NCBI GenBank assembly: GCA_016716835.1
Contig: JADJUW010000003.1
Span: 48,534 to 112,533, forward strand
Length of the DNA stretch: 64,000 nt
Direction of reading: 5' to 3'
From: Myxococcales bacterium
Lineage (GTDB): Bacteria > Myxococcota_A > Polyangia > Haliangiales > Haliangiaceae
Program-made: the position numbers and the translations under genes
Shown: piece after piece, positions 1-64,000 of the stretch
How positions within the stretch are numbered: position 1 is the stretch's first letter
Layout of the letters: every line of letters starts with the position of its first letter
The notes under the pieces: generated by a model
Seen by the model: the letters and a program-made list of their open reading frames with translations, nothing else
Database searches by the model: none
Told to the model about the DNA's origin: nothing

Positions 1-2
1 TG

Positions 3-122
3 GCGGATGAGTACGACGACAAGATCGTCGCCAAGTTCGGCGGCCAACGCATGCGCGATCTAATCAAAGAAGCCGCCGTCGGCAAGATGAAGCGCGCGCA
101 CACCAACAGCGAAGCGTACTAA
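3..122 (+). CDS. 3' end of an upstream gene (partial, product not identifiable)
   Basis: Frame 3 is open from the window edge. It reads ...ADEYDDKIVAKFGGQRMRDLIKEAAVGKMKRAHTNSEAY and stops at TAA 120-122, 19 nt before the next gene. Confidence 0.4.
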   Translation, partial: ADEYDDKIVAKFGGQRMRDLIKEAAVGKMKRAHTNSEAY

Positions 123-141
123 GCAGGCAAAGGACACGTCG

Positions 142-1314
142 ATGGCCAACAACAATCAGCAAGGGTTTGGCACCAAGGCAATTCACGCCGGCCAGTCACC
201 CGATCCGACCACGGGCGCCGTGATGACGCCCATCTATCTCACCTCGACGTATGCGCAAACTGCGCCCGGCGAGCACAAGGGCTTTGAATACTCGCGTTCG
301 CACAATCCAACGCGCTATGCGCTCGAAGACAATATTGCGGCGCTCGAAGGCGGCAAACATGGGTTGGCGTTTGCCTCCGGTCTCGCGGCCACCACGGCGA
401 TCGTGCAATTGCTCGACACCGGCGCGCATGTGATTGCCACCGACGACCTCTACGGCGGCACGTTTCGCGTCTTTGACAAGGTGTTTCGCCGCCACGGCTT
501 TGAGTTCAGCTATGTCGATCCGGTCATTGGCGCCGCAGCGGTCGAGGCCGCGGTGAGGCCAAACACCAAGATGGTGTGGCTGGAAACGCCGACTAACCCG
601 ATGCTCAAGCTGATCGACATCGCGGCAGTGGCCGAGGTGTGTCGCAAGCACAAGCTCTTGCTGGTGGTCGATAACACGTTCATGACGCCATACAATCAGC
701 TGCCGCTGGCGCTTGGCGCTGACATCGTTTGTCACTCCACGACCAAGTATCTCAACGGTCACTCAGATGTGGTCGGCGGCGCGGTGGTCACGGCCAATAG
801 CGAGCTTAACGACCGGCTGAAGTTTTTGCAGAATGCCTGCGGCGGCGTCGCCGGGCCCATGGACGCGTGGCTGGTGCTGCGCGGCACCAAGACGCTGCAC
901 GTGCGCATGGCGCGCCACGAAGAAAATGCGCGCTACCTGGCGCCGTGGCTTGAGGCGCACCCACAGGTGCAAAAGGTCATCTACCCTGGGCTTGAGAGCC
1001 ATCCACAGCACGCGCTGGCGATGCGGCAACAAAAAGGCTTTGGCGGCATGATCAGCTTTGTGCTCAGCGGCGGCCTCAAAGAGGCGCGCGCCTTTTTATC
1101 GGCGTGCAAGCTGTTCACGCTGGCCGAGTCACTCGGCGGCGTTGAGTCGCTGATTGAGCACCCAGCGATCATGACCCACGCCAGCATTCCGCCCGAGCGC
1201 CGCGCCGCGCTCGGCATCGCCGATGGCTTCATTCGCCTCAGCGTCGGCATCGAAGACGTCGCAGATTTACAAGCCGACCTCGAAATCGCGTTTGCCGCCG
1301 CCCGCGGCGCGTGA
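142..1314 (+). CDS. Cys/Met-metabolism PLP-dependent enzyme (cystathionine gamma-synthase / gamma-lyase / beta-lyase family)
   Basis: 390-aa ORF with N-terminal 'GTKAIHAG' and the PLP-lysine region 'HSTTKYLNGHSDVVGG', both typical of the trans-sulfuration family. The exact activity cannot be assigned by eye. Confidence 0.9.
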   Translation: MANNNQQGFGTKAIHAGQSPDPTTGAVMTPIYLTSTYAQTAPGEHKGFEYSRSHNPTRYALEDNIAALEGGKHGLAFASGLAATTAIVQLLDTGAHVIATDDLYGGTFRVFDKVFRRHGFEFSYVDPVIGAAAVEAAVRPNTKMVWLETPTNPMLKLIDIAAVAEVCRKHKLLLVVDNTFMTPYNQLPLALGADIVCHSTTKYLNGHSDVVGGAVVTANSELNDRLKFLQNACGGVAGPMDAWLVLRGTKTLHVRMARHEENARYLAPWLEAHPQVQKVIYPGLESHPQHALAMRQQKGFGGMISFVLSGGLKEARAFLSACKLFTLAESLGGVESLIEHPAIMTHASIPPERRAALGIADGFIRLSVGIEDVADLQADLEIAFAAARGA

Positions 1315-1332
1315 CCGCTGGGTGCACGTCGC

Positions 1333-2064
1333 TCATTGCGAATGTAATCGCGGATCTGCGACGAGGTCGAGGATGTCGCCACGATGGAGTTGGGCGATGA
1401 CCGAATCGGTAACTACATAGACTGGCTGCGCGCTCACCACCGTGGCGACGTTGCCGATGACCTCGACCGCACCGTGATTGGCCATGGCGAGGACCGGGAT
1501 GCCGCTGGTGGCGAAAAAGTCGGCAATCTCGGCGTCATGTGGGTCGGGCGTATAGTGTGCCCACGCGGCGTAACGGCCGACCTGTTGCATGCCGGTAAAG
1601 GTCGCCAGGCCGACGTCATTCGGATCGTGCGCGTAGCGGAAATCCTGGCCAAGGATCAGCGAGCCGGCGCTGTTGCTGCCAAGCCACGCGCCACTGGCAA
1701 GGTGCGCCCGCAGCGTCGGCACGAAGCCGCTGCAGGCAAACTCGTGCCACAGCGCAAAGGTGTTGCCGCCACCGATAAAAACCGCGCGGAATTGCGCTAG
1801 GTCGGACGCAGTGCGGTCATGCAGGTCTGTCCACGTGGTGACCGCTGAAGGCGCGACGCCATGCGGTGCGAGCCATTCACAGAAGCGGTCGTGATAGGCC
1901 TCATGCTTGGCCGCGGGCCACGCGTGTGGCAAGAGCAACATGGGGCGATCCGCCGCGGTGGCAGTGACCGCCAGCAAGTGCGCGATGCCGTCGGCGAGGC
2001 TGTCGGTGTCCCAGCCGCCAGTGAGGACAAGACGCGGACCAATCATCGGCCGCCAGGGTAACAC
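1333..2064 (-). CDS. Peptidase S51 (dipeptidase E / cyanophycinase-like) family protein
   Basis: Contains 'FIGGGNTFALW' and the nucleophile-elbow-like 'GSNSAGSLILG', characteristic of family S51. Confidence 0.65.
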   Translation of the reverse strand: MLPWRPMIGPRLVLTGGWDTDSLADGIAHLLAVTATAADRPMLLLPHAWPAAKHEAYHDRFCEWLAPHGVAPSAVTTWTDLHDRTASDLAQFRAVFIGGGNTFALWHEFACSGFVPTLRAHLASGAWLGSNSAGSLILGQDFRYAHDPNDVGLATFTGMQQVGRYAAWAHYTPDPHDAEIADFFATSGIPVLAMANHGAVEVIGNVATVVSAQPVYVVTDSVIAQLHRGDILDLVADPRLHSQ

Positions 2065-2149
2065 AGCGAATGTGGTCGTTGTAACTGAGGTAGCCGCCTG
2101 CGCTTGCGGCGACGCAGCCCATGGTGAATAGTCGCGGCCAGGGACGGTT

Positions 2150-3232
2150 ATGAAAAAATTGGGTTGGCAGCACTGCCAGGCTTGGTTGGCGATTTCATTG
2201 CTCGTGGTGGGCTGCGGTCATCGGACCAGGCTTGGTGGGGAGGCCGCTTCCGCGAGCGACCACGCTGAGCCGTCTGGCCCACACGATCCTGCGGGTCCGC
2301 CGCCATCGGTGCTTGCCGTCGGCTACATGCAGCGGTGCTGTTTGACCGACGCCGGGCGCGTTGACTGTGCGGGAGGCAGTGAGCATGGTGAGTCGAAACC
2401 GCCGGCGGAGGCGATGACGGCGATCAGCGCGGGGCTGTATACAACGTGCGGGATCGACGCGAGCCAGCGCTTGCGGTGCTGGGGCCAGTGGAGCCCGGCC
2501 TCCGATCCGACCTGGGACGATGCCTTACGGTTTCGAAGCGTCGCGGTCGGGCGTGATTTCGCCTGCGCGCTTACATTGGAAAAAAACATGGTGTGTTGGT
2601 CGAGCGAGGCCTTTACGGCGATTCCGAGCGGCCCGTTTGAGCGCATCGACGCGGGCTACTCGTCGGCGTGCGCCATGCGCGCAAATGGCGAGGTCCGCTG
2701 TGCCGGCTTTGCCGAGCAGCCAGACCCGATCCTATGTGACGATCTGGAGCACGTTGCGTGGGCGCCGGTGCCCGACGACGCCTGCGAGCCAGGTCGCCTC
2801 GTGCCACGAAGTTGGAGCCATCCGCCAAAAGGCCTGGTTGCAACCACCTTTGCGGTTGGAGACGATCACGCCTGCGCGCGCACCACGCAGGGCGCCGTCG
2901 TTTGCTGGGGCGCGTGGGGTTACGGCGACGGCAATACCATTTGGTCGACGCACTTGTTTCCGCCAAAACTGCCGCAACATGTAGTGAAGCTGACGGCGGG
3001 AGGTGGGAGCACGTGTGCGCTCACGGCCGAGGGCGAGGCGATATGCTGGGGTGGCCAAGCACAAACGCCGCTGACGGGACGTTTTTTGGATATCGATGCG
3101 GGTGCGAACGGGACGTGCGGGTTGCGCGCCGATGGCACCGTCGAATGCTTTGACCACGCAAGTTTTGCCGGTACGCCGGCAGATCCAAACGTGTTGCAAT
3201 GTGCCGCGCGTGGCCCGGCGCTAAATGACTAG
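2150..3232 (+). CDS. Lipoprotein with RCC1-like beta-propeller repeats
   Basis: Signal peptide with lipobox 'LLVVGC'. About six ~50-aa repeats end in Cys-containing strands ('LRCWGQW','MVCWSS','VRCAGF','VVCWGAWG','AICWGG','VECF'), as in RCC1/Alpha-tubulin-suppressor repeats. Confidence 0.7.
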   Translation: MKKLGWQHCQAWLAISLLVVGCGHRTRLGGEAASASDHAEPSGPHDPAGPPPSVLAVGYMQRCCLTDAGRVDCAGGSEHGESKPPAEAMTAISAGLYTTCGIDASQRLRCWGQWSPASDPTWDDALRFRSVAVGRDFACALTLEKNMVCWSSEAFTAIPSGPFERIDAGYSSACAMRANGEVRCAGFAEQPDPILCDDLEHVAWAPVPDDACEPGRLVPRSWSHPPKGLVATTFAVGDDHACARTTQGAVVCWGAWGYGDGNTIWSTHLFPPKLPQHVVKLTAGGGSTCALTAEGEAICWGGQAQTPLTGRFLDIDAGANGTCGLRADGTVECFDHASFAGTPADPNVLQCAARGPALND

Positions 3233-4405
3233 GCAGAGGTTGGTCGCGGTGGCGCGCGCCATGGTGGCGATGATCGACTTGGGGGCAAAGCCATCAAATT
3301 TGCATTCGAGGGTGTCGATGCGCCCGATGTGAAATCGATCGACCGAGACGCGCGCCGAGCCGAGCGGCACATCTTTGGCCGTGACATCAAAGAGCCCAAT
3401 GTCGCCGCGGATGAGGCCGGGTGCAGGCGGGTAGGCCAAGAAGCCGTCAAGGTGCACGTCGACCAGTCCCGGCTCGTTGTCGCCGCCAAAGAGCAGCGCG
3501 CCGTCGCCGAGTTCGAGCGCGCGGGGCGCGGTGAGCGAGAGGTCGACCTTGATGTCGCTCATTTTAAGCGACCTCAGCGTCGAGCGCTTTTTCTTGGCAT
3601 CGTCGTCTTGCTCGGGCGCGCGTCGAAAATCGCCGAGGCAGCGCAACGGGATGCGGCCAAAGGCGGCGAGCGATTGCGCGTCGGGATCGAGGTGCCAAGC
3701 GATGATTTCGCGTGAGGTGCGCGCCAACATGGGCACGCCAAAGCGCAGCGCGAGCGCGTCGTTGTCGAGGCTTAAATCTAAGAAGGCGCCTTCCAGCCAG
3801 CGCAGGCTGGCCTCGAGCGCGCGGAAATCGAGGCTGCCGTCACGGATAGGCACGTCGAGCTTTTGGTCGAGCGTGCGCATGCCTAGCACGGGCAGCTCAA
3901 GCTCCACTTGCAGGGTCATCTTGAGCGTGCCGTGCAGGGCGTCGAGAAAGCGCAGGCGGTCTTGCATGCGGCCGCTGGTAAACTGCTTGACCGCAGGCGA
4001 TTCGAGTTGGTGTGCGAGCTGCGTCGGCTCGACATGGCTGATTTCAAAGCCGACGTCCGACAGCGAGACGTGGGGCGAAATGAGCTCCATGCCGCCGCCG
4101 GCCGACTTGGTGAGCTGCATGCCGCGCGGCATCTCGAACCGCTCGGCGCTCATCGTGAATGAGCCGTGTTCGCTGCGCATCCAGGCGCGGCTGCACGCGG
4201 TGCTTTCCGTGGCCCAGTGCGTGTGGTCCAAGCTGGTGGTTAGCCCTTCAATTTGGACGTCGGCGCCGCCATAGTGAAGCGTGCCGGCGCGGCCGTCGAT
4301 CTTATCAGCCTCAAGGTGACGGAAATCGAGCCGCCTCGCGCCCTCTTCGAGGCGGATGGCAAAGCCCTTAGCGCGGACATCCGCATCCAAGCGGTGGTCG
4401 GACAT
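3221..4405 (-). CDS. Hypothetical cytoplasmic protein
   Basis: The long ORF is trimmed to the internal ATG at 4405 (MSDHRLDADV...), because the upstream 85 codons are Ser/Arg-rich junk overlapping the divergent gene. No recognisable motif. Confidence 0.55.
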   Translation of the reverse strand: MSDHRLDADVRAKGFAIRLEEGARRLDFRHLEADKIDGRAGTLHYGGADVQIEGLTTSLDHTHWATESTACSRAWMRSEHGSFTMSAERFEMPRGMQLTKSAGGGMELISPHVSLSDVGFEISHVEPTQLAHQLESPAVKQFTSGRMQDRLRFLDALHGTLKMTLQVELELPVLGMRTLDQKLDVPIRDGSLDFRALEASLRWLEGAFLDLSLDNDALALRFGVPMLARTSREIIAWHLDPDAQSLAAFGRIPLRCLGDFRRAPEQDDDAKKKRSTLRSLKMSDIKVDLSLTAPRALELGDGALLFGGDNEPGLVDVHLDGFLAYPPAPGLIRGDIGLFDVTAKDVPLGSARVSVDRFHIGRIDTLECKFDGFAPKSIIATMARATATNLCLVI

Positions 4406-4529
4406 AGGGCCAGAGGGTACGGGCCAGGGCGGCAAAAGCAAGGCGACGACCCACCCTAAATGCCAGGATGGCGGGGCCGATCGCTCGCCGCCCCTTGCGC
4501 TGTCAGCGGATCGTGCTTTTCTTAGGGCT

Positions 4530-4862
4530 ATGAACAGCCCCCTCGCAAACCTCTTGGCCCGCGATCTAAGCGATATCGATCGCGAGGAGGTTGCCGATGT
4601 TGAGCTTACCTTAGAGATATCTGACGACGGCGACGACGCCGAAGCCGACGACGAACCCATTGCGAAGTCGGCCGTCGAGCAGGCGCTTTATGACGCCGCG
4701 CAGCTGGCTTCACACACCGGTGTCGGGCTCGATGTGTTCATGAAGGCCGCGTGGTCGGCCTACCTTGAGACGCATCCCGAGGTGCATGAAAAGATTGAAC
4801 GGCAGGCGCTCATCAAGCACCTCAAGATGCTACGGCGCACCGGCAAAATCGGGTTGGCGTAA
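4530..4862 (+). CDS. Small acidic hypothetical protein
   Basis: ORF trimmed to ATG 4530 (MNSPLANLLARDLSDIDREE...). It has an acidic N-terminal half and a helical C-terminal half. Divergent from 3221-4405. Confidence 0.45.
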   Translation: MNSPLANLLARDLSDIDREEVADVELTLEISDDGDDAEADDEPIAKSAVEQALYDAAQLASHTGVGLDVFMKAAWSAYLETHPEVHEKIERQALIKHLKMLRRTGKIGLA

Positions 4863-4896
4863 GCGGTACTACCGCTCGGCCGCCCTGGCGGTGAAC

Positions 4897-5169
4897 CTAT
4901 CGATAGACCTCGCGGCGGTGGCCAATTTTGATTATCGCGATCGTTACTACGCTACGTTCGATCGTATAGATGACGCGGTAGTCTTGAAGTCGAACGCGAA
5001 AGAGAGAGCTAGCACCTTTTAGCTTCTTAATCTGCAGCAACTCGGTGTGCGGGTTGAACGACAATAGGTGGACGGCCTCCAAGATTCTCGCTTGCGCCTT
5101 TTTGGGCAGGGCGTGAAGTTCCTTGACTGCGCTCTGCTTAAAAACGACTGCGAACGCCGGCTGCATCAT
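4897..5169 (-). CDS. Type II toxin, RelE/ParE family
   Basis: 90 aa with the family hallmarks '...KKLKGASSLFRVRLQDYRVIYTIE...IIKIGHRREVYR'. Its start overlaps the stop of the upstream small gene by 4 nt (5166-5169). Confidence 0.85.
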   Translation of the reverse strand: MMQPAFAVVFKQSAVKELHALPKKAQARILEAVHLLSFNPHTELLQIKKLKGASSLFRVRLQDYRVIYTIERSVVTIAIIKIGHRREVYR

Positions 5170-5378
5170 TTCAGTTTCTTGATTACGCTCGCCAGCGAGA
5201 GTTCTTCCTCATCGCGCCGGGCTCTATACGCCGCAAGGTCGATTTCATCTTCGAGCTGTTCGCGAATCGCCTGCTCGACGACACTTTGGATTTTCAGGCC
5301 GCGTTGCTTGCAAAAAAGCGTTAGCGCGACTTTCAAATCATGGTCGATGCTCGTTGAGAGGGTTGCCAGCTTAGACAT
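5166..5378 (-). CDS. Type II antitoxin (RHH/ParD-RelB-like)
   Basis: 70-aa ORF immediately upstream of, and overlapping, the RelE/ParE toxin gene. It has a predicted N-terminal strand-helix-helix and an acidic C-terminal tail (EDEIDLAAYRARRDEEE). Confidence 0.75.
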   Translation of the reverse strand: MSKLATLSTSIDHDLKVALTLFCKQRGLKIQSVVEQAIREQLEDEIDLAAYRARRDEEELSLASVIKKLK

Positions 5379-5499
5379 GGTTTCAAGGGTACCATGGAAA
5401 ACCTTGGTTTTAAAAGGTTTGAATTTGGGTTCTCGTTAGATGAAACGCTTGTCGTGCCATCCGGGGCACAAATGGTGGTGTTTGACCGCGGAATTTACG

Positions 5500-6096
5500 T
5501 TACTTGGCGAGGGCGCGACGTAGCATCAGTTGCGCTTTTGAGCCAAAGTCTGCGGCCGCCTTTATCAAGGCGATTTTATCTTGCTTCATCGCCGGGGTAA
5601 TTGTTCCACGGACTTTTAGCGACCGAATAAAAAGCACAAGTGTAGCTCGCTCACGGCCGTTGTGGGAGATCGTTACGTGCGAACGAATTGTTACCTTGCC
5701 AGATTGCGCATCCTCTTCGGCAAACTCAGCGAACTTCAAGGCGTGCTCGCCTGATCTTTTCTCGCCACTTATTTTGGTTCGTTTTATTTCATACGGCGTT
5801 TGCTCAAACGTGGTTGAGCCGATGATTTCACCATTGCTCTTGTAAGAAGCAACTGTAAATGAGGTCGCGCTCGGATTGGTCATGAGCTTGGTGGATCCGT
5901 TGCGGTGCGTCTTGGTGCCCATGCTCATGTTGAGGTCAGGGAAGGGCCGGGATCTTGGCGAGCGCGCGACTTTGGCAGCGCGCTTTTGGGCGGCCTTAAA
6001 TTCGGCCTGCAGTGGGGTTTTGGATCTTGAGGCGTGGGCGGCCGAACCCAAGGTGGAGACGAAAACGATAAGTATGAGAGTTGGTATTTTATTCAT
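5500..6096 (-). CDS. Secreted hypothetical protein, tandem paralog A
   Basis: Signal peptide ending 'GSAAHA'. The mature N-terminus 'SRSKTPLQAEFKAAQKRAAK' and the C-terminus 'ITPAMKQDKIALIKAA...RRALAK' are shared with the next gene. Confidence 0.7.
   Translation of the reverse strand: MNKIPTLILIVFVSTLGSAAHASRSKTPLQAEFKAAQKRAAKVARSPRSRPFPDLNMSMGTKTHRNGSTKLMTNPSATSFTVASYKSNGEIIGSTTFEQTPYEIKRTKISGEKRSGEHALKFAEFAEEDAQSGKVTIRSHVTISHNGRERATLVLFIRSLKVRGTITPAMKQDKIALIKAAADFGSKAQLMLRRALAK
5953..6056. repeat. Direct repeat copy 1 (5' coding cassette of the tandem paralogs)
   Basis: About 100 nt aligns with 6593-6696 at a fixed 640-nt offset, with roughly 85% identity by eye (e.g. 'ttttgggcggccttaaattcggcc' is identical). 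The rest of the two genes is far more diverged. Confidence 0.75.
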
Positions 6097-6136
6097 AGGA
6101 TTTCTCGACTCGTAGTTGATGACGTAGAAGGCTCGA

Positions 6137-6739
6137 CTAGTCTGCCAGCGCGCGGCGGGCGGCGGTCAACATGACCGAGCCGTAGGGCTCGACCGCCTTA
6201 AGCAGGGCCTTGCGGTTTTGCTTCATGCCTGGAGTAATGGGACCAGATACCTGGAGTTCACTTGTGGGCGTGAGCAGAAAAGAAAGCGGAGCCGTGCTGT
6301 AGTCTGACGGATGAACAAATACATAGACCATCGGTTGCCGCGTGCCATTTGGCGACTCGATGACGGAGGTCGACCCTGAGACCACAAATCCGGCGACCTC
6401 TTGGATGCCTGGATTCTCGGTGCGCATGAGCGTGCCATCGGCGTGTTTCGTAAACTCAATCGTGCGGATAAGCTCCTTGGAAGGCTTGAGAAACGAGGTT
6501 CGAAAATGGTCGACTTTGTTGTTGGTCAGGGTCTCGGTGAAGCCGCGCTTGGTTGACCGGGCCCCGAAGCTCCTGAAGTTGTCGCGCGAGGATTTTGGCG
6601 AGCGAACGATTTTGGCTGCGCGTTTTTGGGCGGCCTTAAATTCGGCCAGCAGCGGCGTTTTGGATCGAGAGGCGTGGGCCGCTGACGCCAACGTGGCCAA
6701 GGCAAGGGCAACCACGATAGTGGCTATCGGTTTCATCAT
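6137..6739 (-). CDS. Secreted hypothetical protein, tandem paralog B
   Basis: Signal peptide ending 'ASAAHA', then 'SRSKTPLLAEFKAAQKRAAK'. The C-terminus 'ITPGMKQNRKALLKAV...RRALAD' parallels 5500-6096. Confidence 0.7.
   Translation of the reverse strand: MMKPIATIVVALALATLASAAHASRSKTPLLAEFKAAQKRAAKIVRSPKSSRDNFRSFGARSTKRGFTETLTNNKVDHFRTSFLKPSKELIRTIEFTKHADGTLMRTENPGIQEVAGFVVSGSTSVIESPNGTRQPMVYVFVHPSDYSTAPLSFLLTPTSELQVSGPITPGMKQNRKALLKAVEPYGSVMLTAARRALAD
6593..6696. repeat. Direct repeat copy 2 (5' coding cassette of the tandem paralogs)
   Basis: See 5953-6056. Confidence 0.75.
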
Positions 6740-6827
6740 GGTGAGGACATAAGCAATCGGTGTGCCACGCCCGGCACGGCGTTTTGGCGCGCTGGAACGC
6801 CGGAGTCTAGGCAGGTTCGCCAGGTTG

Positions 6828-6849
6828 TAAGGGGACGTACAACCCCTTA
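6828..6849 (-). terminator. Possible hairpin terminator downstream of thrC
   Basis: 7-bp stem TAAGGGG/CCCCTTA with an 8-nt loop, 30 nt after the thrC stop. There is no clear U-tract, hence the low confidence. Confidence 0.3.
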
Positions 6850-6878
6850 AGCCGCGACGCAGGTGGCATCTGCGGTGG

Positions 6879-8186
6879 CTATGCGTGCTTCAATTGACGC
6901 ACCAAGTCAGCATAATCCGTGGCAATAACGGTGCGGCTTGGATGCCCGCTTAGCGTCGCGAGTGCTGGGGGTAGAGCTAGGTTGGTGCCAAGGATCGCTT
7001 GGACGTCGGTTTGAAACTTTGCCGGATGCGCGGTCTCTAAAATGATTCCGTGGGCGTCGGCAAGATCGGCACAATCGCGCAGTTGCTGCCACGCGTGCAA
7101 GGCCACCGCGCCGTGGGGGTCGAGGATCATGCCGTGATCGGCGTGGGCGGCACGCATGGTTGCGCGCGTTTCGTCGTCGGTGCTGATGTGGCCGAGGATA
7201 TCGGCGCGCATCGCTTCGACATCGTTTTGGTAGAGCGCAAACAAGCGCTCGCTATTGCTCGGGGCGCCGACGTCCATGGCGTTGGAGATGGTCGCGATGG
7301 TGGGATGCGGCTCATAGCCGCCAGTTTGCAGATAGCGCGGCAGCGCATCATTGGCATTGGTAGCGGCAATAAAACGATGCACCGGCAAGCCGAGGCGCTT
7401 CGCAAACACGCCGGCAGCGAGATTGCCAAGGTTGCCACTCGGCACGCAAAACACCAGCGGCTCACCGGCGGGCCGCTGCGCCGCGGCGGCGAAATAGTAA
7501 ACGGCTTGCGGCAGCCAGCGCGCGACGTTGATCGAGTTGCATGACACCAACGGCACGTGAGCGCGCAGCGCGGCGTCGGCGAAGGCTTGCTTGACCAGGC
7601 GTTGGCAGTCGTCGAAGGCGCCGTCGACGGCAAATGCTGCTACGTTGTCGCCCCACGACGTGAGTTGCTTTTCCTGCAACTCGCTGACGCCGCCATTGGG
7701 GTAAAGGATCACGACGCGAAAGCCTGGCAGATTGTGAAATGCCGCGGCCACGGCGCCGCCAGTATCGCCGCTGGTGGCGACGAGGACGGTCAATGGTGGC
7801 TGGCCTGCGGTGCCACCCTGATGGAAGTAGGCGAGGAGCTGGCCCATCCACTGCGCCGCGAAATCTTTGAACGCGAGCGAGGGGCCGTGGAAGAGCTCGA
7901 GCACCGACGTGGAGGCGTCAAGCGGCACCAGTGGCGCGGCAAACGTAAACGCACGTGCGGCCATGGCGGCAATTTCGGCGCGCGGGATTTCATCGCCGAT
8001 GATATGCGCCATGACGGTGGTGGCAATTTCGGGGATTGTCGCGGTGCGCAGCGAGGCGAGCGCGGCGGCGGACAACGGGGCGATGTGCGCTGGCATGTAA
8101 AGGCCGCCGTCGGGCGCGAGCGATTGCAAGACGGCGTCGCGAAAGGTTGTGGGCGGTGCCTGGTGGCGCGTGCTGATCCAGTTCAT
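6879..8186 (-). CDS. thrC: Threonine synthase
   Basis: 435 aa with the PLP-lysine motif 'GPSLAFKDFA'. It is the last gene of a thrA-thrB-thrC array. Confidence 0.92.
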   Translation of the reverse strand: MNWISTRHQAPPTTFRDAVLQSLAPDGGLYMPAHIAPLSAAALASLRTATIPEIATTVMAHIIGDEIPRAEIAAMAARAFTFAAPLVPLDASTSVLELFHGPSLAFKDFAAQWMGQLLAYFHQGGTAGQPPLTVLVATSGDTGGAVAAAFHNLPGFRVVILYPNGGVSELQEKQLTSWGDNVAAFAVDGAFDDCQRLVKQAFADAALRAHVPLVSCNSINVARWLPQAVYYFAAAAQRPAGEPLVFCVPSGNLGNLAAGVFAKRLGLPVHRFIAATNANDALPRYLQTGGYEPHPTIATISNAMDVGAPSNSERLFALYQNDVEAMRADILGHISTDDETRATMRAAHADHGMILDPHGAVALHAWQQLRDCADLADAHGIILETAHPAKFQTDVQAILGTNLALPPALATLSGHPSRTVIATDYADLVRQLKHA

Positions 8187-8210
8187 GGCGTTGGTTATTG
8201 TAGGAGCGAG

Positions 8211-9176
8211 CTAAGAGGCTGACTTGACGTAGGCGCCCGTGGCGTTGATCGGCGACACCCATGCGTTGCACGGCAGCCGCGCCTTGCGAAACACGGCCTG
8301 CATCGCGGTGGCGACGCGTTTCGCGACGACGCGACTGGCGGCCAGCGCGAACATCGAAGGTCCCGAGCCGGAGATGCCCGCACCAAGCGCGCCGGCGGCA
8401 AGCGCGGCGGCCTTGACCGCGTCGTACTTTGGAATGAGATGCTTGCGCTGCGGCTCGATGATGTGATCGTTAAGACAACGGCCAAGCAAGGCTAGATCGC
8501 CAAGGCACAGCGCGGCGATGAGGGCGGCTAGATCGCCAGACTGCGCGATCCATTGCGCCCTTGGGACCTTTGGCGCCAGCACGCGGCGCGCATCGGCAGT
8601 AAGAATTTGCACCGCCGGATGCACCACCACCGCGTGCAACGCCTTGGGGTACGGCAGCGAAATCACATCGAGCGCCGCATTGTCGCGAATCAAGATCATG
8701 CCTCCGAGCAGGCTGGGCGCGACATTGTCGGCGTGCCACGCGCCGTCGGCTTTTTGCTCACCGGCGACCGCAAAGCGAAGCAGCGCTTGCTTGGGTAGCG
8801 GCATGCCGAGCAGGGTATTGACCGCGACAACGGCGGCGGCCGCGCTGGCGGCGCTGGAGCCAAGGCCCGTGCCGCGCGCCATTCCTTTTTGCAGCCGCAA
8901 CGTGATCGAGGTTTTGCCCTCACCGAGATGCTGCAGTAGCGACCACGCGGCAAAGCCCGCGGTGTTCGCCTTGAGTTCGCGTGGAAAGCCGTCGTTGGGC
9001 TCATCGTCGGCAAAGCGCAGGCCTGGCCGGCTACCGCGCTCGGCGATCACGATGTCGCCTGGCGCATCAATGGCAAATCCCAAGATATCAAAGCCGCAGG
9101 CAACGTTAGCGACGGTCGCCGGCGAAAACGCCTCCACGCGCTGCAGCCGCGCGCTACGCCCGCTTGCGCGGCTCAC
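8211..9176 (-). CDS. thrB: Homoserine kinase (GHMP kinase)
   Basis: GHMP motif 'GTGLGSSAASAAA'. 4-nt overlap with the thrA stop (9173-9176). Confidence 0.9.
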   Translation of the reverse strand: MSRASGRSARLQRVEAFSPATVANVACGFDILGFAIDAPGDIVIAERGSRPGLRFADDEPNDGFPRELKANTAGFAAWSLLQHLGEGKTSITLRLQKGMARGTGLGSSAASAAAAVVAVNTLLGMPLPKQALLRFAVAGEQKADGAWHADNVAPSLLGGMILIRDNAALDVISLPYPKALHAVVVHPAVQILTADARRVLAPKVPRAQWIAQSGDLAALIAALCLGDLALLGRCLNDHIIEPQRKHLIPKYDAVKAAALAAGALGAGISGSGPSMFALAASRVVAKRVATAMQAVFRKARLPCNAWVSPINATGAYVKSAS

Positions 9177-11665
9177 CAGGAATTGCTCCGCCCAGAAAAC
9201 AACGTGGCGCCAATGCGCAACACCTCGGCGAAGACGCCGGCCGCCGTGACGTCGGCGCCGGCGCCGGGGCCGCGGATGACGAGCGGGCGATCTTTGTAGC
9301 GCTCGGTGGTGAAGACCAGCATGTTTTCGCTACCGCCGAGCGAGGCAAAGGGATGTTCGCGCTCGAAGGCCTGCACGCCGATGCGGGCGCGGCCGTGGTC
9401 TAAGCTCGCGGCAAAGCGAAGCACGCGGTCACTAGCCGTTGCCTCCGCTAATTTTTCGCCAAGCGCGTCATCGCATGCGGCGAGTTCGTTCATAAACGTC
9501 GCGGCATCGGGGGCGGCAAACGCGGCGGCGCCGTGCCCCGCACCATTGACGATGAAATTATCGATGGTGACGTTGTCTTGCAGCAGCGGCAGGCCGCACT
9601 CGCGCCCCAAGATGAGCAGCTTGCGCCGTACATCGTGGCCGCTTAGGTCTTGCCGCGGATCGGGCTCGGTATAGCCCAGCGATTTGGCCTGCGCGACCAG
9701 CGCGCTAAAAGGCGTGCCCGGTTTCCAGTGATTAAACACGTACGAAAGCGAACCCGAAAGCACGCCCTCAAGCTTGATGATGCGATCGCCGCTTTGCAGC
9801 AAGTCATTGAGCGTCGTAATCACCGGCAGCCCTGCGCCGACATTGGTTTCATAACCCAAGATCACGCCACGGCGCTCGGCGAGGGCCTTGAGCTCGCGAC
9901 TACGCGCCAAGTCGGACGACATGGCGATCTTGTTCGGGGTCGAGATCGAAATGCTCGCCTGTAAGATGTCGCTGTATAAGGCCGGCACGGCCTCGCTTGC
10001 CGTGCAATCAATGAAGATGCTGCTCGGAAGGCGGCAAGCGATCATCTCGTCGACAAAGGCAGGCAGCGAGGTGGGGCGGCCGTCGGCAGCTAACCGCTGC
10101 GTCCAGTTCGCAAGTGGCAGACCCTGCCGGTCAAACACCATGCGCTTGCTATCGGCAATCGCGATAACATTGACCTGCACGCCGCGGTGCTGACGCAAAA
10201 AGTCGGCGTGCATGTCGATCTGCGCCAATAGGGTTTTTCCGACCACGCCGGTGCCGATGAGAAAAAGATTGAGCTCCTTGGTCTTGGAAAGAAAGAACGC
10301 CTCGTGCAGCGCCGCGAGCGCCTTGCCCTCGTCAAGTCGCGGAATCACCACCGAAATGTTGAGTTCGGAGCTGCCCTGCGTGATGGCGACGGTGTTGATG
10401 CCGTTGGCGCCAAGCGCCGAGAATAAGCGTCCCGCGACCCCGGGCCGCGTTCGCATGCCCTCGCCGATGACGGCGACAACCGCCATGTCGGTTTCGACGC
10501 GCACCGGCTCGACGAGCTTGCTCGCCAATTCGAGCGCAAAGGCAGCTTGAACCGCATGCTTGGCAATTGCCGCCGCCTCGGGGGTAACGGCGAACGTGAT
10601 GCTGTGCTCGCTCGAGCCCTGGGTAATCAAGATCACGTTGACGTCGTGCTGCGCGAGCCCTGCGAACAGGCGCGCGGCGGTGCCTGGCACGCCGACCATG
10701 CCGCTGCCTTGCAGCGTGAGTAGCGCGACGTGTGACACCGATGAGATGCCGCGCACCGCGGTGCCGGCCTCGGGGCTCTCGTGCGACACCAGCGTGCCGG
10801 GATGCGCGGGGTTGAAGGTGTTCTTGATCAGCAGCGGGATGTTGTTTTTGAGTGCGGGCAGGATGGTTGGCGGGTAGATCACCTTGGCGCCAAAGTGCGA
10901 CATCTCGAGCGCCTCGGCATAGGTCATCTTGGGAATCGAGAAGGCGCGCGCAACCTTGCGCGGATCTGCGGTCATCACGCCGTCGACGTCGGTCCAGATC
11001 TCGACGACTGAGGCGCGCAGCGAAGCCGCCAAGATCGCCGCGGTGTAGTCGCTGCCGCCGCGGCCAAGCGTGGTGGTCTGGTTATCCTTGGTGCTGCCGA
11101 TAAAACCAGTCACCACCTGCAAGATTGCATGCGACGCGTAATGCGCGGCGACGGCGGCATCGGTAGCCGCGACGTCGACGTGCGCGGCGCCAAAGTGCGC
11201 GTCGGTGCGGATCACGCGGCGGGCGTCGAGAAACTGCGCAGGCAGCCCCTTAGCGCACATCGCGTGCGCAATGATAAACGCCGAGTTGCGCTCGCCAAAG
11301 CCAGCGACCTGATCGAGCGTTTGCGCCGAGGCTTCGCGCAGCAGCGCGGCGCCTTGCAGCAGCTTGACCAGATCGGCATGCATCGCCTCCAGGCCCGCGG
11401 CGAACTCGCCGCCGAGCGTGCCGCACAACTCGCCCGCCGCCGCGCGATGCTGCTCGCGTAACGCGTCGGCGCGCGCGAGATAGGCCTCGTCGCCCACGGC
11501 GGCCTGCCGAACCATGCCCAGCAAGGCATCGGTGACGCCCGAGAACGCCGAGACGACGACGGTGAGTGGCGCCTCCGCGTGGTTGGCGCGCTTGACGATT
11601 TCGATGACGCTCGCGATGCGTCCGGCATTCGCGACCGAGGACCCACCAAATTTGAGTACGCGCAT
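9173..11665 (-). CDS. thrA: Bifunctional aspartokinase / homoserine dehydrogenase
   Basis: 830 aa. N-terminal 'MRVLKFGGSSVANA' identifies an amino-acid kinase, followed by ACT-like middle regions. The C-terminal half has 'LFLIGTGVVGKTLL' (NAD Rossmann) and a homoserine dehydrogenase region. Confidence 0.93.
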   Translation of the reverse strand: MRVLKFGGSSVANAGRIASVIEIVKRANHAEAPLTVVVSAFSGVTDALLGMVRQAAVGDEAYLARADALREQHRAAAGELCGTLGGEFAAGLEAMHADLVKLLQGAALLREASAQTLDQVAGFGERNSAFIIAHAMCAKGLPAQFLDARRVIRTDAHFGAAHVDVAATDAAVAAHYASHAILQVVTGFIGSTKDNQTTTLGRGGSDYTAAILAASLRASVVEIWTDVDGVMTADPRKVARAFSIPKMTYAEALEMSHFGAKVIYPPTILPALKNNIPLLIKNTFNPAHPGTLVSHESPEAGTAVRGISSVSHVALLTLQGSGMVGVPGTAARLFAGLAQHDVNVILITQGSSEHSITFAVTPEAAAIAKHAVQAAFALELASKLVEPVRVETDMAVVAVIGEGMRTRPGVAGRLFSALGANGINTVAITQGSSELNISVVIPRLDEGKALAALHEAFFLSKTKELNLFLIGTGVVGKTLLAQIDMHADFLRQHRGVQVNVIAIADSKRMVFDRQGLPLANWTQRLAADGRPTSLPAFVDEMIACRLPSSIFIDCTASEAVPALYSDILQASISISTPNKIAMSSDLARSRELKALAERRGVILGYETNVGAGLPVITTLNDLLQSGDRIIKLEGVLSGSLSYVFNHWKPGTPFSALVAQAKSLGYTEPDPRQDLSGHDVRRKLLILGRECGLPLLQDNVTIDNFIVNGAGHGAAAFAAPDAATFMNELAACDDALGEKLAEATASDRVLRFAASLDHGRARIGVQAFEREHPFASLGGSENMLVFTTERYKDRPLVIRGPGAGADVTAAGVFAEVLRIGATLFSGRSNSW

Positions 11666-11715
11666 TCGGTGCCTGATCGTATCAGCCTGCGCGCGCTAGT
11701 GCCACGTCTGCGGCA

Positions 11716-12582
11716 CTATCGCATGCGAATGAGGCCCTCTTGGGCGGTGGTGGTAACCAGGCGACCATCGCGCGAGAAAATGCGACCTCGTGCGAGACCG
11801 CGAGCACCCTGCGCGGTCGGGCTTTCTACGGTGTGCAGCAGCCACTCGTCGATCGCAAATGGGCGGTGAAACCACATGGCGTGATCGATCGAGGCGGCTT
11901 GCAGGCCCGGCGATAGCACCGCCTTGCCGTGTGGCATGAGCGACGTGGTCATAAATGTAAAATCTGAGACATACGCCAGCAAACACCGTTGCAGCGCCGG
12001 ATTGGCCGAAACGACGCCATTGGCCTTCATCCAGATCTGCCGCCGGGGGAGACGTGGCGTGGGCGCGATGGGCGACTCTTCGGGGTCATCGGTACGCAAG
12101 TCGAACGCGCCAAGCGCGCTTAAGCGTTCGACCAAGGGGCGTGGCAGGACATGGCCGAATTTGGCGAGCCGTGCGGCCTCCGTCGGCAGCGACTCGGGCG
12201 CTGGCACCGGCCCGTCGGGAAACGGATCTTGGTGCTCGAACCCGGCTTCGTGCTCCTGAAATGACGCGGTCATATGTAGGATATGCTCGCCGTGTTGGAT
12301 CGCCGCGACGCGGCGGGCGCTAAACGAGCCGCCATCGCGCAGGCGCTCGACCTGATAAAGGATAGGCTGCGTGACGTCGCCGCGGCGCAAGAAATACGCG
12401 TGCAACGAGTGGGCGAGCCGCCCCGGCGCCACGGTCTGTCCCGCCGCCGAGAGGGCCTGGCCCAGCACCTGGCCGCCAAACACCGCGCCCCAGCCCAAGT
12501 CTTGGCTTTCGCCGCGAAAGACGTTGTCTTCGATGCGTTCGAGCGACAGCAACTCGATTAGCGCCCCCAGCTTGTCTGCCAT
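11716..12582 (-). CDS. tesB: Acyl-CoA thioesterase II
   Basis: 288-aa double hot-dog protein. The N-terminus 'LIELLSLERIEDNVFRGESQDLGWGAVFGGQVLGQAL' is typical of TesB. Confidence 0.88.
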   Translation of the reverse strand: MADKLGALIELLSLERIEDNVFRGESQDLGWGAVFGGQVLGQALSAAGQTVAPGRLAHSLHAYFLRRGDVTQPILYQVERLRDGGSFSARRVAAIQHGEHILHMTASFQEHEAGFEHQDPFPDGPVPAPESLPTEAARLAKFGHVLPRPLVERLSALGAFDLRTDDPEESPIAPTPRLPRRQIWMKANGVVSANPALQRCLLAYVSDFTFMTTSLMPHGKAVLSPGLQAASIDHAMWFHRPFAIDEWLLHTVESPTAQGARGLARGRIFSRDGRLVTTTAQEGLIRMR

Positions 12583-12672
12583 GAAATGACTGTAGCGGCT
12601 AATTCACGCCATGTTAGGCCGGCGCGAAGAAATTGTGGTCGACTTGCCCGGGACCTGTGATACGCATCGATC

Positions 12673-13938
12673 ATGAAATATGCCGCGTCGTTGGCTGGGG
12701 CACTCGCGAGCGCCGTGGCATGTGGTAATGGTGGGCCCTCCCTCGCGCCGCGGACAGATCCCATCATCGGTGGCAGCGTTGCGACGGCCGGTCAATTTCC
12801 GACGGTGGTGGCGCTGGCCATCGAAAGCGGTCCCGAGGTCTTTCAGACCTTCTGCACCGGCACCCTGGTGGCGCCCGACATCGTCTTGACCGCGGCACAT
12901 TGCCAAGAGCTCGACGACCAGTACGAAACGATCTGGGTGATCGTGGATGGCCTAACGCCGCAGGCCAGCCAAGGCCGCGCGATCGCCGTCGCCCACTCGG
13001 TCCGCGATGCGAGCTACGACGTGGAGTATACCCTGGGGGTCGACGTGGCCTTGCTCTTTTTGCAAGAGGAGGTCGATGACCGCGCGCCCTCGCCAATATG
13101 GTTGCCGCCGTTACCGGTACAATCGCCGCTGCAGGCGGTGGGGTTTGGCACCTCCGATCCCTCCGATAGCGGCACCGCAGGTACGTTGCGCTACCTATCC
13201 ACCGAACCCACCATTTCGTGTGAGGTGCTGTGGGACGCCTTTCGCGACCAGGGCGCCACGGATGAAGATATTGAGGCCATCTTAGCTGGTCGCACGTTCG
13301 ACGAGATGTTTGTCTGCACGAACATGATTGACGAGACCGGCGTTTGCTTTGGCGATAGCGGCGGGCCGGCCTTCGTCAACCTGAATGGTACCGCGACCGT
13401 AACGGGCATCGCCTCCTTTGTCGGTGACGAGTTTTGTTCGACCTATGGCATGTATGCAGTCCCTCATCGCGCGCTTGCTTTTTTTGCCGACGAGGCGCCT
13501 CAGCTGTTATGCCAAGTCGACGGGGTCTGCAACGAGGACTGCACAGGCGGCGTAGACATTGACTGCGGCTGCGACGTAGATGAAGACTGCGCGCCTCTCT
13601 TCGGGCGTTTTGAGTGCAGCCCCGCCGGCATGTGCGAAGAATTGGCCCCGGGGGAATTTGGTGACGCATGCGTCGGCGACGACGATTGCGCCTCGGCTTA
13701 TTGCGGCGCCGCGGGGCTTTGCACGTTGCCGTGCGAAAATGACGAGGTGTGTCCTGGCGATGCATCGTGCGATCTGGCCGCGGCGGCGACGGGCGGCGAG
13801 TGCGTTGCCGCCGTGGGTGGTGACGGCGGCTGTGCTGGCTGCAGCGGCGGCGAGCCGGCGGGGCTGATTGTAGCGCTGGCGGCGCTCTTCTTTGGCATGT
13901 TCAGGCGGCGCGTCGCAAGGTCGTCGAGCGGCGCTTAG
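12673..13938 (+). CDS. Secreted trypsin-like (S1) serine protease with Cys-rich region and MYXO-CTERM-type tail
   Basis: Catalytic motifs 'LTAAHC' and 'GDSGGPAF'. The C-terminal part is Cys/Asp-rich. The terminal 'GGCAGCSGGEPAGLIVALAALFFGMFRRRV' has a Cys motif, a TM helix and an Arg cluster, as in the MYXO-CTERM sorting signal. Confidence 0.88.
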   Translation: MKYAASLAGALASAVACGNGGPSLAPRTDPIIGGSVATAGQFPTVVALAIESGPEVFQTFCTGTLVAPDIVLTAAHCQELDDQYETIWVIVDGLTPQASQGRAIAVAHSVRDASYDVEYTLGVDVALLFLQEEVDDRAPSPIWLPPLPVQSPLQAVGFGTSDPSDSGTAGTLRYLSTEPTISCEVLWDAFRDQGATDEDIEAILAGRTFDEMFVCTNMIDETGVCFGDSGGPAFVNLNGTATVTGIASFVGDEFCSTYGMYAVPHRALAFFADEAPQLLCQVDGVCNEDCTGGVDIDCGCDVDEDCAPLFGRFECSPAGMCEELAPGEFGDACVGDDDCASAYCGAAGLCTLPCENDEVCPGDASCDLAAAATGGECVAAVGGDGGCAGCSGGEPAGLIVALAALFFGMFRRRVARSSSGA

Positions 13939-13971
13939 CCCCGCCTAGGCTCGGGGCCTTCGCGCGCGACG

Positions 13972-14631
13972 CTACGGCGTGGTCAGTTGATAGCGAACGC
14001 GCACGGCCTTGCTACCTGCCTCGATCAGCGTCGTAAAGATTCGAATGTTGTCGTTGCGCAGCAAGGGCGCGACCTGATCTTCAATATAAGTCATCGTGTC
14101 CATGCCGAGCTCGGCGTCATTGCCAACGTGATAGAAAAGCTCGCCACTTGCTTGGCCTTGTTCCGCGATAAAGGTCTTAATTTCGGCATAGGTGGCGGCC
14201 GCCTTGGGCCGGCCGATCCGGCGCAGCGTCTTGCCACTCGGCTTGACGGCGCCAGGTTTGGCGCGTTGGTTTAACGCGCGAAAATACCAGGTCGCCTGTG
14301 TCGGCCCGGAACCGTCGACGTGAACCACGGTGGTGCGATTGGAGAGTTTGATTCCCGCGCGCGCAAACTCGGGCTCGGCAGCGGCAAGCTCGGCGTCCGA
14401 GATTCCGGCGATCTCGGACTGGTTTAGCTTAAGGCGACCGCTTTGGTGACCCGTGGCTTTGACGCGTTGTTTTAGCTTGGCGCCAATGAGGGTCGTTGCG
14501 CGCGTGGAGATCGGCGCGCGCGCAGGCTTGCTGGCGATCTGTTTTCGCGAGCCGGCTTCGGCGGAGTCGCCTGGTGCGCCGAGGGCAAGCAGAATTGCGG
14601 TGGCGGTGATGATTTGTCGGATTGATTTCAT
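13972..14631 (-). CDS. Secreted hypothetical protein
   Basis: Trimmed to ATG 14631 (MKSIRQIITATAILLALGAPGDSAEA..., a clear signal peptide). Last gene of the M16/DUF4105 co-directional array. Confidence 0.6.
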   Translation of the reverse strand: MKSIRQIITATAILLALGAPGDSAEAGSRKQIASKPARAPISTRATTLIGAKLKQRVKATGHQSGRLKLNQSEIAGISDAELAAAEPEFARAGIKLSNRTTVVHVDGSGPTQATWYFRALNQRAKPGAVKPSGKTLRRIGRPKAAATYAEIKTFIAEQGQASGELFYHVGNDAELGMDTMTYIEDQVAPLLRNDNIRIFTTLIEAGSKAVRVRYQLTTP

Positions 14632-14644
14632 ATTGTCCGACTTA

Positions 14645-16042
14645 CTAAGCAAATAACAGACCAATGTCGAGCGGACGCAAGTATACGAATTTGCGAGCGA
14701 TGGCCGCACCGTGGTGGCCAGTTGACCCGCCGATAGTGGGGAGGCGTGGCCCTAGCGCTTCGCGGCGCCGCGCGCGATCACGCCGCTGGGACGCTTGGGT
14801 AGCTGCACTTTGTCCGGACGACCGGCGTTGGCACCGCCTCGATGCCCCATCAGCGCGAGCACCAGAAAAGGCAGACCAATCATGGCCATTGGCGCCCACA
14901 GGCTGCCGCAGCACGCCGACCACGGCCAGCCATGCGACCGCCGCCAATACGCCAACCTTGATGCGCGCGTAGAGTTGCTTGCGCGGCCACGCGAGGAAAA
15001 GGATAGCGACATCAATGGGCCAATACATCAAGGCCACCTCATTGATGCGCAGGCTGGGAATCGCGCTGATCGCGACGAGCGTCCAGATCACAAGCCCCAT
15101 GAAAAGCGTTGGCACCATCGCGATGGCGAGCGCCGTGCGCGTAAGGCGTCGCCGCCACAGCGCGAGCGCGATCAGCGCGGCGGCGCCGAGGCCAATCAAC
15201 GCCACGACCTCGCGACCCTTGCTCCCCTCAGAGGGAAACGGGGGCCCGCGACGCTGATAGATTAGTTCGGGCACGACGCCGAGCCGAGTCGCGACGTTGA
15301 TGCGCACTTCGTCAGGGAGAAACATTTTTTCGTAGAGCGTCGGCGGCACATCGATGTCGCGCCCGACGGCGAAATCGGAAATCGCGAGCAGCGGAGGAAA
15401 CTCGGCCAGCCCGCTGTAGCCGAGCTCGCGAAAGGTGCGGAGGTCGGCAGGATCGGGCTTAGCTGCGTCCGCGCGCAGCGCGCCGGCAAAGGTGTCGTCG
15501 ATCATGTCGCGCAGCCGCGTCGTGCAGTTGTCAAAGAAGTGATCGTATTCGTAGTAGCGGCGGCTTTCATGGAGGTCGCCCCACAGCTTGGCCTCGAGCG
15601 CGCGCGCCTGCGCTGGCGTGGTTGGCAAGATCTGGCGCCAAATGGTGCGGTCTTCCCAAGTGTAGAAGCGAAGGGTTTCTTCCAGCGCCGCGGGTTCGAC
15701 CCAAAATTTTGTCGTGCCGCGCAAGAAGCCCCACACCAGCCCCTTGGCGTTGGCAAAATCAGTGACGCCGTAGTTTAAACAAACGTCGCCGGGGGCGTGT
15801 TCATAGTGCAGGCACAAGGCGGCGTGGCCATACTTTTCAAAAATCACCGGGCCGCGCTCGAAGGTGTAGAGGTCAACCCGCGGTGGCTCGGCGCTGGGTG
15901 GAATTTGCCCGTTGTAGTCGGCGGCGCGCAGCTGCCGCGGCTGGCCAAGCGCGGTCGTGGCGGTTGCGATCGCAAAGCCGAGCGCGAGCGCAGCGGCGTA
16001 CCATAAGCGTCCCGACGGGGGCAGGCAGCGCAGGCGAGTCAT
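14645..16042 (-). CDS. DUF4105 / Lnb-like membrane protein (periplasmic N-domain plus multi-TM C-domain); 3' end probably frameshifted
   Basis: Signal peptide, then 'FEKYGHAALCL...', 'FWVEPA' and 'YEYDHFFDNCTTRLRD' motifs as I recall for DUF4105, then at least 4 TM helices. The last ~85 codons are low-GC3 Arg/Ser/Gln junk, while another frame (14752-14889) encodes a clean TM helix (see findings). Confidence 0.65.
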   Translation of the reverse strand: MTRLRCLPPSGRLWYAAALALGFAIATATTALGQPRQLRAADYNGQIPPSAEPPRVDLYTFERGPVIFEKYGHAALCLHYEHAPGDVCLNYGVTDFANAKGLVWGFLRGTTKFWVEPAALEETLRFYTWEDRTIWRQILPTTPAQARALEAKLWGDLHESRRYYEYDHFFDNCTTRLRDMIDDTFAGALRADAAKPDPADLRTFRELGYSGLAEFPPLLAISDFAVGRDIDVPPTLYEKMFLPDEVRINVATRLGVVPELIYQRRGPPFPSEGSKGREVVALIGLGAAALIALALWRRRLTRTALAIAMVPTLFMGLVIWTLVAISAIPSLRINEVALMYWPIDVAILFLAWPRKQLYARIKVGVLAAVAWLAVVGVLRQPVGANGHDWSAFSGARADGASRRCQRRSSGQSAATQASQRRDRARRREALGPRLPTIGGSTGHHGAAIARKFVYLRPLDIGLLFA

Positions 16043-18339
16043 GGCCCCGGCGTCTCTTTCGTGGTGTCGGCGTCGCGGCCCATCGCCGGGCTGGCATTGG
16101 CGCTGACCGCCGGCTTCTTAAACTGCGCGGGATCAACCGCGACGTTCCACTCGAACTTGGAAATCACCAGTGTCACCGTCTCGTCGCCGCCCAGCGTGGT
16201 GCGCTTGTGCGCGACCAGGATGCCGCCTATTGGCTTATAGTCCTCAAGGCTAATCGTGCCAACGCCGGCGCCCTCGGGAAATGCGACCATGGTGACGAGC
16301 TTGGTCTTGTCGTCGACAAACAGGGTCGCGGTGAAGCGCTTGTCGGGTGAGGTGACGTTGACCTTGGTCAGCGTCGTGCCGTCGACCTTTTCTTGGCCAA
16401 CCCAGCGCACCTGCGCCCCCGGCGCGAGATGGCGCAGCAAGATGAAATCGGGATCAAGCCAACGCTCGCGTTCGACCGTGTCGGCGTCGATCGCCGCGAC
16501 GTCGACCAGGCCCTTGGGCGTATCTTGCCACGCGCCGCCGGCGCCCATCGCATAGCTGATGCGAATCGACTTGTTGAGCACGAGGTCGACGCGCGAGTCG
16601 CTCGGCAGCGACCACAGGCGGGTGATGTCGACGTCGACCACCTGCGACGATCGCTTCATCGCGCCGCTGGCGGTCAGGCGCAGGGATTTGCGCGCGGCCA
16701 GCGCGGCGCGGCCGCCTTTCTTGGCGAGCGCCGCGTCGAGCAGGGCCCGCGCCTTGGCGGCGAGCTTGGGGTCTTCGGGCAGCTCACGCCTCGCTACCGG
16801 CGTTACGACATCGCGGATGGAGGCGCGCTCGTAAGTGAGCTTTAGCTTATCGAGCTGCGGCGCGATCTTCGCGGCATCGCCGACAATCGCGATCGCGATG
16901 CTGGTGGTACCAAGGAGCTCGGCCGCCGCGCCGGCGACGCTGGCTTGATCCGACTTGTCGAGCACCACGGGAAAATTTTCGACATACGCGGCATCGAAGT
17001 CATGCAACTCCGCGGCGAGCAGGCTGCTGGCAATGGCGCTCGCGGTCTCAAAGCGTAGTCCATAGCTGCCACCGAGGTAGGCGACGGCCTCGTCCACCTC
17101 TCCTGCGCTTGGGCCCTCGCTCTGCATCTTCTTGATCTCGCGAAGCAACATGGTTAGCGTGGCCGCTGCCTCGCTGGTGCGGGTCGCCGCGGTTGCAACC
17201 CACGCGCCGCGCTCGCGGTTGCGATCGAAGGTCGTTGTTGCGGAGGGTGCGCCGCCGCCGGCGCCGTCACTGCGCAGGCTGCGGATCAGGCGTGCGCCCG
17301 CGCCACCGCCGAGCACGTGGTTCCACACCAAGGTGTCAAAGAAGCGAGAATCCTGGTGCGCGATGCCGGGTAGCGCCACGGCGATTTGTGCCTGCGCCTG
17401 ACCTGGCATGTCGATTAGTCGCAGGGTGCGGTTCGCAATGGGGCTCGCCGCAGTTGCTGGCGCTACCGCGCGGCCTTGGCCTCGCCATCCAGCGAATTGT
17501 GCGGTGATGGTGCGCTTAGCCGAGGGCGCGGCGACATTGCCGACCACGACCAGCGTCGCACGCTCCGGGCGATTGGCGGCGGCATGCCACGCGCGCAAGT
17601 CGCCCTGCGAAATGCTGCGCAGGCTCGCCATGCTCATCACGCGCCCGCGGGGATGATCGTTGCTCCACAAGAGATTCTGAGCATGCACGGCGGCCATCGC
17701 CGCGGCACTCTCCTCGGTCGCCTGCACTTGGCCCGCGAGGCGCTCGCCAACGGACGGCATTTCCGCCGGCGCAAACGCGGGCGCGGCGAGGGCCTCATGC
17801 ATCAACGAGAGGCAGGTCGCGAGGTGGGCGGCCTGCGCGTCGCATTTTAAAACTGTTGCCTCGTAGCTGGCATCGCTGGCCAGCGAACCTCCCGTCGCCG
17901 CAATCGCGCGCGCGAAGGCCGCCGCGTCTCGCTTGGTCGTACCGCGCAGCAACATTTGCGCGACGAACGCGGCGAGGCCTGGTTGATCTGCGGGGTCGGC
18001 GCTCCAGCCATTGGCAATCGCCAACTGGACGCTGAGCACCGGCGCATCCGCCTTGGCGACGATCAGGACCTTCATGCCGTTTGGCAGCTTAAACTGCGTG
18101 ATTGGCGGCAATGCCACCGCGGCTAGCGGTGCGAACTCGGGTGGCTTGATTAGATCTTCACGCCCCGCCCATGGGTCATCGGCCGCAACCGCGACGGCAT
18201 CGCTCACGCCCACGCTCGGCAGGCTGAGCCCTTTTGAGGCGACGGGTTTGGCACACGCTACAAACAGCAAGGCCGCGGCGCCGCAAGCGAGCAGCGCGAT
18301 CGAGGCGCGCAAATTATTATGGTTGGGCGATCGTTTCAT
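16039..18339 (-). CDS. M16-family peptidase-like protein lacking the zinc motif, with a ~230-aa C-terminal extension
   Basis: Signal/lipoprotein-like N-terminus ('LLFVACAKP'). M16 two-lobe layout, but I see no HxxEH. There are extra beta-rich residues after ~aa 520. 4-nt overlaps with both neighbours (18336-18339 and 16039-16042). Confidence 0.75.
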   Translation of the reverse strand: MKRSPNHNNLRASIALLACGAAALLFVACAKPVASKGLSLPSVGVSDAVAVAADDPWAGREDLIKPPEFAPLAAVALPPITQFKLPNGMKVLIVAKADAPVLSVQLAIANGWSADPADQPGLAAFVAQMLLRGTTKRDAAAFARAIAATGGSLASDASYEATVLKCDAQAAHLATCLSLMHEALAAPAFAPAEMPSVGERLAGQVQATEESAAAMAAVHAQNLLWSNDHPRGRVMSMASLRSISQGDLRAWHAAANRPERATLVVVGNVAAPSAKRTITAQFAGWRGQGRAVAPATAASPIANRTLRLIDMPGQAQAQIAVALPGIAHQDSRFFDTLVWNHVLGGGAGARLIRSLRSDGAGGGAPSATTTFDRNRERGAWVATAATRTSEAAATLTMLLREIKKMQSEGPSAGEVDEAVAYLGGSYGLRFETASAIASSLLAAELHDFDAAYVENFPVVLDKSDQASVAGAAAELLGTTSIAIAIVGDAAKIAPQLDKLKLTYERASIRDVVTPVARRELPEDPKLAAKARALLDAALAKKGGRAALAARKSLRLTASGAMKRSSQVVDVDITRLWSLPSDSRVDLVLNKSIRISYAMGAGGAWQDTPKGLVDVAAIDADTVERERWLDPDFILLRHLAPGAQVRWVGQEKVDGTTLTKVNVTSPDKRFTATLFVDDKTKLVTMVAFPEGAGVGTISLEDYKPIGGILVAHKRTTLGGDETVTLVISKFEWNVAVDPAQFKKPAVSANASPAMGRDADTTKETPGP

Positions 18340-19751
18340 GGCGTAGCCTTCTTCGGCGTTGAGAGGGGGGTGACAGCCGCAGCGGGCGAGGTCGACGGCG
18401 GAACATAGGCAATCGTCGCGCGCTGGGCGTCGAGGTGCGTCGCCGCCACGCGCCGAATGTCGGCGGCGCTGACCCGCGCCATTTGGGTGAGCTGCGTCGC
18501 GAACGCCGCGGGGTCGCCGTTGACGATCCAGCTATTGCCAAGCAGCTGGGCCAGGTCGCTGCTGCGTTCGAGCTGTCGCATCGCGCCATCGATTAGCCGC
18601 GCCTTCACCAAGGCAAGGTCCTTCTCGTCGACGTCACGCGAGGCCAAGCGAGCCACCTCGTCTAAGATCGCGGCCTGCACCGCCTCGCGGCTCGCAGGAT
18701 CGAGAAAGGCGGCAAAGGCGATGAGCTGGCTTGGGTGTTCGCGCACCAAGATAGGCGATGAGGTTTGAAACGCCAACGGCCCTTTGGTCGCGCCATCGGC
18801 CCGGCTCATGCGGCGCGCAAGTCGCGAAGCCGGCCCATCGCCGAGCAGCGCCGAGATTACGCGCAGCGGCGCAATGTCGGCGTGACCTCCGCGCGGAATG
18901 GGAAATCCAACCATGATCATGCCCACCGCGCTGGCCTCGGCAGTGACGGTGCGCGGCGCCGTTTGCGCCGGCTCGAGGGCGGCGTCAGCGGGACGCGGAG
19001 GCTGGCCTGCCGCCGCGATCGGACCAAAAAATTTCGTCGCGCCGGCAACCACCTCGGCGAGCGTCGTGTCGCCGACGACCACGAGCAGCGCGTTGTTAGG
19101 TTGATAGTACGCGTCGTAAAACGCGCGCAAGGTCGCCTCGTCAATCGCGTCGACATCGGCGGCGCTACCGTCGGCCGTCCACGCATAAGGATGGCTGCGA
19201 AAGGCGGTGGCCAAAAAGGTGAGCAGGCCCTTGGTCACCGGCGCTGCCAGCAACTGGCGAAGCTCGCGCTGCATCGCGCCGCGCGCGGCCGCAAGCGCCT
19301 CAGGCTGAAACACGAGCCCGCGCATGCGGTCGGCCTCGAGCTGCAGCACCGTCGCGAGATACGCCTTAGGCACGACGTTTTGGAAATAGGTTGCGTCCTC
19401 GGTGGTCGTGGCGCCGACGTAGCCACCGACGCGATTGAGCATGCGCGCGTGATCGTCGGGACGCACGCCCGTCGAGCCCATGAACATGAGATGCTCAAAC
19501 ATGTGGGCGGTACCGCGCCGCGTTTTGGACTCGTCCTTTGAGCCGACCTTGTACCAAATCTGGACGGCGACGAGCGGTGCGCTCGTGCGCGTCACCACGA
19601 CCACCTGCAGGCCATTGGGCAGCTCGGCGGTTTGAACCTCGGCGCTAGGCAGCGCCACATCGGCAAGCGCCAAGCGCGTTCCTGTGGCGGTGGTGGACGC
19701 CACCATGATTGACGCGGCGAACAGTACTTGGCATCCAAGGCGAGTTGGCAT
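18336..19751 (-). CDS. M16-family zinc peptidase (pitrilysin/insulinase-like), active subunit
   Basis: Inverted zinc motif 'GTAHMFEHLMFMGS' (HxxEH). Trimmed to ATG 19751, which is followed by a hydrophobic signal sequence. Confidence 0.85.
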   Translation of the reverse strand: MPTRLGCQVLFAASIMVASTTATGTRLALADVALPSAEVQTAELPNGLQVVVVTRTSAPLVAVQIWYKVGSKDESKTRRGTAHMFEHLMFMGSTGVRPDDHARMLNRVGGYVGATTTEDATYFQNVVPKAYLATVLQLEADRMRGLVFQPEALAAARGAMQRELRQLLAAPVTKGLLTFLATAFRSHPYAWTADGSAADVDAIDEATLRAFYDAYYQPNNALLVVVGDTTLAEVVAGATKFFGPIAAAGQPPRPADAALEPAQTAPRTVTAEASAVGMIMVGFPIPRGGHADIAPLRVISALLGDGPASRLARRMSRADGATKGPLAFQTSSPILVREHPSQLIAFAAFLDPASREAVQAAILDEVARLASRDVDEKDLALVKARLIDGAMRQLERSSDLAQLLGNSWIVNGDPAAFATQLTQMARVSAADIRRVAATHLDAQRATIAYVPPSTSPAAAVTPLSTPKKATP

Positions 19752-19969
19752 AGATGCGCGGCACCCTACCGCCCGCCCAGTGGGGTCGCGACACGGGCTG
19801 GGTGCTTTTGTCGATCTCCGGCGCAATATATCGTAACTATCCTTAATTATTACAAGACAGTTCTCGCTGCACTGTATTTATGGCCCTTGACGGAAATACA
19901 AAATGCGCTACAAAGAAGGCTCTGGGATCTTGGCGAATTCGCTAGGAGATTGGGCAAGGAGGAGGCGTC

Positions 19970-20203
19970 GTGGCAGCCATTCAACAGTCAGCATCTAATT
20001 CAATTTCAGCGTCAGGTCCCATCGGCGTTAAGGTTTTCTCAGCCACCAAAGCGAAGGAACGCGAGGTTCTGGGCGAATACATAACCGAATGGATCGCAAC
20101 TCACCCAGATGTTGAAATTTTCGACAAAATCGTGACGCAATCGTCAGATTCAGAGTTTCATTGTTTAACGATTACGCTGTTTTACAGACAAAAAGCGGCT
20201 TAG
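19970..20203 (+). CDS. Small hypothetical protein (77 aa)
   Basis: GTG start preceded by a strong SD ('gcAAGGAGGAGGcgtc'). Sits in a lower-GC pocket upstream of rpsU. No recognisable motif. Confidence 0.5.
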   Translation: MAAIQQSASNSISASGPIGVKVFSATKAKEREVLGEYITEWIATHPDVEIFDKIVTQSSDSEFHCLTITLFYRQKAA

Positions 20204-20291
20204 GAGACCGGGTGGGCACCTGCTGGCTCTAATTGGCTTCCCGATCTATTTGATCTCGCCTGGGCAATAGAGTACCTACCTCAGTCTATTT

Positions 20292-20540
20292 ATGGACAAC
20301 GGATTCGGAAAACCAGTTGAAGTTGAGGTTCGCGATAGCCTTGAAAAGGCGATGAAGATCCTCAAGCAAAAGATGTCTAAAGAAGGCGTCTTGCAAGAAA
20401 TCAAGCGCCGCCGGTTTTACGAAAAACCGAGCGTCAAAAAGAAGCGTAAATCGCGCGAAGCCAAGAAGCGCACGCGCCGCGAAATGAAGCGCAAGGTCTC
20501 CTTCACCCCCATGGCCGGCGCCAAGCCCGAGCGTACTTAG
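20292..20540 (+). CDS. rpsU: 30S ribosomal protein S21
   Basis: '...SLEKAMKILKQKMSKEGVLQEIKRRRFYEKPSVKKKRKSREAKKR...' matches the S21 core (..AG.l.E.rrR.fYEKP...rKR). It carries a ~20-aa basic C-terminal extension. Confidence 0.88.
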   Translation: MDNGFGKPVEVEVRDSLEKAMKILKQKMSKEGVLQEIKRRRFYEKPSVKKKRKSREAKKRTRREMKRKVSFTPMAGAKPERT

Positions 20541-20620
20541 GGTCACTCACCACCCTTTTTAGTTAAAAAAAATCGAGTAGTTGCACTGCAAAGTGCGGGA
20601 TTTGCAATAGCGCTCCGTCG

Positions 20621-21388
20621 CTAGCAGACGCGCCCCGACAAGATAGCAAGCGGCATGCGAACCGAGATGGGTTCGTTCTCGTCGATTTTGGCAACCGCTC
20701 GTGCGAGTAGGTCATCGACAGCGGCCGAGACATCCGCGTTTTGGCGGCTCACTTTATAGGCCGACCACGTCATTAAATACTCGGCGAGTTGTTGCGACGA
20801 CAACTCTAGTTCGATCGCGAAGGCCGGCGCGCTTACGTGTGGGAACGGGCAGCCGACGGCGGCTGATTGATAGCCGTCCCACAACAGGCGATTATTTTCT
20901 GCCCAGTAGGGTTCAACCAGCGCGCGAAATGGCGCGACTAGCGCTTTATCGATGGCTGGCGAAACGTGCGGCCAGGCATAACCGAAGGCGCAAAAAAAGG
21001 CGCCCGGTGCGGCAACGCGCCTGACCTCTTGCCAGAACGCATTCGTAGCAAACCAATGCAGTGCCTGCGCGACCACAATGAGATCTGTTTGATGCGCGGG
21101 GAGGCCACACGCCTCGGCACTGGCGACGCGGTACTCAACGTTTGCGAGCTGCGCCGCTTGTTCAATTTGGGCCGCACTAACATCTGTCGCGATGACGCGC
21201 TCAAAGTACGGCGCTATGCCAACCGCTGCCTGGCCATTTCCGGTGGCGCAATCCCATGCGGCTACCTTGCGGCTACACTGTGAGGCGAGCCAATGGAACA
21301 GCGGCTCGGGGTATCTCGGTCGCGCCCGCGCGTACGACGCCGAGGCTTCCGAAAACGTGTTGCGCGGTGACGTCATGAGGGGCACCAA
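20621..21388 (-). CDS. Class I SAM-dependent methyltransferase
   Basis: Motif I 'VAAWDCATGNGQAAV', motif post-I 'VIATDVS' and 'LIVVAQALHWF' indicate a Methyltransf_11-like fold. Confidence 0.85.
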   Translation of the reverse strand: MVPLMTSPRNTFSEASASYARARPRYPEPLFHWLASQCSRKVAAWDCATGNGQAAVGIAPYFERVIATDVSAAQIEQAAQLANVEYRVASAEACGLPAHQTDLIVVAQALHWFATNAFWQEVRRVAAPGAFFCAFGYAWPHVSPAIDKALVAPFRALVEPYWAENNRLLWDGYQSAAVGCPFPHVSAPAFAIELELSSQQLAEYLMTWSAYKVSRQNADVSAAVDDLLARAVAKIDENEPISVRMPLAILSGRVC

Positions 21389-21414
21389 GCATATACCGTC
21401 GTAAGCGCGCGCAT

Positions 21415-21443
21415 AAAAAAAGGGCGACCTTGCGGCCGCCCTT
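21415..21443 (-). terminator. Rho-independent terminator (minus strand)
   Basis: Minus-strand RNA reads AAGGGCG-G-CC-GCAA-GG-U-CGCCCUU followed by U7 (plus-strand A-run 21415-21421). It is preceded by a second hairpin GCGCC-GUAA-GGCGC (21456-21469). Confidence 0.65.
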
Positions 21444-21715
21444 GCGAAGACTCTTGCGCCTTACGGCGCGGTTAGGAGGAAGTTAGAAAATGCCCTCCGA
21501 CACGAGTACTTCCGATTGACGTACGTTCTGTTTACAGTGCATGTTGCGTCTTCCTCCTCTAGCAAATGGCCAGAGCCTGGCGGCGGCCCGCGCAAAATGT
21601 CGCGGCTCCCACAACCAGGCCTTCACATTGGGCGCATCGGCCCGTGGCGACGGCACGTCATCACGTGAATCATCATTAACCCATCCGCTTAGTGCCGCCG
21701 GCAACCACATGGTGC
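21415..21715 (-). ncRNA. Candidate structured RNA / leader transcript of unknown class, containing a 19-codon mini-ORF at 21483-21542
   Basis: Bounded by the promoter and terminator above. Third-position GC is much lower than in neighbouring genes. Nested helices include GCCUGG...CCAGGC, CCGCG-acauuuug-CGCGG and CACGU-gaug-ACGUG. A 9-bp SD/anti-SD pairing AGGAGGAAG (21558-21550) / CUUCCUCCU (21482-21474) is also present. Confidence 0.35.
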
Positions 21716-21721
21716 ATCTCA

Positions 21722-21751
21722 AGTATATGGCACGCGATCTGCGGTTCGCAA
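21722..21751 (-). promoter_or_regulatory. Candidate sigma70-type promoter (minus strand)
   Basis: On the minus strand: TTGCGA (21751-21746), an 18-nt spacer, then TATACT (21727-21722). It lies in an AT-richer stretch facing the terminator about 300 nt away. Confidence 0.4.
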
Positions 21752-21830
21752 GATTACATAATCAACAAAGATTCCAAACGGTTAGGTAGGTGCGTGCGCC
21801 CAGGTGTGGCACTTTGTGGTAGGAGAGCGC

Positions 21831-22205
21831 ATGTCCACCAGGCCGCAAGCCTCGCTTGAAACCTTTCCCAACCCCAAAGCGACGCGCGATTACCACATCG
21901 TGTTTGATTGCCCGGAGTTTACTTGTCTTTGTCCGCTTACCGGACAGCCGGATTTTGCGACGATCGCCATCGACTATGTGCCCGACGCCCTGTGCATCGA
22001 GCTCAAGTCGCTCAAGCTCTATCTGTGGAGCTATCGCGACCAGGGCGCGTTTCACGAGGCCGTGACCAACAAGATTTGCGACGACATCGTCGCCGCCATC
22101 GCGCCACGCAGCGTCACCGTCACCGGCAAGTTCTGGGTGCGCGGCGGCATCGCGACCAATGTCATCGTGACGCACACCGCGGGTAGCGCCCAGGGACGCG
22201 GCTAA
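21831..22205 (+). CDS. queF: NADPH-dependent 7-cyano-7-deazaguanine (preQ0) reductase, type I
   Basis: '[25 protein letters not shown]' and '[13 protein letters not shown]' are QueF signatures. ATG 21831 is preceded by 'GGTAGGAGAG'. Confidence 0.92.
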
Positions 22206-22208
22206 GGC

Positions 22209-22988
22209 ATGGCGACCGAGCATCCGGCGGCGCCAACCTTGGCCACACTCGATGGCGTCGTCGTGCACTACGGCCGCCGCCTCGCGGTCGACCAGCTCTC
22301 GCTGCGGATTTGCGGCGGCGAGCGGATCGCGCTGCTTGGCGCCAATGGCGCGGGCAAGACCACGACGCTGCTCGCCTTGACCGGCGGCGTGGCGCCCTCG
22401 GCGGGCACCGTCAACGTCATGGGAGGCGAGATGGCCGGCCGCGGCCGCGCCGCCACCAGCGTGCGGCATCTCGCCCACGTCGGGTTTGCTGACCAGCCGC
22501 CATCGCTTTACGAATTTTTGACCGTCACCGAGCACGTGCGATTTGTCGCCGAAACCAGGGGCCTGCCCGACAATAGCGAAACCACGCAGGTCGTGGCCGC
22601 ACTGCTCGCCGATCTCGGGATTGAGCCGTACGCGCATCGCCCGTGCCGCGAGCTTTCTTTCGGGCTTCGCCAGCGCGTCTCGCTCGCGGCGGCATTGGTT
22701 GGTCCGGTCAAGCTGCTGTTGCTTGATGAAAGCGTCAACGGCCTCGATCCGCACGCGATGAAGCGCGCCCTGCACGCGGTGATGCGCCAGGCCTCGGCGC
22801 CCGACACCGCGCTCATTTTTTCGACGCATATGCTCGAGCTGGCCGAAGAAATTTGCACGCGCGCCATCATGATGGAAGACGGCAAGCTGATTGCGGACAT
22901 GTCGCGCGAGACGTGGCAGCTCACGTACGGAAATTTGCGCGCGGCGTACGTCGCGCATGTCGCCGACGGCAAGGCGCGCGAGGCGTGA
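22209..22988 (+). CDS. ABC transporter ATP-binding protein
   Basis: Walker A 'GANGAGKTT', signature 'LSFGLRQRVSLAAAL', Walker B 'LLLLDES'. Confidence 0.9.
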   Translation: MATEHPAAPTLATLDGVVVHYGRRLAVDQLSLRICGGERIALLGANGAGKTTTLLALTGGVAPSAGTVNVMGGEMAGRGRAATSVRHLAHVGFADQPPSLYEFLTVTEHVRFVAETRGLPDNSETTQVVAALLADLGIEPYAHRPCRELSFGLRQRVSLAAALVGPVKLLLLDESVNGLDPHAMKRALHAVMRQASAPDTALIFSTHMLELAEEICTRAIMMEDGKLIADMSRETWQLTYGNLRAAYVAHVADGKAREA

Positions 22989-24136
22989 GCGACGCGGGCT
23001 TGCAGGTGCGTGTCGCGGGCCCCGCGGTGGCCACGATGGCATCATCCGCCTTTCGCCGCTGGATGCGTCTAGAGCACCACGCGCGGCGGCGTGGCGTTTG
23101 GTCGTGGTGGCTCATCGCCTGGGTCGGTGGTGGCGGCGCGCTGGCGGCGTACGCGGCGCGCCAGACGATGTGGCTCGTGCCATGGGGCGCGCTGGCGATT
23201 GCGATCGTCGGCGCGGTGGTGGCCGCGCCCTTTGCGATGTTTTGGCGGCGTGACGCGCGGCTGTGGCAACGGTTGGCCTTGCCCCAGCGCGGCATGTTCG
23301 ACGTCGCGTTGCTTCACCAGGCTCGGCGCAACGCGTGGTTGTTTGCGCCGGTGGTCTTGCTCGCCGCTCTGCAAAGGCAGCCATTTGCGCCGCTGCTCGC
23401 GACGCTTGCGGCCTACGCTTGGGTAACCGGCGCGGGCACGGCGGCGGTTTTTTTGGGCGGCCTGCTTGTTGCTAGCGACAAGACGCACGCGCTGGTCGAC
23501 ACCATGGCCGGCGAATTTCGCCCGCCACGTGTGGTGTGGCTCGGCGCCTTGCCCGCGGTGGTGGGCGGCGTCGCCTTGGCGGCGGTCTGGCTGCTGGGTG
23601 GCGGCGTCGCGCGTACACCCTTGCTGCTCGGCGCCATTGCGACGGTGCTCGCGTCGATCGTTCTCGTGTTGGTAGCGCGCGCCGCAAGCGCGCAGCATTT
23701 TTCGCGCGCGCTCACCGAGGTCGTTGCGCTCGATCGGCAATCGCTTGCGCATGTCGAAATTCAGCCAGTATCGCCAATCGAGGCGCTGTGGTGCCGGCTG
23801 TGGCCTGGCGCTCATGGGCCGCTTTGGCGCGTCACGTTTATGGTGTTGCGGCGACGCTTTCCAATGCGCGGGTTGTGGCTGGCCATCGGCATAGGCGCCG
23901 TCTTGGCCGCACCGTGGTTAGGCTGGCCGCGCTGGGCGGTGGCGACGGTTGCCGGCGTGGTGCTTGCCGCGCTTGACTACGCGCGCGTGAACAATCGCGA
24001 CGTCAAGATGCAGCGCCTTTCGGCGGTGCTCGGCGTCGCGGGTGCCGCCCGCATGGCAGGGCTCGCCGCGCTCGCGCTGCATCTACTGTTATTTTCGCTT
24101 GGCGCGGGCGCGGCGTTCGCGCTCGGCGCGCGCTAG
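22985..24136 (+). CDS. Polytopic membrane protein, putative permease partner of the ABC ATPase
   Basis: GTG 22985 overlaps the ATPase stop (GTGA). An alternative start is ATG 23036. At least 8 hydrophobic segments. No family motif recognised. Confidence 0.6.
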   Translation: MSDAGLQVRVAGPAVATMASSAFRRWMRLEHHARRRGVWSWWLIAWVGGGGALAAYAARQTMWLVPWGALAIAIVGAVVAAPFAMFWRRDARLWQRLALPQRGMFDVALLHQARRNAWLFAPVVLLAALQRQPFAPLLATLAAYAWVTGAGTAAVFLGGLLVASDKTHALVDTMAGEFRPPRVVWLGALPAVVGGVALAAVWLLGGGVARTPLLLGAIATVLASIVLVLVARAASAQHFSRALTEVVALDRQSLAHVEIQPVSPIEALWCRLWPGAHGPLWRVTFMVLRRRFPMRGLWLAIGIGAVLAAPWLGWPRWAVATVAGVVLAALDYARVNNRDVKMQRLSAVLGVAGAARMAGLAALALHLLLFSLGAGAAFALGAR

Positions 24137-24145
24137 GGCTTGCAG

Positions 24146-25480
24146 CTACGGGCCCCAATCAATGCCGGTCGCTGCGCCGGACCAGATTTTTACGGCCGTG
24201 CCTTGGCCGTCGGCCGGCGCGATGTAAATGCCGGCGCCGCCCGGGCGGGTGCTGGCAAAGGCGATGGCGCGGCCATTGGGCGCAAAGCTCGGCTCCTCGT
24301 TGTTGCCTTCATTTTGCGTGATGCGGGCCATGACCTTTGTGGTCAGGTCGAGCGTAACGATGTCGTAGCGCCCGCCATCGCGCGTGGTGTACGCCAGCAC
24401 GCGGCCGCGCGGCGACCACGTTGGCGTGGTGTTGTAGTTGCCATTTTGCGACACCCGCTTGGGCGTGCCTCCGCTGGCGCTCACCACGTAAATTTGTGGG
24501 CTGCCGTCGCGATCCGACACAAACGCCAGCTCGCGGCCATCGGACGACCACGCCGGCGAGGTGTCGATGCCGCGGTCGTTGGTGATGCGACGCACGATGC
24601 TGCCATCGCTCACATTGATGATATAAATTTCTGCATTGCCGTCTTTCGACAGCGTCACCGCGAGCTGCGAGCCATCGGGCGAGAACGACGCCCCGGTATT
24701 CATGCCCTTGTACGAGGCGACCTTGCGCGGCCGACCGCCACCGGCGCCCACCACGTACAAGTCGGGATTGTTGCGCATGTACGACGTAAAGGCGACCAGG
24801 GCGCCGCTGCGCGACCACGCCGGCAAGATGTTGGTCGACGTGTTGCGGGTGATGGCGGTGGCGTTCGCGCCATCGCAATCAATCGCAAAAACCTGGCTCG
24901 ACGTGCCCTTTTTCGTGACAAACGCCAGGCGCGAGCCAAAAAAGCCGGGCTCGCCCGTTAGGTATTTCACCAGCTCATTGCTCCATTGGTGAGCAAAGCC
25001 TCGGACGTCGGCCTTTTTGCCGCTATAGGTGCGCGTCAGCCGAACGTCGGCGCCCTTGGCGACCTCGTAAAAACGAAACTCAAGGGCGATGCGGTCGCCC
25101 GTGGTGGTGGCGCGATACTTCACCACCCCGTAGGCGCCAACGTCGCGCCATTTAGCCGGGTCAATTCCCATGCTCTCTACCGCTAAGTCGGCAAGAAACG
25201 ACTTTGGATCGAGCACCTTAAAATAGCCGGCGATCGCTAGATTTTTCGACAACACCTCAGCGATCTCGCGCGACGCCGCGAGGTCGCTTGCCACGCCCTG
25301 CGGCACGGCGATGGGGTAGGCGGTGTGTTTGGCGCCGGCGACGTCGATGATGACACCGGCGGGTGGCGCCGGTTGCGCCGTCGCATGCGGCACCAAGGTG
25401 ACACACCAGGCAAGGCCACAGATGGCCAACCAGGGCAATGCACGCGGTGAATGACGAGTTACAGCGTATATCGTATGCAT
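24146..25480 (-). CDS. tolB: Tol-Pal system beta-propeller protein TolB
   Basis: Signal peptide, TolB N-domain, and repeated blades '[24 protein letters not shown]', '[22 protein letters not shown]' and '[22 protein letters not shown]'. Confidence 0.9.
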
Positions 25481-26202
25481 ATCTCCCTCGAGGCTTTTCC
25501 GCCAAGCAGGTGCGCTGGCACCGGCTTGGGCGCTTCATTCCATTTAGTCACAAATTGTTCGAGTGCGCGCGCGGCGGCATCGTCGAGCGTGTCGTTGCCG
25601 GTCGTTTCGGCGAGGCGACGTTTGCTGATCGCGCCATCGGCACCCTGCACGACGCAGCCCGCGGGCGCACCCGCATCGGCGCCAGCTAAAATCTTCGGAT
25701 ACTCCCAAAACTCCATCGCCGCGCCCGCAATCTCGCGATTGTACGGATCGCCCTTATTCGCGACCGCCCACCCTTTGTCGCTGCCGTCAGTAGAGCCAAT
25801 CGCGCTTGGGTCGCTGGCGGGGCCGGCGTCGTCGCTAGCGCGGCGAAATTGGTCGTACTGTGAGGCTAGATCTGGTTTGGCGACCGGTTTGGCATCTTTG
25901 AGAGGTTCGATCGGCACCTTGGCATCCGCATCGCGCGATACGCCAGGCGGAGGCTCCGTAAGCGGCGGCGGCGCGACATCTTTTTGCGGCTGCTTGGTCG
26001 GCGCATTATCTGACTTGATGGCGAGGGCGGCCTCGATCGCCTCGAACTGTTCGATCGCGGGGCCTTCGTCGCGCGTGGGCAGATGGGAGGCATAGACGCC
26101 CCCGCCGAACATCATCGCGACCACGACGGTCCCCATGAGTGAAATATTTTTCATCGCGCGCGGCGATTGCGCGTGGCGAGGCATGCTCGCGCCGCGACTC
26201 AT
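25459..26202 (-). CDS. TolA/TonB-like energy-transducer protein
   Basis: N-terminal TM anchor, a Pro/Lys/Asp-rich linker, and a C-terminal TonB_C-like region ('...[15 protein letters not shown]...'). Its position between tolR and tolB suggests a TolA role. Confidence 0.7.
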
Positions 26203-26657
26203 TGTGGCGCCCCCGCGGGCACGCCTAAGTCGAGCTGCGCCAAATCGATTTGATTGCCGGGATCGGTGAGCATCATGACCTTGGCCACGCCGGCGCCTCG
26301 CGCAACCGCCATTGCCGTGACCACCACGCCGTATGGCAGGGTCTTATCGGCCTCGATATAAAGCGCGCCCTCGCGCTTTAGCCGCTCGTTGGTCGATAGC
26401 TTGGCGGGTAAGTCCGCCCACACAATCGGCGTCTTGCCGAGCATGAGCTTGTTCGTGCGGTCGATGCTGAGCACCAGCTTGCCCTGCGGGTCATCAAGCG
26501 GCTGCGCGCTCACCGGCGGCAAGTCGACATCGACGCCGGTGTTCATCATGGGCGCCGTCACCATGAAGATGACGAGGAGCACCAGCATCACGTCGACCAT
26601 AGGGGTGACGTTGATCTCCGCGTTTAGCTCGTTGTCGCCACCTAGGTTCATCGACAT
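26199..26657 (-). CDS. tolR: ExbD/TolR biopolymer transport protein
   Basis: '[20 protein letters not shown]' TM motif with the conserved Asp. 152 aa. 4-nt overlap with the next gene. Confidence 0.88.
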
Positions 26658-26685
26658 GGGGTTGCTCTATGGGGTGTTAGACGCG

Positions 26686-27405
26686 CTAGGCGAGGAAATG
26701 GCGCTTAATAATATTTAGATAGTCTTGCTCAAACGTCTCCATCTCGGAGCGCATGACCTTGATGCGGCGCGCAAAAAAATTGTAGGCCATGACCGCCGGG
26801 ATGGCCGCGACCAGGCCGATAGCGGTCGCTAGCAAGGCCTCGGCGATGTGGGGACCGACGCTCTGCAGGGTCGCGCTGCCGGTGCGGCCAATTTCTTGAA
26901 ACGACAGCATAATGCCGACGACGGTGCCAAACAGGCCGATGAACGGCGCCGCCGAGCCAGTCGTGGCCAAAAACGGCACCATCGATTCCATGCGCGTGGT
27001 GGCCGCGGTTTGCGCGCGGCGTAGCGAGCGATGTATGTTATCTAAGTTGCCTTCGCGATCGCTGCGCATGCGGTCGTCGGCGGTGATCTTGGCCAGCTCG
27101 GTATAGCCGGCGGTAAACATCTGTGAAATGGGGCTACGGTCGAGGCCCTGGGCGCGCTGGTAAATTTGCTCGATGTCGCGCGACTTCCAAAACGACTCGA
27201 GGAATGAGGTCGATTGCTGGGCCGCTTGCCGCATATACAGCCACTTAAAAATCATGATGTAGACGCTGATGAAAAACATCGCGGCTAGTAGCACCATGAC
27301 CGAAAGCACGATCCAGTGCGCGTGCGCGAGAATCGACACGATATCAGTCTGTCGCGCCGCCCCGGCCGCCGGCACCGCCGATAAAGAATCTAACATATTC
27401 AGCAT
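26686..27405 (-). CDS. tolQ: MotA/TolQ/ExbB proton-channel protein
   Basis: Trimmed to ATG 27405 (MLNMLDSLS...), because the upstream 137 codons are Arg-rich junk. C-terminal '[22 protein letters not shown]' and '[22 protein letters not shown]' are TolQ/ExbB hallmarks. Confidence 0.88.
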
Positions 27406-27566
27406 GTTACAAATGGAAACATGGCACGCCTCGCTTCGCTGGGTCAACTCAGCCCGGGCGTTTTGGCGGCCCCGAGGATGAATAGTCGGGCACATGTGGC
27501 GTCGAACCAGCGTGTTGATGGTGAAATGCGTGGTGCGCATGTTTTGGCGAGTTATCTCGTGGCAAG

Positions 27567-28070
27567 ATGCAATGCGTGCCCGCGGACCGCGCTCGCTTGC
27601 TGCCCCTCGCGTGTCGCGCTGCGTCGCGCGGGGCGGGCACAATCCTGACCGCGCTGGTGAGTCTGGCCGCGGCCGCCTGCACAGAAATTTCTGGGGGCGC
27701 AGTCGAAGTAAGCTGGTCGCTGCAAGTTCCACTCGGCGCGGGTGTGTCGTGCGCCAGCGCTCAGATCGAGCGCATGCGCCTATGGTGGGACGATGGCGAG
27801 GCGCCGGCCTTTGCAAGCTGGCCCTGCACCGACGGGCATGGCGTCACGCGTTTCGAGGTGCCTGCGGGCAAGGTGGAGCTATCGATGGCCCCCGAATGCG
27901 CTACGGCCGAGGAGGCCGTGTATGGCACGTTTATCGCACCTGCTCCCATCAGCCGCGAAATCCACAACGGCGAAGTGGTGCGGCTCGATGCCGTCGTTGT
28001 GCATGTCATCACACCGGTGGCGGCAAGTCCTGCCAGTTTTTGTGTCGACCATGCCTGTATCTGTCGTTAG
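27567..28070 (+). CDS. Hypothetical lipoprotein (one copy of a 'VSWS...VSC' domain)
   Basis: Lipobox 'LAAAAC', then '[17 protein letters not shown]...'. Shares the N-terminal motif pattern with 28215-29054. The start codon is uncertain. Confidence 0.5.
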
Positions 28071-28214
28071 CGACGGTATTGTCGTCGTCCGGTATTCGTC
28101 ACTCTGGCATCACCACTAGTTGCGCAACATCACAGACAGTTAGATACTTTGCCCCGTACTGTAAGGGGTGGGGTCCAAGTTGATCGTCCGTACCCGTCCG
28201 TTTGAAGGAGAGTT

Positions 28215-29054
28215 ATGAAAACCGCAATGACAAGTAGAACAATGAGCAAATTTTCAAATGGTATGGCCGCGGCCGCGATGAGCTTGGCGCTCGGGGCGAC
28301 GGGTTGTATCTTCACCTCGGGCGAAGACGACCAAGGTCGCGAGCTAGACGTGTCGTGGAGCTTCGTAAATATCGACGCGCCCGTAAGCTGTCCAGCTGGC
28401 GATTTCACCGTCGTCGTCTACACCTGGCCGGTCGGCGCCTCTGAATCGGCCGTCGAAGGCGTTGCGTATAACTGCACCGAAGGCGGCGGTTACTCAGCGT
28501 TCGTCGAGGGTCAGGTCGATGTCTGGGTCGAACTGCTCGACGCCAGCCAAACGCTCTACGCGCGTTCGAAGACGGAGCGCATTGACGCCAATAATGTCGC
28601 CGCGGTTGCGTTTAGCACGCAGCTCGACTACGGCTTCTATCAGCTCAATTGGGGCTTTTTCGCCACGACCGAAGCTGTCATGGAAGACCTTACGTGTGCG
28701 CAGGTCGAAGACCAATTCGTAGATTTCTCAATGGTCTCGTTGTTCGCGACGTATTTGGATGCAAACAGCGCGAGTTCGTTATGGGAAGACGGCAGCTATG
28801 ATTGCATCGTTGGCGAGGCGCCGGCCGTGTTCTACACCGAGCCAATGCCGTTTAACGTCACCGAGCTCAACGTGATCGGCTCCGACGCTTCGGATAACGC
28901 GGTCGGAATCGGTGGTTGTATCAACGACCCAGGCAGCCCGTATCTCGGATTTGCTTACGGCAACGAAATCAAAGACGTTGGCCTGCTCATGGTTAGCCTC
29001 GATCCGGAAGACGAAGGCAACGGCGGCAATTGCTACGATAACGCGCGCCCGTAA
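28215..29054 (+). CDS. Hypothetical lipoprotein (two copies of the same domain)
   Basis: Lipobox 'LGATGC', then 'LDVSWSFVNIDAPVSCPAG...'. A second similar unit reads 'YQLNWGFFATTEAVMEDLTCAQ...'. SD-like 'GAAGGAGAG' lies upstream of ATG 28215. Confidence 0.7.
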   Translation: MKTAMTSRTMSKFSNGMAAAAMSLALGATGCIFTSGEDDQGRELDVSWSFVNIDAPVSCPAGDFTVVVYTWPVGASESAVEGVAYNCTEGGGYSAFVEGQVDVWVELLDASQTLYARSKTERIDANNVAAVAFSTQLDYGFYQLNWGFFATTEAVMEDLTCAQVEDQFVDFSMVSLFATYLDANSASSLWEDGSYDCIVGEAPAVFYTEPMPFNVTELNVIGSDASDNAVGIGGCINDPGSPYLGFAYGNEIKDVGLLMVSLDPEDEGNGGNCYDNARP

Positions 29055-29139
29055 GCGTGCGCTCACGTCGTCGGCGCCCTTCGCGCGCCGCGATGAGCGA
29101 GGCGATCCGACGCACCCAGGCGTCGTGCAACGTGAACGC

Positions 29140-29535
29140 TTAAAGTTCTAGCGCGGCGAGCTTGGCGTCTTCTTTGGCGGCCTCGTCGGCGCCAGGCATC
29201 GCAGCTTTTTGCTCCGTGATGTTGGCCCACGTAGTGACGGTTGGCAGCTTCGCGGCCAGGGCCGGAGGTAGCTTGCTCGCGTCAATCTCGGATGCCTTCT
29301 TGGCGCCCGATACCACGGCGTTGATGTCCTTGTAGATGGCCCACTTTGCGGGCAGCTCGCTCTCTTCGAAGATTGCGGTGGTTGGGCACTCGGGCTCGCA
29401 GGCGCCGCAGTCGATACACTCGTCGGGGTTAATCGCGAGTGAATTCTTGCCCTCGTAGAAGCAGTCGACGGGACACACCGCGACGCAGTCGGTGTATTTA
29501 CATTTCACGCAAGGATCAGCGACAACGTAAGCCAT
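29140..29535 (-). CDS. fdxA: 7Fe ferredoxin ([3Fe-4S][4Fe-4S], FdxA type)
   Basis: '[28 protein letters not shown]' and '[12 protein letters not shown]' cluster motifs. Confidence 0.9.
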
Positions 29536-29644
29536 AAGAACTCCTGGCGGGGCAGGCCCGCGTGGGCCGTTTGTAGCCGAGGCCGCGCGGCACCGCCACT
29601 ATTTCGGTTGCCGTTCCGCGGCGCGCGCCAACGGTAAATTGACG

Positions 29645-29803
29645 CTAGCGGCGGTGGCGGCCGCGGCCGCCTGAGGCTGGCTCGCGCACGGGGACCGGGA
29701 CCAGCACGGGCTTTGCTGCCGGCAGCGTGAGCGAGTCAACGACCGCCGCGACCCATTCGCCTGCCTTGCCAATTGCCGTCTCGATGCTGTGCTTTACGCC
29801 CAT
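29645..29803 (-). CDS. Possible small protein (52 aa)
   Basis: ATG 29803 is preceded by GGAGGA (29812-29807). The spacing is short (3-4 nt). Sequence MGVKHSIETAIGKAGEWVAAVVD.... No homology recognised. Confidence 0.3.
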   Translation of the reverse strand: MGVKHSIETAIGKAGEWVAAVVDSLTLPAAKPVLVPVPVREPASGGRGRHRR

Positions 29804-29945
29804 AAATCCTCCATTTAAGCGTGACGCGAAAGCGTCCCTGGCGCAATGCCAAAGGTGGGGCGGCACGCGTGGGATAGCTGCCCACATAAGCCTCGTCGAA
29901 AACCGCGGCAATACCTGCGATCATTATTAGGCCGAGCCCCAAGCC

Positions 29946-31463
29946 ATGCGATTTTGTCCTCATTGTAGCGCCGAGAACGCGTTAGACGCCGCGAGTTGCG
30001 CGGCGTGCGCGCGCGCGCTGCAGCCGTTGCCGACGCGCAGCAGCGCGTCCATGCCGGTGCCGCCTGTGCCGGCGATGACGACACCAGCCGTGCCATCATC
30101 GGCGCATTTGCCGCAGCTTGCGCAACCAATCGTGCCCCTGCCCGCGGCGGGCGAGCCACCGCGGCGGCCATCGGGGCGCGTGCCGTTGCCACCACCTCGG
30201 CAGCAAGCGCGCGACACGGCGCCTGATGCTGGGCTCGAGCAGGCATTCGCGGCGCGCAGCGATGGCGAGTCCATCGTGTCTGGCACCGAGGCAACGGTGG
30301 CGGCGCCACCGCGGCCTGCGCCCGAAGTAGCCGAGCTGTCGACCAAGGCGCTTGCCGAGGGTGCCGATCAGCTGCGGACGCAGTGGCGCTTGCGGCGACC
30401 GACATTTCCCACGCGCGTGTTCACGCCGCCGGATGTGACGGCCATGCCGAAATGTCCACATTCCGGACTTGTGGCACAGGCGCGCTATACGGTGGCGGTG
30501 CTACGCGCGCGGCGCGTGCGACGCAAGGCGATCGCCCAGCTCGAGCTGGGCGTGGTGCAAGAGACCACCGCGCTTGAGCTCGTGCTCGGCGATTTAGGCC
30601 GCGCCGCGCGCGCCGCGGGCGTCTCAAACAAGGCGCTCGACGAGGAGAACAACGCGATCACGCGCGCCGAGCAGGCCCGCGAGACGCACGGCCAGAAATC
30701 GGTCGAGATCACGACCCGGCGCAATGATGAAATGGCGCGCTCGTCCGAGGTTGAGCATGAACGCTTGACCCAGGTGAGCGATGCGGAGCGGCGCCTGGCC
30801 GCCGCCGAACGCGAATATGAGCGGCTCGACGGCGAACGGCGCAAGCTGCGCGACCACGCCAAGGAGCTTGGCAGCCGCGCCGCAGCCTACGAGAAATCGG
30901 CGACCAAACGCGAGCAGGAGGCGGCCCGCCTCGGCGCGTCGGACGCCGCGACGCAGCTTCGGCACACGGTGGAGCAGCATCGCCGTGAGGCGGGCATCTT
31001 GCATAGCGAGCACCAAGAAATCGATCGCAAGTTGGCGGTGATCGAGACGCCGCTGGGGCAGGCACGCGACGCGGTGCGGGTCGCGCGGGCGGAGCTCGAT
31101 AGCGCCAAGGCCAATCTGCGTGATGCGCGCGAAGGCCATCGCCAGCGCCTGGTTGAGCTCGATGCCGAACAGGCGCGCAACACCGCCGCTTTTTCGCAGG
31201 CCGATGGCGAGATTCAGCGGCGGCTGGTCACGCTCGGCACCTTGATGAATTTGCACCGCCTGCCGGCGCCTGATACCGAAGAATTATTTGCGCGCGTCGA
31301 TCGGCTCAAGTCGATGATCTCCGCGCATGCCGGCGAGATCGAACACCTTGGCAATCAACGCGATGGCTACGACAGGCCGACATTTTATCGCGGCATTATC
31401 GCGTGGTGTGCCGCGCTGGTGGTGCTGTTTGCGCTGGTGACGCTGATTCTGGTGGTGACGTAA
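29946..31463 (+). CDS. Zinc-ribbon / Pro-rich / coiled-coil protein with C-terminal TM anchor
   Basis: N-terminal 'MRFCPHCSAEN...CAACA' zinc ribbon, a Pro/Ala-rich linker, ~250 aa of heptad-like Glu/Arg/Ala-rich sequence, and the terminal TM 'IIAWCAALVVLFALVTLILVV'. Confidence 0.7.
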   Translation: MRFCPHCSAENALDAASCAACARALQPLPTRSSASMPVPPVPAMTTPAVPSSAHLPQLAQPIVPLPAAGEPPRRPSGRVPLPPPRQQARDTAPDAGLEQAFAARSDGESIVSGTEATVAAPPRPAPEVAELSTKALAEGADQLRTQWRLRRPTFPTRVFTPPDVTAMPKCPHSGLVAQARYTVAVLRARRVRRKAIAQLELGVVQETTALELVLGDLGRAARAAGVSNKALDEENNAITRAEQARETHGQKSVEITTRRNDEMARSSEVEHERLTQVSDAERRLAAAEREYERLDGERRKLRDHAKELGSRAAAYEKSATKREQEAARLGASDAATQLRHTVEQHRREAGILHSEHQEIDRKLAVIETPLGQARDAVRVARAELDSAKANLRDAREGHRQRLVELDAEQARNTAAFSQADGEIQRRLVTLGTLMNLHRLPAPDTEELFARVDRLKSMISAHAGEIEHLGNQRDGYDRPTFYRGIIAWCAALVVLFALVTLILVVT

Positions 31464-31497
31464 GGGTGCGCTTGGGGCACCGTGCTAAATTGCCAGC

Positions 31498-32607
31498 GTG
31501 ACACGGATTGTGGTTGGTCCCAACCAAACCCTGATGCGGCACCTGCGGTCGCCGCTGATCACCAAGTTGTGCGGCGACTTTGCCTTGACCTTGGCCGTCG
31601 TCGAGGGCGACGGGCCGAGCTGGACTGAGTTGGCCTTGGCCGTGCCCTGCGCGCTGGCCGCCATCGAGCTCCACGCCGACAACGCCGCGTTGTTCGAAGA
31701 GATCGCGCGGGTCAAGGCCACGTCACCCGCAACGCGGGTGGTGCTCGTAAGCTCGGGCCGGCTGGCAAGTGCGCAGCTGGCTCAGATTGCCGCCAGCGGT
31801 TGCGACGAGGTGTTGGTAGCCCCAATCACCACCGACGAGCTCTACGATGTGCTTTGCGTGCATTTGCGCCTGCCGCGCCACGGCACGCGAGCGGCACGCG
31901 TGGCCATCGTCAGGGCCGGGGTCGAGCTCGGCGAGGCGACCAACATCTCGACCGATGGCGTACGGTTCCTAACCCGCGATAACATTAGCGAGGGGACAAA
32001 GCTCGAGGTCGTGATCTCCCAGCCTGGCGAGGCGGACGTCGCGATCGCCGCGACCGTCATTTGGACGCAGCCGCGCGACGGCCAACACATCGCCGGCGCC
32101 GGCTTTGCCTTCCTCGATGAGCGCACCACCGAGCTGCTCGCCCGGCTGACACAATGGGAGATTATTGACGAGACCAATCGCACGCGCGTCGTGATGAAGG
32201 GTCACATCACCGAGGCGACGTCATTTGCGTCGCTGCTCGACATTGTGGTCGGCCGCGTCGATTTTGACATGTCGCAGGTGCGCTATATCAACTCGCTTGG
32301 CGTCGCGCGTTGGTGTGAATTCCTCGAGGCCGCGCCCTTGCAAGGTTACGAGTTTCACACCTGCAGCGTGCCGTTTATGCTGCAGGCCTCGCGCGTGACG
32401 GGCATGCTCGGCACCGGCACCATTTCGTCCCTGTTTGCGCCGTACCTTTGCGCGGCCTGTGGCCATGGGGAGGAGCGGCTTTTGCATTCGGCCGCGTTGC
32501 TCGCCGCGGGTGGCAGTGCGCCCGTCTTTCGCTGCGAGGCGTGCGGCGGCGAGCTCATGATGGACGAGCTGCCCGAGCGCTATTTTTCGTTCTTAAAAAA
32601 GAGTTAG
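31498..32607 (+). CDS. Multi-domain signalling protein: receiver-like N-domain, PilZ-like barrel, STAS-like domain with CxxC...CxxC
   Basis: GTG start. 'ISTDGVRFLTRDNISEGTKLEVVI...ATVIWTQP' resembles PilZ. 'VVMKGHITEATSF...VDFDMSQVRYINSLGVARWCEFL' resembles STAS/anti-sigma antagonist. 'CAACG...CEACG' forms a zinc-ribbon pair. Confidence 0.65.
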   Translation: MTRIVVGPNQTLMRHLRSPLITKLCGDFALTLAVVEGDGPSWTELALAVPCALAAIELHADNAALFEEIARVKATSPATRVVLVSSGRLASAQLAQIAASGCDEVLVAPITTDELYDVLCVHLRLPRHGTRAARVAIVRAGVELGEATNISTDGVRFLTRDNISEGTKLEVVISQPGEADVAIAATVIWTQPRDGQHIAGAGFAFLDERTTELLARLTQWEIIDETNRTRVVMKGHITEATSFASLLDIVVGRVDFDMSQVRYINSLGVARWCEFLEAAPLQGYEFHTCSVPFMLQASRVTGMLGTGTISSLFAPYLCAACGHGEERLLHSAALLAAGGSAPVFRCEACGGELMMDELPERYFSFLKKS

Positions 32608-32633
32608 TCGGCGCGGCAATGCCGGCGCGTAAT

Positions 32634-33479
32634 TCAAAAATAGAGGTGAAACATCAGGCGCACGGCGGGATCCCAAATAATGCCATACGTCGACTCGGTG
32701 ACCTTGATCTCGAGGCCATTGCCTTGCTCGGTTGTGGTCTTGTCGGTGGCTAGCAACAAATTGCTCGCCTGCATGCTAAGCGAGACGTGCTTACGTGCCC
32801 AGTACTGCACCTCGACGCCGTAGCCAAGCCCAATGCCCGACATTGTGGTCGAGTTGCCGTCGCCATCCGGATTGACCTTGTTGGTGTGTAGTTGCGCGAG
32901 GCCAACCGCGTGGAGGTCGGTCTTGGGGCGTCTCATGACCGGCACGAGCAGCTGTGCGCCGAGCGCGAATTCGGATTGGCGATCGGTGGACTTGTCGTTG
33001 CCATCGTCGATTTTATCGCTGTCGGCCGCGGCGCGCAGCATGGCCTCGAACTGCACGCCGGAGGCGAACCTGGCGCGAACGCTGGTGGTATTGAGCACCG
33101 TGAGGTCGGTTTGCGTGTTTCCCATCGGCGCCAGGGCCCAGCCGACGCCAATACCGATGGAGAAGCCCGCCGGACGCGTGTGGCGGAGTATGTCAATTTC
33201 GGATGGCGCCTCGTCGCCGTTCGTCTCGATGACCGTCACGCGGCGCATGCGCTTGCCGTGGTGCCGTCCACGGTGTTCGCCAGCGTGGAGACCGCGGCCG
33301 TGCTTGTCGCCGTCATCGTCGCCGTCATCGTTGTCAGCATCATCGCCGTCGTGTGTTTCGACAACTTCTTCATTCACCACCACAGGTGCGGGCGGAGCAG
33401 GTGGAGCCGGAGGCGGCGTGGGCTGCGCAAACGCGAGGGCTGGGACAAATAGTAGGAGGCAACTTGCGAACTTGTGCAT
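32634..33479 (-). CDS. Outer-membrane beta-barrel protein with acidic/His-rich N-terminal region
   Basis: Signal 'LLLFVPALAFA', a 'PPAPPAPPAP' linker, an Asp-rich run 'DGDDADNDDGDDDGD', alternating beta-strand pattern, and a C-terminal aromatic '...RLMFHLYF'. Confidence 0.75.
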   Translation of the reverse strand: MHKFASCLLLFVPALAFAQPTPPPAPPAPPAPVVVNEEVVETHDGDDADNDDGDDDGDKHGRGLHAGEHRGRHHGKRMRRVTVIETNGDEAPSEIDILRHTRPAGFSIGIGVGWALAPMGNTQTDLTVLNTTSVRARFASGVQFEAMLRAAADSDKIDDGNDKSTDRQSEFALGAQLLVPVMRRPKTDLHAVGLAQLHTNKVNPDGDGNSTTMSGIGLGYGVEVQYWARKHVSLSMQASNLLLATDKTTTEQGNGLEIKVTESTYGIIWDPAVRLMFHLYF

Positions 33480-33508
33480 CGTGAGCAGGGACGTAGCATA
33501 ACGCCGGC

Positions 33509-33895
33509 TCAGGGTGCAGCGCCGCGGCCGTATCTATCTGTGATTCGCACCACATCGTCGAGCTCTGGCGTGGAAACCTCGGCGAGCTCGGCGTCGGTCA
33601 GCGCGGTCAGGCGGTGGCGCAGGCCCGCGGGCACGTGGAGAATTTGGTGCCGCGTAAACTGCTCAATGCTCGGCGGCTCGCTTTCGGCGAAGAATTCGAT
33701 CGATACCTCACCGGAAAGCACCATCAACGTCTCCTCTTTGCGTTGATGATACTGCAGCGAAAGTGCATGGCCGGCGTGAATAACTAGAATCTTGCCGACG
33801 TAGCGCTCGGTGTGAGCCCACAACAATTCGTAGCCCCAGGGCTTGTCGATGCGCACCGGCTCGGTGCGACCAGACGGTGTTGTGGCGGCGGTCAT
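33509..33895 (-). CDS. Cupin-domain protein (type II phosphomannose-isomerase-like cupin)
   Basis: 'KPWGYELLWAHTERYVGKILVIHAGHALSLQYHQRKEETLMVLSG' is a typical cupin motif 1 region. Confidence 0.8.
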   Translation of the reverse strand: MTAATTPSGRTEPVRIDKPWGYELLWAHTERYVGKILVIHAGHALSLQYHQRKEETLMVLSGEVSIEFFAESEPPSIEQFTRHQILHVPAGLRHRLTALTDAELAEVSTPELDDVVRITDRYGRGAAP

Positions 33896-33931
33896 CGCGC
33901 CAGCCTAGCATGGCAGACGCGTCCATCGACG

Positions 33932-34477
33932 CTACGGATCAAAGCAGGATATGCTGCCACTGGCGGCGTGGCATTGCCCATGCGGACCTTGCGCGCAGCG
34001 AACTTGGCCGTACTGGGCGACGCAGCCATAGCCGCACGCGATCTGACCATATTGCGCAATGCATTGTGCGCCTGGGGTCGTCGCGCACTGCACCCTGCCG
34101 TATTGCGCGACGCAGCCATAGCCGCACGCGGTTTGGCCGTAGTTCGACAAGCAGGTCGGGGCGTCGTGAACACCTGCCGGTTCGTGATCACGTCCACGCC
34201 GCTCGCGACCTCCGTGCTCCGAACGTCGCCGCGACGCTTTGGCTGGCGCGGGGTCCCAGCACGTAACGCTGCCATATGCCGCGGTGCAGGTACCAGTCGG
34301 CGTCTGCGCGCATTTCAATTGGCCGTAGCCCGCCGTGCAATCGTAGCCGCACGCCGTCTGTCCATAGGCCGCATAGCACCCCGCAGGACGCCTGCCTTGC
34401 CGGTCGGCCGCCGCCTCGGCTGGCAGCAGCGCCGCGAGCATCAGGAAAAGGCCAACCCCCTCCGTCCACCGCCGCAT
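33932..34477 (-). CDS. Secreted Cys-rich protein built from short 'YGQxxCGYxC' repeats
   Basis: Trimmed to ATG 34477 (MRRWTEGVGLFLMLAALLPAEAAA signal). There are 10 repeats of C-x3-YG-x3-C type in two modules. Each module ends '...SxxC(W/F)DP'. Confidence 0.7.
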   Translation of the reverse strand: MRRWTEGVGLFLMLAALLPAEAAADRQGRRPAGCYAAYGQTACGYDCTAGYGQLKCAQTPTGTCTAAYGSVTCWDPAPAKASRRRSEHGGRERRGRDHEPAGVHDAPTCLSNYGQTACGYGCVAQYGRVQCATTPGAQCIAQYGQIACGYGCVAQYGQVRCAQGPHGQCHAASGSISCFDP

Positions 34478-34597
34478 GTTTTTTAGAAAGCCAAGATGTC
34501 GTTGGTCATTCGTCATGTTGTCATCTGAACGCCCAACACGCCAAAATATTCACGATGCTCGCCATTTTTCTGCGCAGTGCGGCGCGAAGCGCGGGGG

Positions 34598-36409
34598 CTA
34601 AAATGCCGCGTCGCTGATGGTGAGCGGTGAGCGGTCTTCTTTGGCGATGAGCGCGGCCTTGCCGGCCACCGTCGGCAGCACGTTGTGCGCAAAGTACAGC
34701 GCGGCGGCGCGCTTGCCTTCGTAGAACGCGCGGTCGGGCGCGTCGGCGGCGAGCGAGGCCACGGCGGCCTCGGCGATCACGGCCTGGTCGAGCAGGAGCC
34801 AGCCAACCGTCAGCTCCGACATCATTTCTAGGAAGCGATTAGCCGACAGCGGCACCATCTCCATCTTGCCGCCGGTCGACCAGCCGAGAAAGCGCATCGC
34901 CGAGCTGGTGACGGCCTCGAGCGCCTTGGCCAATTCCGCGATGCCATCGCCGAGCGTCGCATGGCCCTTGTTGGCGGCAATAAACGCGCCGACATCTTTG
35001 GCGAACGACTGGAAGTTGGCGCCACCCTTTTGCCCCAGCTTGCGGCCGACGAGGTCGAGCGCTTGGATATGGTTGGTGCCCTCGTAGATCGAAAAAATCT
35101 TGGCATCGCGCGCATACTGTTCGACCGGCCAGTCTTTAAGGTAGCCGGCGCCGCCATAGGTTTGGATCGCGGTGGCGCAGACCTGGAACGCCTGATCTGA
35201 GCCATAGGCCTTCACCAGTGGCACGAGCAAATCGACCTGGCCTTGGTGATAGTCGCGTCCCGCGTCGTCGGTGGCGGCGGCCTTGCGATCGACGTGCATG
35301 GTGAGCTTGATCGCTAACGCTCGCACGCCCTCGACGCGCGCCTTCATGTCGAGCAGCATGCGGCGAACGTCGGGATGCTCGATGATGGCGGCGCGGGGCG
35401 CGTTGGCGTCTTTGAAGTGCGCCATATTCGAGCCCTGCTTGCGATCCTTGGCGTATTCGAGCGCGTTGAGGTAGGCCGAGCTCATGACGGCGAGGCCTTG
35501 GATGCCGACCCCAATGCGGGCGAAGTTCATCATGTGGAACATTTGGCTCATGCCCTTTTGTTCCGTGGTGCCGACGAGCTCACCGAGGCAATTGTCGCTC
35601 TCGCCAAAGGAGAGGCTGGCGGTCGATGACGCCTTGATGCCCATCTTGTGCTCGATGCCGGTACAGATCACGTCGTTGCTGCTTCCGTCGGCGCGCAGCT
35701 TGGGCACGATGAAGAGCGAAAGGCCCTTGGTGCCGGCCGGTGCCTCGGGGGTGCGCGCGAGCACGAGGTGCACGATGTTGCCAGAAAGGTCTTGATCGCC
35801 GCCCGAGATAAAGATCTTGTTGCCCTTGATCTTATAGCTGCCGTCGGGCTGCTTGATCGCGGTCGTCGTCGCGGCGCCGACGTCGGAGCCGGCCTGGGGC
35901 TCGGTCAGGCACATGGTGCCCGCATATTCGCCGGCGTGCATCTTGGCTGCCCAGCGCTGTTGTTGATCGGGCGTGCCAAACTCGGCGATGGTATCGGCGG
36001 CGCCGGTGGTGAGCGCGGGATACATGTTGAACGAGGTGTTGGCGCCGCACATCATTTCCTCGACGGCCATCGACAAGGTAAGGGGGCCCGCTTGGCCACC
36101 AAATTGTTCTTCAACCGCGATGCTGCGCCAGCCGACCTCGTAAAGCGATTTCCACGCCGCGGTGAAGCCGTTTGGCGTCGTCACCTTGCCGTTTTCATAT
36201 TTACAACCGATCTTGTCGGCGGCGCCGTTGAGCGGCCCGAGCACCTTGCAACACCACGCGTAAGCTTCATCGAGCACGCTGGTGACTTCGTCCTTGCCCC
36301 AATTGGCATACGGCGCCTTGCTGAGGAGTTCGCCGAGCTTAAATTGTTCAAAGAGCACGAAGCGGAATTCGCGAAGGCTTGCCTTATAAAAGTTGACGTT
36401 TTGCGACAT
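34598..36409 (-). CDS. Long-form acyl-CoA dehydrogenase
   Basis: 603 aa. 'GTMCLTEPQAGSDVG' (ACAD middle-domain signature), 'IYEGTNHIQALDLVGRKL' (C-terminal helical domain), plus an extra C-terminal domain. Confidence 0.92.
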   Translation of the reverse strand: MSQNVNFYKASLREFRFVLFEQFKLGELLSKAPYANWGKDEVTSVLDEAYAWCCKVLGPLNGAADKIGCKYENGKVTTPNGFTAAWKSLYEVGWRSIAVEEQFGGQAGPLTLSMAVEEMMCGANTSFNMYPALTTGAADTIAEFGTPDQQQRWAAKMHAGEYAGTMCLTEPQAGSDVGAATTTAIKQPDGSYKIKGNKIFISGGDQDLSGNIVHLVLARTPEAPAGTKGLSLFIVPKLRADGSSNDVICTGIEHKMGIKASSTASLSFGESDNCLGELVGTTEQKGMSQMFHMMNFARIGVGIQGLAVMSSAYLNALEYAKDRKQGSNMAHFKDANAPRAAIIEHPDVRRMLLDMKARVEGVRALAIKLTMHVDRKAAATDDAGRDYHQGQVDLLVPLVKAYGSDQAFQVCATAIQTYGGAGYLKDWPVEQYARDAKIFSIYEGTNHIQALDLVGRKLGQKGGANFQSFAKDVGAFIAANKGHATLGDGIAELAKALEAVTSSAMRFLGWSTGGKMEMVPLSANRFLEMMSELTVGWLLLDQAVIAEAAVASLAADAPDRAFYEGKRAAALYFAHNVLPTVAGKAALIAKEDRSPLTISDAAF

Positions 36410-36455
36410 GGGTCCTCGATGGTTCGCTGCGGCAATCTGGCGTTAAAATGAACGT

Positions 36456-36473
36456 TGAATGAATACTCATTCA
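36456..36473. promoter_or_regulatory. Perfect 7-4-7 palindrome, candidate repressor operator
   Basis: TGAATGA-ATAC-TCATTCA sits in the AT-rich divergent region, 47 nt upstream of the acyl-CoA dehydrogenase start (36409). Confidence 0.4.
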
Positions 36474-36579
36474 TTTTATGATGCCACTTATGCAATGCGT
36501 CAAGCAATTCAATGAACAAAGCCTCGGACTTCACCGTCTGACAGGCAGTAAGCTCAAGTCCGTTATCAGGAGGAAGATT

Positions 36580-38016
36580 GTGATTACGCATATTTCCAGG
36601 TTCACAGCACGCTTTTTAGCCACCGCTTTGCTCGTCGGTTCGACCGTGGTTGGCCACGTCTCGGCGCAACCAGGAGGCCGGCGCTCGCCGCCACCTCCAC
36701 CGCCCGGAGGGAGCCCGTCGCCGCAGTCGTCGCAGGTTCCGCCGGCGCCAACTTTGGTAGCTCCGCCACAGGCGGCAACGTATCCAACCACCGCGCCGCC
36801 GGCACCGCAGGCGGAACGAGTTCGCGGCGCCAAGCGCAAGGGGCACATTTGGGTCCCAGGCAATTGGTCGTGGCAAAACGGTCGGTGGACCTGGACCGCC
36901 GGTCGATGGGAGCGCGTCGTTCCAGATCAACGATTCGTCGAAGGACGTTGGGAAAACCAAAACGGCCAATGGGTGTGGATCCCGGGCCGTTGGCAGCAAG
37001 TGCTGCGCGAGCCAAACGTTGCGCCGCCTCCGCCAAAAGACCCAACGCCGGCGCAAGTACTCGCGGGCAAAGTGTGGTTTTCGGGTCGCTGGGAATGGAA
37101 AAATGGCGAGTGGTCGTGGAACCCCGGTCGGTGGCAAGATGTCAAACGCGGCTACCGGTGGGTCGACGGTCGCTGGGAGCAACGCGGCGCCTCGTGGGCG
37201 TGGGTCGATGGCCGTTGGGAAGAATTGCCCAAGGAACCAAACATAGCGCCGCCTGCGCCGCGTGATCCCGCGCCAACCGAGCTGCGTCGTGGCAACAAGG
37301 TGTGGGTCGCCGGTAAATGGGAATGGAAATATGGCCAGTGGGAATGGACGCCAGGCCGCTGGGAGCGCGAACGCCGCGGTTCCGTTTGGACAGAAGGCCG
37401 TTGGGAGCAACGCGGCAACACGTGGACGTGGGTGCCGGGCACCTGGACCGCCTTGCCCGCCGAGCCCAATGTAGCACCCCCGCCGCCGCGCGATACGCGC
37501 CCAGCGCGCGGTGCTCGCGGCCAGGTTTGGGTCGCCGGTAAATGGGAATGGAAGTTTGGCGAATGGAAATGGACGCCTGGTCGCTGGCAGCGCGAGCAAC
37601 GCGGCAAGCAATGGCGTGATGGCCGTTGGGAAAACCAAAATGGCCGTTGGGTATGGGTTCCTGGTGCGTGGGAAGCCGCCGCTCCGGCGCCAACGCCGAC
37701 GCTGGTGCCGCCGCCGCAACCGGCGACGCATCAGCAGCCGCATCATCAACAACCGCCGCAACCGCAGCCTGCGCCACAACCACAACCTCCAGTTGTCAGC
37801 GGTCCAACCGCGCCGCCACCAGCGCCCGTGGCCGAAAGACCAGGCACCGCGCGACCGGGCTATTTTTGGCAACCAGGGCGCTACGTTTGGCAAGACGGCC
37901 AATATTCGTGGCGCGCTGGCAGCTGGCAGAAATCGCAAGCTAGCAAGACATGGACGCCTGGCCGCTGGGAGCTGCGCGGCAGCGTCTACGTGTGGATCGA
38001 CGGCAGCTGGAACTAG
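36580..38016 (+). CDS. Secreted WxxGxW (YXWGXW)-repeat protein
   Basis: GTG 36580 follows 'CAGGAGGAAG'. Signal peptide, a Pro-rich linker, then many 'W(V/T)PG(R/K)WEW..G.W.W' units arranged in 75-aa (225-nt) super-repeats separated by 'EPN(V/I)APPPP(R/K)D'. Confidence 0.8.
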   Translation: MITHISRFTARFLATALLVGSTVVGHVSAQPGGRRSPPPPPPGGSPSPQSSQVPPAPTLVAPPQAATYPTTAPPAPQAERVRGAKRKGHIWVPGNWSWQNGRWTWTAGRWERVVPDQRFVEGRWENQNGQWVWIPGRWQQVLREPNVAPPPPKDPTPAQVLAGKVWFSGRWEWKNGEWSWNPGRWQDVKRGYRWVDGRWEQRGASWAWVDGRWEELPKEPNIAPPAPRDPAPTELRRGNKVWVAGKWEWKYGQWEWTPGRWERERRGSVWTEGRWEQRGNTWTWVPGTWTALPAEPNVAPPPPRDTRPARGARGQVWVAGKWEWKFGEWKWTPGRWQREQRGKQWRDGRWENQNGRWVWVPGAWEAAAPAPTPTLVPPPQPATHQQPHHQQPPQPQPAPQPQPPVVSGPTAPPPAPVAERPGTARPGYFWQPGRYVWQDGQYSWRAGSWQKSQASKTWTPGRWELRGSVYVWIDGSWN

Positions 38017-38125
38017 ACCCGGAACGCACCGTATGGGAAATTTTGCGCGTACGGCTTCGCTCGGTCGGTCACATACCAAGCGTATGCTCCCTCTCTCGCT
38101 GCAGGCGTGCGCGCAAACTTCCTCC

Positions 38126-38144
38126 ATACGGATGCATTCCGTAT
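38126..38144. terminator. Possible hairpin in convergent intergenic region
   Basis: ATACGGA-tgcat-TCCGTAT lies between the repeat-protein stop (38016) and the epimerase stop (38164). It has a weak T-rich tail on the plus strand only. Confidence 0.25.
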
Positions 38145-38163
38145 AGAAATATTGTTCGGACTA

Positions 38164-39204
38164 TTAAGTGCTCGAGGAGCGGGCGTCGGCAAACCACGCG
38201 ACGGTTTCGCTCATGCCCTCGGCCACGGTATGGCTGGGGTGGTATCCAAGTTCGCTCGTGATGCGATCGATGGACGCCTGCGAATGCGGGATATCGCCCG
38301 GCCGCGCGGGCGCGTATTCGAGCTGCGCCTCGGCGATGTCTGAATCAACGCGCACGAGGCCGTCGCGGATCATTTCGAAGAGTTCTTTGACCGTGGTGCG
38401 TTCGTTGCAGCCAACGTTGTAGACGCGGTGCAAAGGCGCATCCCAATGATGGATGGCGGCCAAGATGTTCGCTTGCACGACATTGTCGATGTAGCAAAAA
38501 TCGCGGCTGGCGGTGCCGTCGCCGTAGACTTGGCAGGTCTTGCCCGCCAGCAGCGTGTCGATCCACCGCGGCACCACGGCGGCGTAGGCCCCGTTTGGAT
38601 CTTGGCGGCGACCAAAGACATTGAAGTAGCGCAGGCCGACGAGGTTGAGGCCATAGCACGACGAAAAGACGTCGGCGTAGATCTCATCGCACCGCTTGGT
38701 GGCGGCGTAGGGCGACAAGCACTTGCCAATGGTTTCCTCGCGCTTGGGCAAGTCTTCGTGATCGCCGTAGACCGAGCTTGAGCTGGCATAGACGATGCGC
38801 GTGATGCCCGCGTGGCGCGCGGCCTCAAGCAGGTTGAGAAAAGCCACGACGTTGTTGGCGTTAGATGGTAGGGGCTCTTCGATCGACCTCGGCACTGAAC
38901 CGAGCGCGGCCTGATGCAAGATGATGTCGACGTCGCGCACGGCCCGCTTGGCAACCGCGGGATCACAGAGATCACCCTCGATGAATTTGAACTGGTATTT
39001 TTGATCGGGATTGATCGAGAGGACGTCGTCGAGATTTTTTTGATGGCCTGTGATGAAGTTATCGACGCCGACGACGCTCTGGCCAAGGTCGAGCAAGCGC
39101 TCCATCAGCGCGGAGCCGATAAAGCCCGCGACGCCGGTCACCAGCCAGCGCCGAGGTTCGTTGACCAATTTCTCACAGAGTAAGTCGTAGCCACGCGCGC
39201 TCAT
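38164..39204 (-). CDS. NAD-dependent nucleotide-sugar 4-epimerase (WbpP/TviC-like SDR)
   Basis: Rossmann 'VTGVAGFIGSAL', catalytic 'YAATKRCDEIYA' (YxxxK), and N-terminal '...RRWLVTG...VVGVDNFITGHQKNLDDV' typical of the UDP-GlcNAc/GlcNAcA 4-epimerase subgroup. Confidence 0.88.
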   Translation of the reverse strand: MSARGYDLLCEKLVNEPRRWLVTGVAGFIGSALMERLLDLGQSVVGVDNFITGHQKNLDDVLSINPDQKYQFKFIEGDLCDPAVAKRAVRDVDIILHQAALGSVPRSIEEPLPSNANNVVAFLNLLEAARHAGITRIVYASSSSVYGDHEDLPKREETIGKCLSPYAATKRCDEIYADVFSSCYGLNLVGLRYFNVFGRRQDPNGAYAAVVPRWIDTLLAGKTCQVYGDGTASRDFCYIDNVVQANILAAIHHWDAPLHRVYNVGCNERTTVKELFEMIRDGLVRVDSDIAEAQLEYAPARPGDIPHSQASIDRITSELGYHPSHTVAEGMSETVAWFADARSSST

Positions 39205-39296
39205 AAGCCAACCTGCCTCGCATGGTCCGTGGAACGGCGACAGACGTCAACACGTGCCGGCTCAAAACGCGTCGAATTGTCGCGGCTCGCGCCACG

Positions 39297-39755
39297 TCAT
39301 GGGGCCTCCATAAGCACGACGCCAAGCATGCGTTCGCGCGGCAATTCGCGCACGAGGTCGCGTAACGCGCGGTCGTCACATCCAATCTCGGCGAGCACGA
39401 GGACGGCGTGCAAGGTGCCGGCGGCCGCACCGTGTTCGCCACGCGCCTGCAACCCTCCGAGGTCGCACAGCAAATATTCCGCGGTGGCGGTTGCGGCCTG
39501 CGCGAGATCCAGCAGCGGGCTTTGTGCGCGCGCTTGCTCATCGCCGGCGCTGGTGGCTGCCCATGTTGCCGATGGCACCGCGGTTAACGCATAGAGGGCC
39601 GCGCCGAGATCTTGCATAAACGCGGCGAGCCTCGCGGGGCGTCGCGCCCGCGCCGCGCGGCGAGCCGCAGGCAACTCAATGATACCAACCGTAAGCGCGC
39701 CCGCGGCGACGATGCGGCGCGCCACCGACACCGCGCATTCCGAGACGGCCTCCAT
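39297..39755 (-). CDS. Doubtful hypothetical ORF (152 aa)
   Basis: Fills the gap between the epimerase and GT4 genes, but it starts only 7 nt from the divergent GT4 ATG and has no SD. Ala/Arg-rich. Confidence 0.25.
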   Translation of the reverse strand: MEAVSECAVSVARRIVAAGALTVGIIELPAARRAARARRPARLAAFMQDLGAALYALTAVPSATWAATSAGDEQARAQSPLLDLAQAATATAEYLLCDLGGLQARGEHGAAAGTLHAVLVLAEIGCDDRALRDLVRELPRERMLGVVLMEAP

Positions 39756-39761
39756 GCCCGC

Positions 39762-40889
39762 ATGTTACCATGGTGCGTGTTGTCGGTCGTGCATGTGCTG
39801 TCGTCGCTGGGCATGGGCGGGCAGGAAATGCTGGTGCTGCGGCTCGCGGCGGCGCAGCGTGCGCAGGGGTGGGACGTGCGCGTGGTGTCGCTGGCAACCG
39901 CGGCCCCGGCGCTAGCAGACGCGTTTGCCACGGCAGGCGTCCCGGTACATGTGGTAGCCAAGCAGGCTGGCCTTGACGTCGCGCTGCCGGTGCGGCTGGC
40001 GCGCTTGCTGCGCACGCTACGTCCAAAAATCGTGCACACACACAACCCGTTGCCACTCATCTATGCGGCGTGGCCGGCACGCCTGGCGGGGGCGCGCGTG
40101 ATTCATACCAAGCACGGCAAGAATCCCGCGGTCGGGGCAAACTTGATCGCAAGGCGCACGGCGGCAGCGGCGGTGGAGGCGTTCGTCGCGGTGTCGGAGG
40201 GGACGGCGGCGCAGGCCCGGCTTGCGCGCGAGTGCGCAACCGGCAAGCTAACGACCATCGTCAATGGCATCGACGTGACGCGGTTTGTGCCCGATCCGGC
40301 GGCGCGCATGAAGTGGCGCGCGGCGTGGGGGCCGGTGGACGCCGCGGCCGATGTTTGTGTCGTGATTTCTGTCGGGCGGCTCGACGAGAACAAGCATCAT
40401 GCGATGCTCTTGGCCGCCGTGGCGGCGTTGCCGGCTGAGGTGGCGGCGCGGGTGCGCGTGATGATCATCGGTGAGGGCCCGTTGCATGACGCGCTCGCGG
40501 CGCAGGCTTTGGCGCTCGGCCTTGCGGACCGCGTGCGGCTGATGGGGCGACGCGATGACGTGGCCGAGCTGCTTGCGGCGGCCGATCTCTTCGCGCTGAC
40601 GTCGCGCAGTGAGGGCTTGCCACTCGCGGTGGCCGAGGCCATGGCTTGCGGACTGCCGATTGTGGGCACCGATGTCGGTGGTATGCGTGATGTCGTGGGC
40701 GACTGCGGGGCCTTGGTGACCTCCGAAGACGCGCCGGCGCTGACGGTGGAGCTGGCGCGCTTGATCGCGGGTGATGAGTTGCGCGCCACGCTTGGCGCCC
40801 TGGCGCGGGCGCGCGCGGTCGCGCAGTTTTCGCTCGCGACGATGGCGACGGAGTATGAGGCGTTATACCGGGGCGCCCTAGCGCGCTGA
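39762..40889 (+). CDS. Glycosyltransferase family 4 (GT-B, GT1-type fold)
   Basis: Trimmed to ATG 39762 ('...VVHVLSSLGMGGQEMLVLRL'). C-terminal 'SRSEGLPLAVAEAMACGLPIVGTDVGG' is the E-x7-E motif. Confidence 0.85.
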   Translation: MLPWCVLSVVHVLSSLGMGGQEMLVLRLAAAQRAQGWDVRVVSLATAAPALADAFATAGVPVHVVAKQAGLDVALPVRLARLLRTLRPKIVHTHNPLPLIYAAWPARLAGARVIHTKHGKNPAVGANLIARRTAAAAVEAFVAVSEGTAAQARLARECATGKLTTIVNGIDVTRFVPDPAARMKWRAAWGPVDAAADVCVVISVGRLDENKHHAMLLAAVAALPAEVAARVRVMIIGEGPLHDALAAQALALGLADRVRLMGRRDDVAELLAAADLFALTSRSEGLPLAVAEAMACGLPIVGTDVGGMRDVVGDCGALVTSEDAPALTVELARLIAGDELRATLGALARARAVAQFSLATMATEYEALYRGALAR

Positions 40890-41879
40890 TCGCATGGGCC
40901 CGCGCCATAAGACAATGACCGAGATAATGAGCAACGAGGCCGCGAGCCATTCTGAGGCGCTGGGCGCACCAGAAACGCCAAATGCGGCGAGTAGCGACGT
41001 CGCCACAATACCCGCCAAGATGCTGCCTGAGCGATTGAGCGGCACGCTGTAGCTGTGCTCTTGCGGCGCCAGCAACACCAGGCCGCCAAAAAAACCGGTG
41101 GCCTGCGACAGCACGCCCATGAGCAAGATGAGCCAGGCCTGCGGGTGGCGCCATAGCTCGGTAAAGCCGTCTTGCAACCGCGTTAGCGCGGCGGCGTCGA
41201 TGCCAAGCACGGGCAAGGCCGCGAGGGCGGCGACGAGCAGCAGCGCCATCGGCGATGCGACGAGTTGTTCCTCGACGAAGTAGCGCATGCGCTCGCGCTG
41301 CGTCACCTGCTTGCCGGCTCGGCTCATGATGAGCAGGCGGATAAGATATGCGCCGAGGTAGCACGCGATGTCGAGCGCGGCGAGCCACGGCAGATTGGCC
41401 TTCGCCTGCCCAGAAAGCCCAAGCACCGCAACTAGGCCCAGCGCCAGCGCTACCCACGAATACCACCACACCTTGCGTCCGGTGATCGCATCGACGAGCG
41501 GCGCCAGCAGCAGCACGCCGCCGCGCATGAGCAGGCTCATCAGCGAGATATTGACGCCGACAAACGCGTACGACAGCGTGGTGGTCACGATGATCGCGGC
41601 GGTGGCGGTGCCGGCAAGGAGCGTGGTGCGGCTCGGCATCGGCACATCACGGCCAAGGAGGCGACGCGTGCTCGCGAAGCGCCAATAGCCGCCGAACGAA
41701 AAAACCGCGAGCATCGACAGCACGGAGGCCATGAGGCTCAGCGGCAACAGGGCAAGCCCCGAGACCACGGGCCCGGAGAAAGCACCCGACGACATGGCCT
41801 TGGTGAGCGCGGCATATGGCACGTAGGCGGCAAAATAGCCCAAGGCAAACAACCACAGCCGCATCGAGGTTTCGGGCAT
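40878..41879 (-). CDS. Polytopic membrane protein (about 10 TM, DMT/EamA-like layout)
   Basis: 333 aa, hydrophobic segments throughout, with two-fold internal symmetry of TM spacing. No catalytic motif. Confidence 0.65.
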   Translation of the reverse strand: MPETSMRLWLFALGYFAAYVPYAALTKAMSSGAFSGPVVSGLALLPLSLMASVLSMLAVFSFGGYWRFASTRRLLGRDVPMPSRTTLLAGTATAAIIVTTTLSYAFVGVNISLMSLLMRGGVLLLAPLVDAITGRKVWWYSWVALALGLVAVLGLSGQAKANLPWLAALDIACYLGAYLIRLLIMSRAGKQVTQRERMRYFVEEQLVASPMALLLVAALAALPVLGIDAAALTRLQDGFTELWRHPQAWLILLMGVLSQATGFFGGLVLLAPQEHSYSVPLNRSGSILAGIVATSLLAAFGVSGAPSASEWLAASLLIISVIVLWRGPMRSAR

Positions 41880-41887
41880 GGTGAGCG

Positions 41888-43612
41888 CTAACGCTTAACG
41901 TGCCACATGACGTTCCACGTGACGTCTTGATAGCGAAAGGTGTTGCGTTGCACCGGCTGGCGCGTCGCCGCAAAACGCGCGAGGTCGTCGGCGAGGACGC
42001 GCTCGGCGCCGTCAAAGTAAGTGATGAGCCAACCACGCGTCGCCAGCGCATCGAGGCGGGCCAGCGTCGCGGCGAGGTCTTTAATATAGTAGAGGACCTC
42101 GCAGGCGACGACGACGTCGAAGCGGCCCCCCTCCCAGCGTTCGTCGGTGACCAGCCCGGTTTCGAATGCCGCGCCCGGCACGCGTGCTTGCGCGCGGGCG
42201 ATCGCGGTGGCGGAAATATCGAGGCCGGTGACCTGGCGCGCGAGCTGGGCCAGGTGCTCGGTTTGGTGGCCTTCGCCGCAGCCAAGCTCGAGCAAGGTGT
42301 CGATATCGCCAAACTGCTCGCGCAGGATCTTGTTGGTGGCGGCGAAGCGAAATTGCTCCTTGGCACTCGCCATATGCCAAGGATCGGCGACGCGGTAGGC
42401 AAAGTCGATGCGCTTGTGCGCGTCGCGGCGCGCGATGCCTTTCATGGTGCGGCGAATCCATTGTTCGCGCAGGGCCGCGCGAAGCGTCGACGCCTCGGGG
42501 GGCGCGTCCGGGTGGTTTGGTGCGGCCGTGGGCGTCGACCCTGGCGGCGGCAGGCCTGCGCCTGCTGGCGCCAGCTGCGCGCGATACGACAACCACGGCA
42601 CGGCGAGCTGACCGCGAAACTCATCAAGCGATAGCTGACGATCGAGCGCGTAGCGCGGCAGATCCAGCCAGTCGCGGCGCCGTCGCAACGACATGCCATT
42701 CGCGTTGGCAAAGCCCAGCGTATAGCCCGCATCGCGCACCGCTTGGTGCAGCGTGCGGTCGCTGGCGACGCTGCGGCCGGTAGGATAGGCAATGGCGAGG
42801 GTGGGGCGCCCAAGTTCTTCTTCGAGGCGCCGCTTGCTGTGGCGCAGCTCGGTGGCGACTTCGCCAAGCGCAATCTGCTGCAGCACGCGATGGGTGACGC
42901 CATGCGAGGCAATGTCCATGCCGGCGTCGCGCAGCGCGCGCAGATCGTCCCACGTCATGATGAGCTCATCGGCGAGCCGCCGCTCGAGCTCGGGCGTCCA
43001 GTCGATTTGCAGCGCGGCGGCGAGCTCACGCATAAAACGCGGCAGGTCGAGATTAGCGCTGTCCTTGACTAGGCGCAGCAGCGCGTGGCGGCCGGTCTCA
43101 TTGGCGATGAAGCGACGCGCCGTGGGGTAGGTCATCGCAAACGCCGTGCCTTGGCGTTCGCGTAGCATCCAGGCGATTTGTTCCCACCAAAACAGGCGCC
43201 GGTCGTCGATGTACCCAGTTGGCACAAAAAACGTCGCCGGCAGCTGATGCCGCGCCAACACGGGCAAGGCGCGGGTCAGGCACGACTTGTAGCCATCATC
43301 AAACGTGATGAGCAGCGCGTTGGCGGGTAGCGCGCCCTCGCCGCGCGCCGCTCGCGCCAAATCGGCCAGCCGCACGACCGAGAAGTTAGCCGCGACCCAC
43401 GCCATCTGGCTATCAAACATGTCGGTGGTAGCGTCGGCGACGTCTGGATCAAAGCGATAGTCGGCGTCCGGCTGTTCGACGTGGTGATAGGTGAGGACCG
43501 TCAGCGGCGACCACGGCAGTTTCGACCACGGTAGGCGTTCGCGCGCGTCCATGAGCGACTGCGCGATCGGCCGCTGCCCCATAAGCGTCGACAGCGCCGC
43601 GCGAATTCGCAT
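41888..43612 (-). CDS. Fusion protein: NodB-type polysaccharide deacetylase (N) plus class I SAM methyltransferase (C)
   Basis: N-terminal half: 'LTYHHV', 'LITFDDGYKS', 'IASHGVTHRVL'. C-terminal half: 'LLELGCGEGHQTEHLA' (motif I), 'VTGLDIS', 'FDVVVACEVLYYI'. Confidence 0.85.
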   Translation of the reverse strand: MRIRAALSTLMGQRPIAQSLMDARERLPWSKLPWSPLTVLTYHHVEQPDADYRFDPDVADATTDMFDSQMAWVAANFSVVRLADLARAARGEGALPANALLITFDDGYKSCLTRALPVLARHQLPATFFVPTGYIDDRRLFWWEQIAWMLRERQGTAFAMTYPTARRFIANETGRHALLRLVKDSANLDLPRFMRELAAALQIDWTPELERRLADELIMTWDDLRALRDAGMDIASHGVTHRVLQQIALGEVATELRHSKRRLEEELGRPTLAIAYPTGRSVASDRTLHQAVRDAGYTLGFANANGMSLRRRRDWLDLPRYALDRQLSLDEFRGQLAVPWLSYRAQLAPAGAGLPPPGSTPTAAPNHPDAPPEASTLRAALREQWIRRTMKGIARRDAHKRIDFAYRVADPWHMASAKEQFRFAATNKILREQFGDIDTLLELGCGEGHQTEHLAQLARQVTGLDISATAIARAQARVPGAAFETGLVTDERWEGGRFDVVVACEVLYYIKDLAATLARLDALATRGWLITYFDGAERVLADDLARFAATRQPVQRNTFRYQDVTWNVMWHVKR

Positions 43613-43744
43613 CGCCTCATTCTACGGCATTTGCGCGGTTTTTCCTATGGCGGTGTGGAAGTGATCCCGCGCAAGCGCGTCGCGCGACGTGGGCACACTC
43701 CGCTGGCCCGCCGCGGCGCCGGCACGTCGGACGCGCGCGACAAG

Positions 43745-44323
43745 CTAATAGGTACACCCTTCGATGCCATTGTTGCAGGGCCGACACTCGCCTTTGATCA
43801 AGTCCTCGTCAAACTCGAATTCGATCGTGGCTTCAAGCTGCCCGGCCGGCGAGACCGCCGCCAGTTCCACGGCGCCCACAATGTCAAACGCGCGGTACGT
43901 TACGGGCGCGCCATCATAGAAGGTCTCACCTTCCTGCACTGCAAACGCGTAAATGGTTGTGGAGGCGGCGGCATCAACTGACCAGATCTCTTCGCAATAC
44001 GCGCGAATGTCCGAATTGCAGAGCGTCACGGAAGCGTACCCAAGCGGGTAAGAAAAGACGCCAGGCTTCCAGCCTGAACGAAACCTGTACATTAGGTCGA
44101 GCGGTGCACCATCGGCGCGAATGTAGTAGGTCATCGATTGATGGTCTGTGTCGTCACCGTCAGCCCAATAGCCGACCTCTGATTCAAACGAACTCGACAC
44201 CCCGTCGACTAATTGACTGCCGGCGGCGGGGTTTGCGGTTCGAATGATTTCAAATTCGCATTCTTTGCCGCACCCGGCTATCCCGTGGAATAACAGCAAC
44301 CCTGCTACGATGCGGCTAGCCAT
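43745..44323 (-). CDS. Hypothetical lipoprotein
   Basis: Lipobox 'GIAGC', 192 aa, several Cys, no recognisable motif. Confidence 0.6.
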   Translation of the reverse strand: MASRIVAGLLLFHGIAGCGKECEFEIIRTANPAAGSQLVDGVSSSFESEVGYWADGDDTDHQSMTYYIRADGAPLDLMYRFRSGWKPGVFSYPLGYASVTLCNSDIRAYCEEIWSVDAAASTTIYAFAVQEGETFYDGAPVTYRAFDIVGAVELAAVSPAGQLEATIEFEFDEDLIKGECRPCNNGIEGCTY

Positions 44324-44421
44324 GTTAGCAGGCTAGCTGAAACACCTGGCGGTGTGCGGTACTTGCCACGCCTTGCCAACGATTGCCAGGCCCCGTTGGC
44401 GGGCGCTTGAGACGATCACTG

Positions 44422-45342
44422 TTAAGGCGCGCGCTTGGGAATGACCTTGCGCACCGCAGCCTTCGCCACCGCGGCGCCAGCGCGCAGGGCGAACGCGACG
44501 TCGCGCGGACGCCGCGTGTGATACAAGCTCCACGCCCAGTGCTCGGCGGCGGTGCGCACCTCGCCACCACCCGCGAGGCCTCGCGCAAAACGGGCGCGGG
44601 CGCGGGCGAGCGCACAGTGGCGCACGGCGGCAGGTAGCTCGTCGCGATACTCATCAAAAAAACGTTCCATGACGAATAAGTAATCCTTGTACGTGCCGGC
44701 CACCGCGTTGAGCCCATCTTCGAGGCCCCGCGCGGCGACGGTGAGCGGCGCCTCGATTACGCCGATTGGATAGAGGCGCGCGACGCGCAGCATGTAGTCG
44801 ATGTCTTCGGCCGTGCGCAGCTGAGAATCAAAACCGCCGAGCTCTTCGTAGACGCAACGCCGCATCGCCACCGACGACGGCACCATCGCCGGATGCTGTG
44901 CGATGGTGTGCAGCGCAAACCCATCGCTGGGAATGGTATCTCGTCGCCGCAGCGTGTCCTGCGCACCGTTAATGTTGCGGCGCAAGACGTCGGTGACGAC
45001 CATGCCGAGCTCGGGGTGGTCGGTGAGCTTGTCGACCTGCGCCGCGGTCTTCTCGGGCAACCAAAGATCATCGGAATCCAAGAACGTCAGCACGCTGCCG
45101 GAGGCCTCGCCAAGCCCTCGATTGCGCGCCGCCGACACTCCCGCATTGGCCTGATGAACGTAGCGCACGCCCGGAAACTCGCGCGCGACGACGGCACGCG
45201 TGTCATCGGTTGAGCCATCGTCGACCACGATGGTCTCGATGAGCTCGTGGGGATAGGTCTGCGCCGCCACTGAGGCCAGCGCGCGTCGCAATAACCCGGC
45301 GCGGTTGAAGCTGGGGATGATGACGCTCACCAGTGGCCGCAT
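44422..45342 (-). CDS. Glycosyltransferase family 2
   Basis: 'VSVIIPSFNRAGLL', 'VVDDGSTDDT' and 'FLDSDDLW' (DxD). Confidence 0.9.
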   Translation of the reverse strand: MRPLVSVIIPSFNRAGLLRRALASVAAQTYPHELIETIVVDDGSTDDTRAVVAREFPGVRYVHQANAGVSAARNRGLGEASGSVLTFLDSDDLWLPEKTAAQVDKLTDHPELGMVVTDVLRRNINGAQDTLRRRDTIPSDGFALHTIAQHPAMVPSSVAMRRCVYEELGGFDSQLRTAEDIDYMLRVARLYPIGVIEAPLTVAARGLEDGLNAVAGTYKDYLFVMERFFDEYRDELPAAVRHCALARARARFARGLAGGGEVRTAAEHWAWSLYHTRRPRDVAFALRAGAAVAKAAVRKVIPKRAP

Positions 45343-45401
45343 GCGCCAATTCTACGCCAGCGGCGTGCCCTGGGCGCGTAAACTGCACTACAATTAGCGC
45401 C

Positions 45402-46475
45402 GTGTCGGGATTGCGCAGCGCCGTCAAAACCAGGCTGGTGCGTCGCGCCTACCGCAGCGGCATGCTCGATCTTTGGCATCGCCGCCGCAATCGCCAGGCG
45501 CTGACCGTGATCATGTATCACCGGATCATCGACCCGGGTGATGTGCGGTGGCTGCGCTGCGATCCGGAATATTCGCTTTCCACGGAGCTCTTCGAGCAGA
45601 CGCTCATTTTTTTTCGCCGCCACTATAATCTGGTGACGCTCGATGACATCGCGCGCGCCCGCGCCCGGCCAGGTAGCCTGCCCGAGGTGCCTCTGCTCAT
45701 CACGTTCGACGATGGCTGGGCCGATACCGCTGACTTCGCGGCGCCGCTGCTTTCCAAGTATCGCTGCCCATCGCTGTTGTTTGTCGCCACCGATGTGGTG
45801 GGGCGACCGGATGCATTTTGGCAGGAGCAAATGGTCGGCGCGTGGCGAAGCGGACGCCTGGGCGCCGAGCGGCTGGCACAGGTGTGGGATGAACTCGGTG
45901 AGCCGGTGCACGCCGCGCAGGCGAGACGCCACGCTGCCGCGCGTGCCGACCTCGAGCCTCTGCGCGCCGTCATCTCGCATTTGGAGCGCCAGCCAAGCGA
46001 TCGCCGGCAGGCGGTGCTCGCGCGCCTCTATGCCGTGCTCGCCGATCCGACGCCGCAGATGATTACGCAGGCCAAGTTGGCGGAGCTGCCAGGGCAGGGC
46101 ATGGCGCTCGGCGGCCACGGCCACAGCCACACGCCGCTAACCGACGTCGCCAATCCAGGCGGTGAGCTCAATGAATCGCGGCAGCGTCTATTTCGTGTAA
46201 CCGGCCAGTACCCGCGCGCGATGTCGTTTCCCCACGGCGCGCACACCGAAGCCCTGGTAGAGCAAGCACACGACCTCGGCTTCGAGCTGCTCTTCACCAG
46301 CCGGCGCAAGCTCAACAACGCGGGCGATCTGGCGGCGGGCGTGCTCGGTCGCGCCGGGTTCACCGCGGAGACCATTTGCGATGATCGCGGCCAGTATTGC
46401 CCCGATCGGCTAGCCTGGTTTTTGTTTCGCATTGAGCAGCCGCGCGCCAACGTGTTGCCCAAGTTTTCGCGGTAA
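45402..46475 (+). CDS. NodB-type polysaccharide deacetylase
   Basis: 'LTVIMYHRI', 'LITFDDGWADT' and 'GGHGHSHTPL'. GTG 45402 is preferred over the upstream ATG 45333, which would overlap the divergent GT2 gene. ATG 45462 is an alternative. Confidence 0.82.
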   Translation: MSGLRSAVKTRLVRRAYRSGMLDLWHRRRNRQALTVIMYHRIIDPGDVRWLRCDPEYSLSTELFEQTLIFFRRHYNLVTLDDIARARARPGSLPEVPLLITFDDGWADTADFAAPLLSKYRCPSLLFVATDVVGRPDAFWQEQMVGAWRSGRLGAERLAQVWDELGEPVHAAQARRHAAARADLEPLRAVISHLERQPSDRRQAVLARLYAVLADPTPQMITQAKLAELPGQGMALGGHGHSHTPLTDVANPGGELNESRQRLFRVTGQYPRAMSFPHGAHTEALVEQAHDLGFELLFTSRRKLNNAGDLAAGVLGRAGFTAETICDDRGQYCPDRLAWFLFRIEQPRANVLPKFSR

Positions 46476-46483
46476 CGTGGTGT

Positions 46484-47878
46484 GTGTTTGTTTTGCCGGG
46501 CCTTGGGCTCTTGGTGATCGTCCTGATCACGCGCCCGCAAGAATTTGTGCCGCTGCTCGCAGGTGTGCCGCTGCTGCACCTGGCGGCCGTGGCCGCGCTG
46601 CTCGGCTATGTGCTCGACGTTCGCATCGGCCGCTTGCGGCCGCAATGGTCGCCGCTGCTATGGGTTGGATTTGCGTTCTTGGCGTGGGCGGGCGTCTGCG
46701 ATCTGGCCGCCGGCGGTGAGAGCCTGCCGCAACGCCTCACCGAGCTCGTCATCCTGGGCGTGTTGTTTACCCTGATGGCGGGTGGCATCCAGCGCCTGCG
46801 ATCGTTTCGCTGGTTTGCCGGTATCGTCGTCGCGCTTTGCGCTTTCCTCGCCATCGTCGGCATTGAGCAGCGATTTGCGCCGTATGGCTGCGTCGCGGTT
46901 GATCCGGTCTATACCGCCGAGGGCGCGCCGGATGGTCGCCCGTGCGACACCGCAGTGATGTGCATCGACGGCAGCGGCGATGATTTTCGCTGTGAACGTG
47001 TCGGCCTGTTTCAAACGTTTTCGATCGAAGGGCGTGTGCGCTATCGCGGCGAATTGCACGATCCCAACGAGCTCGCGCTGTGGCTTGGGCTCGGAGGCAT
47101 CGCGCTGGGCCTGGGGCTGTGGTTTGGCCACGTGCCTGGCGTGCGGCGAGGTCCTCGCGACGCCGCCCTCGCCATCGCGATGGGGCTGTGCTTGGCATGT
47201 ATCTACTTCACGCAATCGCGCGGTGGACTGTTGGTCGTGGTGATCATTGCCGGCACCTTTGCCATTGCGCGGTGGGGGCGGTGGGCGATCTCCGCAGGCC
47301 TGGTGATAGCGCCGTTGGCGTTCTTGATCATGCGAGCTGCTACCGCGGGACGCGATACCGAGTCGGCCGCGATGTCGACGGCCTTGCGCTATGAGGCGTG
47401 GGCGGCGGGCCTGGGCATGATGCGCGGCAGCCCCTTGGTCGGCGTCGGGCATCGCCAATTTGGCGAGCATCATTATATGACGGCGCACAACTCGTACGTG
47501 CTCGCGGCGGGCGAGTTGGGGTTTCTCGGCCTGGTCTTATTCTTGGCCTTGCTCGCGCAGGCGCTTAAGATCGTCTTTGTTGGATATCGCGAGCTGGGCG
47601 GCATCGCAGGCGCCGAGGTGCCGCGGGTGTGGGCGCTCGCCTTGCTCGCCGGTGGTCTCGGGCTGGTGTTCCAGATCGGCACGCTCTCGTTCGCTTATCA
47701 CTCGGTTATGTGGCTTTACCTCGGCCTAGTTGCCGCATGGCACGGCGCCGTCGTGGCGCATGTGCCGACGTTCTCGCCACGCCTGCGCCTGGGTGAGTGG
47801 CTCGCCGTTGCCGTGGTAGCGGCCCTATTTGTAACCGTCTTGCTGCCGATGTACCTTCGCCTCCAACACGCGCTATGA
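46484..47878 (+). CDS. O-antigen ligase / polymerase family (Wzy_C) membrane protein
   Basis: At least 10 TM segments. 'YFTQSRGGLLVVVI' and 'HNSYVLAAGELGFLGLVLF' are typical of the Wzy_C domain. Confidence 0.85.
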   Translation: MFVLPGLGLLVIVLITRPQEFVPLLAGVPLLHLAAVAALLGYVLDVRIGRLRPQWSPLLWVGFAFLAWAGVCDLAAGGESLPQRLTELVILGVLFTLMAGGIQRLRSFRWFAGIVVALCAFLAIVGIEQRFAPYGCVAVDPVYTAEGAPDGRPCDTAVMCIDGSGDDFRCERVGLFQTFSIEGRVRYRGELHDPNELALWLGLGGIALGLGLWFGHVPGVRRGPRDAALAIAMGLCLACIYFTQSRGGLLVVVIIAGTFAIARWGRWAISAGLVIAPLAFLIMRAATAGRDTESAAMSTALRYEAWAAGLGMMRGSPLVGVGHRQFGEHHYMTAHNSYVLAAGELGFLGLVLFLALLAQALKIVFVGYRELGGIAGAEVPRVWALALLAGGLGLVFQIGTLSFAYHSVMWLYLGLVAAWHGAVVAHVPTFSPRLRLGEWLAVAVVAALFVTVLLPMYLRLQHAL

Positions 47879-47885
47879 TGCGCTG

Positions 47886-49288
47886 ATGTCAGACACGCGC
47901 ATGAGCCGACGCAAGATCATTCTAGGCGGCCTGGGCGCCGGCGCCGTGGTGGCGGGGGGCGCGGCGTGGTCGCTGCGGCGCAAAATTACGTCTAAGCTGG
48001 CGCGCTATACCGAGGCTTCGTCGTTTGCGGCGACGCCGGCCGCGCCCGTGCACGATGCGGCGCGCGATGCCACCAAGCTGTATGTGGCGCAGGGCGGTGG
48101 CAGCCCCGCCGAGCGCATCGATGGCGTCTTTGCCAAGCTGGGCGGCGCGGCGGCGTTGGTTGGGGTCGATGACGTCGTCATCATCAAGGTTGCCGCGCAG
48201 TGGTGGAACCAGGGCATGACCAATGTCGCGGCGGTAAGGCGCGCGATTGAGCACGTGCTGGAAATTCCGGGCTTTCGCGGCGACGTAATCGTGTTCGAGA
48301 ACACACATTTTCGTTTCCTCGATCGCGCCGATGACGACCCTGCGCGCGGCCTGACGCGGGCGTGGACGCATCCAAGCGTGCGCAACGTCGACGTTAATGG
48401 CTGGAGCTCGCTGGGAGATTTGATCCCCACTTTTCGGCGCTTAACGCCCGCGTGGGCTTTGTCGGCCTCGTCGATGCGGGCCTATCCTCGCTCCAAGATG
48501 ACACCTGGCACGACGCCGCGCATGCGCACGGGCACTACGGCGGCGATGGCCGCGGGCCGCTGACGACGGGCGATGCGCGTGACGGCTACTTTTGGGATTT
48601 CTCGCAGGTGTTTCGCCTGAGGCGCAGCCTGGTCGACGACGCGCAGACGCCGCTGACGTGGCCGCGCTTCACGGACGCCCGCAGCGGCCTCACGATCGAT
48701 CTGCGCGACGGCGTGTTTCGTCGCGAGGGCGGCAAATTGGTCAAGGTCGATCGCAAGCTGACCTTTATCAACATGACGACGGGCAACGAGCACGGCTCGA
48801 CTGGCTACACCGGCGCGGTGAAGTCGGCGATGGGGCTGGTCGACATGAGCGCCGGCGCGCTCGGCACGCATCCGCTCGCGCAAGGCTATCAGTCGGTGCA
48901 CTACTTTGGCTCGTTCGGCAAGCGGCGGCCCAGCTGGCGCATGGCGGGGCCGCTCGCCGCGTTCTGTGCATCTGTCCGGAAACCGGACCTTTACATTACG
49001 GTCTCGGAATGGACCGCCGCGATGCCGGCGAAGGGCTGGCCAGACAGCGAGGACCTGCGCCATGCCGAGCTCAGCGCGCACCACACCAAGACCATCGTCG
49101 CGGGCACCGACCCAGTTGCCGTCGACGCCTGGTGTATCCGCAATTTGATGATGCCGATCCGCGGCCTCAATTTTGACGCCTACTACAACCTCGATTCGGC
49201 CGAGGCCAAGGCGACCAAGTTCCTGCGGTATTACAAAGAAGTCGCCGGCGTCGGCGCGCTCGATCCTGCGCTTGTCACGATCGTCTAG
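47886..49288 (+). pseudogene. Tat-signal DUF362-family protein split by a -1 frameshift (or assembly indel)
   Basis: ORFs 47886-48563 and 48452-49288 are two halves of one protein. The N-half has 'SRRKIILGG' (twin-Arg) and 'VVIIKVAAQWWN...VIVFEN'. The C-half has 'IVAGTDPVAVDAWCIRNLM'. The frames switch near C4/T4 runs at 48425-48434. 1403 nt plus 1 equals 468 codons. Confidence 0.65.
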
Positions 49289-49349
49289 GATCCGCGCCTT
49301 TTCCCCTACGCGTCAGCCAGGTTGGTACGTCACCGCAACAAAGCGTTTG

Positions 49350-49556
49350 CTAGACAGTTTCCGGGCAGTCATCGCACGTGCATGGCTCATAGGGGCAGGT
49401 AACCGTGACGCACCGAGCGTAGGTAGGGCACCCAATGGTGCAAGCAGATGTGCCGTTAATGCACGGGCTAAGGGTCGAATCAGCGGCTCCCGAAAATTTT
49501 GCCAAGGTTGTGATCGAAAGACGTTTGAGCGCGAGCTTCTTCGAGGTCTGTTTCAT
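49350..49556 (-). CDS. Small Cys/Thr-rich peptide with double-glycine-type leader (candidate RiPP/bacteriocin precursor)
   Basis: 68 aa: MKQTSKKLALKRLSITTLAKFSGA / ADSTLSPCINGTSACTIGCPTYARCVTVTCPYEPCTCDDCPETV. The leader resembles the 'KKLxLxKxxIxxL...G(G/A)' type. The core has 8 Cys and 11 Ser/Thr in 44 residues. No SD is seen, and codon usage is less GC3-biased than in neighbours. Confidence 0.5.
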   Translation of the reverse strand: MKQTSKKLALKRLSITTLAKFSGAADSTLSPCINGTSACTIGCPTYARCVTVTCPYEPCTCDDCPETV

Positions 49557-49633
49557 AATGCGCGGGACACTAGCATCGCCGAGAAAACCACGTCAACGAA
49601 TTATCTCGGGACTGGGCCAACTTCCTGAAAGAA

Positions 49634-51904
49634 CTAAGGCGCGACCTCGGCATCGCAAAGGTGGCTGCCAGTTGCTAACAGGGCCGCAGCCGCCTGCGCG
49701 ATGCGCGGCGCAAGATACGTATGTCGTGGCCGCGCTTGCGCGTTGCGCACCGCGAGCGAAATCGCCTTGCCGGTGCCAACCAAGATGACCAGTTGCTTGC
49801 CGCGAGTCATCGCGGTGTAGAGCAGGCTCTTGCTCAGCATCATGAAATGCTGCGTCACCACGGGCATGACAACGGCCGGATATTCCGAGCCCTGGCTCTT
49901 ATGCACGCTGACCGCATAGGCCAGCGCGAGCTGGTCGAGCTCGGCGCGATCGTAGTCGGCGATGCGGCCGTCGGTAAAGATGACGCGTGCCTGGCCGGCA
50001 TCGGCGTCGATGCGATCGATGTAGCCGATGTCGCCGTTGAAGACACCCTTGTCGTAGTCGTTCTTGAGCTGCATCACCTTGTCGCCGGTGCGCAACGTGG
50101 TGTCGCCGCGGACCAGCTCGGCCTTGGCCGTGGCGGCCGGGTTGAGCGTGGTCTGGAGCGCCTTGTTGAGCGCCGCGGTGCCGACCTCGCCCCGGTGCAT
50201 GGGCGTCAGCACCTGGATGTCGGCGGTCGGCGAGAAGCCAAACTTGCCGGGAATGCGCTGCGTGACCAATTCGACGATGGTGTCGAGCACCGCGGCGGGC
50301 TCGGGACGATTAATAAAATACATGTCGTTGCCCGGGGTCTGCGGGTCGACAAATTCAGGCATTTGGCCGCCGTTGACGCGGTGGGCGTTGGCGACGATTT
50401 GGCTCGCGGCGGCCTGGCGAAAAATCTCGGTGAGCCGCACCACTACCGCTGCCTCGCTGGCAATGACATCGGCCAAGATGGCGCCGGGCCCGACCGAGGG
50501 CAGCTGGTCGATGTCGCCGACCAAGATGAGCTGCGCCGCGGGCGGGATGGCGGCGAGCAGTCCGGCGAACACAAAAATATCGATCATGCTCGCCTCGTCG
50601 ACGATCACCACGTCGGCCTCGAGCGGGCGGTCCTTGTTGCGGGCAAAGCTGCCGTTCTGCGGCGTGTATTCGAGCAGGCGATGCAAGGTCGCGGCGGTTT
50701 GGCCCGTGCTCTCGGAAAGCCGCAAGGCCGCGCGCCCGGTTGGCGCGCCCAGCGCGAGGCGGCGAAACTGCTTGGTCGCGAGGTGGCAAATTGCCTTGAC
50801 GATCGTCGTCTTGCCAACGCCAGGGCCGCCGGTGATTACGACAAGCTTTTCGTTGGAGGCCGCCTCCACCGCCCGGCGCTGTTGGCCGGCAAGCTGCACC
50901 CCCGCGGCCGCTTCAAAGGCGGCGATGGCCTCGGCGGCATCCACGGGCTTGCGACTCGTCGCGGTATTCGCGAGGACCGCCACCGCCTGCGCAGCCGCGA
51001 CCTCGGCCTCGTGCGCGGCGGGCAGTGACACGCACCAACCCCGATCGCCCAGCAGCTCCTCGACGAGCAGCTTAGTCGCCACGAGCGTTTGCATGGCCGG
51101 CATCAATTTGTCGACGTCCACCACCAGCAGCTCGCGGCCGCGCTCGAGCAACTCGGCGCGCGGCAGGTGCGCATGGCCATCCTCGAGCGATTCGCCGACC
51201 ACGTGCAAGAGCCCCGCCTCGAGGCGGGCCGGCGCGTCCTTGGCAAGTCCCATCTTTTGCGCGATGCCATCCGCGGTGCGAAAGCCAATGCCCCAGATGT
51301 CGATCGCCAGCCGATACGGATTGGCGCGCACGATCGCCATTGCCTCGCGGCCGTATTGCTTGATGATGCGGCCGGCAAACGCCGCCGACACGCCGTGGCC
51401 GCGCAAAAACACCATGACGTCTTGCACGTGGTGGTGAGTCTGCCAGGCCTCGGCAATGCTCGCCGCGCGCGCCGCGCCAATCCCCGAAACCTCGGTCAGC
51501 CGCGCTGGCTGGTTGCCGATGACCTCGAGCGTCTGAAAGCCAAAGGCCTCCACCAGACGACGCGCCATCTCGCCGCCGATACCTGGGATCAGCCCCGAGC
51601 CGAGAAACTTTTCGATGCCGTCAAGGGTTTCGGGCGCGCGCGGGTGGGCGCTCCCGACCTTGAGTTGTCGGCCGAATTTCTTGTCCGTGATCCATTCGCC
51701 GCGCACCAGCCAGCTCGAGCCCTCGGTCATGCCGACGAGCTGGCCGACGATGGTCACCAGGCCACTGGCGAGTTGTCCGGTTTTCGTGCTCTGCGGCGCG
51801 GGCAGCAGGCGCGCCACCGCGAACTGCGAGTCCTCGTTGCGATACACGATCTTGGCGATCGTGCCTTCCAGCGTGACTTGGTTGGGCGCAGCGTCGGTTT
51901 CCAT
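49634..51904 (-). CDS. recD2: RecD2-type SF1B ATP-dependent DNA helicase
   Basis: 756 aa. Walker A 'VITGGPGVGKTT', Walker B 'VVIVDEASMID', 'LILVGDIDQLPSVGPG', C-terminal 'AVSVHKSQGSEYPAVV', and an N-terminal HhH/OB-like region. Confidence 0.92.
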   Translation of the reverse strand: METDAAPNQVTLEGTIAKIVYRNEDSQFAVARLLPAPQSTKTGQLASGLVTIVGQLVGMTEGSSWLVRGEWITDKKFGRQLKVGSAHPRAPETLDGIEKFLGSGLIPGIGGEMARRLVEAFGFQTLEVIGNQPARLTEVSGIGAARAASIAEAWQTHHHVQDVMVFLRGHGVSAAFAGRIIKQYGREAMAIVRANPYRLAIDIWGIGFRTADGIAQKMGLAKDAPARLEAGLLHVVGESLEDGHAHLPRAELLERGRELLVVDVDKLMPAMQTLVATKLLVEELLGDRGWCVSLPAAHEAEVAAAQAVAVLANTATSRKPVDAAEAIAAFEAAAGVQLAGQQRRAVEAASNEKLVVITGGPGVGKTTIVKAICHLATKQFRRLALGAPTGRAALRLSESTGQTAATLHRLLEYTPQNGSFARNKDRPLEADVVIVDEASMIDIFVFAGLLAAIPPAAQLILVGDIDQLPSVGPGAILADVIASEAAVVVRLTEIFRQAAASQIVANAHRVNGGQMPEFVDPQTPGNDMYFINRPEPAAVLDTIVELVTQRIPGKFGFSPTADIQVLTPMHRGEVGTAALNKALQTTLNPAATAKAELVRGDTTLRTGDKVMQLKNDYDKGVFNGDIGYIDRIDADAGQARVIFTDGRIADYDRAELDQLALAYAVSVHKSQGSEYPAVVMPVVTQHFMMLSKSLLYTAMTRGKQLVILVGTGKAISLAVRNAQARPRHTYLAPRIAQAAAALLATGSHLCDAEVAP

Positions 51905-51935
51905 GATGAGGCAATCGGCGGCGCGCGGGGGCGTG

Positions 51936-52820
51936 CTAACGCGTTAAAGGTTGGTACAGCTCGCCGCGGCGATCGCGGAAAAAACCCATGCTGGCGCGGG
52001 CGCGCTGCAGCGCCGCGAGGTCAAATGTTGCCAGCGCGACGCCCGGCGCCTCACGGCCTAGCTCGCTGAGCATGTCGCCGCGTTGGTTGCACACAAACGA
52101 GCTGCCGTAAAAACCGATGCTATTTCCGGCCTCGCCCTCGACGCCAATGCGATTTGCCGCGATGACGCCGACCTGGTTCGCGACGGCGTGGCCCTGCATC
52201 ACGCGCTGCCAGCTCGCCTGGCTATCGAAGTCGGGCTCTTCCGGCTCGCTGCCGATGGCGGTTGGGTAAAATAGGAGGTCGGCGCCGAGCAGCGCCATGG
52301 CGCGCGCGCACTCGGGGAACCACTGGTCCCAGCAGATGCCGACGCCGATGGTGGCGTAGCGGGTGGCAAACGCCATAAACCCGGTGTTGCCGGGACGAAA
52401 GAAGAACTTCTCCTGATAGCCAGGCCCGTCGGGAATGTGGCTCTTGCGATAGACGCCAAGCAGCGCCCCGTCGGCATCGATCACCGCGACCGAATTGTAA
52501 TAGGCCGGCCCATCTTTTTCAAAAAACGAAATTGGCATCACGATGCCGAGCTCGCGGCAGAGCGCCTGAAAGTGGGCGATGGTCGGATGTCCGTCCACCG
52601 GACGCGCGCGCAGAAAGTCTTCCTCGCGCTGGCCTCGGCAGAAATAGAGGCCTTCGAAGAGTTCGGGTGGCAAGATGATCTGCGCGCCCTGCGCATGCGC
52701 CCTCCTCGCCAGCGCGGTGACGTTGGCGATATTCTCGCCGAGCTCATCGCCAAGGGCGAGTTGCAGCGCGGCGACGCCGACGGTGCCGGAGGTCTTGGCG
52801 ACGGTGGGTTGCGTGGTCAT
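51936..52820 (-). CDS. aguB: N-carbamoylputrescine amidase (carbon-nitrogen hydrolase)
   Basis: Trimmed to ATG 52820, which forms an ATGA overlap with the aguA stop. Catalytic Cys region 'GVGICWDQWFPE'. 'ILPPELF' contains the catalytic Glu. Confidence 0.9.
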   Translation of the reverse strand: MTTQPTVAKTSGTVGVAALQLALGDELGENIANVTALARRAHAQGAQIILPPELFEGLYFCRGQREEDFLRARPVDGHPTIAHFQALCRELGIVMPISFFEKDGPAYYNSVAVIDADGALLGVYRKSHIPDGPGYQEKFFFRPGNTGFMAFATRYATIGVGICWDQWFPECARAMALLGADLLFYPTAIGSEPEEPDFDSQASWQRVMQGHAVANQVGVIAANRIGVEGEAGNSIGFYGSSFVCNQRGDMLSELGREAPGVALATFDLAALQRARASMGFFRDRRGELYQPLTR

Positions 52821-53926
52821 GGGCGGCTCTCGCTGATAGAGGGTTGCTGTTGCGTCGTGCAATGAAAGCCGCCGCCGCCGATGACTACCGGCTTGCAAGG
52901 CAGCGCGACGACGCGACGGGTCTTGAACATCGCACCGATCGCGGCAACCGCGGCGTCGTCGTGACGCGACTCATAGGTCGGCATCACGACCACGGTGTTG
53001 GCGACGTAGAAGTTCATGTAGCTCGCGGGCAGCAGCGCGCCCGCGGCATCGCGCACGGCGCCGGGCGACGGCACCGTGAGCACCTCGAGCTTGCGCCCGT
53101 GGGTATCGGTTGCCACGCGCAGCGCGGCGATGATCGCGCGCAGGGCGTCGCGGTTCGGATCGTCGTCGGCCGGTTCCATGCACGCCACGACGCCCGGCGC
53201 GACGAAGCGCGCGATGGTGTCGATGTGGCCATCGGTGTGATCGTTTAGCAGGCCGTCGCCGAGCCAGATCACGTTGTCGCCGCCCAGGGCATAGCAAAGG
53301 CGCGCATTGAGGGCCGCCTCGCCGAGCGGCATGCCCAGCCCGCGATGGTTGCGGCCGCCATCCAGCAGGCATTGCCTGGTCGTCATGATGTTTCCGACGC
53401 CATCGACCTCGACCGCGCCGCCTTCGAGCACGAAATCAAATTGCACCGCCTCGTAACCCGACGCCTGCGCGACGGCGGCCGACACCTCGGCATCACCAGG
53501 CATGACGTACTTGCCGCCCCAGCCGTCAAAGCGAAAGCGCGCCGCCAGTTGCTCGATGCCGCCGGCGCCGCGCGCCTGCAAAAAGATGGCACTGGTGTCG
53601 CGCAGCCACACGTCGCCATAGGCCCAATGATGAAAACGCACCCCGAGGGCAGCGTTGCCGAGCAGGGCGCGCGCCGCGTGTTCATCGTCGGCATGGCGCA
53701 CCAGCAGCTCGACGCGCTCGCCGCGCGGCTGCCCGCCTGCATCCATATCGACAATGGCGCGGCACATTTCCATCAGCGCACGCTGCGGCGCAGCGAGGCC
53801 TTCGCCCCATTGCTCGTCGGCGTAGGGCCAGGCCGTCCAGACCGCGTCGTGCCTGGTCCATTCGGCTGGCATGGCAAATCCGCGCATGGCCTCGGTTACC
53901 ATGAAATGAGCCTGAGCTAAATTCAT
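52817..53926 (-). CDS. aguA: Agmatine deiminase
   Basis: 'MPAEWTRHDAVWTAWPY', 'DVWLRDTS', 'HIDTIARFV' and the C-terminal 'GGGGFHCTTQQQP' catalytic Cys motif. The start could be one of several in-frame Met codons (53926-53870). Confidence 0.9.
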   Translation of the reverse strand: MNLAQAHFMVTEAMRGFAMPAEWTRHDAVWTAWPYADEQWGEGLAAPQRALMEMCRAIVDMDAGGQPRGERVELLVRHADDEHAARALLGNAALGVRFHHWAYGDVWLRDTSAIFLQARGAGGIEQLAARFRFDGWGGKYVMPGDAEVSAAVAQASGYEAVQFDFVLEGGAVEVDGVGNIMTTRQCLLDGGRNHRGLGMPLGEAALNARLCYALGGDNVIWLGDGLLNDHTDGHIDTIARFVAPGVVACMEPADDDPNRDALRAIIAALRVATDTHGRKLEVLTVPSPGAVRDAAGALLPASYMNFYVANTVVVMPTYESRHDDAAVAAIGAMFKTRRVVALPCKPVVIGGGGFHCTTQQQPSISESRP

Positions 53927-54036
53927 TTCGTAGGCTTAGGCCCCGCGCGACCTCGGGCCGCACGGCGCCATCTCCTGTCAGCAGAATATTTTGCCTTTGC
54001 CTTGCAAGCAGGCCCTGCTCGGTCAATATCGCGCCC

Positions 54037-56808
54037 ATGAAGAAACCCTTTTTTCGGCGCCATGGGCAGCCTCGTGTCGCAGGCGTTGCCATCTTGCTGG
54101 CGACCGCGGTGGCGGTCGGTTCGTGCGCCCCTAGCAATCCAAAGTTCACGTTTACCTACGCCGAAAAGCGCGGCGTGCTCGAGAGCAACGGCCTGCGCTT
54201 TGTCATCATCCCCGACAAGACCACCGAGTTGGTCGAGGTAGACGTCCGTTATGACGTCGGCTCGCGCAACGACCCCAAGGGCATGGCGGGCCTGGCACAC
54301 CTCGTCGAGCACATGATGTTTCAGACGCGCCCCGATGGCGCAGATTCGCCGCCGCTGTTTCAGTCCATTGCCACGTTGTCGTCGGGCTTTAACGCCTACA
54401 CCAACTGGGACACTACCCACTACATGACCCAGGGCCGCAAGGAGCTGGTCTCGGCCTTGCTCAAAATCGAAGCGCTGCGCCTGTACTGGGGCTGCAAGAC
54501 CACCTCGGTTGAGGAGTTCGAGCGCGAGCGCGAGGTCGTGCGCAACGAAATTCGCCAACGCGGCGGCTCGCCCGAAGGGCTCATCATGCCGCTGACGCTT
54601 GCGGCCATCTATCCCGAGGGCCACCCGTATCGCGAATCAATCGGCGGCAACGACGCGCAGCTTACAAACATCACCATGCCCGCCGTGTGCGAGTTCATGG
54701 AGAAATATTATACTCCGTCCAACGCGACGATCGTCATCGCGGGCAACGTCGATGTTGACGAGACGGTGGGCTTTATCCGCAAGTACTTCGAAAAGATTCC
54801 CGCGCGCAAGCCGGCGCCGCCGATTGCGGTGCCCGTCGTGGCTGCCTCGCCGGGCAAGGTGACTCACAAGCTCGACACCGAGCGCAACCTCGTCGCCTTT
54901 GCGTGGCCTCTGCCCAACGGCACCACCGCCGAGGGCGAGGACGTCATGTTTGGTATCAACAGCGCGTTCTTTGGCGTGGCACGCAAGGCACAAGAGTACG
55001 ACTTTGCATCGGGCGTCTACCCGATGTTCCTTGGCGGCAAGTTGGCGCCTATGTTCGCGATCGTCGTCGAGCTCAAGAGCGCCGGGCGCCTCGGCGAAGC
55101 CACGGAGTTCGCGCGCAAGGCGGCGGCGTCGGCCTATCGCGGCTTCGACGAAGGCTCCTGGCAGCAAATCCAAGACATGAAAGCCCGCGCCAAAGCGGGC
55201 GTCGTGCAAAATCTGGAAGAGCTGGGTAGCCGCACCAACACAGTGGCCGAAATCATCCAGTTCAACAAGCAAATCAACTTCGGCTCGACCGAGGAATATC
55301 TGTTCGATGAGTTCAAGCGCATCGAGCGCTTCGACGGCGGCCGCGTGGCCTCGGCGATCAAGAAATACCTCGACCCCGACAAGATGAAGGTCGTGGTGTT
55401 CGAAGCGACCAAAGAGGGCCTCAAGGGCGACAAGCGCTCGGAGCTAAAGTTCACCACCAAGTCGCACGACAAGCGCGTGGTCACCGACTACGATCCCGCC
55501 GAAGCCAAGCGCCCGATCAAGGTTGCGACCGAGCTCAAGCTCTTGGCCGGCGCCGAGCGCTTTACGCTAAAAAACGGCATGCGCGTGGTGCTGCTGCCAG
55601 TTGAGGCGATGCCGGTGGTGTCGGCGAGCTTGACGTTTGATGTCGGCGACGCGCATGCGGCACCGCTGTTGGCGGATTCGGCCGCGCGCTTCCTGCGCCT
55701 GCCGATGGACGCCGAGGCGATTTATGCGGCCGGCATCGACATCGGTTGCGAATCGGATGGTGATCACACGGTGTGCCGCTCGGGGGGGATCAATATCTAC
55801 CTCGACGTGATCATCAATGGCCTCGAGCGCATCGTCAAGGCGGGGGAGTACAACCAAGAGAGCATCGATCGCGCGCTCAAGAGCCGGCGCGACTCGTTTA
55901 CCCGGGCCTCAACGCAAGAGGAAACCGAAATGCAGCGCCAGCTATTTACGGCCCTCTACGGAGCCGAGCATCCGTACACGGTGAACGGCGTGGTCATGCC
56001 CAAAAATCTCTCGGGAATCGACAAGACCTCGCTGATGAAGTTCAAAGAAAGGCACTACACCGCGGCCAATGCCACGCTCATCGTGACCGGCCGCTTTGAG
56101 CCCAAGCAGGCCAAGCGCATCATTTCCAAGGCGTTTAAGCGCTGGGGCACGGGCGGCAAAGATGCGCCCATCGCGCCGACTATGCGCACGCGCACCGCGC
56201 CCGAGTTCGTCGGCGTGATTGGCAAGGAGTCGCCGCAGCTGACGGTCAACATTGCCTACCCAGCGCCCGCGGGTGTCGATGGCCTTGGCGCGGCGCGCGC
56301 CGTGTTGGCTCGCATGATCAATAATCGCCTCGGCGATATTCGTACCCGCCTTGGTTCAACCTATGGCGTTTACGGCTACAAGGCGACCGCGATTGGGCCG
56401 ACCGCCTACTTTATGGGTGGCACGGTGGATGCGGCGCGCGGTGGCGAATCACTCGCGGCGATGCGGGACGCCGTTGACTCCTTGCGCCGCGGCGAAAATT
56501 TCGACGTTGAATTTGTTCGCGCGCGACGCGAGCTGATCAATGGCCTGCTGTCGGAGTCGACGGTGTCTTCCGTGTTGCTGGGGCGCCTAGGCTTTGTTTC
56601 ACGCTTCAACCTCGGCGTCGGCTACTACAATACTTACCTGCAGCAGGTGGCGGCCATGTCACCCGCGCAGGTCAAGGCATTGATCGTGAGCGATCTCAAG
56701 CGAGAGCACGAAGTCATCGTGCTGCTCGCCGACAAGGCGACGCTTGAGGCAGCGTTTAAGGGCGCTGGCATCACCGATATGAAATTCGTCGAACCGTCGT
56801 ACGAGTAA
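54037..56808 (+). CDS. Large secreted M16-family zinc peptidase (two M16 units in one chain)
   Basis: Signal/lipoprotein-like N-terminus ('AVGSCAPS'), 'GLAHLVEHMMFQ' (HxxEH). 923 aa corresponds to four M16 half-domains. Confidence 0.88.
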   Translation: MKKPFFRRHGQPRVAGVAILLATAVAVGSCAPSNPKFTFTYAEKRGVLESNGLRFVIIPDKTTELVEVDVRYDVGSRNDPKGMAGLAHLVEHMMFQTRPDGADSPPLFQSIATLSSGFNAYTNWDTTHYMTQGRKELVSALLKIEALRLYWGCKTTSVEEFEREREVVRNEIRQRGGSPEGLIMPLTLAAIYPEGHPYRESIGGNDAQLTNITMPAVCEFMEKYYTPSNATIVIAGNVDVDETVGFIRKYFEKIPARKPAPPIAVPVVAASPGKVTHKLDTERNLVAFAWPLPNGTTAEGEDVMFGINSAFFGVARKAQEYDFASGVYPMFLGGKLAPMFAIVVELKSAGRLGEATEFARKAAASAYRGFDEGSWQQIQDMKARAKAGVVQNLEELGSRTNTVAEIIQFNKQINFGSTEEYLFDEFKRIERFDGGRVASAIKKYLDPDKMKVVVFEATKEGLKGDKRSELKFTTKSHDKRVVTDYDPAEAKRPIKVATELKLLAGAERFTLKNGMRVVLLPVEAMPVVSASLTFDVGDAHAAPLLADSAARFLRLPMDAEAIYAAGIDIGCESDGDHTVCRSGGINIYLDVIINGLERIVKAGEYNQESIDRALKSRRDSFTRASTQEETEMQRQLFTALYGAEHPYTVNGVVMPKNLSGIDKTSLMKFKERHYTAANATLIVTGRFEPKQAKRIISKAFKRWGTGGKDAPIAPTMRTRTAPEFVGVIGKESPQLTVNIAYPAPAGVDGLGAARAVLARMINNRLGDIRTRLGSTYGVYGYKATAIGPTAYFMGGTVDAARGGESLAAMRDAVDSLRRGENFDVEFVRARRELINGLLSESTVSSVLLGRLGFVSRFNLGVGYYNTYLQQVAAMSPAQVKALIVSDLKREHEVIVLLADKATLEAAFKGAGITDMKFVEPSYE

Positions 56809-56818
56809 GGTCGCGGTG

Positions 56819-56846
56819 CGCGACACATGCTTCGGGCATGGTCGCG
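56819..56846 (+). terminator. Hairpin immediately after the M16 stop
   Basis: CGCGAC-a-CATGC-ttcgg-GCATG-GTCGCG (11 bp with one bulge) begins 11 nt after TAA 56806-56808. There is no U-tract. Confidence 0.35.
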
Positions 56847-57301
56847 GCACCCGACCACATGCTTCGTCTCATCGCTGTCGTGTGCCGTCCCAAGCAACTC
56901 GCGGCTGGCTGCTGGTTCTGAGCGCGCATCCCGGCGTTGCTCGTCGGTCAGTTGGAACCACCAACCTCCCTCCTCGCGCCCCCGGGCTGCACACTCAGCC
57001 CTTCGCATCCAACCGCGAAACGCTTGGGGCGGCGCACGAGCTATTCGCTCTGCTCACGACGCCTTGCGCTCGGGAGGGACATCGTGCCTTGCGCAAGCAA
57101 CTGCTTTGCCCTCGCGAAACGCTCTGATCCGAACATGTGGCAGGCAACGCTCTGCGATTTGCGATTGAGCATGTTTCGCGAACCGCTCTGGGAGGGGGCG
57201 TTTGTGGTTGCGGTTGGCACAACGGGAAACACTCAGTCCATGCGCCGGCCACGGCCCCATAAAGGCCGGTGGCCCGGCGCGACATGGTGCGAGGGATTGC
57301 G

Positions 57302-59164
57302 CTAATTGTGTGCGGCGTGGTCGACGGTGAATTGTTCGCGCGGGGTTAGCTCGGTGAGCGCTAACGTCGTGGTTTGGCGCAGTTTAGGCGACAGCGTGAA
57401 GCGGAGGTAGCCCTCGCCGCCTGCGGGCAACGCGTAGCGGGCGCAGCCCTTGGTGGGGATTTCGACGCGCTGGGTAAGCGCAAGGCACGTGCGCGAGCTA
57501 CCGGAGGCGTCGCCGATGCGCAGGCATAGCGGGAAGCGCGCAACGACCTGTTTGGTAGACTCGACGATGACGGCGTTGTCGTTGGCGGCGGTGCAGCGCG
57601 TGGAGATGGCGATTTCGGTGAGCCCCGATTTTTCAAAGAGTTCGGTGACCATGGCGACGCGCGCGGCCTCGTCGCCAAACAAAGGGGGCAGCACACGCGC
57701 CATCGCGAGCAAGACATCGTCGCCGTGCACGTTGCGATGCTCATGGGCCAGGAGCACCTCGCGCATGGCGGTCATAAATGCCTCATGGCCCGCAGCGGCG
57801 GCAATTGTTTCAATGATGGCGCCGCCCTTGAGGTACGTGATCGGCGTAAACAGCAGCTCGGGGGTGGCTACGGACGCGGGCCGCACGGGTTGAGCGCCGA
57901 TCAGCTGGTCGATCGCTTCAGGGGCGCGCCGCGCCGCGATTTTGTCGCGCCCTATTTCCCACGCCGGGAATACGGCATCGAGCACGCGATAAGATACGTA
58001 GGTTGCAAACCCCTCATTGAACCACAAATCTCGCCAATCACGTGGGGTTGCCAGATCGCCAAACCACAGATGGGCCACTTCGTGCGCCAAGATGATGCCG
58101 ACGTGTTGCGAGATGGGTTCGCGCGGAGGCATCGCGCCGTCACCTGTGGGCGCGAGCGCCGATACGTCAAACGTTACGAGGCCTGGGTTTTCCATCGCGC
58201 TGCCGTTAAAATCGGGGACGCCGATAAAATCAAGCTTGGGATACGGCAGGGGCATGCCGACGAACTGCTCGGCCGCCCGTATGATCTCGGGCAGCACGGT
58301 GACGGCTGCCGCGACCTTCCCTGCGTGGTCCGCGGGCAATAGAAATCGCGTCGGCCGCGGCGCGTTTGGCACGGGCACCTCGACGAAAGGGCCTACCGCG
58401 ACCGCGAAGAGGTAGCTGGGCAACGGCGCCGTCGGATCAAACGCCACACGATCTCGACCATTCGCCAAGCGCGTGCGCGATCGCTCGGGAGCATTGCCGT
58501 AGGCTGGCATCCCAGGTGGCACGTCGAGCTCGACGGTCCACGGCACCTTGACGTCGGGTCGATCGACAATTGGCATCATGCGCCGCGCGCCCCGCGGCTC
58601 CAGATCGGAAAAAACGAAGGCATCATGGCCAAGGCGCCGCGTGAAAAGTCCATCGTCGGTGCGATAGGCGCCACGATAAGCGAGGCGAAGCACCACCTGC
58701 TGACCGACGAGGTGCGCGGGGAGCGCCGCGGGTTCGCCGGCGGCGTTTGCTTCGGCCACGAGGCGTAGCCGAACCATTGCTTCGCGCGCCGGTGGCCCCG
58801 GTGCGAGCGGGGTGAGCCGCCACGTGGCCTCGCCCGCGTCGAGCTTGCCGCTGACAATTTCAAGTTGGTCGCCGTGCAGCTCAAACGTATCGCCGCCGCC
58901 GGCGATCGTGGCGAGCACTTCGATCTCGCCACCAAAGCTTGTCGCCTGCGGATCGAGGTCCAGGCGCACGTGGTACGCGTCTACACGGAACGAAATTAGC
59001 GAATACGCCGGCGCGGTCGCCTCTATGCGGCGCGCCGAGCCGTGCACGCCGGCGGGCGCGCGCACGCCGCAAGCGATGTTGGCAACGCCAAGCGCGAGCG
59101 CTACGATCGCGAGTGAGGCGTCCCAGCGTGCGGAGGGCGGCCGAGCCGTCGCAGACGTTGCCAT
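57302..59164 (-). CDS. M1-family aminopeptidase (aminopeptidase N-like), secreted
   Basis: 'GSAMENPGLVTF' (GxMEN) and 'HEVAHLWFGD...WFNEGFATY' (HExxH-x18-E). N-terminal signal sequence. Confidence 0.9.
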   Translation of the reverse strand: MATSATARPPSARWDASLAIVALALGVANIACGVRAPAGVHGSARRIEATAPAYSLISFRVDAYHVRLDLDPQATSFGGEIEVLATIAGGGDTFELHGDQLEIVSGKLDAGEATWRLTPLAPGPPAREAMVRLRLVAEANAAGEPAALPAHLVGQQVVLRLAYRGAYRTDDGLFTRRLGHDAFVFSDLEPRGARRMMPIVDRPDVKVPWTVELDVPPGMPAYGNAPERSRTRLANGRDRVAFDPTAPLPSYLFAVAVGPFVEVPVPNAPRPTRFLLPADHAGKVAAAVTVLPEIIRAAEQFVGMPLPYPKLDFIGVPDFNGSAMENPGLVTFDVSALAPTGDGAMPPREPISQHVGIILAHEVAHLWFGDLATPRDWRDLWFNEGFATYVSYRVLDAVFPAWEIGRDKIAARRAPEAIDQLIGAQPVRPASVATPELLFTPITYLKGGAIIETIAAAAGHEAFMTAMREVLLAHEHRNVHGDDVLLAMARVLPPLFGDEAARVAMVTELFEKSGLTEIAISTRCTAANDNAVIVESTKQVVARFPLCLRIGDASGSSRTCLALTQRVEIPTKGCARYALPAGGEGYLRFTLSPKLRQTTTLALTELTPREQFTVDHAAHN

Positions 59165-59499
59165 TACGGCGCAACGCTAGCATGTGGCGCAAACCGGACA
59201 AAGATAGAATCGCCGTCGATCAGGGCCTGCAGCATGGTTAGGCGCAAATGCCGGGTATGCGTGCACATGCCCGTGCGAAGATCAAACTGGTACTTGTGGC
59301 CGCCGCAGGTTAAGTTGGTGCCACGCAAGGGTTGGTCGCCGAGTTCGACGTCGCCATGTGGACAGCGCGCGACGCAGGCGTACCATTGACCGTCGGCACG
59401 CGCGACCAAGACGCGGACCCCGAGCTCCGCGATAAACCGTACGACTTGGTCGTCGCGATCAAACGCGGTCAGGGGCGCGAAATAGGCGGGTTTCATCAT
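59164..59499 (-). CDS. Rieske [2Fe-2S] domain protein (NirD-like small Rieske)
   Basis: 'ARCPHGDVEL' (CxH) and 'LTCGGHKYQFDLRTG' (CxxH). 111 aa. 1-nt overlap with the M1 start. Confidence 0.8.
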   Translation of the reverse strand: MMKPAYFAPLTAFDRDDQVVRFIAELGVRVLVARADGQWYACVARCPHGDVELGDQPLRGTNLTCGGHKYQFDLRTGMCTHTRHLRLTMLQALIDGDSIFVRFAPHASVAP

Positions 59500-59526
59500 G
59501 ATGGCGTAGGTAAGCGCGGCATCGCG

Positions 59527-60399
59527 TCAGGCGCGCCGATCACTTCGTGGGTCTAGCCAGTCGCGCAGACCATCCCCTAGTAAGTTGGCGCCGACGACCA
59601 CCCACGTGATCGCGAGCCCGGGCGCCAAGATGTAGTGCAAAAATCCCTCGCGCCATAAAAAGGTGCGTCCTTGGTCGAGCATGGCGCCCCACGTGTAGTC
59701 AACCTGCGGCCCGAGCCCCAAAAACGACAGCGCGGCCTCGACCAAGATGACGCCACCAAAGCCAAACGTCATCTGCACCAGCACCGGCGCGAGCAGATTC
59801 GGCACGATGTGCCTCCCAATCACGCGCGCCGGCGTGGCGCCGATGGCTTGCGCCGCCGCCACGTAGTCGCGTTCGCGGACACTCAGCGTTTGGCCACGCA
59901 CCACGCGGGCATAGCCGACCCAGCCATTGACGATCAGCACGCCGATGACCATCCAAAGCCCTGGCTTGGCCACCGCGGCCACCAGGGCAATGTTAAGCAA
60001 GATGCCAGGAAACGCCAGCAAGATATCGACGACGCGCATGATGACGTCGTCGACCCACCCGCGAAAATATCCGGCCATCGCGCCCATGGTCACGCCAATT
60101 GCCGCGCAGCAGATCACGACGATGCCACTGATGAGCAAGGCGCTGCGCGCGCCCCACAAGAGCTGCGAAAGCGTGTCGATGCCATTTTTATCAGTGCCGA
60201 GCCAATGCGCCGCGGATGGCGGCAAGAACCTCGCCTCGAGCGCGATCGCCGTCGGCGAGTACGGCGCGATCCATGGGCCCCAGATCCCCGCCAGGACAAA
60301 TGTTAAGAGCATGCCAAGCCCTAGCCAACCGCTGGGGGACAAGCGCGTCGTCAAGGTCGAGCCCGGCGTGGGGAGCGCGATGCTAGCAGGGGCGGTCAT
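59527..60399 (-). CDS. Peptide/nickel-type ABC transporter permease (DppC/OppC family)
   Basis: Six TM segments. EAA-loop region '[23 protein letters not shown]'. N-terminal 'GPWIAPYSP' is typical of DppC/OppC. Confidence 0.9.
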
Positions 60400-61331
60400 G
60401 CGCGCCGAATCCTCGGATCGACCAGGCCGTAACTCATGTCGACCAAGATGTTTACCCCGACGTAGATGCAGGCAATCACCAAGACGCAGCCCTGCACCAC
60501 CGGATAGTTGCGTTCATTAATGCCGTCGAGGAGCAAGGTGCCAAGGCCAGGCCGCGCAAAGACTTGCTCGACAATGATCGATCCCGAGAGCAGCGCGCCA
60601 AATTGCAAGCCTGCCACGGTCAGCACCGGCGTGATGGCATTGCGCAGGGCGTGACGTCCAAGCACGGCGCCGCGGCTTAGGCCCTTGGCCTTGGCGGTGC
60701 GAACATAGTCTTCGCCGAGCACCTCGATCATCGACGATCTCGTCATGCGCGACAGCATCGCCATGAGCTGCAGCCCCACCGCGCAGGCTGGCAAGACGAG
60801 CGCTGCCAGCCCGGTTTCGCTGGGGCCCGGCGCCACGCCAAACTCGACAAAAAACCAATACAGCAGCAGCGGCGCCAGCAACATCATCGGCAAGGAGATC
60901 CCAACGAGCGACGTGACCGAGGCCAGCGTATCGATCCACGTGCCGCGCGAAATCGCCGCGATGATGCCAAGTGGCAGCGCGAGCACCAGGGCCACGAGCA
61001 GCCCGGCAAACGCGAGCTCCATCGTGTAGGGCAAGACCTCGGCGATGCGCGCCCCAACCGTCGTATCACCCGGGATGTTGCGGCACTGATTGCCGAGCGA
61101 ACCGTCCGCGACGTGGCCGACAAACCGCGCAAATTGGCGCGGCATGCTGAGTTTCAGGCCCATGCAGTCTTCAATGCGCTTGCGTTGATCGACCGTGGCC
61201 TCGCCCCCGGCCAACTGATCGACCGGATCGCCGGGAACGAGGTGCAAGAACAAAAATACCAGCAGGCTGACCCCGAGCACGGATATCGTCCCCAGCGCCA
61301 ACCGCCGCAACAGAAACGCCCCGAGGGTCAC
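60396..61331 (-). CDS. Peptide/nickel-type ABC transporter permease (DppB/OppB family)
   Basis: '[32 protein letters not shown]' and '[24 protein letters not shown]'. GTG 61331 is chosen because the longer ORF (to 61544) is Arg/Trp-rich and overlaps the anti-sigma gene. Confidence 0.85.
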
Positions 61332-61362
61332 GCCATAAAGGTCGCGAGAATGAGGTTCGATG

Positions 61363-61815
61363 TCAATCTTGCGCGGCCGGTACAATCCGCTCGGCCGGTG
61401 CCACCGCGGGCGCTCGGCGTGGCGGTGCCAGCGTGCCGGTTGGCGAGGCCGACAGCCAATACACGAGGGCTGCGATCGCCAGCATAATGACGAGCGCCAC
61501 GATGAGGCCCGGTCCACCGAAGAACCAACGCGCCAAGGGCCCATCGGCTCGCGCCGAAAAAAATCGGCCGCCGGATCGATCGTGAAGTGATTGCTCGATC
61601 GCGGTACCGATCGTCGTCGGCGCAGATGACTTCAGCGCGCCCAAGGCAGCGGCCGTGGCGCCCAGATCGCGATAGAGGGCGGCGCAAACGCCGCACCCCG
61701 CCAAGTGGGCGTCGACGCGGGCGCGCTCGTGCGGCGGCAAGGTGCCCTCGTCGTAGTCGTCGTAGCGCAGCTCGACGTCCTCGTGCGTTAGGGCCTCGCC
61801 GTTATTTTGGCTCAT
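61363..61815 (-). CDS. Anti-sigma factor (zf-HC2 type, single TM)
   Basis: Trimmed to ATG 61815. 'HLAGCGVC' (H-x3-C-x2-C). TM '[19 protein letters not shown]'. Overlaps the ECF sigma stop by 14 nt. Confidence 0.75.
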
Positions 61816-62419
61816 GATAGTCCTCCAAATATTTGCGCAGGGCCAGCCGCGCCCGATGCAGGCGGGATTTGATCGTGCCATCTACCAGGCCCGTAATCTG
61901 CCGAATCTCTTCGATCGACAGCTCCTCAACGTCGCGCAAGATCACGAGCAGGCGTTGATCGTCGTCGAGCCGGCGCACGGCTTGTTCGAGCCGAACGTCC
62001 ATGCGCGCACGCTCCAAGACTTGGTCCGGCGAGGCCGCGCCGTGCGCCGGCAGCGAGGCATGGGCATCGTCGATTTGATCATGTTGGCGATCATGGCGAC
62101 GCGCCAGGTACTTGACGCGATTCTTGGCATGATTGATCGTCAGGCGGTACAGCCAGGTCGACAACTTGGCCTCGCCGCGAAAGGTGTCGATGCTCTTGAA
62201 CACGGTAATGAATACCTCTTGCGTCAGGTCTTCAGCCTCGGCGGTGTCGCCGAGCATGCGCAGCGCGACGTTGTAGAGCCGGTCGCGATAGCGGGCGATG
62301 AGCGCGCGAAAAGCCTGCTCGTCGCGGCGCAACAGCTGGGCCACGAGCGCCGTATCTGGGTCGTCGCCCGCGGGCGCGTCGGTACGCTCTTGGCTCATGG
62401 CTTGAGGCTTTGCTGACAC
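61802..62419 (-). CDS. ECF-family RNA polymerase sigma factor
   Basis: Region 2 'DLTQEVFITVFKSIDTFRGEAKLSTWLYRLTINHAKN'. Region 4 'LVILRDVEELSIEEIRQITGLVDGTIKSRLHRARLALRKYL'. Confidence 0.9.
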   Translation of the reverse strand: MSAKPQAMSQERTDAPAGDDPDTALVAQLLRRDEQAFRALIARYRDRLYNVALRMLGDTAEAEDLTQEVFITVFKSIDTFRGEAKLSTWLYRLTINHAKNRVKYLARRHDRQHDQIDDAHASLPAHGAASPDQVLERARMDVRLEQAVRRLDDDQRLLVILRDVEELSIEEIRQITGLVDGTIKSRLHRARLALRKYLEDYHEPK

Positions 62420-62431
62420 CCGTGAGGTGCC

Positions 62432-63361
62432 TTAGGTTCCCCCGCCCTCCGAGGCGTCCCCGCGCGGGCCGTAGATGCGAATGCTTATCATCACTTGCAG
62501 GTCTTCGCCGGTGCTGGCCTCGCCCCCGGAGGTCGCCTTGCGCAGCGCGAGGTCGATGCCCATTTTGAGGTTGGCAAACCCGATGCCGCCGGTGAAATAG
62601 GTCGTGGATTCCTGTTGCACGTGCAGCATGCCGCCGCGCAGCGCGTAGCCCGAGGCCTTGTCGCTGCTGGCCAAAAACACCTCCGCGCCGCCGCCGAAGG
62701 TGCCGTCGCCGCTGTGATCGTCGACGTTCCACCGCGCATCGCCGGCGAGCGTGAACATGTCGTTTGGCTTAATAGCCAAGCCGCCGCCGACCTCGCGCTG
62801 GAGCAGGTTATTGTTGCCGGCGAGATTGTAGCCATAGCCGGCAACCGCGAGCACCGGCGTTGGCGCGAGCGTGATCCCGGCGTCCATGGTGAGCGCCTTG
62901 AAATCGCCGCTCGCGTTGCCCCCGCTGTACCAAATGCGCTTCCCCGCGATCCCGATCGAGGCCAAGCCAAAGCGCTTGGCAAGCGTCACGCCCGACGTAT
63001 GGGCGCTGTGCGAAAGCTCGCCCGGCAGATCGCCGGCGCCATAGCGATAATACACACAGCCGGCGATCGGCGTCGTCGAGTCGCAGACGGCGCCACGAAA
63101 GGCCGATCCTTTTGCGTCCTTAAAATAGCCGTAGTCGACTTGGACGGTCAGCTCATTGGTCAAGGCCACGCCCGAGGGATTTAATTCGGGCGACATCGTG
63201 CCCACCGCCGCGGCACGTAGCGATTCGCCCAGCGCGAGGTCGCGGGCTGAGGCGCGAGCAAACACGGGATCGGCCACGACTGAGGTAGCGGCGCCCAGCG
63301 TCAAACCCACCACACTAAGCGCCAGCCATGCGCCGGCGGCGCGCGAACGCGGAGCGCCCAT
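62432..63361 (-). CDS. Putative secreted / outer-membrane beta-barrel-like protein
   Basis: Trimmed to ATG 63361 (MGAPRSRAAGAWLALSVVGLTLGAATSVVA signal). Gly/Ala-rich alternating strands ('VAGYGYNLAG', 'GGIGFANLKMGIDLAL'). Family not recognised. Confidence 0.55.
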   Translation of the reverse strand: MGAPRSRAAGAWLALSVVGLTLGAATSVVADPVFARASARDLALGESLRAAAVGTMSPELNPSGVALTNELTVQVDYGYFKDAKGSAFRGAVCDSTTPIAGCVYYRYGAGDLPGELSHSAHTSGVTLAKRFGLASIGIAGKRIWYSGGNASGDFKALTMDAGITLAPTPVLAVAGYGYNLAGNNNLLQREVGGGLAIKPNDMFTLAGDARWNVDDHSGDGTFGGGAEVFLASSDKASGYALRGGMLHVQQESTTYFTGGIGFANLKMGIDLALRKATSGGEASTGEDLQVMISIRIYGPRGDASEGGGT

Positions 63362-63506
63362 GCCCGAGGCTCTCCCACCAACCGAGGCGCGATCATCGCA
63401 AGCTACCCGTAAATCGAACATGGCCCCAATGTCCCAAGCTCGGCCGATCGGGGCAAGAAACCTGCCCAAAAAATCCGGCACGCGCGTCGCGTTCGCAGTG
63501 CGACCG

Positions 63507-64000
63507 CTAGGGCACCTCTTGTGCCAATTCGTCAATTTCGGCGCGCTCCATCCACTGCTCGAGCGCCGAGCAGTAGCCATCCGGCGCGACGACGACCATG
63601 TCCGAAATAGGGATGCCGATCAGATCGCCTACGGCAACTAGCTGGCGAAGGGCAAGCAAATCGGCTGGGCTGGCGTGCGCCTCGCCAAAGGGATGGGTGT
63701 GGACCAGAAAGCCTGCCGTCGCGCCAACCCGCAGCAGCACGGAAAAGACGTCTTTGGGCAGGACCGCGACCGCATTGGCGGTGCCGAGCGCGACGCAGGT
63801 GGTCTCAATGGGGTGCCCCCCGGCATCGACCCCGATGATCCAGACCGCCTCAAGTTCGTCGCCAAACAAGAGCGGCGTAATCAGCGCGGCGACGTCCGCG
63901 GCGCTATGCAACGCCGGCGGTTTCTGCGTCGCCATTAATTCGCGCGCCAGGTGCATCGCCGCCTCGATGCGACGCGCTGACGCCTCCGAGAGGCCATACT
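63507..64000 (-). CDS. radC: RadC-family JAB/MPN-domain protein (5' end beyond the window)
   Basis: JAMM-like 'FLVHTHPFGEAHASPADL'. The frame stays open upstream of Met 63956 to the window edge, reading 'YGLSEASARRIEAA', which resembles the RadC HhH linker. The gene therefore probably starts past 64000. Confidence 0.8.
   Translation of the reverse strand, partial: YGLSEASARRIEAAMHLARELMATQKPPALHSAADVAALITPLLFGDELEAVWIIGVDAGGHPIETTCVALGTANAVAVLPKDVFSVLLRVGATAGFLVHTHPFGEAHASPADLLALRQLVAVGDLIGIPISDMVVVAPDGYCSALEQWMERAEIDELAQEVP

Follow-up and report, generated by a model that had tools for sequence, protein, structure and literature searches.

The minus-strand element at 21751–21415 of the window, by which we mean the whole 64 000-nucleotide stretch of Myxococcales DNA analysed here, is indicated by sequence comparison to be a real, separately transcribed and folded RNA of roughly 300 nt and one member of an apparently undescribed family of structured RNAs that is not in Rfam 15. 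The RNA is most likely a free-standing regulator of the dual-function or riboswitch-like type, and we give an even chance to the more specific proposal that the locus is a gene in its own right, encoding a highly structured regulatory RNA of ∼300 nt with translation-gated switching. Such switching is preferred over a peptide gene because the frame of the mini-ORF within the RNA is conserved and its peptide sequence is not. A sequence-only reading of the window had flagged the element, and every feature that it listed, from the promoter and hairpins through the Shine–Dalgarno sequence (SD), mini-ORF and complementary post-stop segment to the GNRA hairpin and terminator, is present where it was placed, with the exception of the methyltransferase start codon. 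The features are as follows.

21722–21751, minus strand: promoter, with a −35-like TTGCGA (21751–21746), N18 and a −10 TATACT (21727–21722).
21653–21715, minus strand: 5′ domain, with a terminal hairpin GCCG/CGGC (∼21702–21694), a linker and a hairpin CACGU-GAUG-ACGUG (21667–21654).
21649–21652, minus strand: 5′ anti-SD strand CGUC of the predicted closing helix P0, which pairs with GAGG (21556–21553).
21630–21643, minus strand: P1 hairpin, GGGC-CGAUGC-GCCC.
21574–21621, minus strand: P2 arm, in which GGCCUGGU (21621–21614) pairs with GCCAGGCU (21581–21574); inside it are an invariant internal loop, GGGAGCCGC...GCGGGCC, and the hairpin CCGCG-acauuuug-CGCGG (21605–21588).
21559–21573, minus strand: P3 hairpin, CUGGC-cauuu-GCUAG, which leads straight into the SD.
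21550–21559, minus strand: SD, GAGGAGGAAG (GGGGAGGAAG or GGGGAGGUG in relatives).
21483–21542, minus strand: mini-ORF of 19 codons, with ATG at 21542, TAA at 21485–21483 and an in-frame GGAGG at 21498–21494; its translation is MHCKQNVRQSEVLVSEGIF.
21474–21482, minus strand: post-stop anti-SD, CTTCCTCCT = CUUCCUCCU, complementary to the SD (9/9 here) and to the ORF-internal GGAGG.
21450–21469, minus strand: GNRA-capped hairpin GCGCC-GUAA-GGCGC (21469–21456), followed by GAGU (21453–21450).
21415–21443, minus strand: intrinsic terminator, with a 10 bp stem (21443–21420), a 4 nt loop and U7 to 21415.

A covariance model finds exactly one copy of the RNA per genome in 121 of 138 Kofleriaceae (Haliangiales) genomes and in 67 of the 73 of high quality. 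A better model, R2, adds the genera g6 and g13 and, at E below 1e-6, four genomes of the Polyangia families f4, f22 and f30; its search of ∼394 other Myxococcota gave no match to the RNA. The RNA is single-copy within the source genome and occupies a syntenic position across 15 genera; it is vertically inherited. The transcript would be ∼300 nt long here, with inferred ends near 21715 and 21415, and 300–390 nt in relatives. With it, the near-universal structured RNAs of the lineage would number five, the others being 6S, tmRNA, RNase P and SRP. To our knowledge almost nothing is known of RNA regulators in Haliangiales, and our literature searches returned neither a description of this RNA nor a study of any RNA regulator in the order. 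The genus Haliangium, with cultured isolates, carries the RNA, which is therefore open to experiment.

The absence of a by-eye match to known RNAs, reported from the letters alone, was borne out by Rfam scans. With cmscan at E ≤ 10, the window segment 20800–22400 gave only two chance matches (15.5 and 13.8 bits), and at E ≤ 1 the 18 homologous loci gave nothing recurrent at the element. None of the Rfam riboswitch models matches the element; the preQ1 models (classes I–III) match neither the window nor the homologous loci, and RF00522 has no match in 31 related genomes. A divergent housekeeping RNA was rejected, as canonical copies of 6S, tmRNA, RNase P and SRP all score above cut-off elsewhere in the genome, on contig C1, and ARAGORN finds no tRNA or tmRNA in the region. 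A T-box-like GGUGG proved to be the 3′ strand of a covarying hairpin, with no Rfam T-box match. A leader peptide sensing queuosine-modified tRNA (His, Asn, Asp, Tyr) was also rejected, NAY codons making up 12.6% of the ORF codons versus a background of 11.7%. No tandem run of one codon is seen across the listed mini-ORF peptides, and an attenuator of the trpL/hisL type is disfavoured by the lack of tandem regulatory codons, the lack of an antiterminator in the folds examined and a downstream gene that is convergent in most genera.

The promoter aligns with that of relatives, in which CTGGCN is followed ∼17–18 bases on by TAnnnT, 4–6 nt before the 5′ hairpin; transcription would start near 21715. 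The CTGGC motif, checked in the window, is not a general promoter element, and a σ54 promoter (TGGCAC-N5-TTGC) was rejected on reading the promoter sequences of relatives, the GG-to-GC spacing being wrong. The window is the most divergent member of the family in the 5′ domain. The first hairpin of this domain reads GCGAC/GUCGC, GCGGCC/GGCCGC or ACGGUC/GACCGU in relatives, and the second recurs at the same position with other sequences (CACG/CGUG or CCGC/GUGG). At the other end, all 42 homologues examined have a terminator, 226–328 nt past the start of the model, and no alternative pairing for its arms is present in the alignments and consensus folds examined. Judged from its sequence, the RNA thus has its own promoter and terminator, as dual-function sRNAs do, and the family has kept the signals for translation of the ORF, namely the SD, the AUG, an open frame and indels that stay in frame.

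The region folds with a z-score of −2.9, and none of 100 shuffles folds as well. In the modelled helices 97.6% of cells are paired, and compensatory double changes occur in 17 of the 29 modelled base pairs, compared with two in each slid control and 0/500 shuffles. The helices GCCUGG/CCAGGC and CCGCG/CGCGG noticed in the window are real and covary in relatives. We model the core as a four-way junction, P0–P3, whose closing helix P0 is built from the SD and a 5′ CUUC/CCUC strand. All four pairs of P1 are changed on both sides somewhere in the family (98% of cells paired), and all eight pairs of P2 covary (e.g. GCCCAA/UUGGGC), with an invariant inner CCGC/GCGG and an apical part that differs in length between genera. 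P3 is paired in 99.5% of cells, its CUGGC/GCCAG being nearly invariant in all members. For P0, whose 5′ strand reads CUUC or CCUC in relatives, the paired share is 94% of cells (43 sequences); in the window one of its four pairs is a G–G mismatch. A helix CUUCG:CGAAG, in which the 5′ strand of P0 pairs instead with the CGAAG of the junction, was rejected as a replacement for P0 because it is less conserved (81% of cells versus 94%), and it may be a competing state alongside P0.

The junction leads into a small translation unit. GGAGG lies 9–12 nt upstream of an AUG in all 56 members examined, frame 0 stays open for 13–19 codons in 56/56, with the other frames mostly closing within 0–7 codons, and the stop codon is UAA or UAG in 55/56. 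GAG is in frame in 43 of the 47 members that have GAGG, at offsets of 24, 27, 30, 33 and 45 (27–45 across ORF-length classes); the AUG-to-GGAGG distance has therefore changed only in multiples of three. CCUCC(C) follows 0–10 nt past the stop in relatives, and in the window the SD/anti-SD inverted repeat is a 23 nt arm pair with 74% complementarity and a perfect 9 nt core. In 41 of 42 members the minimum-energy fold has the SD paired, with its 5′ and post-stop partners in competition, and in 18/42 the partner is the post-stop CCUCC. Since the strands of the SD and anti-SD hardly vary, covariation cannot tell which of these pairings forms. A further contact is possible between GAGU (21453–21450) and ACUC inside the mini-ORF (21507–21504). 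The alignment of genus g14 predicts a helix between GCUC (ORF codons 7–8) and GAGC, and by eye equivalent helices occur at the same place in locus L021 (GUAGCC/GGCUAC) and in the window (ACUC/GAGU). Where the window has the GNRA hairpin, the hairpin of relatives varies. The encoded peptides are unrelated between genera apart from a recurrent Glu (from the GAG of GGAGG) and Ser (from GCUC), each of which is dictated by RNA pairing. The peptides are hydrophilic across the family, that of the window having been noted as not hydrophobic, and they are rich in Ser, Arg, Glu and Lys and devoid of a membrane segment. As read from the aligned ORF starts, the Cys codons belong to a nucleotide motif, ACAUG-N3-(A)UGU, that is able to form a start-codon hairpin.

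The gene queF neighbours the RNA throughout Haliangiales; it adjoins the RNA in 46 of 50 Kofleriaceae loci, in divergent orientation in most, and lies co-directionally downstream of it only in genus g5. There the flanking genes keep their orientation and the RNA cassette alone is inverted, which therefore argues for an autonomous gene and not a leader. The gene that follows the RNA in most Kofleriaceae genera (ending ...IFTF*) is convergent, and the neighbours in families f30 and f22 are wholly different, with queF absent nearby. We regard the adjacency of queF as conserved synteny, at most reflecting co-regulation through a shared upstream region, and not as marking a cis target. Specific pairing of the RNA with the queF translation start was rejected, the duplex energies for the queF start regions being no better than those of shuffled controls. 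We judge it unlikely that the RNA is a leader acting in cis, whether as a riboswitch or as a leader-peptide attenuator, to control terminator read-through into the downstream gene. Such a leader would act on the methyltransferase in the window, on queF in g5 and, in family f30, on DegT, Wzz or membrane genes. A co-directional gene indeed begins 10–40 nt past the U-tract in the window, at four g5 loci (L020, L023, L027 and L030; queF) and at L211 and L212, and the downstream frame of L208 opens ∼90 nt past it; the 10–40 nt spacing in the window, g5 and f30 would fit cis regulation in those lineages, and translational riboswitches classically have a junction that closes on the SD. However, each lineage has a different gene downstream, and in most Kofleriaceae genera this gene is convergent, leaving nothing to regulate in cis. 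Only in the source genome does the methyltransferase come after the RNA; its frame has TTG at 21388, the position at which an ATG had been assigned, and its first ATG at 21376. In addition, the terminator is strong in 42/42 members, with no conserved alternative arm pairing in the alignments and consensus folds examined, and the g5 inversion took place between unchanged neighbours. Of the three roles proposed in the sequence-only reading, that of an independent or dual-function RNA is upheld by the conserved promoter, terminator and structure and by a cassette found in either orientation between the same neighbours; a leader of the methyltransferase and a type I toxin–antitoxin-like module are not.

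A purely non-coding structural or regulatory RNA has a modest chance of being the correct description. The SD, AUG and ORF would then be unused by ribosomes, and the G-rich and C-rich elements would be helices, or SD/anti-SD mimics that bind a protein, 30S subunits or target mRNAs. This accords with the unconserved peptide sequences, with variable ORF positions that fall on unpaired linkers of the fold and so track RNA structure and not codon position, with an ORF rich in codons rare in the genome (UGU, CGU and AAA) and with an SD that is paired in almost all predicted folds. It accounts poorly for a canonical, correctly spaced SD kept in two forms, GGAGGAAG and GGAGGUG, for an open frame 0 with its stop inside the clamp hairpin in 56/56 members and for indels between AUG and GGAGG in multiples of three only. 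The same conserved start signals and ORF length could also mark an mRNA for a functional peptide of 13–19 residues, for example a Cys/His-containing small protein or precursor, with elaborate regulatory UTRs. Cys and His reach 5.9 and 5.6% of the residues versus 1.3 and 2.1% in the window proteins, and peptides of 14–15 residues on sRNAs have precedents in SpfP and peTrpL (PMC12612679). We nevertheless consider a functional peptide very improbable: nothing recurs between genera beyond the Glu and Ser set by RNA pairing, the Cys codons stem from the nucleotide motif described above and genes for modifying enzymes are not linked. A type I toxin–antitoxin-like module, or a mobile or repeat element, is effectively refuted; although the enclosure of the ORF by an SD/anti-SD fold-back resembles hok-type mRNAs, the peptides are hydrophilic and lack a membrane segment, no antisense unit is conserved (an antisense SD and start occur in 2/42 members) and the RNA is a single-copy, syntenic gene.

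In the translation-gated switch that we favour, the RNA would run from its own promoter through the 5′ hairpin domain into the four-way junction, closed by the SD of the mini-ORF; the 13–19-codon mini-ORF would be folded into a second domain, with its in-frame GGAGG paired to the post-stop CCUCC, and the terminator would end the RNA. The junction domain may sense a small ligand, a protein or the folding pathway and set whether the SD is free. A loaded ribosome would have to melt the ORF-embedded helices and would probably linger at the stop codon, since its anti-SD would meet the internal GGAGG 8 nt upstream, at a distance like that used in initiation. It could thereby remodel the 3′ domain, freeing or occupying CCUCC, and this change would alter the activity or stability of the RNA as a trans-acting regulator. 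What would count is that the ORF is translated, not the sequence of its peptide. A riboswitch-like RNA fits the predicted anatomy, in which the SD forms the closing helix of the conserved junction. We put forward as a rather unlikely elaboration that the junction is an aptamer defining a new class of riboswitch, whose expression platform is a translated mini-ORF in a free-standing sRNA. The ligand might be preQ0/preQ1 or another metabolite, a 7-deazapurine being suggested because the queF neighbourhood is persistent; its binding would gate ribosome loading, and the ribosome would then switch the trans-acting RNA on or off. We know of no relay from riboswitch to ribosome to sRNA, as described here, in any bacterium. 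In its architecture a conserved sensor-like junction is coupled to a ribosome-binding site and to a mini-ORF that is clamped between SD/anti-SD pairs and conserved in frame but not in sequence. Should translation truly gate the RNA, this would be a compact natural case of RNA switching driven by the ribosome in a setting other than an mRNA leader, and the RNA would also be a good orphan-riboswitch candidate.

Translational riboswitches and the Salmonella mgtA Mg2+ leader with mgtL are 5′ leaders of defined genes with known ligands. The present RNA shares with leaders of this type a multi-helix junction, a closing helix that sequesters the SD, a short ORF and, in the proposed mechanism, translation coupled to downstream folding; it differs in being a free-standing terminated RNA with varying neighbours and no Rfam riboswitch match. 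The raiA motif, OLE, HEARO and ROOL are large orphan structured RNAs that came from comparative genomics and, like the RNA described here, are lineage-restricted, covary extensively and have their own terminator. Our RNA is smaller than most of them, and we know of none among them with a conserved SD–AUG–stop unit inside the fold. Closer in layout is rnTrpL of E. coli and Sinorhizobium meliloti, an attenuator-derived dual-function sRNA that encodes the 14-residue peTrpL; its folding interacts with the position of the ribosome on the ORF, and once released it acts in trans (reviewed in PMC12612679). Both are short terminated transcripts with an SD, an ORF (∼14 codons in rnTrpL) and an intrinsic terminator. 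However, rnTrpL is the leader of trpE, with tandem Trp codons and a terminator/antiterminator, whereas most members of the present family have no downstream gene, neither tandem regulatory codons nor an antiterminator are seen in the peptides and folds examined and a large conserved junction precedes the ORF. Peptide activities have been described for the dual-function sRNAs Spot 42/SpfP (15 residues), SgrS/SgrT and RNAIII/δ-haemolysin (PMC12612679). Like the present RNA, these sRNAs are independent genes, each with a promoter and terminator of its own, in which a tiny ORF shares sequence with structured or regulatory regions, but here the peptide is unconserved and the RNA is far more structured.

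Two further reading frames overlap the element. The mini-ORF is also the tail of a 79-residue ORF that begins with TTG (21722–21483), which was rejected as a real gene because the longer frame is closed 1–7 codons upstream of the AUG in six homologues. The nine-codon plus-strand ORF with an SD, to which attention had been drawn, was likewise dismissed as a gene, an equivalent SD and start on the opposite strand occurring in just 2/42 homologues; they are a by-product of the inverted repeat. Third-position GC had been described as far below that of the neighbouring genes; it is indeed lower, by a smaller step than this wording implies, with 0.59 for the region compared with 0.67 for the methyltransferase and 0.78 for queF.

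The element lies on the minus strand in a 440 bp gap between a methyltransferase gene and a divergent queF:

20621–21388, minus strand, class I SAM methyltransferase (Methyltransf_11, E 2e-13)
21831–22205, plus strand, queF, divergent (PF14489, E 1e-32)

The sigma-70-like promoter TTGCGA-N18-TATACT described in the sequence-only reading is present on the minus strand within 21751–21415. On the same strand we verified the strong Shine–Dalgarno (SD) sequence GAGGAGGAAG at 21559–21550, the ATG at 21542, the 19-codon frame MHCKQNVRQSEVLVSEGIF with its TAA at 21485–21483, the post-stop sequence CUUCCUCCU at 21482–21474 and, 3' of CUUCCUCCU, a GUAA-capped hairpin and a 10 bp terminator with U7. The SD/anti-SD repeat was also recovered independently as an arm pair of 23 nt, and the SD–post-stop duplex of the window member is a perfect 9-mer. 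The 309 nt transcript folds with −132.5 kcal/mol (z = −2.9), a value equalled by none of 100 shuffles. Two details were revised: the codon at 21388, read earlier as the methyltransferase ATG, is TTG, with the first ATG of the frame at 21376, and an SD with a start codon on the opposite strand, of the kind seen in the plus-strand 9-codon ORF, recurs in only 2 of 42 homologues. A 79-residue TTG frame, of which the mini-ORF is the 3' end, was rejected as a conserved feature.

Rfam 15 at permissive thresholds gave no meaningful match in the window or in 18 homologous loci, in agreement with the earlier failure to place the element by eye, and ARAGORN returned nothing for the element region. The 6S, tmRNA, RNase P and SRP RNAs of the genome all lie on a different contig with scores above the cut-offs, which rules out the element as any of these. 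No description of the family was found in the literature. We conclude that the locus is very probably a true RNA gene, conserved and structured, whose family lies outside Rfam.

Compared with relatives by BLASTN, the region yielded a core of ∼110 nt (window 21645–21532) shared with three other genera. Searching the window's GTDB family, here called Kofleriaceae, with a four-sequence covariance model (R1) gave a single copy in each of 121 of 138 genomes; 67 of the 73 high-quality genomes and 13 of the 17 genera carry it. With a second model (R2), trained on 28 diverse members, genera g6 and g13 joined the set, and matches at E below 1e-6 (the E-values of both models are rough) came from one genome of f4 (a sister family in the same order), three genomes of family f30 and a single genome of family f22; R2 had no match in ∼394 other Myxococcota genomes.

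The modelled structure comprises a four-way junction (helices P0–P3) flanked by 5' and 3' domains, arranged as follows:

Promoter: CTGGCN box, then TAnnnT ∼17–18 bases on, common to members
5' domain: 5'-terminal hairpin with lineage-specific complements GCGAC/GUCGC, GCGGCC/GGCCGC and ACGGUC/GACCGU
5' domain: two more hairpins 3' of the terminal one
P1: GGGC–hexaloop–GCCC
P2: invariant GGGA(G/A)CCGC...GCGGGCC internal loop, apical part of variable length
P3: CUGGC–loop–GCCAG
P0, closing helix: 5' CUUC/CCUC with GAGG of the SD, paired in 94% of cells
Start signals: GGGGAGG(AAG or UG), then AUG 9–12 nt on, in all members
Mini-ORF: 13 codons in five genera, 14–16 in others, 19 in the window
Clamp: ORF-internal GGAGG, 4–5 codons before the stop, paired with CCUCC(C) 0–10 nt past it
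3' end: variable hairpin, then a short helix of ORF codons 7–8 (GCUC) with GAGC just before the terminator
Intrinsic terminator: 42 of 42 members

Over 43 aligned members, 97.6% of cells are paired and 17 of 29 pairs show changes on both sides, compared with two in every slid control; none of 500 shuffles attained the observed structure values. The modelled helices are thus well supported by relatives, as the reading of an RNA element had called for. In the long P2 helix all eight pairs covary. The 3' domain and the 5' hairpins are predictions from MAFFT/RNAalifold alignments of individual subgroups; by eye, GUAGCC/GGCUAC in locus L021 and ACUC/GAGU in the window occupy the place of the GCUC/GAGC helix. 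Since the internal GGAGG pairs with the post-stop CCUCC(C), the stop codon lies inside the clamp hairpin.

The SD is paired in 41 of 42 minimum-energy folds of full-length members, with the post-stop CCUCC (18), the 5' strand of P0 (8) or ORF-internal sequence (9). In the alignment, a rival CUUCG:CGAAG pairing that competes with P0 reaches 81% of cells. Thus, two SD-like and two anti-SD-like elements are able to exchange partners, which, as modelled, is a hallmark of a switch. With so little variation in these elements, covariation cannot tell which pairing state dominates.

The first promoter box reads CTTGCG in the window member. In loci L008–L057 and L213–L215, distant genera included, a conserved CTGGC(G/A/C) box lies ∼45–30 nt upstream of the 5' hairpin (window counterpart 21751–21746), occupying the −35 position in place of a TTGACA-like hexamer. 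The motif is not enriched across the window (two found, 3.1 expected). This suggests a dedicated regulator or sigma factor.

Of 50 Kofleriaceae loci, 46 have queF next to the RNA, as does the f4 genome; it is usually divergent, at a distance of ∼110 nt from the start of the model. Genus g5 has queF downstream on the same strand, starting 20–40 nt past the U-tract in four loci (L020, L023, L027 and L030, at ∼1745–1800) and 45–200 nt past it in others. The short distance in these four leaves no space for a conventional promoter and leader, and their queF may rely on terminator read-through or be nearly leaderless. Comparison of g5 flanks shows an unchanged orientation for queF and for the other neighbour, with the RNA cassette alone inverted. 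This other neighbour is a protein of ∼136 residues (L002 820–1230, plus strand, and 29 other loci) without a Pfam match. Its N-terminus looks ribbon-helix-helix-like (RRSISVS...YEKLKAF...), its middle is rich in Pro and its C-terminal ...(Q/E)IFTF is conserved. This protein accompanies the queF–RNA pair in Kofleriaceae on varying sides, lies beyond queF with the pair kept in seven loci, and is missing from the window. The f30 and f22 loci have no queF within 2 kb of the RNA. There (L208, L209, L211 and L212) these distant family members have a hexapeptide-repeat acetyltransferase gene on their upstream side and, downstream, genes of DegT-type aminotransferase, Wzz-like or membrane type, as named from translated sequences rather than by profile search. 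All four lie within gene clusters for sugar modification or polysaccharides; L211 and L212 have the start of the next gene 10–25 nt past the terminator. The varying neighbours and the g5 inversion therefore indicate an autonomous module, which bears out the earlier suggestion of an independent RNA unit.

We favour, at about even confidence, a free-standing regulatory RNA in which the junction domain would set access to the SD, and ribosome transit and termination would reshape the 3' domain and so alter the activity or stability of the RNA. A cis-acting leader or attenuator is quite unlikely. Control of the methyltransferase, one of the readings first proposed, is not supported, as this gene follows the RNA in this genome only. 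The queF link, judged from gene order, reflects robust synteny across Haliangiales and hints at shared upstream control; it gives no evidence of a target in cis. Duplexes predicted between the RNA and queF start regions did not surpass shuffled controls, 31 relatives gave no class I preQ1 riboswitch, and codons for queuosine-modified tRNAs are not enriched in the mini-ORF. That the RNA is non-coding, with structural or mimicked SD and ORF features, is possible but unlikely. The SD is canonical, in two variants, and correctly spaced in all members; in 56 of 56, frame 0 stays open over 13–19 codons, with frames +1 and +2 usually closed within 0–7 codons. Of the 47 members possessing a GAGG, 43 keep the GAG of that internal element in the reading frame (offsets 24, 27, 30, 33 and 45; 27–45 over the classes of ORF length), and therefore the distance from AUG to GGAGG has been altered only by multiples of three. 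Stops in the 56 homologues are UAA (28), UAG (27) and UGA (1), compared with TGA at the end of 18 of the window's 48 long ORFs. The mini-ORF stop lies 8 nt past an SD-like GGAGG, a geometry that could hold a terminating ribosome. Translation of the mini-ORF is, from these sequence features, fairly likely.

An mRNA for a functional micropeptide is nevertheless very unlikely: the peptides are unrelated from genus to genus, their recurrent Ser and Glu are set by RNA pairing, the variable nucleotides fall in unpaired linkers of the fold and not at third codon positions, and the codons are rare ones for this genome. Their Cys excess (5.9% versus 1.3%) appears, from aligned but uncounted ORF starts, to derive from the nucleotide motif ACAUG-N3-(A)UGU, which can form a small start-codon hairpin. 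Ribosome passage rather than the peptide is probably the selected feature. A toxin–antitoxin or mobile element is extremely improbable; the window's own genome has a single copy. Returning to the free-standing regulatory RNA, it works most like rnTrpL/peTrpL (an attenuator-derived sRNA; PMC12612679), Spot 42/SpfP (a dual-function sRNA; PMC12612679) and translational riboswitches, but matches the defining features of none of them in full. We would class the family as a previously undescribed form of structured sRNA that has a small ORF embedded in it.

The methyltransferase has a GC3 of 0.67, compared with 0.78 for queF, in a stretch of 57–62% GC. It is absent from this position in 49 of 49 related loci and may have entered between the RNA and the rpsU region as an insertion specific to this lineage. 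Two 427-codon open frames (21762–23045, minus strand; 22853–24136, plus strand) run antisense to queF, an ABC-transporter ATPase gene and adjacent genes; they resemble the long spurious frames usual in GC-rich DNA rather than genes.

Follow-up and report, generated by a model that had tools for sequence, protein, structure and literature searches.

A candidate stand-alone precursor of a cysteine-rich peptide with a double-glycine-type N-terminus, encoded between recD2 and a DUF362 gene in a myxobacterium

Double-glycine peptides handled by C39 peptidases and PCAT-type ABC exporters include the ComC/ComA and LahA/LahT systems, class II lanthipeptides, and class II bacteriocins. C39/PCAT recognition relies on hydrophobic residues at positions -4, -7, and -12 (and -15) before a GG, GA, or GS pair, and Myxococcota include examples of class II lanthipeptides processed in this way, such as MfuA/MfuT of Myxococcus fulvus (PMC10885120). 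Double-glycine (C39) peptidases are often encoded apart from the precursors they cleave (PMC8939145). Prochlorosins and synechococsins are Nif11-leader class II lanthipeptide precursors on which a single promiscuous enzyme of the ProcM type acts in trans; in prochlorosins the Nif11-type leader exceeds 60 residues, each genome encodes many paralogues, and the cores are hypervariable. Some strains or loci have prochlorosin-type precursors with no synthetase next to them, and among 12 marine Synechococcus strains with procA/syncA-type precursor genes, 9 encode LanM and 3 encode none (PMC10783134). For SCIFF and Bacteroidetes systems, the radical SAM (rSAM)/SPASM maturases are typically adjacent to the precursor gene. 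Small, Cys-rich products are also found among the bacterial metallothioneins and the precursors of methanobactin-type chalkophores, of which MbnA has a basic leader and the core CGSCYPCSCM.

The peptide of 68 amino acids described here is encoded in a window of 64 kb, by which we mean the whole stretch of DNA analyzed. It resembles the C39/PCAT peptides in the length of its leader-like N-terminus (about 24 residues), in the hydrophobic character of positions -4, -7, -12, and -15, in the small-residue pair at the putative junction, in lacking a Sec signal, and in its Cys/Ser/Thr-rich core, and C39/PCAT precursors can likewise be encoded away from their transporter. It differs from them in lacking a conserved Gly at -2, in its strongly basic leader with no Glu at -8, in matching no HMM, and in having no PCAT within 64 kb. 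With the prochlorosins and synechococsins it shares a housekeeping context without a neighboring synthetase, a candidate GG-type site, a core of Cys with Ser/Thr, and a location in a variable genome region. Unlike prochlorosins, it has a short, basic leader, occurs as a single copy in 64 kb, and shows about equal conservation of core and leader (76% and 79%). Like SCIFF/ranthipeptide and Bacteroidetes GG-type rSAM targets, it combines a short, Lys-rich leader in the style of K-K-L-x-L-x-K-x-x-I-x-x-L with a small-residue pair and, as in SCIFF/ranthipeptide targets, a multi-Cys core with interspersed Thr and Ser. In contrast to these targets, it matches none of TIGR03973, TIGR04149, and PF14406, it comes from a different phylum, and no rSAM/SPASM maturase is adjacent to its gene. 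The small size, Cys richness, CxC/CxxC motifs, Pro and Tyr between Cys residues, and basic N-terminus recall metallothioneins and MbnA, but we found no BmtA/SmtA-type match and no MbnB/C (MNIO) nearby, and the core is much longer, with Cys making up 18% of it. Because every family-model test failed, we do not assign the peptide to any named family.

The gene is a 207-nt ORF on the minus strand (49350-49556), with its ATG at 49556-49554 and a TAG stop at 49352-49350, and its translation is MKQTSKKLALKRLSITTLAKFSGAADSTLSPCINGTSACTIGCPTYARCVTVTCPYEPCTCDDCPETV. It lies 77 nt downstream of the gene for RecD2 (49634-51904, minus strand), on the same strand, and 61 nt from a convergent DUF362 gene on the plus strand that ends at 49288, both neighbors being identified by Pfam. 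GC content around the gene is 0.54-0.57 versus 0.636 for the whole window, and codon usage is atypical, with a GC3 of 0.64 versus 0.73-0.84. The preliminary description of this DNA, made from the sequence without database searches, had reported a minus-strand ORF in a lower-GC gap between recD2 and DUF362, a Lys-rich stretch of 24 residues ending in Gly-Ala, and a remainder of 44 residues with 8 Cys and 11 Ser/Thr. Our coordinates, translation, and GC values agree with that account, as do the counts (5 Lys and 1 Arg, with G23-A24 in the window allele, in the first 24 residues; 8 Cys and 11 Ser/Thr in the 44 that follow).

By its RecD2 and DUF362 homologues, the window belongs to a Kofleriaceae-like member of Myxococcota, and in this lineage the gene has escaped annotation. 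The DUF362 fragment of the window is 100% identical to MBK9073095.1, and RecD2 of the window (756 amino acids) shares a 90% cluster with MBK9073096.1 (756 amino acids). Both records come from one MAG contig and their accession numbers are consecutive, and therefore the peptide gene between them was left unannotated by PGAP. The gene caller applied to the Logan contigs likewise did not call the ORF, and an exact look-up in an index of 153 billion genes returned no record with the 68-amino-acid product.

An orthologous ORF of 67 amino acids occupies the same place in the Logan contigs L001 (SRR14092365), L143 (SRR14092366), and L002 (SRR31893877), three independent assemblies that represent the nearest relatives (RecD2 97% identical, with the same gene order as in the window). 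The three contigs carry an identical sequence, MKQTSKKLALKRLSIASIAKFSAGAQSTLSPCVTGTSDCTTGCPSYAGCVTNTCPYEPCTCEDCPHS, so that all conservation figures given here rest on two alleles, that of the window and that of the L001/L143/L002 type, and the conservation statistics are thin for that reason. The second allele retains the start and the frame as well as each of the 8 Cys and 5 Pro, and 10 Ser/Thr positions are likewise kept. Over 65 aligned codons, differences at codon positions 1, 2, and 3 number 8, 6, and 39, with a pN of 0.115 and a pS of 0.76, at which synonymous sites are saturated; amino-acid identity is 76% while 62% of fourfold sites differ. The third-position bias is equally strong in codons 34-65, where the corresponding differences are 3, 4, and 19. 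An antisense gene does not mimic this bias, because the antisense frame with coinciding third positions contains stop codons in both alleles, being closed across codons 34-65, and the sense frame alone is open in both. These findings together show that the ORF at 49350-49556 is a selectively maintained, protein-coding gene under purifying selection. The preliminary description had named loss of the reading frame or of the Cys positions in relatives as an outcome that would speak against it, and the homologous region instead preserves both, with a 67-amino-acid ORF and 8 of 8 Cys in register. An antisense ORF (49435-49788, plus strand) was rejected as the real gene, since its frame has stops in both alleles and its boundaries are not conserved. 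A noncoding RNA is not indicated, the region having no Rfam match and no tRNA.

Residues 1-24 (MKQTSKKLALKRLSITTLAKFSGA; 49485-49556, minus strand) constitute the putative leader. Its net charge is +6 with no acidic residue, and the rest of the peptide has a net charge of -4; a +6 leader without Glu or Asp is atypical among double-glycine leaders. Residues 1-15 are identical in both alleles despite randomized synonymous sites, which argues for the N-terminus as a recognition element. No Sec or lipoprotein signal was found at the N-terminus of the window allele. Such a signal would need a hydrophobic h-region free of charge over some 10 residues or more and, in lipoproteins, a lipobox, but the longest stretch without a charged residue among the first 30 is 7, the Kyte-Doolittle mean over 10 residues peaks at 0.98, and LSPC is not a lipobox. 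The preliminary description was thus right that this segment is not a Sec signal, but its description of the leader as amphipathic is not supported as stated, the alpha-helical hydrophobic moment being low.

Cleavage after residue 24 would place L10, L13, L/I18 (L in the window allele), and F21 at -15, -12, -7, and -4 in both alleles. When residues 2-30 are shuffled with their composition preserved, this rule is followed in only 0.04-0.05% of cases, or in 0.3% without the -15 position. The junction pair is G23-A24 in the window allele and A23-G24, in the same register, in the second allele, so Gly at -2 is not invariant. A G24-A25 pair also occurs one residue on in the second allele, and cleavage there would break the hydrophobic register. 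NCBIfam and Pfam scans (E ≤ 10) returned only TIGR03731 (gallidermin/nisin), which at 10.7 bits (E 0.42) fell short of its 29.3-bit cut-off, and a DM domain, which at E 0.69 was likewise sub-threshold, and models for the Bacteroidetes-type leader (TIGR04149 and PF14406), SCIFF (TIGR03973), and bacteriocin signals gave no match at E ≤ 10. Of the GA-type double-glycine leader proposed earlier, the hydrophobic spacing therefore stands in both alleles, but the GA pair, expected to be conserved in relatives, reads AG in the second allele, and no leader HMM matches.

The putative core (residues 25-68; 49353-49484, minus strand) contains 8 Cys, 5 Pro, and 11 Ser/Thr, and has the Cys framework C-x6-C-x3-C-x5-C-x4-C-x4-C-x-C-x2-C. 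No Cys, Pro, Tyr, or Gly of the core (8, 5, 2, and 2 residues, respectively) is replaced in the second allele, in keeping with the conserved Cys register anticipated for relatives, and the Ser/Thr positions are kept with a single T45S swap. Nine of 10 core substitutions fall on residues other than Cys, Ser, and Thr, at roughly one to each inter-Cys loop, several of them being radical (A38D, I41T, R48G, and V52N). A hypergeometric estimate from the two alleles gives P of about 0.014 for at most 1 of 10 substitutions falling on the 18 Cys/Ser/Thr among 41 positions, and 0.08 for Cys alone. Conservation between the alleles is about equal in core and leader. Six groups of Ser/Thr lie 1 to 5 residues N-terminal of Cys (S30-C32, T36/S37-C39, T40-C43, T/S45-C49, T51/T53-C54, and T60-C61/C64), and all six are conserved in both alleles as donor-acceptor candidates. 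This spacing is compatible with lanthionine formation, for which it is not diagnostic, and the conservation pattern of the core fits a cross-linked scaffold whose links may be thioethers, azoles, or disulfides, alternatives that the pattern does not distinguish. A sequence search of the PDB returned no relative of the peptide (best match, Nab2 zinc fingers at E 7.2), and a single-sequence AlphaFold model had a pLDDT of 58 and is unreliable. An acidic core is unusual in a membrane-active bacteriocin.

Upstream of the gene, a putative promoter (49567-49596, minus strand) consists of a -35 element, TTGACG (49596-49591), an 18-nt spacer, and an extended -10 element, TGcTAGTGT (49575-49567). In the alignment of the two alleles, TTGAC and the block GATGCTAG(T/G)GTCCCGCGCA (49577-49559) are conserved, and the intervening spacer has diverged with its length kept. 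The ATG starts 10 nt past the -10 element, and no Shine-Dalgarno sequence precedes it; transcription from this element would leave a 5' UTR of about 3-4 nt and hence a nearly leaderless mRNA. A strict sigma-70 consensus scan did not call the element.

Pfam scans of about 50 ORFs of the 64-kb window found no gene for C39/PCAT, LanB/C/M/KC, or LanL and none for a radical SAM/SPASM, YcaO, MNIO, or ATP-grasp protein, and the sole ABC ATPase (22209-22988) has no C39 domain. The window instead encodes proteins of amino-acid and fatty-acid metabolism (threonine/methionine biosynthesis and acyl-CoA dehydrogenase), three M16 peptidases (16039-19826 and 54037-56808) and one M1 peptidase, envelope and transport proteins (TolB, MotA/TolQ/ExbB-family and ExbD/TolR-family proteins, Opp permeases, and the ordinary ABC ATPase), a polysaccharide cluster (glycosyltransferases, Wzy, deacetylases, and DUF362), and RecD2, agmatine deiminase, an N-carbamoylputrescine-amidase-like hydrolase, and an ECF sigma factor, all as identified by Pfam. 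At the Pfam level, these results bear out the earlier statement that no maturation genes occur in the window. The conclusion drawn from it, that the locus is unusual, was overstated, since C39 peptidases are often not beside their substrates (PMC8939145) and LanM is missing from 3 of the 12 Synechococcus strains (PMC10783134).

The best-supported reading, to which we give about even odds, is that the gene encodes a free-standing precursor whose product is exported, Cys-rich, and cross-linked, with a leader of the double-glycine type that is handled in trans. This proposal of the preliminary description is partly supported, by a selected coding gene, the spacing rule, and the retention of Cys, Ser, and Thr; the GA register is not kept, no HMM matches, and no maturation gene was found in the 64 kb. 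In such a pathway, the gene would be expressed from its own promoter as a nearly leaderless mRNA, and the basic N-terminus of 24 residues would serve as the leader. A PCAT-type ABC exporter whose gene lies in another part of the genome would, through its C39 domain, read the hydrophobic stripe at -4/-7/-12/-15 and cut behind the small-residue pair (G23-A24 for the window allele) to release an acidic core of 44 residues. The eight Cys of this core may be cross-linked as thioethers to Ser/Thr (of lanthionine or radical-SAM type), as azoles, or as four disulfides. Export, the cleavage site, and any modification are predictions of this scheme, and the overall case from two alleles is suggestive, not strong.

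Other explanations have to be weighed against such a precursor. The peptide might be a cytoplasmic metal-binding or redox mini-protein, metallothionein- or chaperone-like, in which the Cys residues hold Zn, Cu, or Fe-S, the basic N-terminus binds nucleic acid, a membrane, or a partner protein, and neither cleavage nor export takes place, which would account for the lack of nearby maturation genes. An orphan gene amid housekeeping genes with 8 of 8 Cys invariant agrees with this possibility, the charge split of +6 in the leader and -4 in the core suits a two-part intracellular protein equally well, and we take the C-terminal CTCDDC/CTCEDC to be similar to the CxC/CxxC motifs of metallothioneins. 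We nonetheless regard it as unlikely: no metallothionein or zinc-ribbon model of Pfam or NCBIfam matched at E ≤ 10, the DM domain at 0.69 being noise; there is a single CxxC, with no paired CxxC...CxxC and no His ligands; five invariant Pro and ten conserved Ser/Thr are not needed for metal binding; the N-terminal -4/-7/-12/-15 spacing is left unexplained; and the AlphaFold model at pLDDT 58 offers no support for a fold. Somewhat less probable still is a RiPP precursor that does not depend on a PCAT, in which residues 1-15 would recruit an RRE or other enzyme acting in trans and a general protease (M16 or M1) would remove the leader. M16 proteases remove leaders in some RiPP pathways, and the window holds three M16 genes and one M1 gene; residues 1-15 are 100% conserved, and the exchange of GA for AG between alleles suggests that Gly at -2 may not matter. 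Against this, the nearest M16 (54037-56808) starts with a lipoprotein-type signal and is conserved with its housekeeping neighborhood (it has a counterpart in L001) rather than tied specifically to the peptide, no modifying enzyme was found in the window, and the fit to the spacing rule would be a coincidence.

A nonfunctional origin, as a chance ORF or a gene remnant in a fast-evolving intergenic spacer, would be in line with the failure of both PGAP and the Logan gene caller to call the ORF, its atypical GC3, the absence of a Shine-Dalgarno sequence before the ATG, and the lack of homologues. We judge it highly improbable, and it is effectively refuted by the codon-position, fourfold-site, and antisense-frame results: a pattern of 8/6/39 and 76% amino-acid identity against 62% fourfold difference is impossible without selection on the frame. 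Start, frame, and length are also preserved between the alleles, and the promoter-like block has been retained within a spacer that has otherwise diverged.

Searches for relatives of the peptide beyond the nearest contigs were negative. A word-indexed database of 5.8 billion proteins yielded no candidate homologue, and phmmer against 1.84 billion representatives gave 3 matches, two to unrelated repeat proteins and the third a 14-stretch repeat match. JGI metagenomes contained no match to the patterns MKQTSKKL and CVT[VN]TCPY, and tblastn against plasmids and a search of viral contigs found no relative. Among GTDB species genomes, RecD2 8-mers had no match, and the degenerate pattern KKLxLKRL[S]IxxL had 17, about the number expected by chance, with no peptide-like ORF and none from Myxococcota. 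A metagenome scan with the bare 8-Cys framework gave at least 120 matches dominated by (TGY)n microsatellites, none peptide-like among the matches listed, and was uninformative. Loci whose RecD2 is about 60% identical (L003-L005) and loci whose DUF362 protein is about 66% identical (L148 and L149) have different neighbors and no peptide-like ORF, and neither the window nor the related contigs contain a paralogue. Since both synteny and the peptide-like ORF are gone at about 60-66% flanking identity, the gene appears to be restricted to a narrow lineage; alternatively, its relatives may be systematically uncalled and too divergent for exact-pattern scans. No relative was found beside a maturation enzyme, and for that reason RiPP status is something we can only infer. 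Overall, the peptide is probably a new, lineage-restricted precursor of the double-glycine type that would be matured in trans.

The locus indicates that selected, small, RiPP-like precursor genes are missed by PGAP and by metagenome gene callers in high-GC myxobacteria, and being uncalled, such genes are invisible to protein-database mining. Cluster-centered searches of the antiSMASH type are presumably blind to this locus as well, because no enzyme is adjacent to it. If export and modification prove true, the peptide would represent a new family of precursors, one whose double-glycine-type leader is unusually basic, and a further case of trans maturation outside cyanobacteria. The divergence around its gene also makes this locus a compact, testable instance of allele replacement.

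The gene for the peptide lies in a divergence island of about 480 bp (49244-49720) that also takes in the two short spacers and reaches just into the 3' ends of the RecD2 and DUF362 genes. Within the island, DNA identity between the window and L001 is 67-76%, compared with mostly 81-98% (average of about 88%, in 100-nt windows) over the rest of the 12 kb of shared synteny. Fourfold-site divergence is 0.62 in the peptide gene, whereas eight genes on either side of it have values of 0.24-0.35. The 39 third-position differences of the peptide gene are reached in none of 2,864 flanking windows of 65 codons, the maximum being 31. In the peptide gene dN and dS are elevated to about the same degree, which leaves omega near 0.04, as in RecD2, and an older split between the alleles looks likelier than faster protein evolution. 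The cause of the island may be recombinational replacement from a more distant lineage or long-maintained alleles, and the atypical GC3 of the peptide gene (0.64 versus 0.73-0.84) points the same way.

Atypical codon usage and the island also fit a horizontally exchanged accessory cassette, and such cassettes are common among bacteriocin-like loci. A more elaborate reading, to which we assign only a slim likelihood, is a polymorphic, horizontally exchanged cassette whose secreted products, leader-dependent and cross-linked, would form a new peptide family in Kofleriaceae-like myxobacteria, expressed from a leaderless mRNA and matured in trans, whose alleles are held or swapped by balancing selection or introgression. 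The peptide would then act, for example, as a kin-discrimination or competition signal, and this would account for an island of 480 bp about four times more diverged than its surroundings around a protein under strong purifying selection.

Downstream of the gene, a terminator-like GC hairpin with a T-rich tail (49243-49256, minus strand) lies 94 nt past the peptide stop and falls within the 3' end of the convergent DUF362 gene. It is a consensus match only, one of 2 terminator-like sites in the scanned region versus 1.0 expected.

At the 3' end of the RecD2 gene (window 49634-49720, minus strand), we observed that the final dozen or so residues of the protein are wholly unlike in the window and in L001, a Logan contig of a related strain with the same gene order (ATGSHLCDAEVAP in the window versus TSGVGAEPADVG in L001), whereas RecD2 outside this C-terminal tail is 97% identical between the two. 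Thus, the divergence island that spans the gene for the Cys-rich peptide reaches into the RecD2 tail. An antisense ORF of 117 aa at 49435-49788 (plus strand) shares its third codon positions with the peptide gene and is open across the 5' half of that gene in both alleles. We rejected this ORF as a coding candidate. Its 69% identity mimics coding-like conservation, but the frame runs into stop codons farther along, and the ORF boundaries differ between the alleles.

On the other side of the peptide gene, the DUF362 gene (47886-49288, plus strand) is broken up, with one ORF at 47886-48563 and an overlapping second one at 48452-49288, due to a 1-nt deletion near 48428 relative to L001 (GTG-GGG in the window versus GTGAGGG in L001), where the counterpart is intact and encodes 457 aa. 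The GenBank annotation of the split gene includes only a 278-aa C-terminal piece (MBK9073095.1). The deletion is either an assembly indel or the mark of a real pseudogene.

We also observed a second hypervariable patch, located inside the polysaccharide cluster (window 43671-44444; L001 9859-11121), in which DNA identity between window and L001 drops to ~45-65% with many gaps, relative to ~88% in the flanks. The window carries a lipoprotein-like ORF of 192 aa here (43745-44323, minus strand) and L001 an unrelated 420-aa gene; Pfam searches with each product returned no match.

Three genes for M16 (pitrilysin/insulinase-type) peptidases lie within the 64-kb window: a minus-strand tandem pair encoding 496 and 766 aa (16039-19826), which adjoins a gene for an Lnb_N-domain protein, and a third gene, for a lipoprotein-like peptidase of 923 aa (54037-56808, plus strand), 4.5 kb from the peptide gene. 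We found no specific link between the three genes and the peptide gene.

At 36478-38160, each strand of a single 1.6-kb segment contains ORFs longer than 500 aa (36478-38016, plus strand; 36616-38127 and 36619-38160, minus strand). Clear GC3 frame bias was seen on neither strand of the segment, and a Pfam scan of the minus-strand ORF 36619-38160 gave no match.

Finally, 4660-6879 is a lower-GC stretch, with GC3 values of 0.53-0.71 for the ORFs read there. A 90-aa ORF is located at 4897-5169. Two tandem paralogous ORFs of ~200 aa each (5500-6096 and 6137-6739, both minus strand) have signal-peptide-like starts, share the motif AAHASRSKTPL.AEFKAAQKR, and were without a match in a Pfam search. 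This stretch may be an acquired island.
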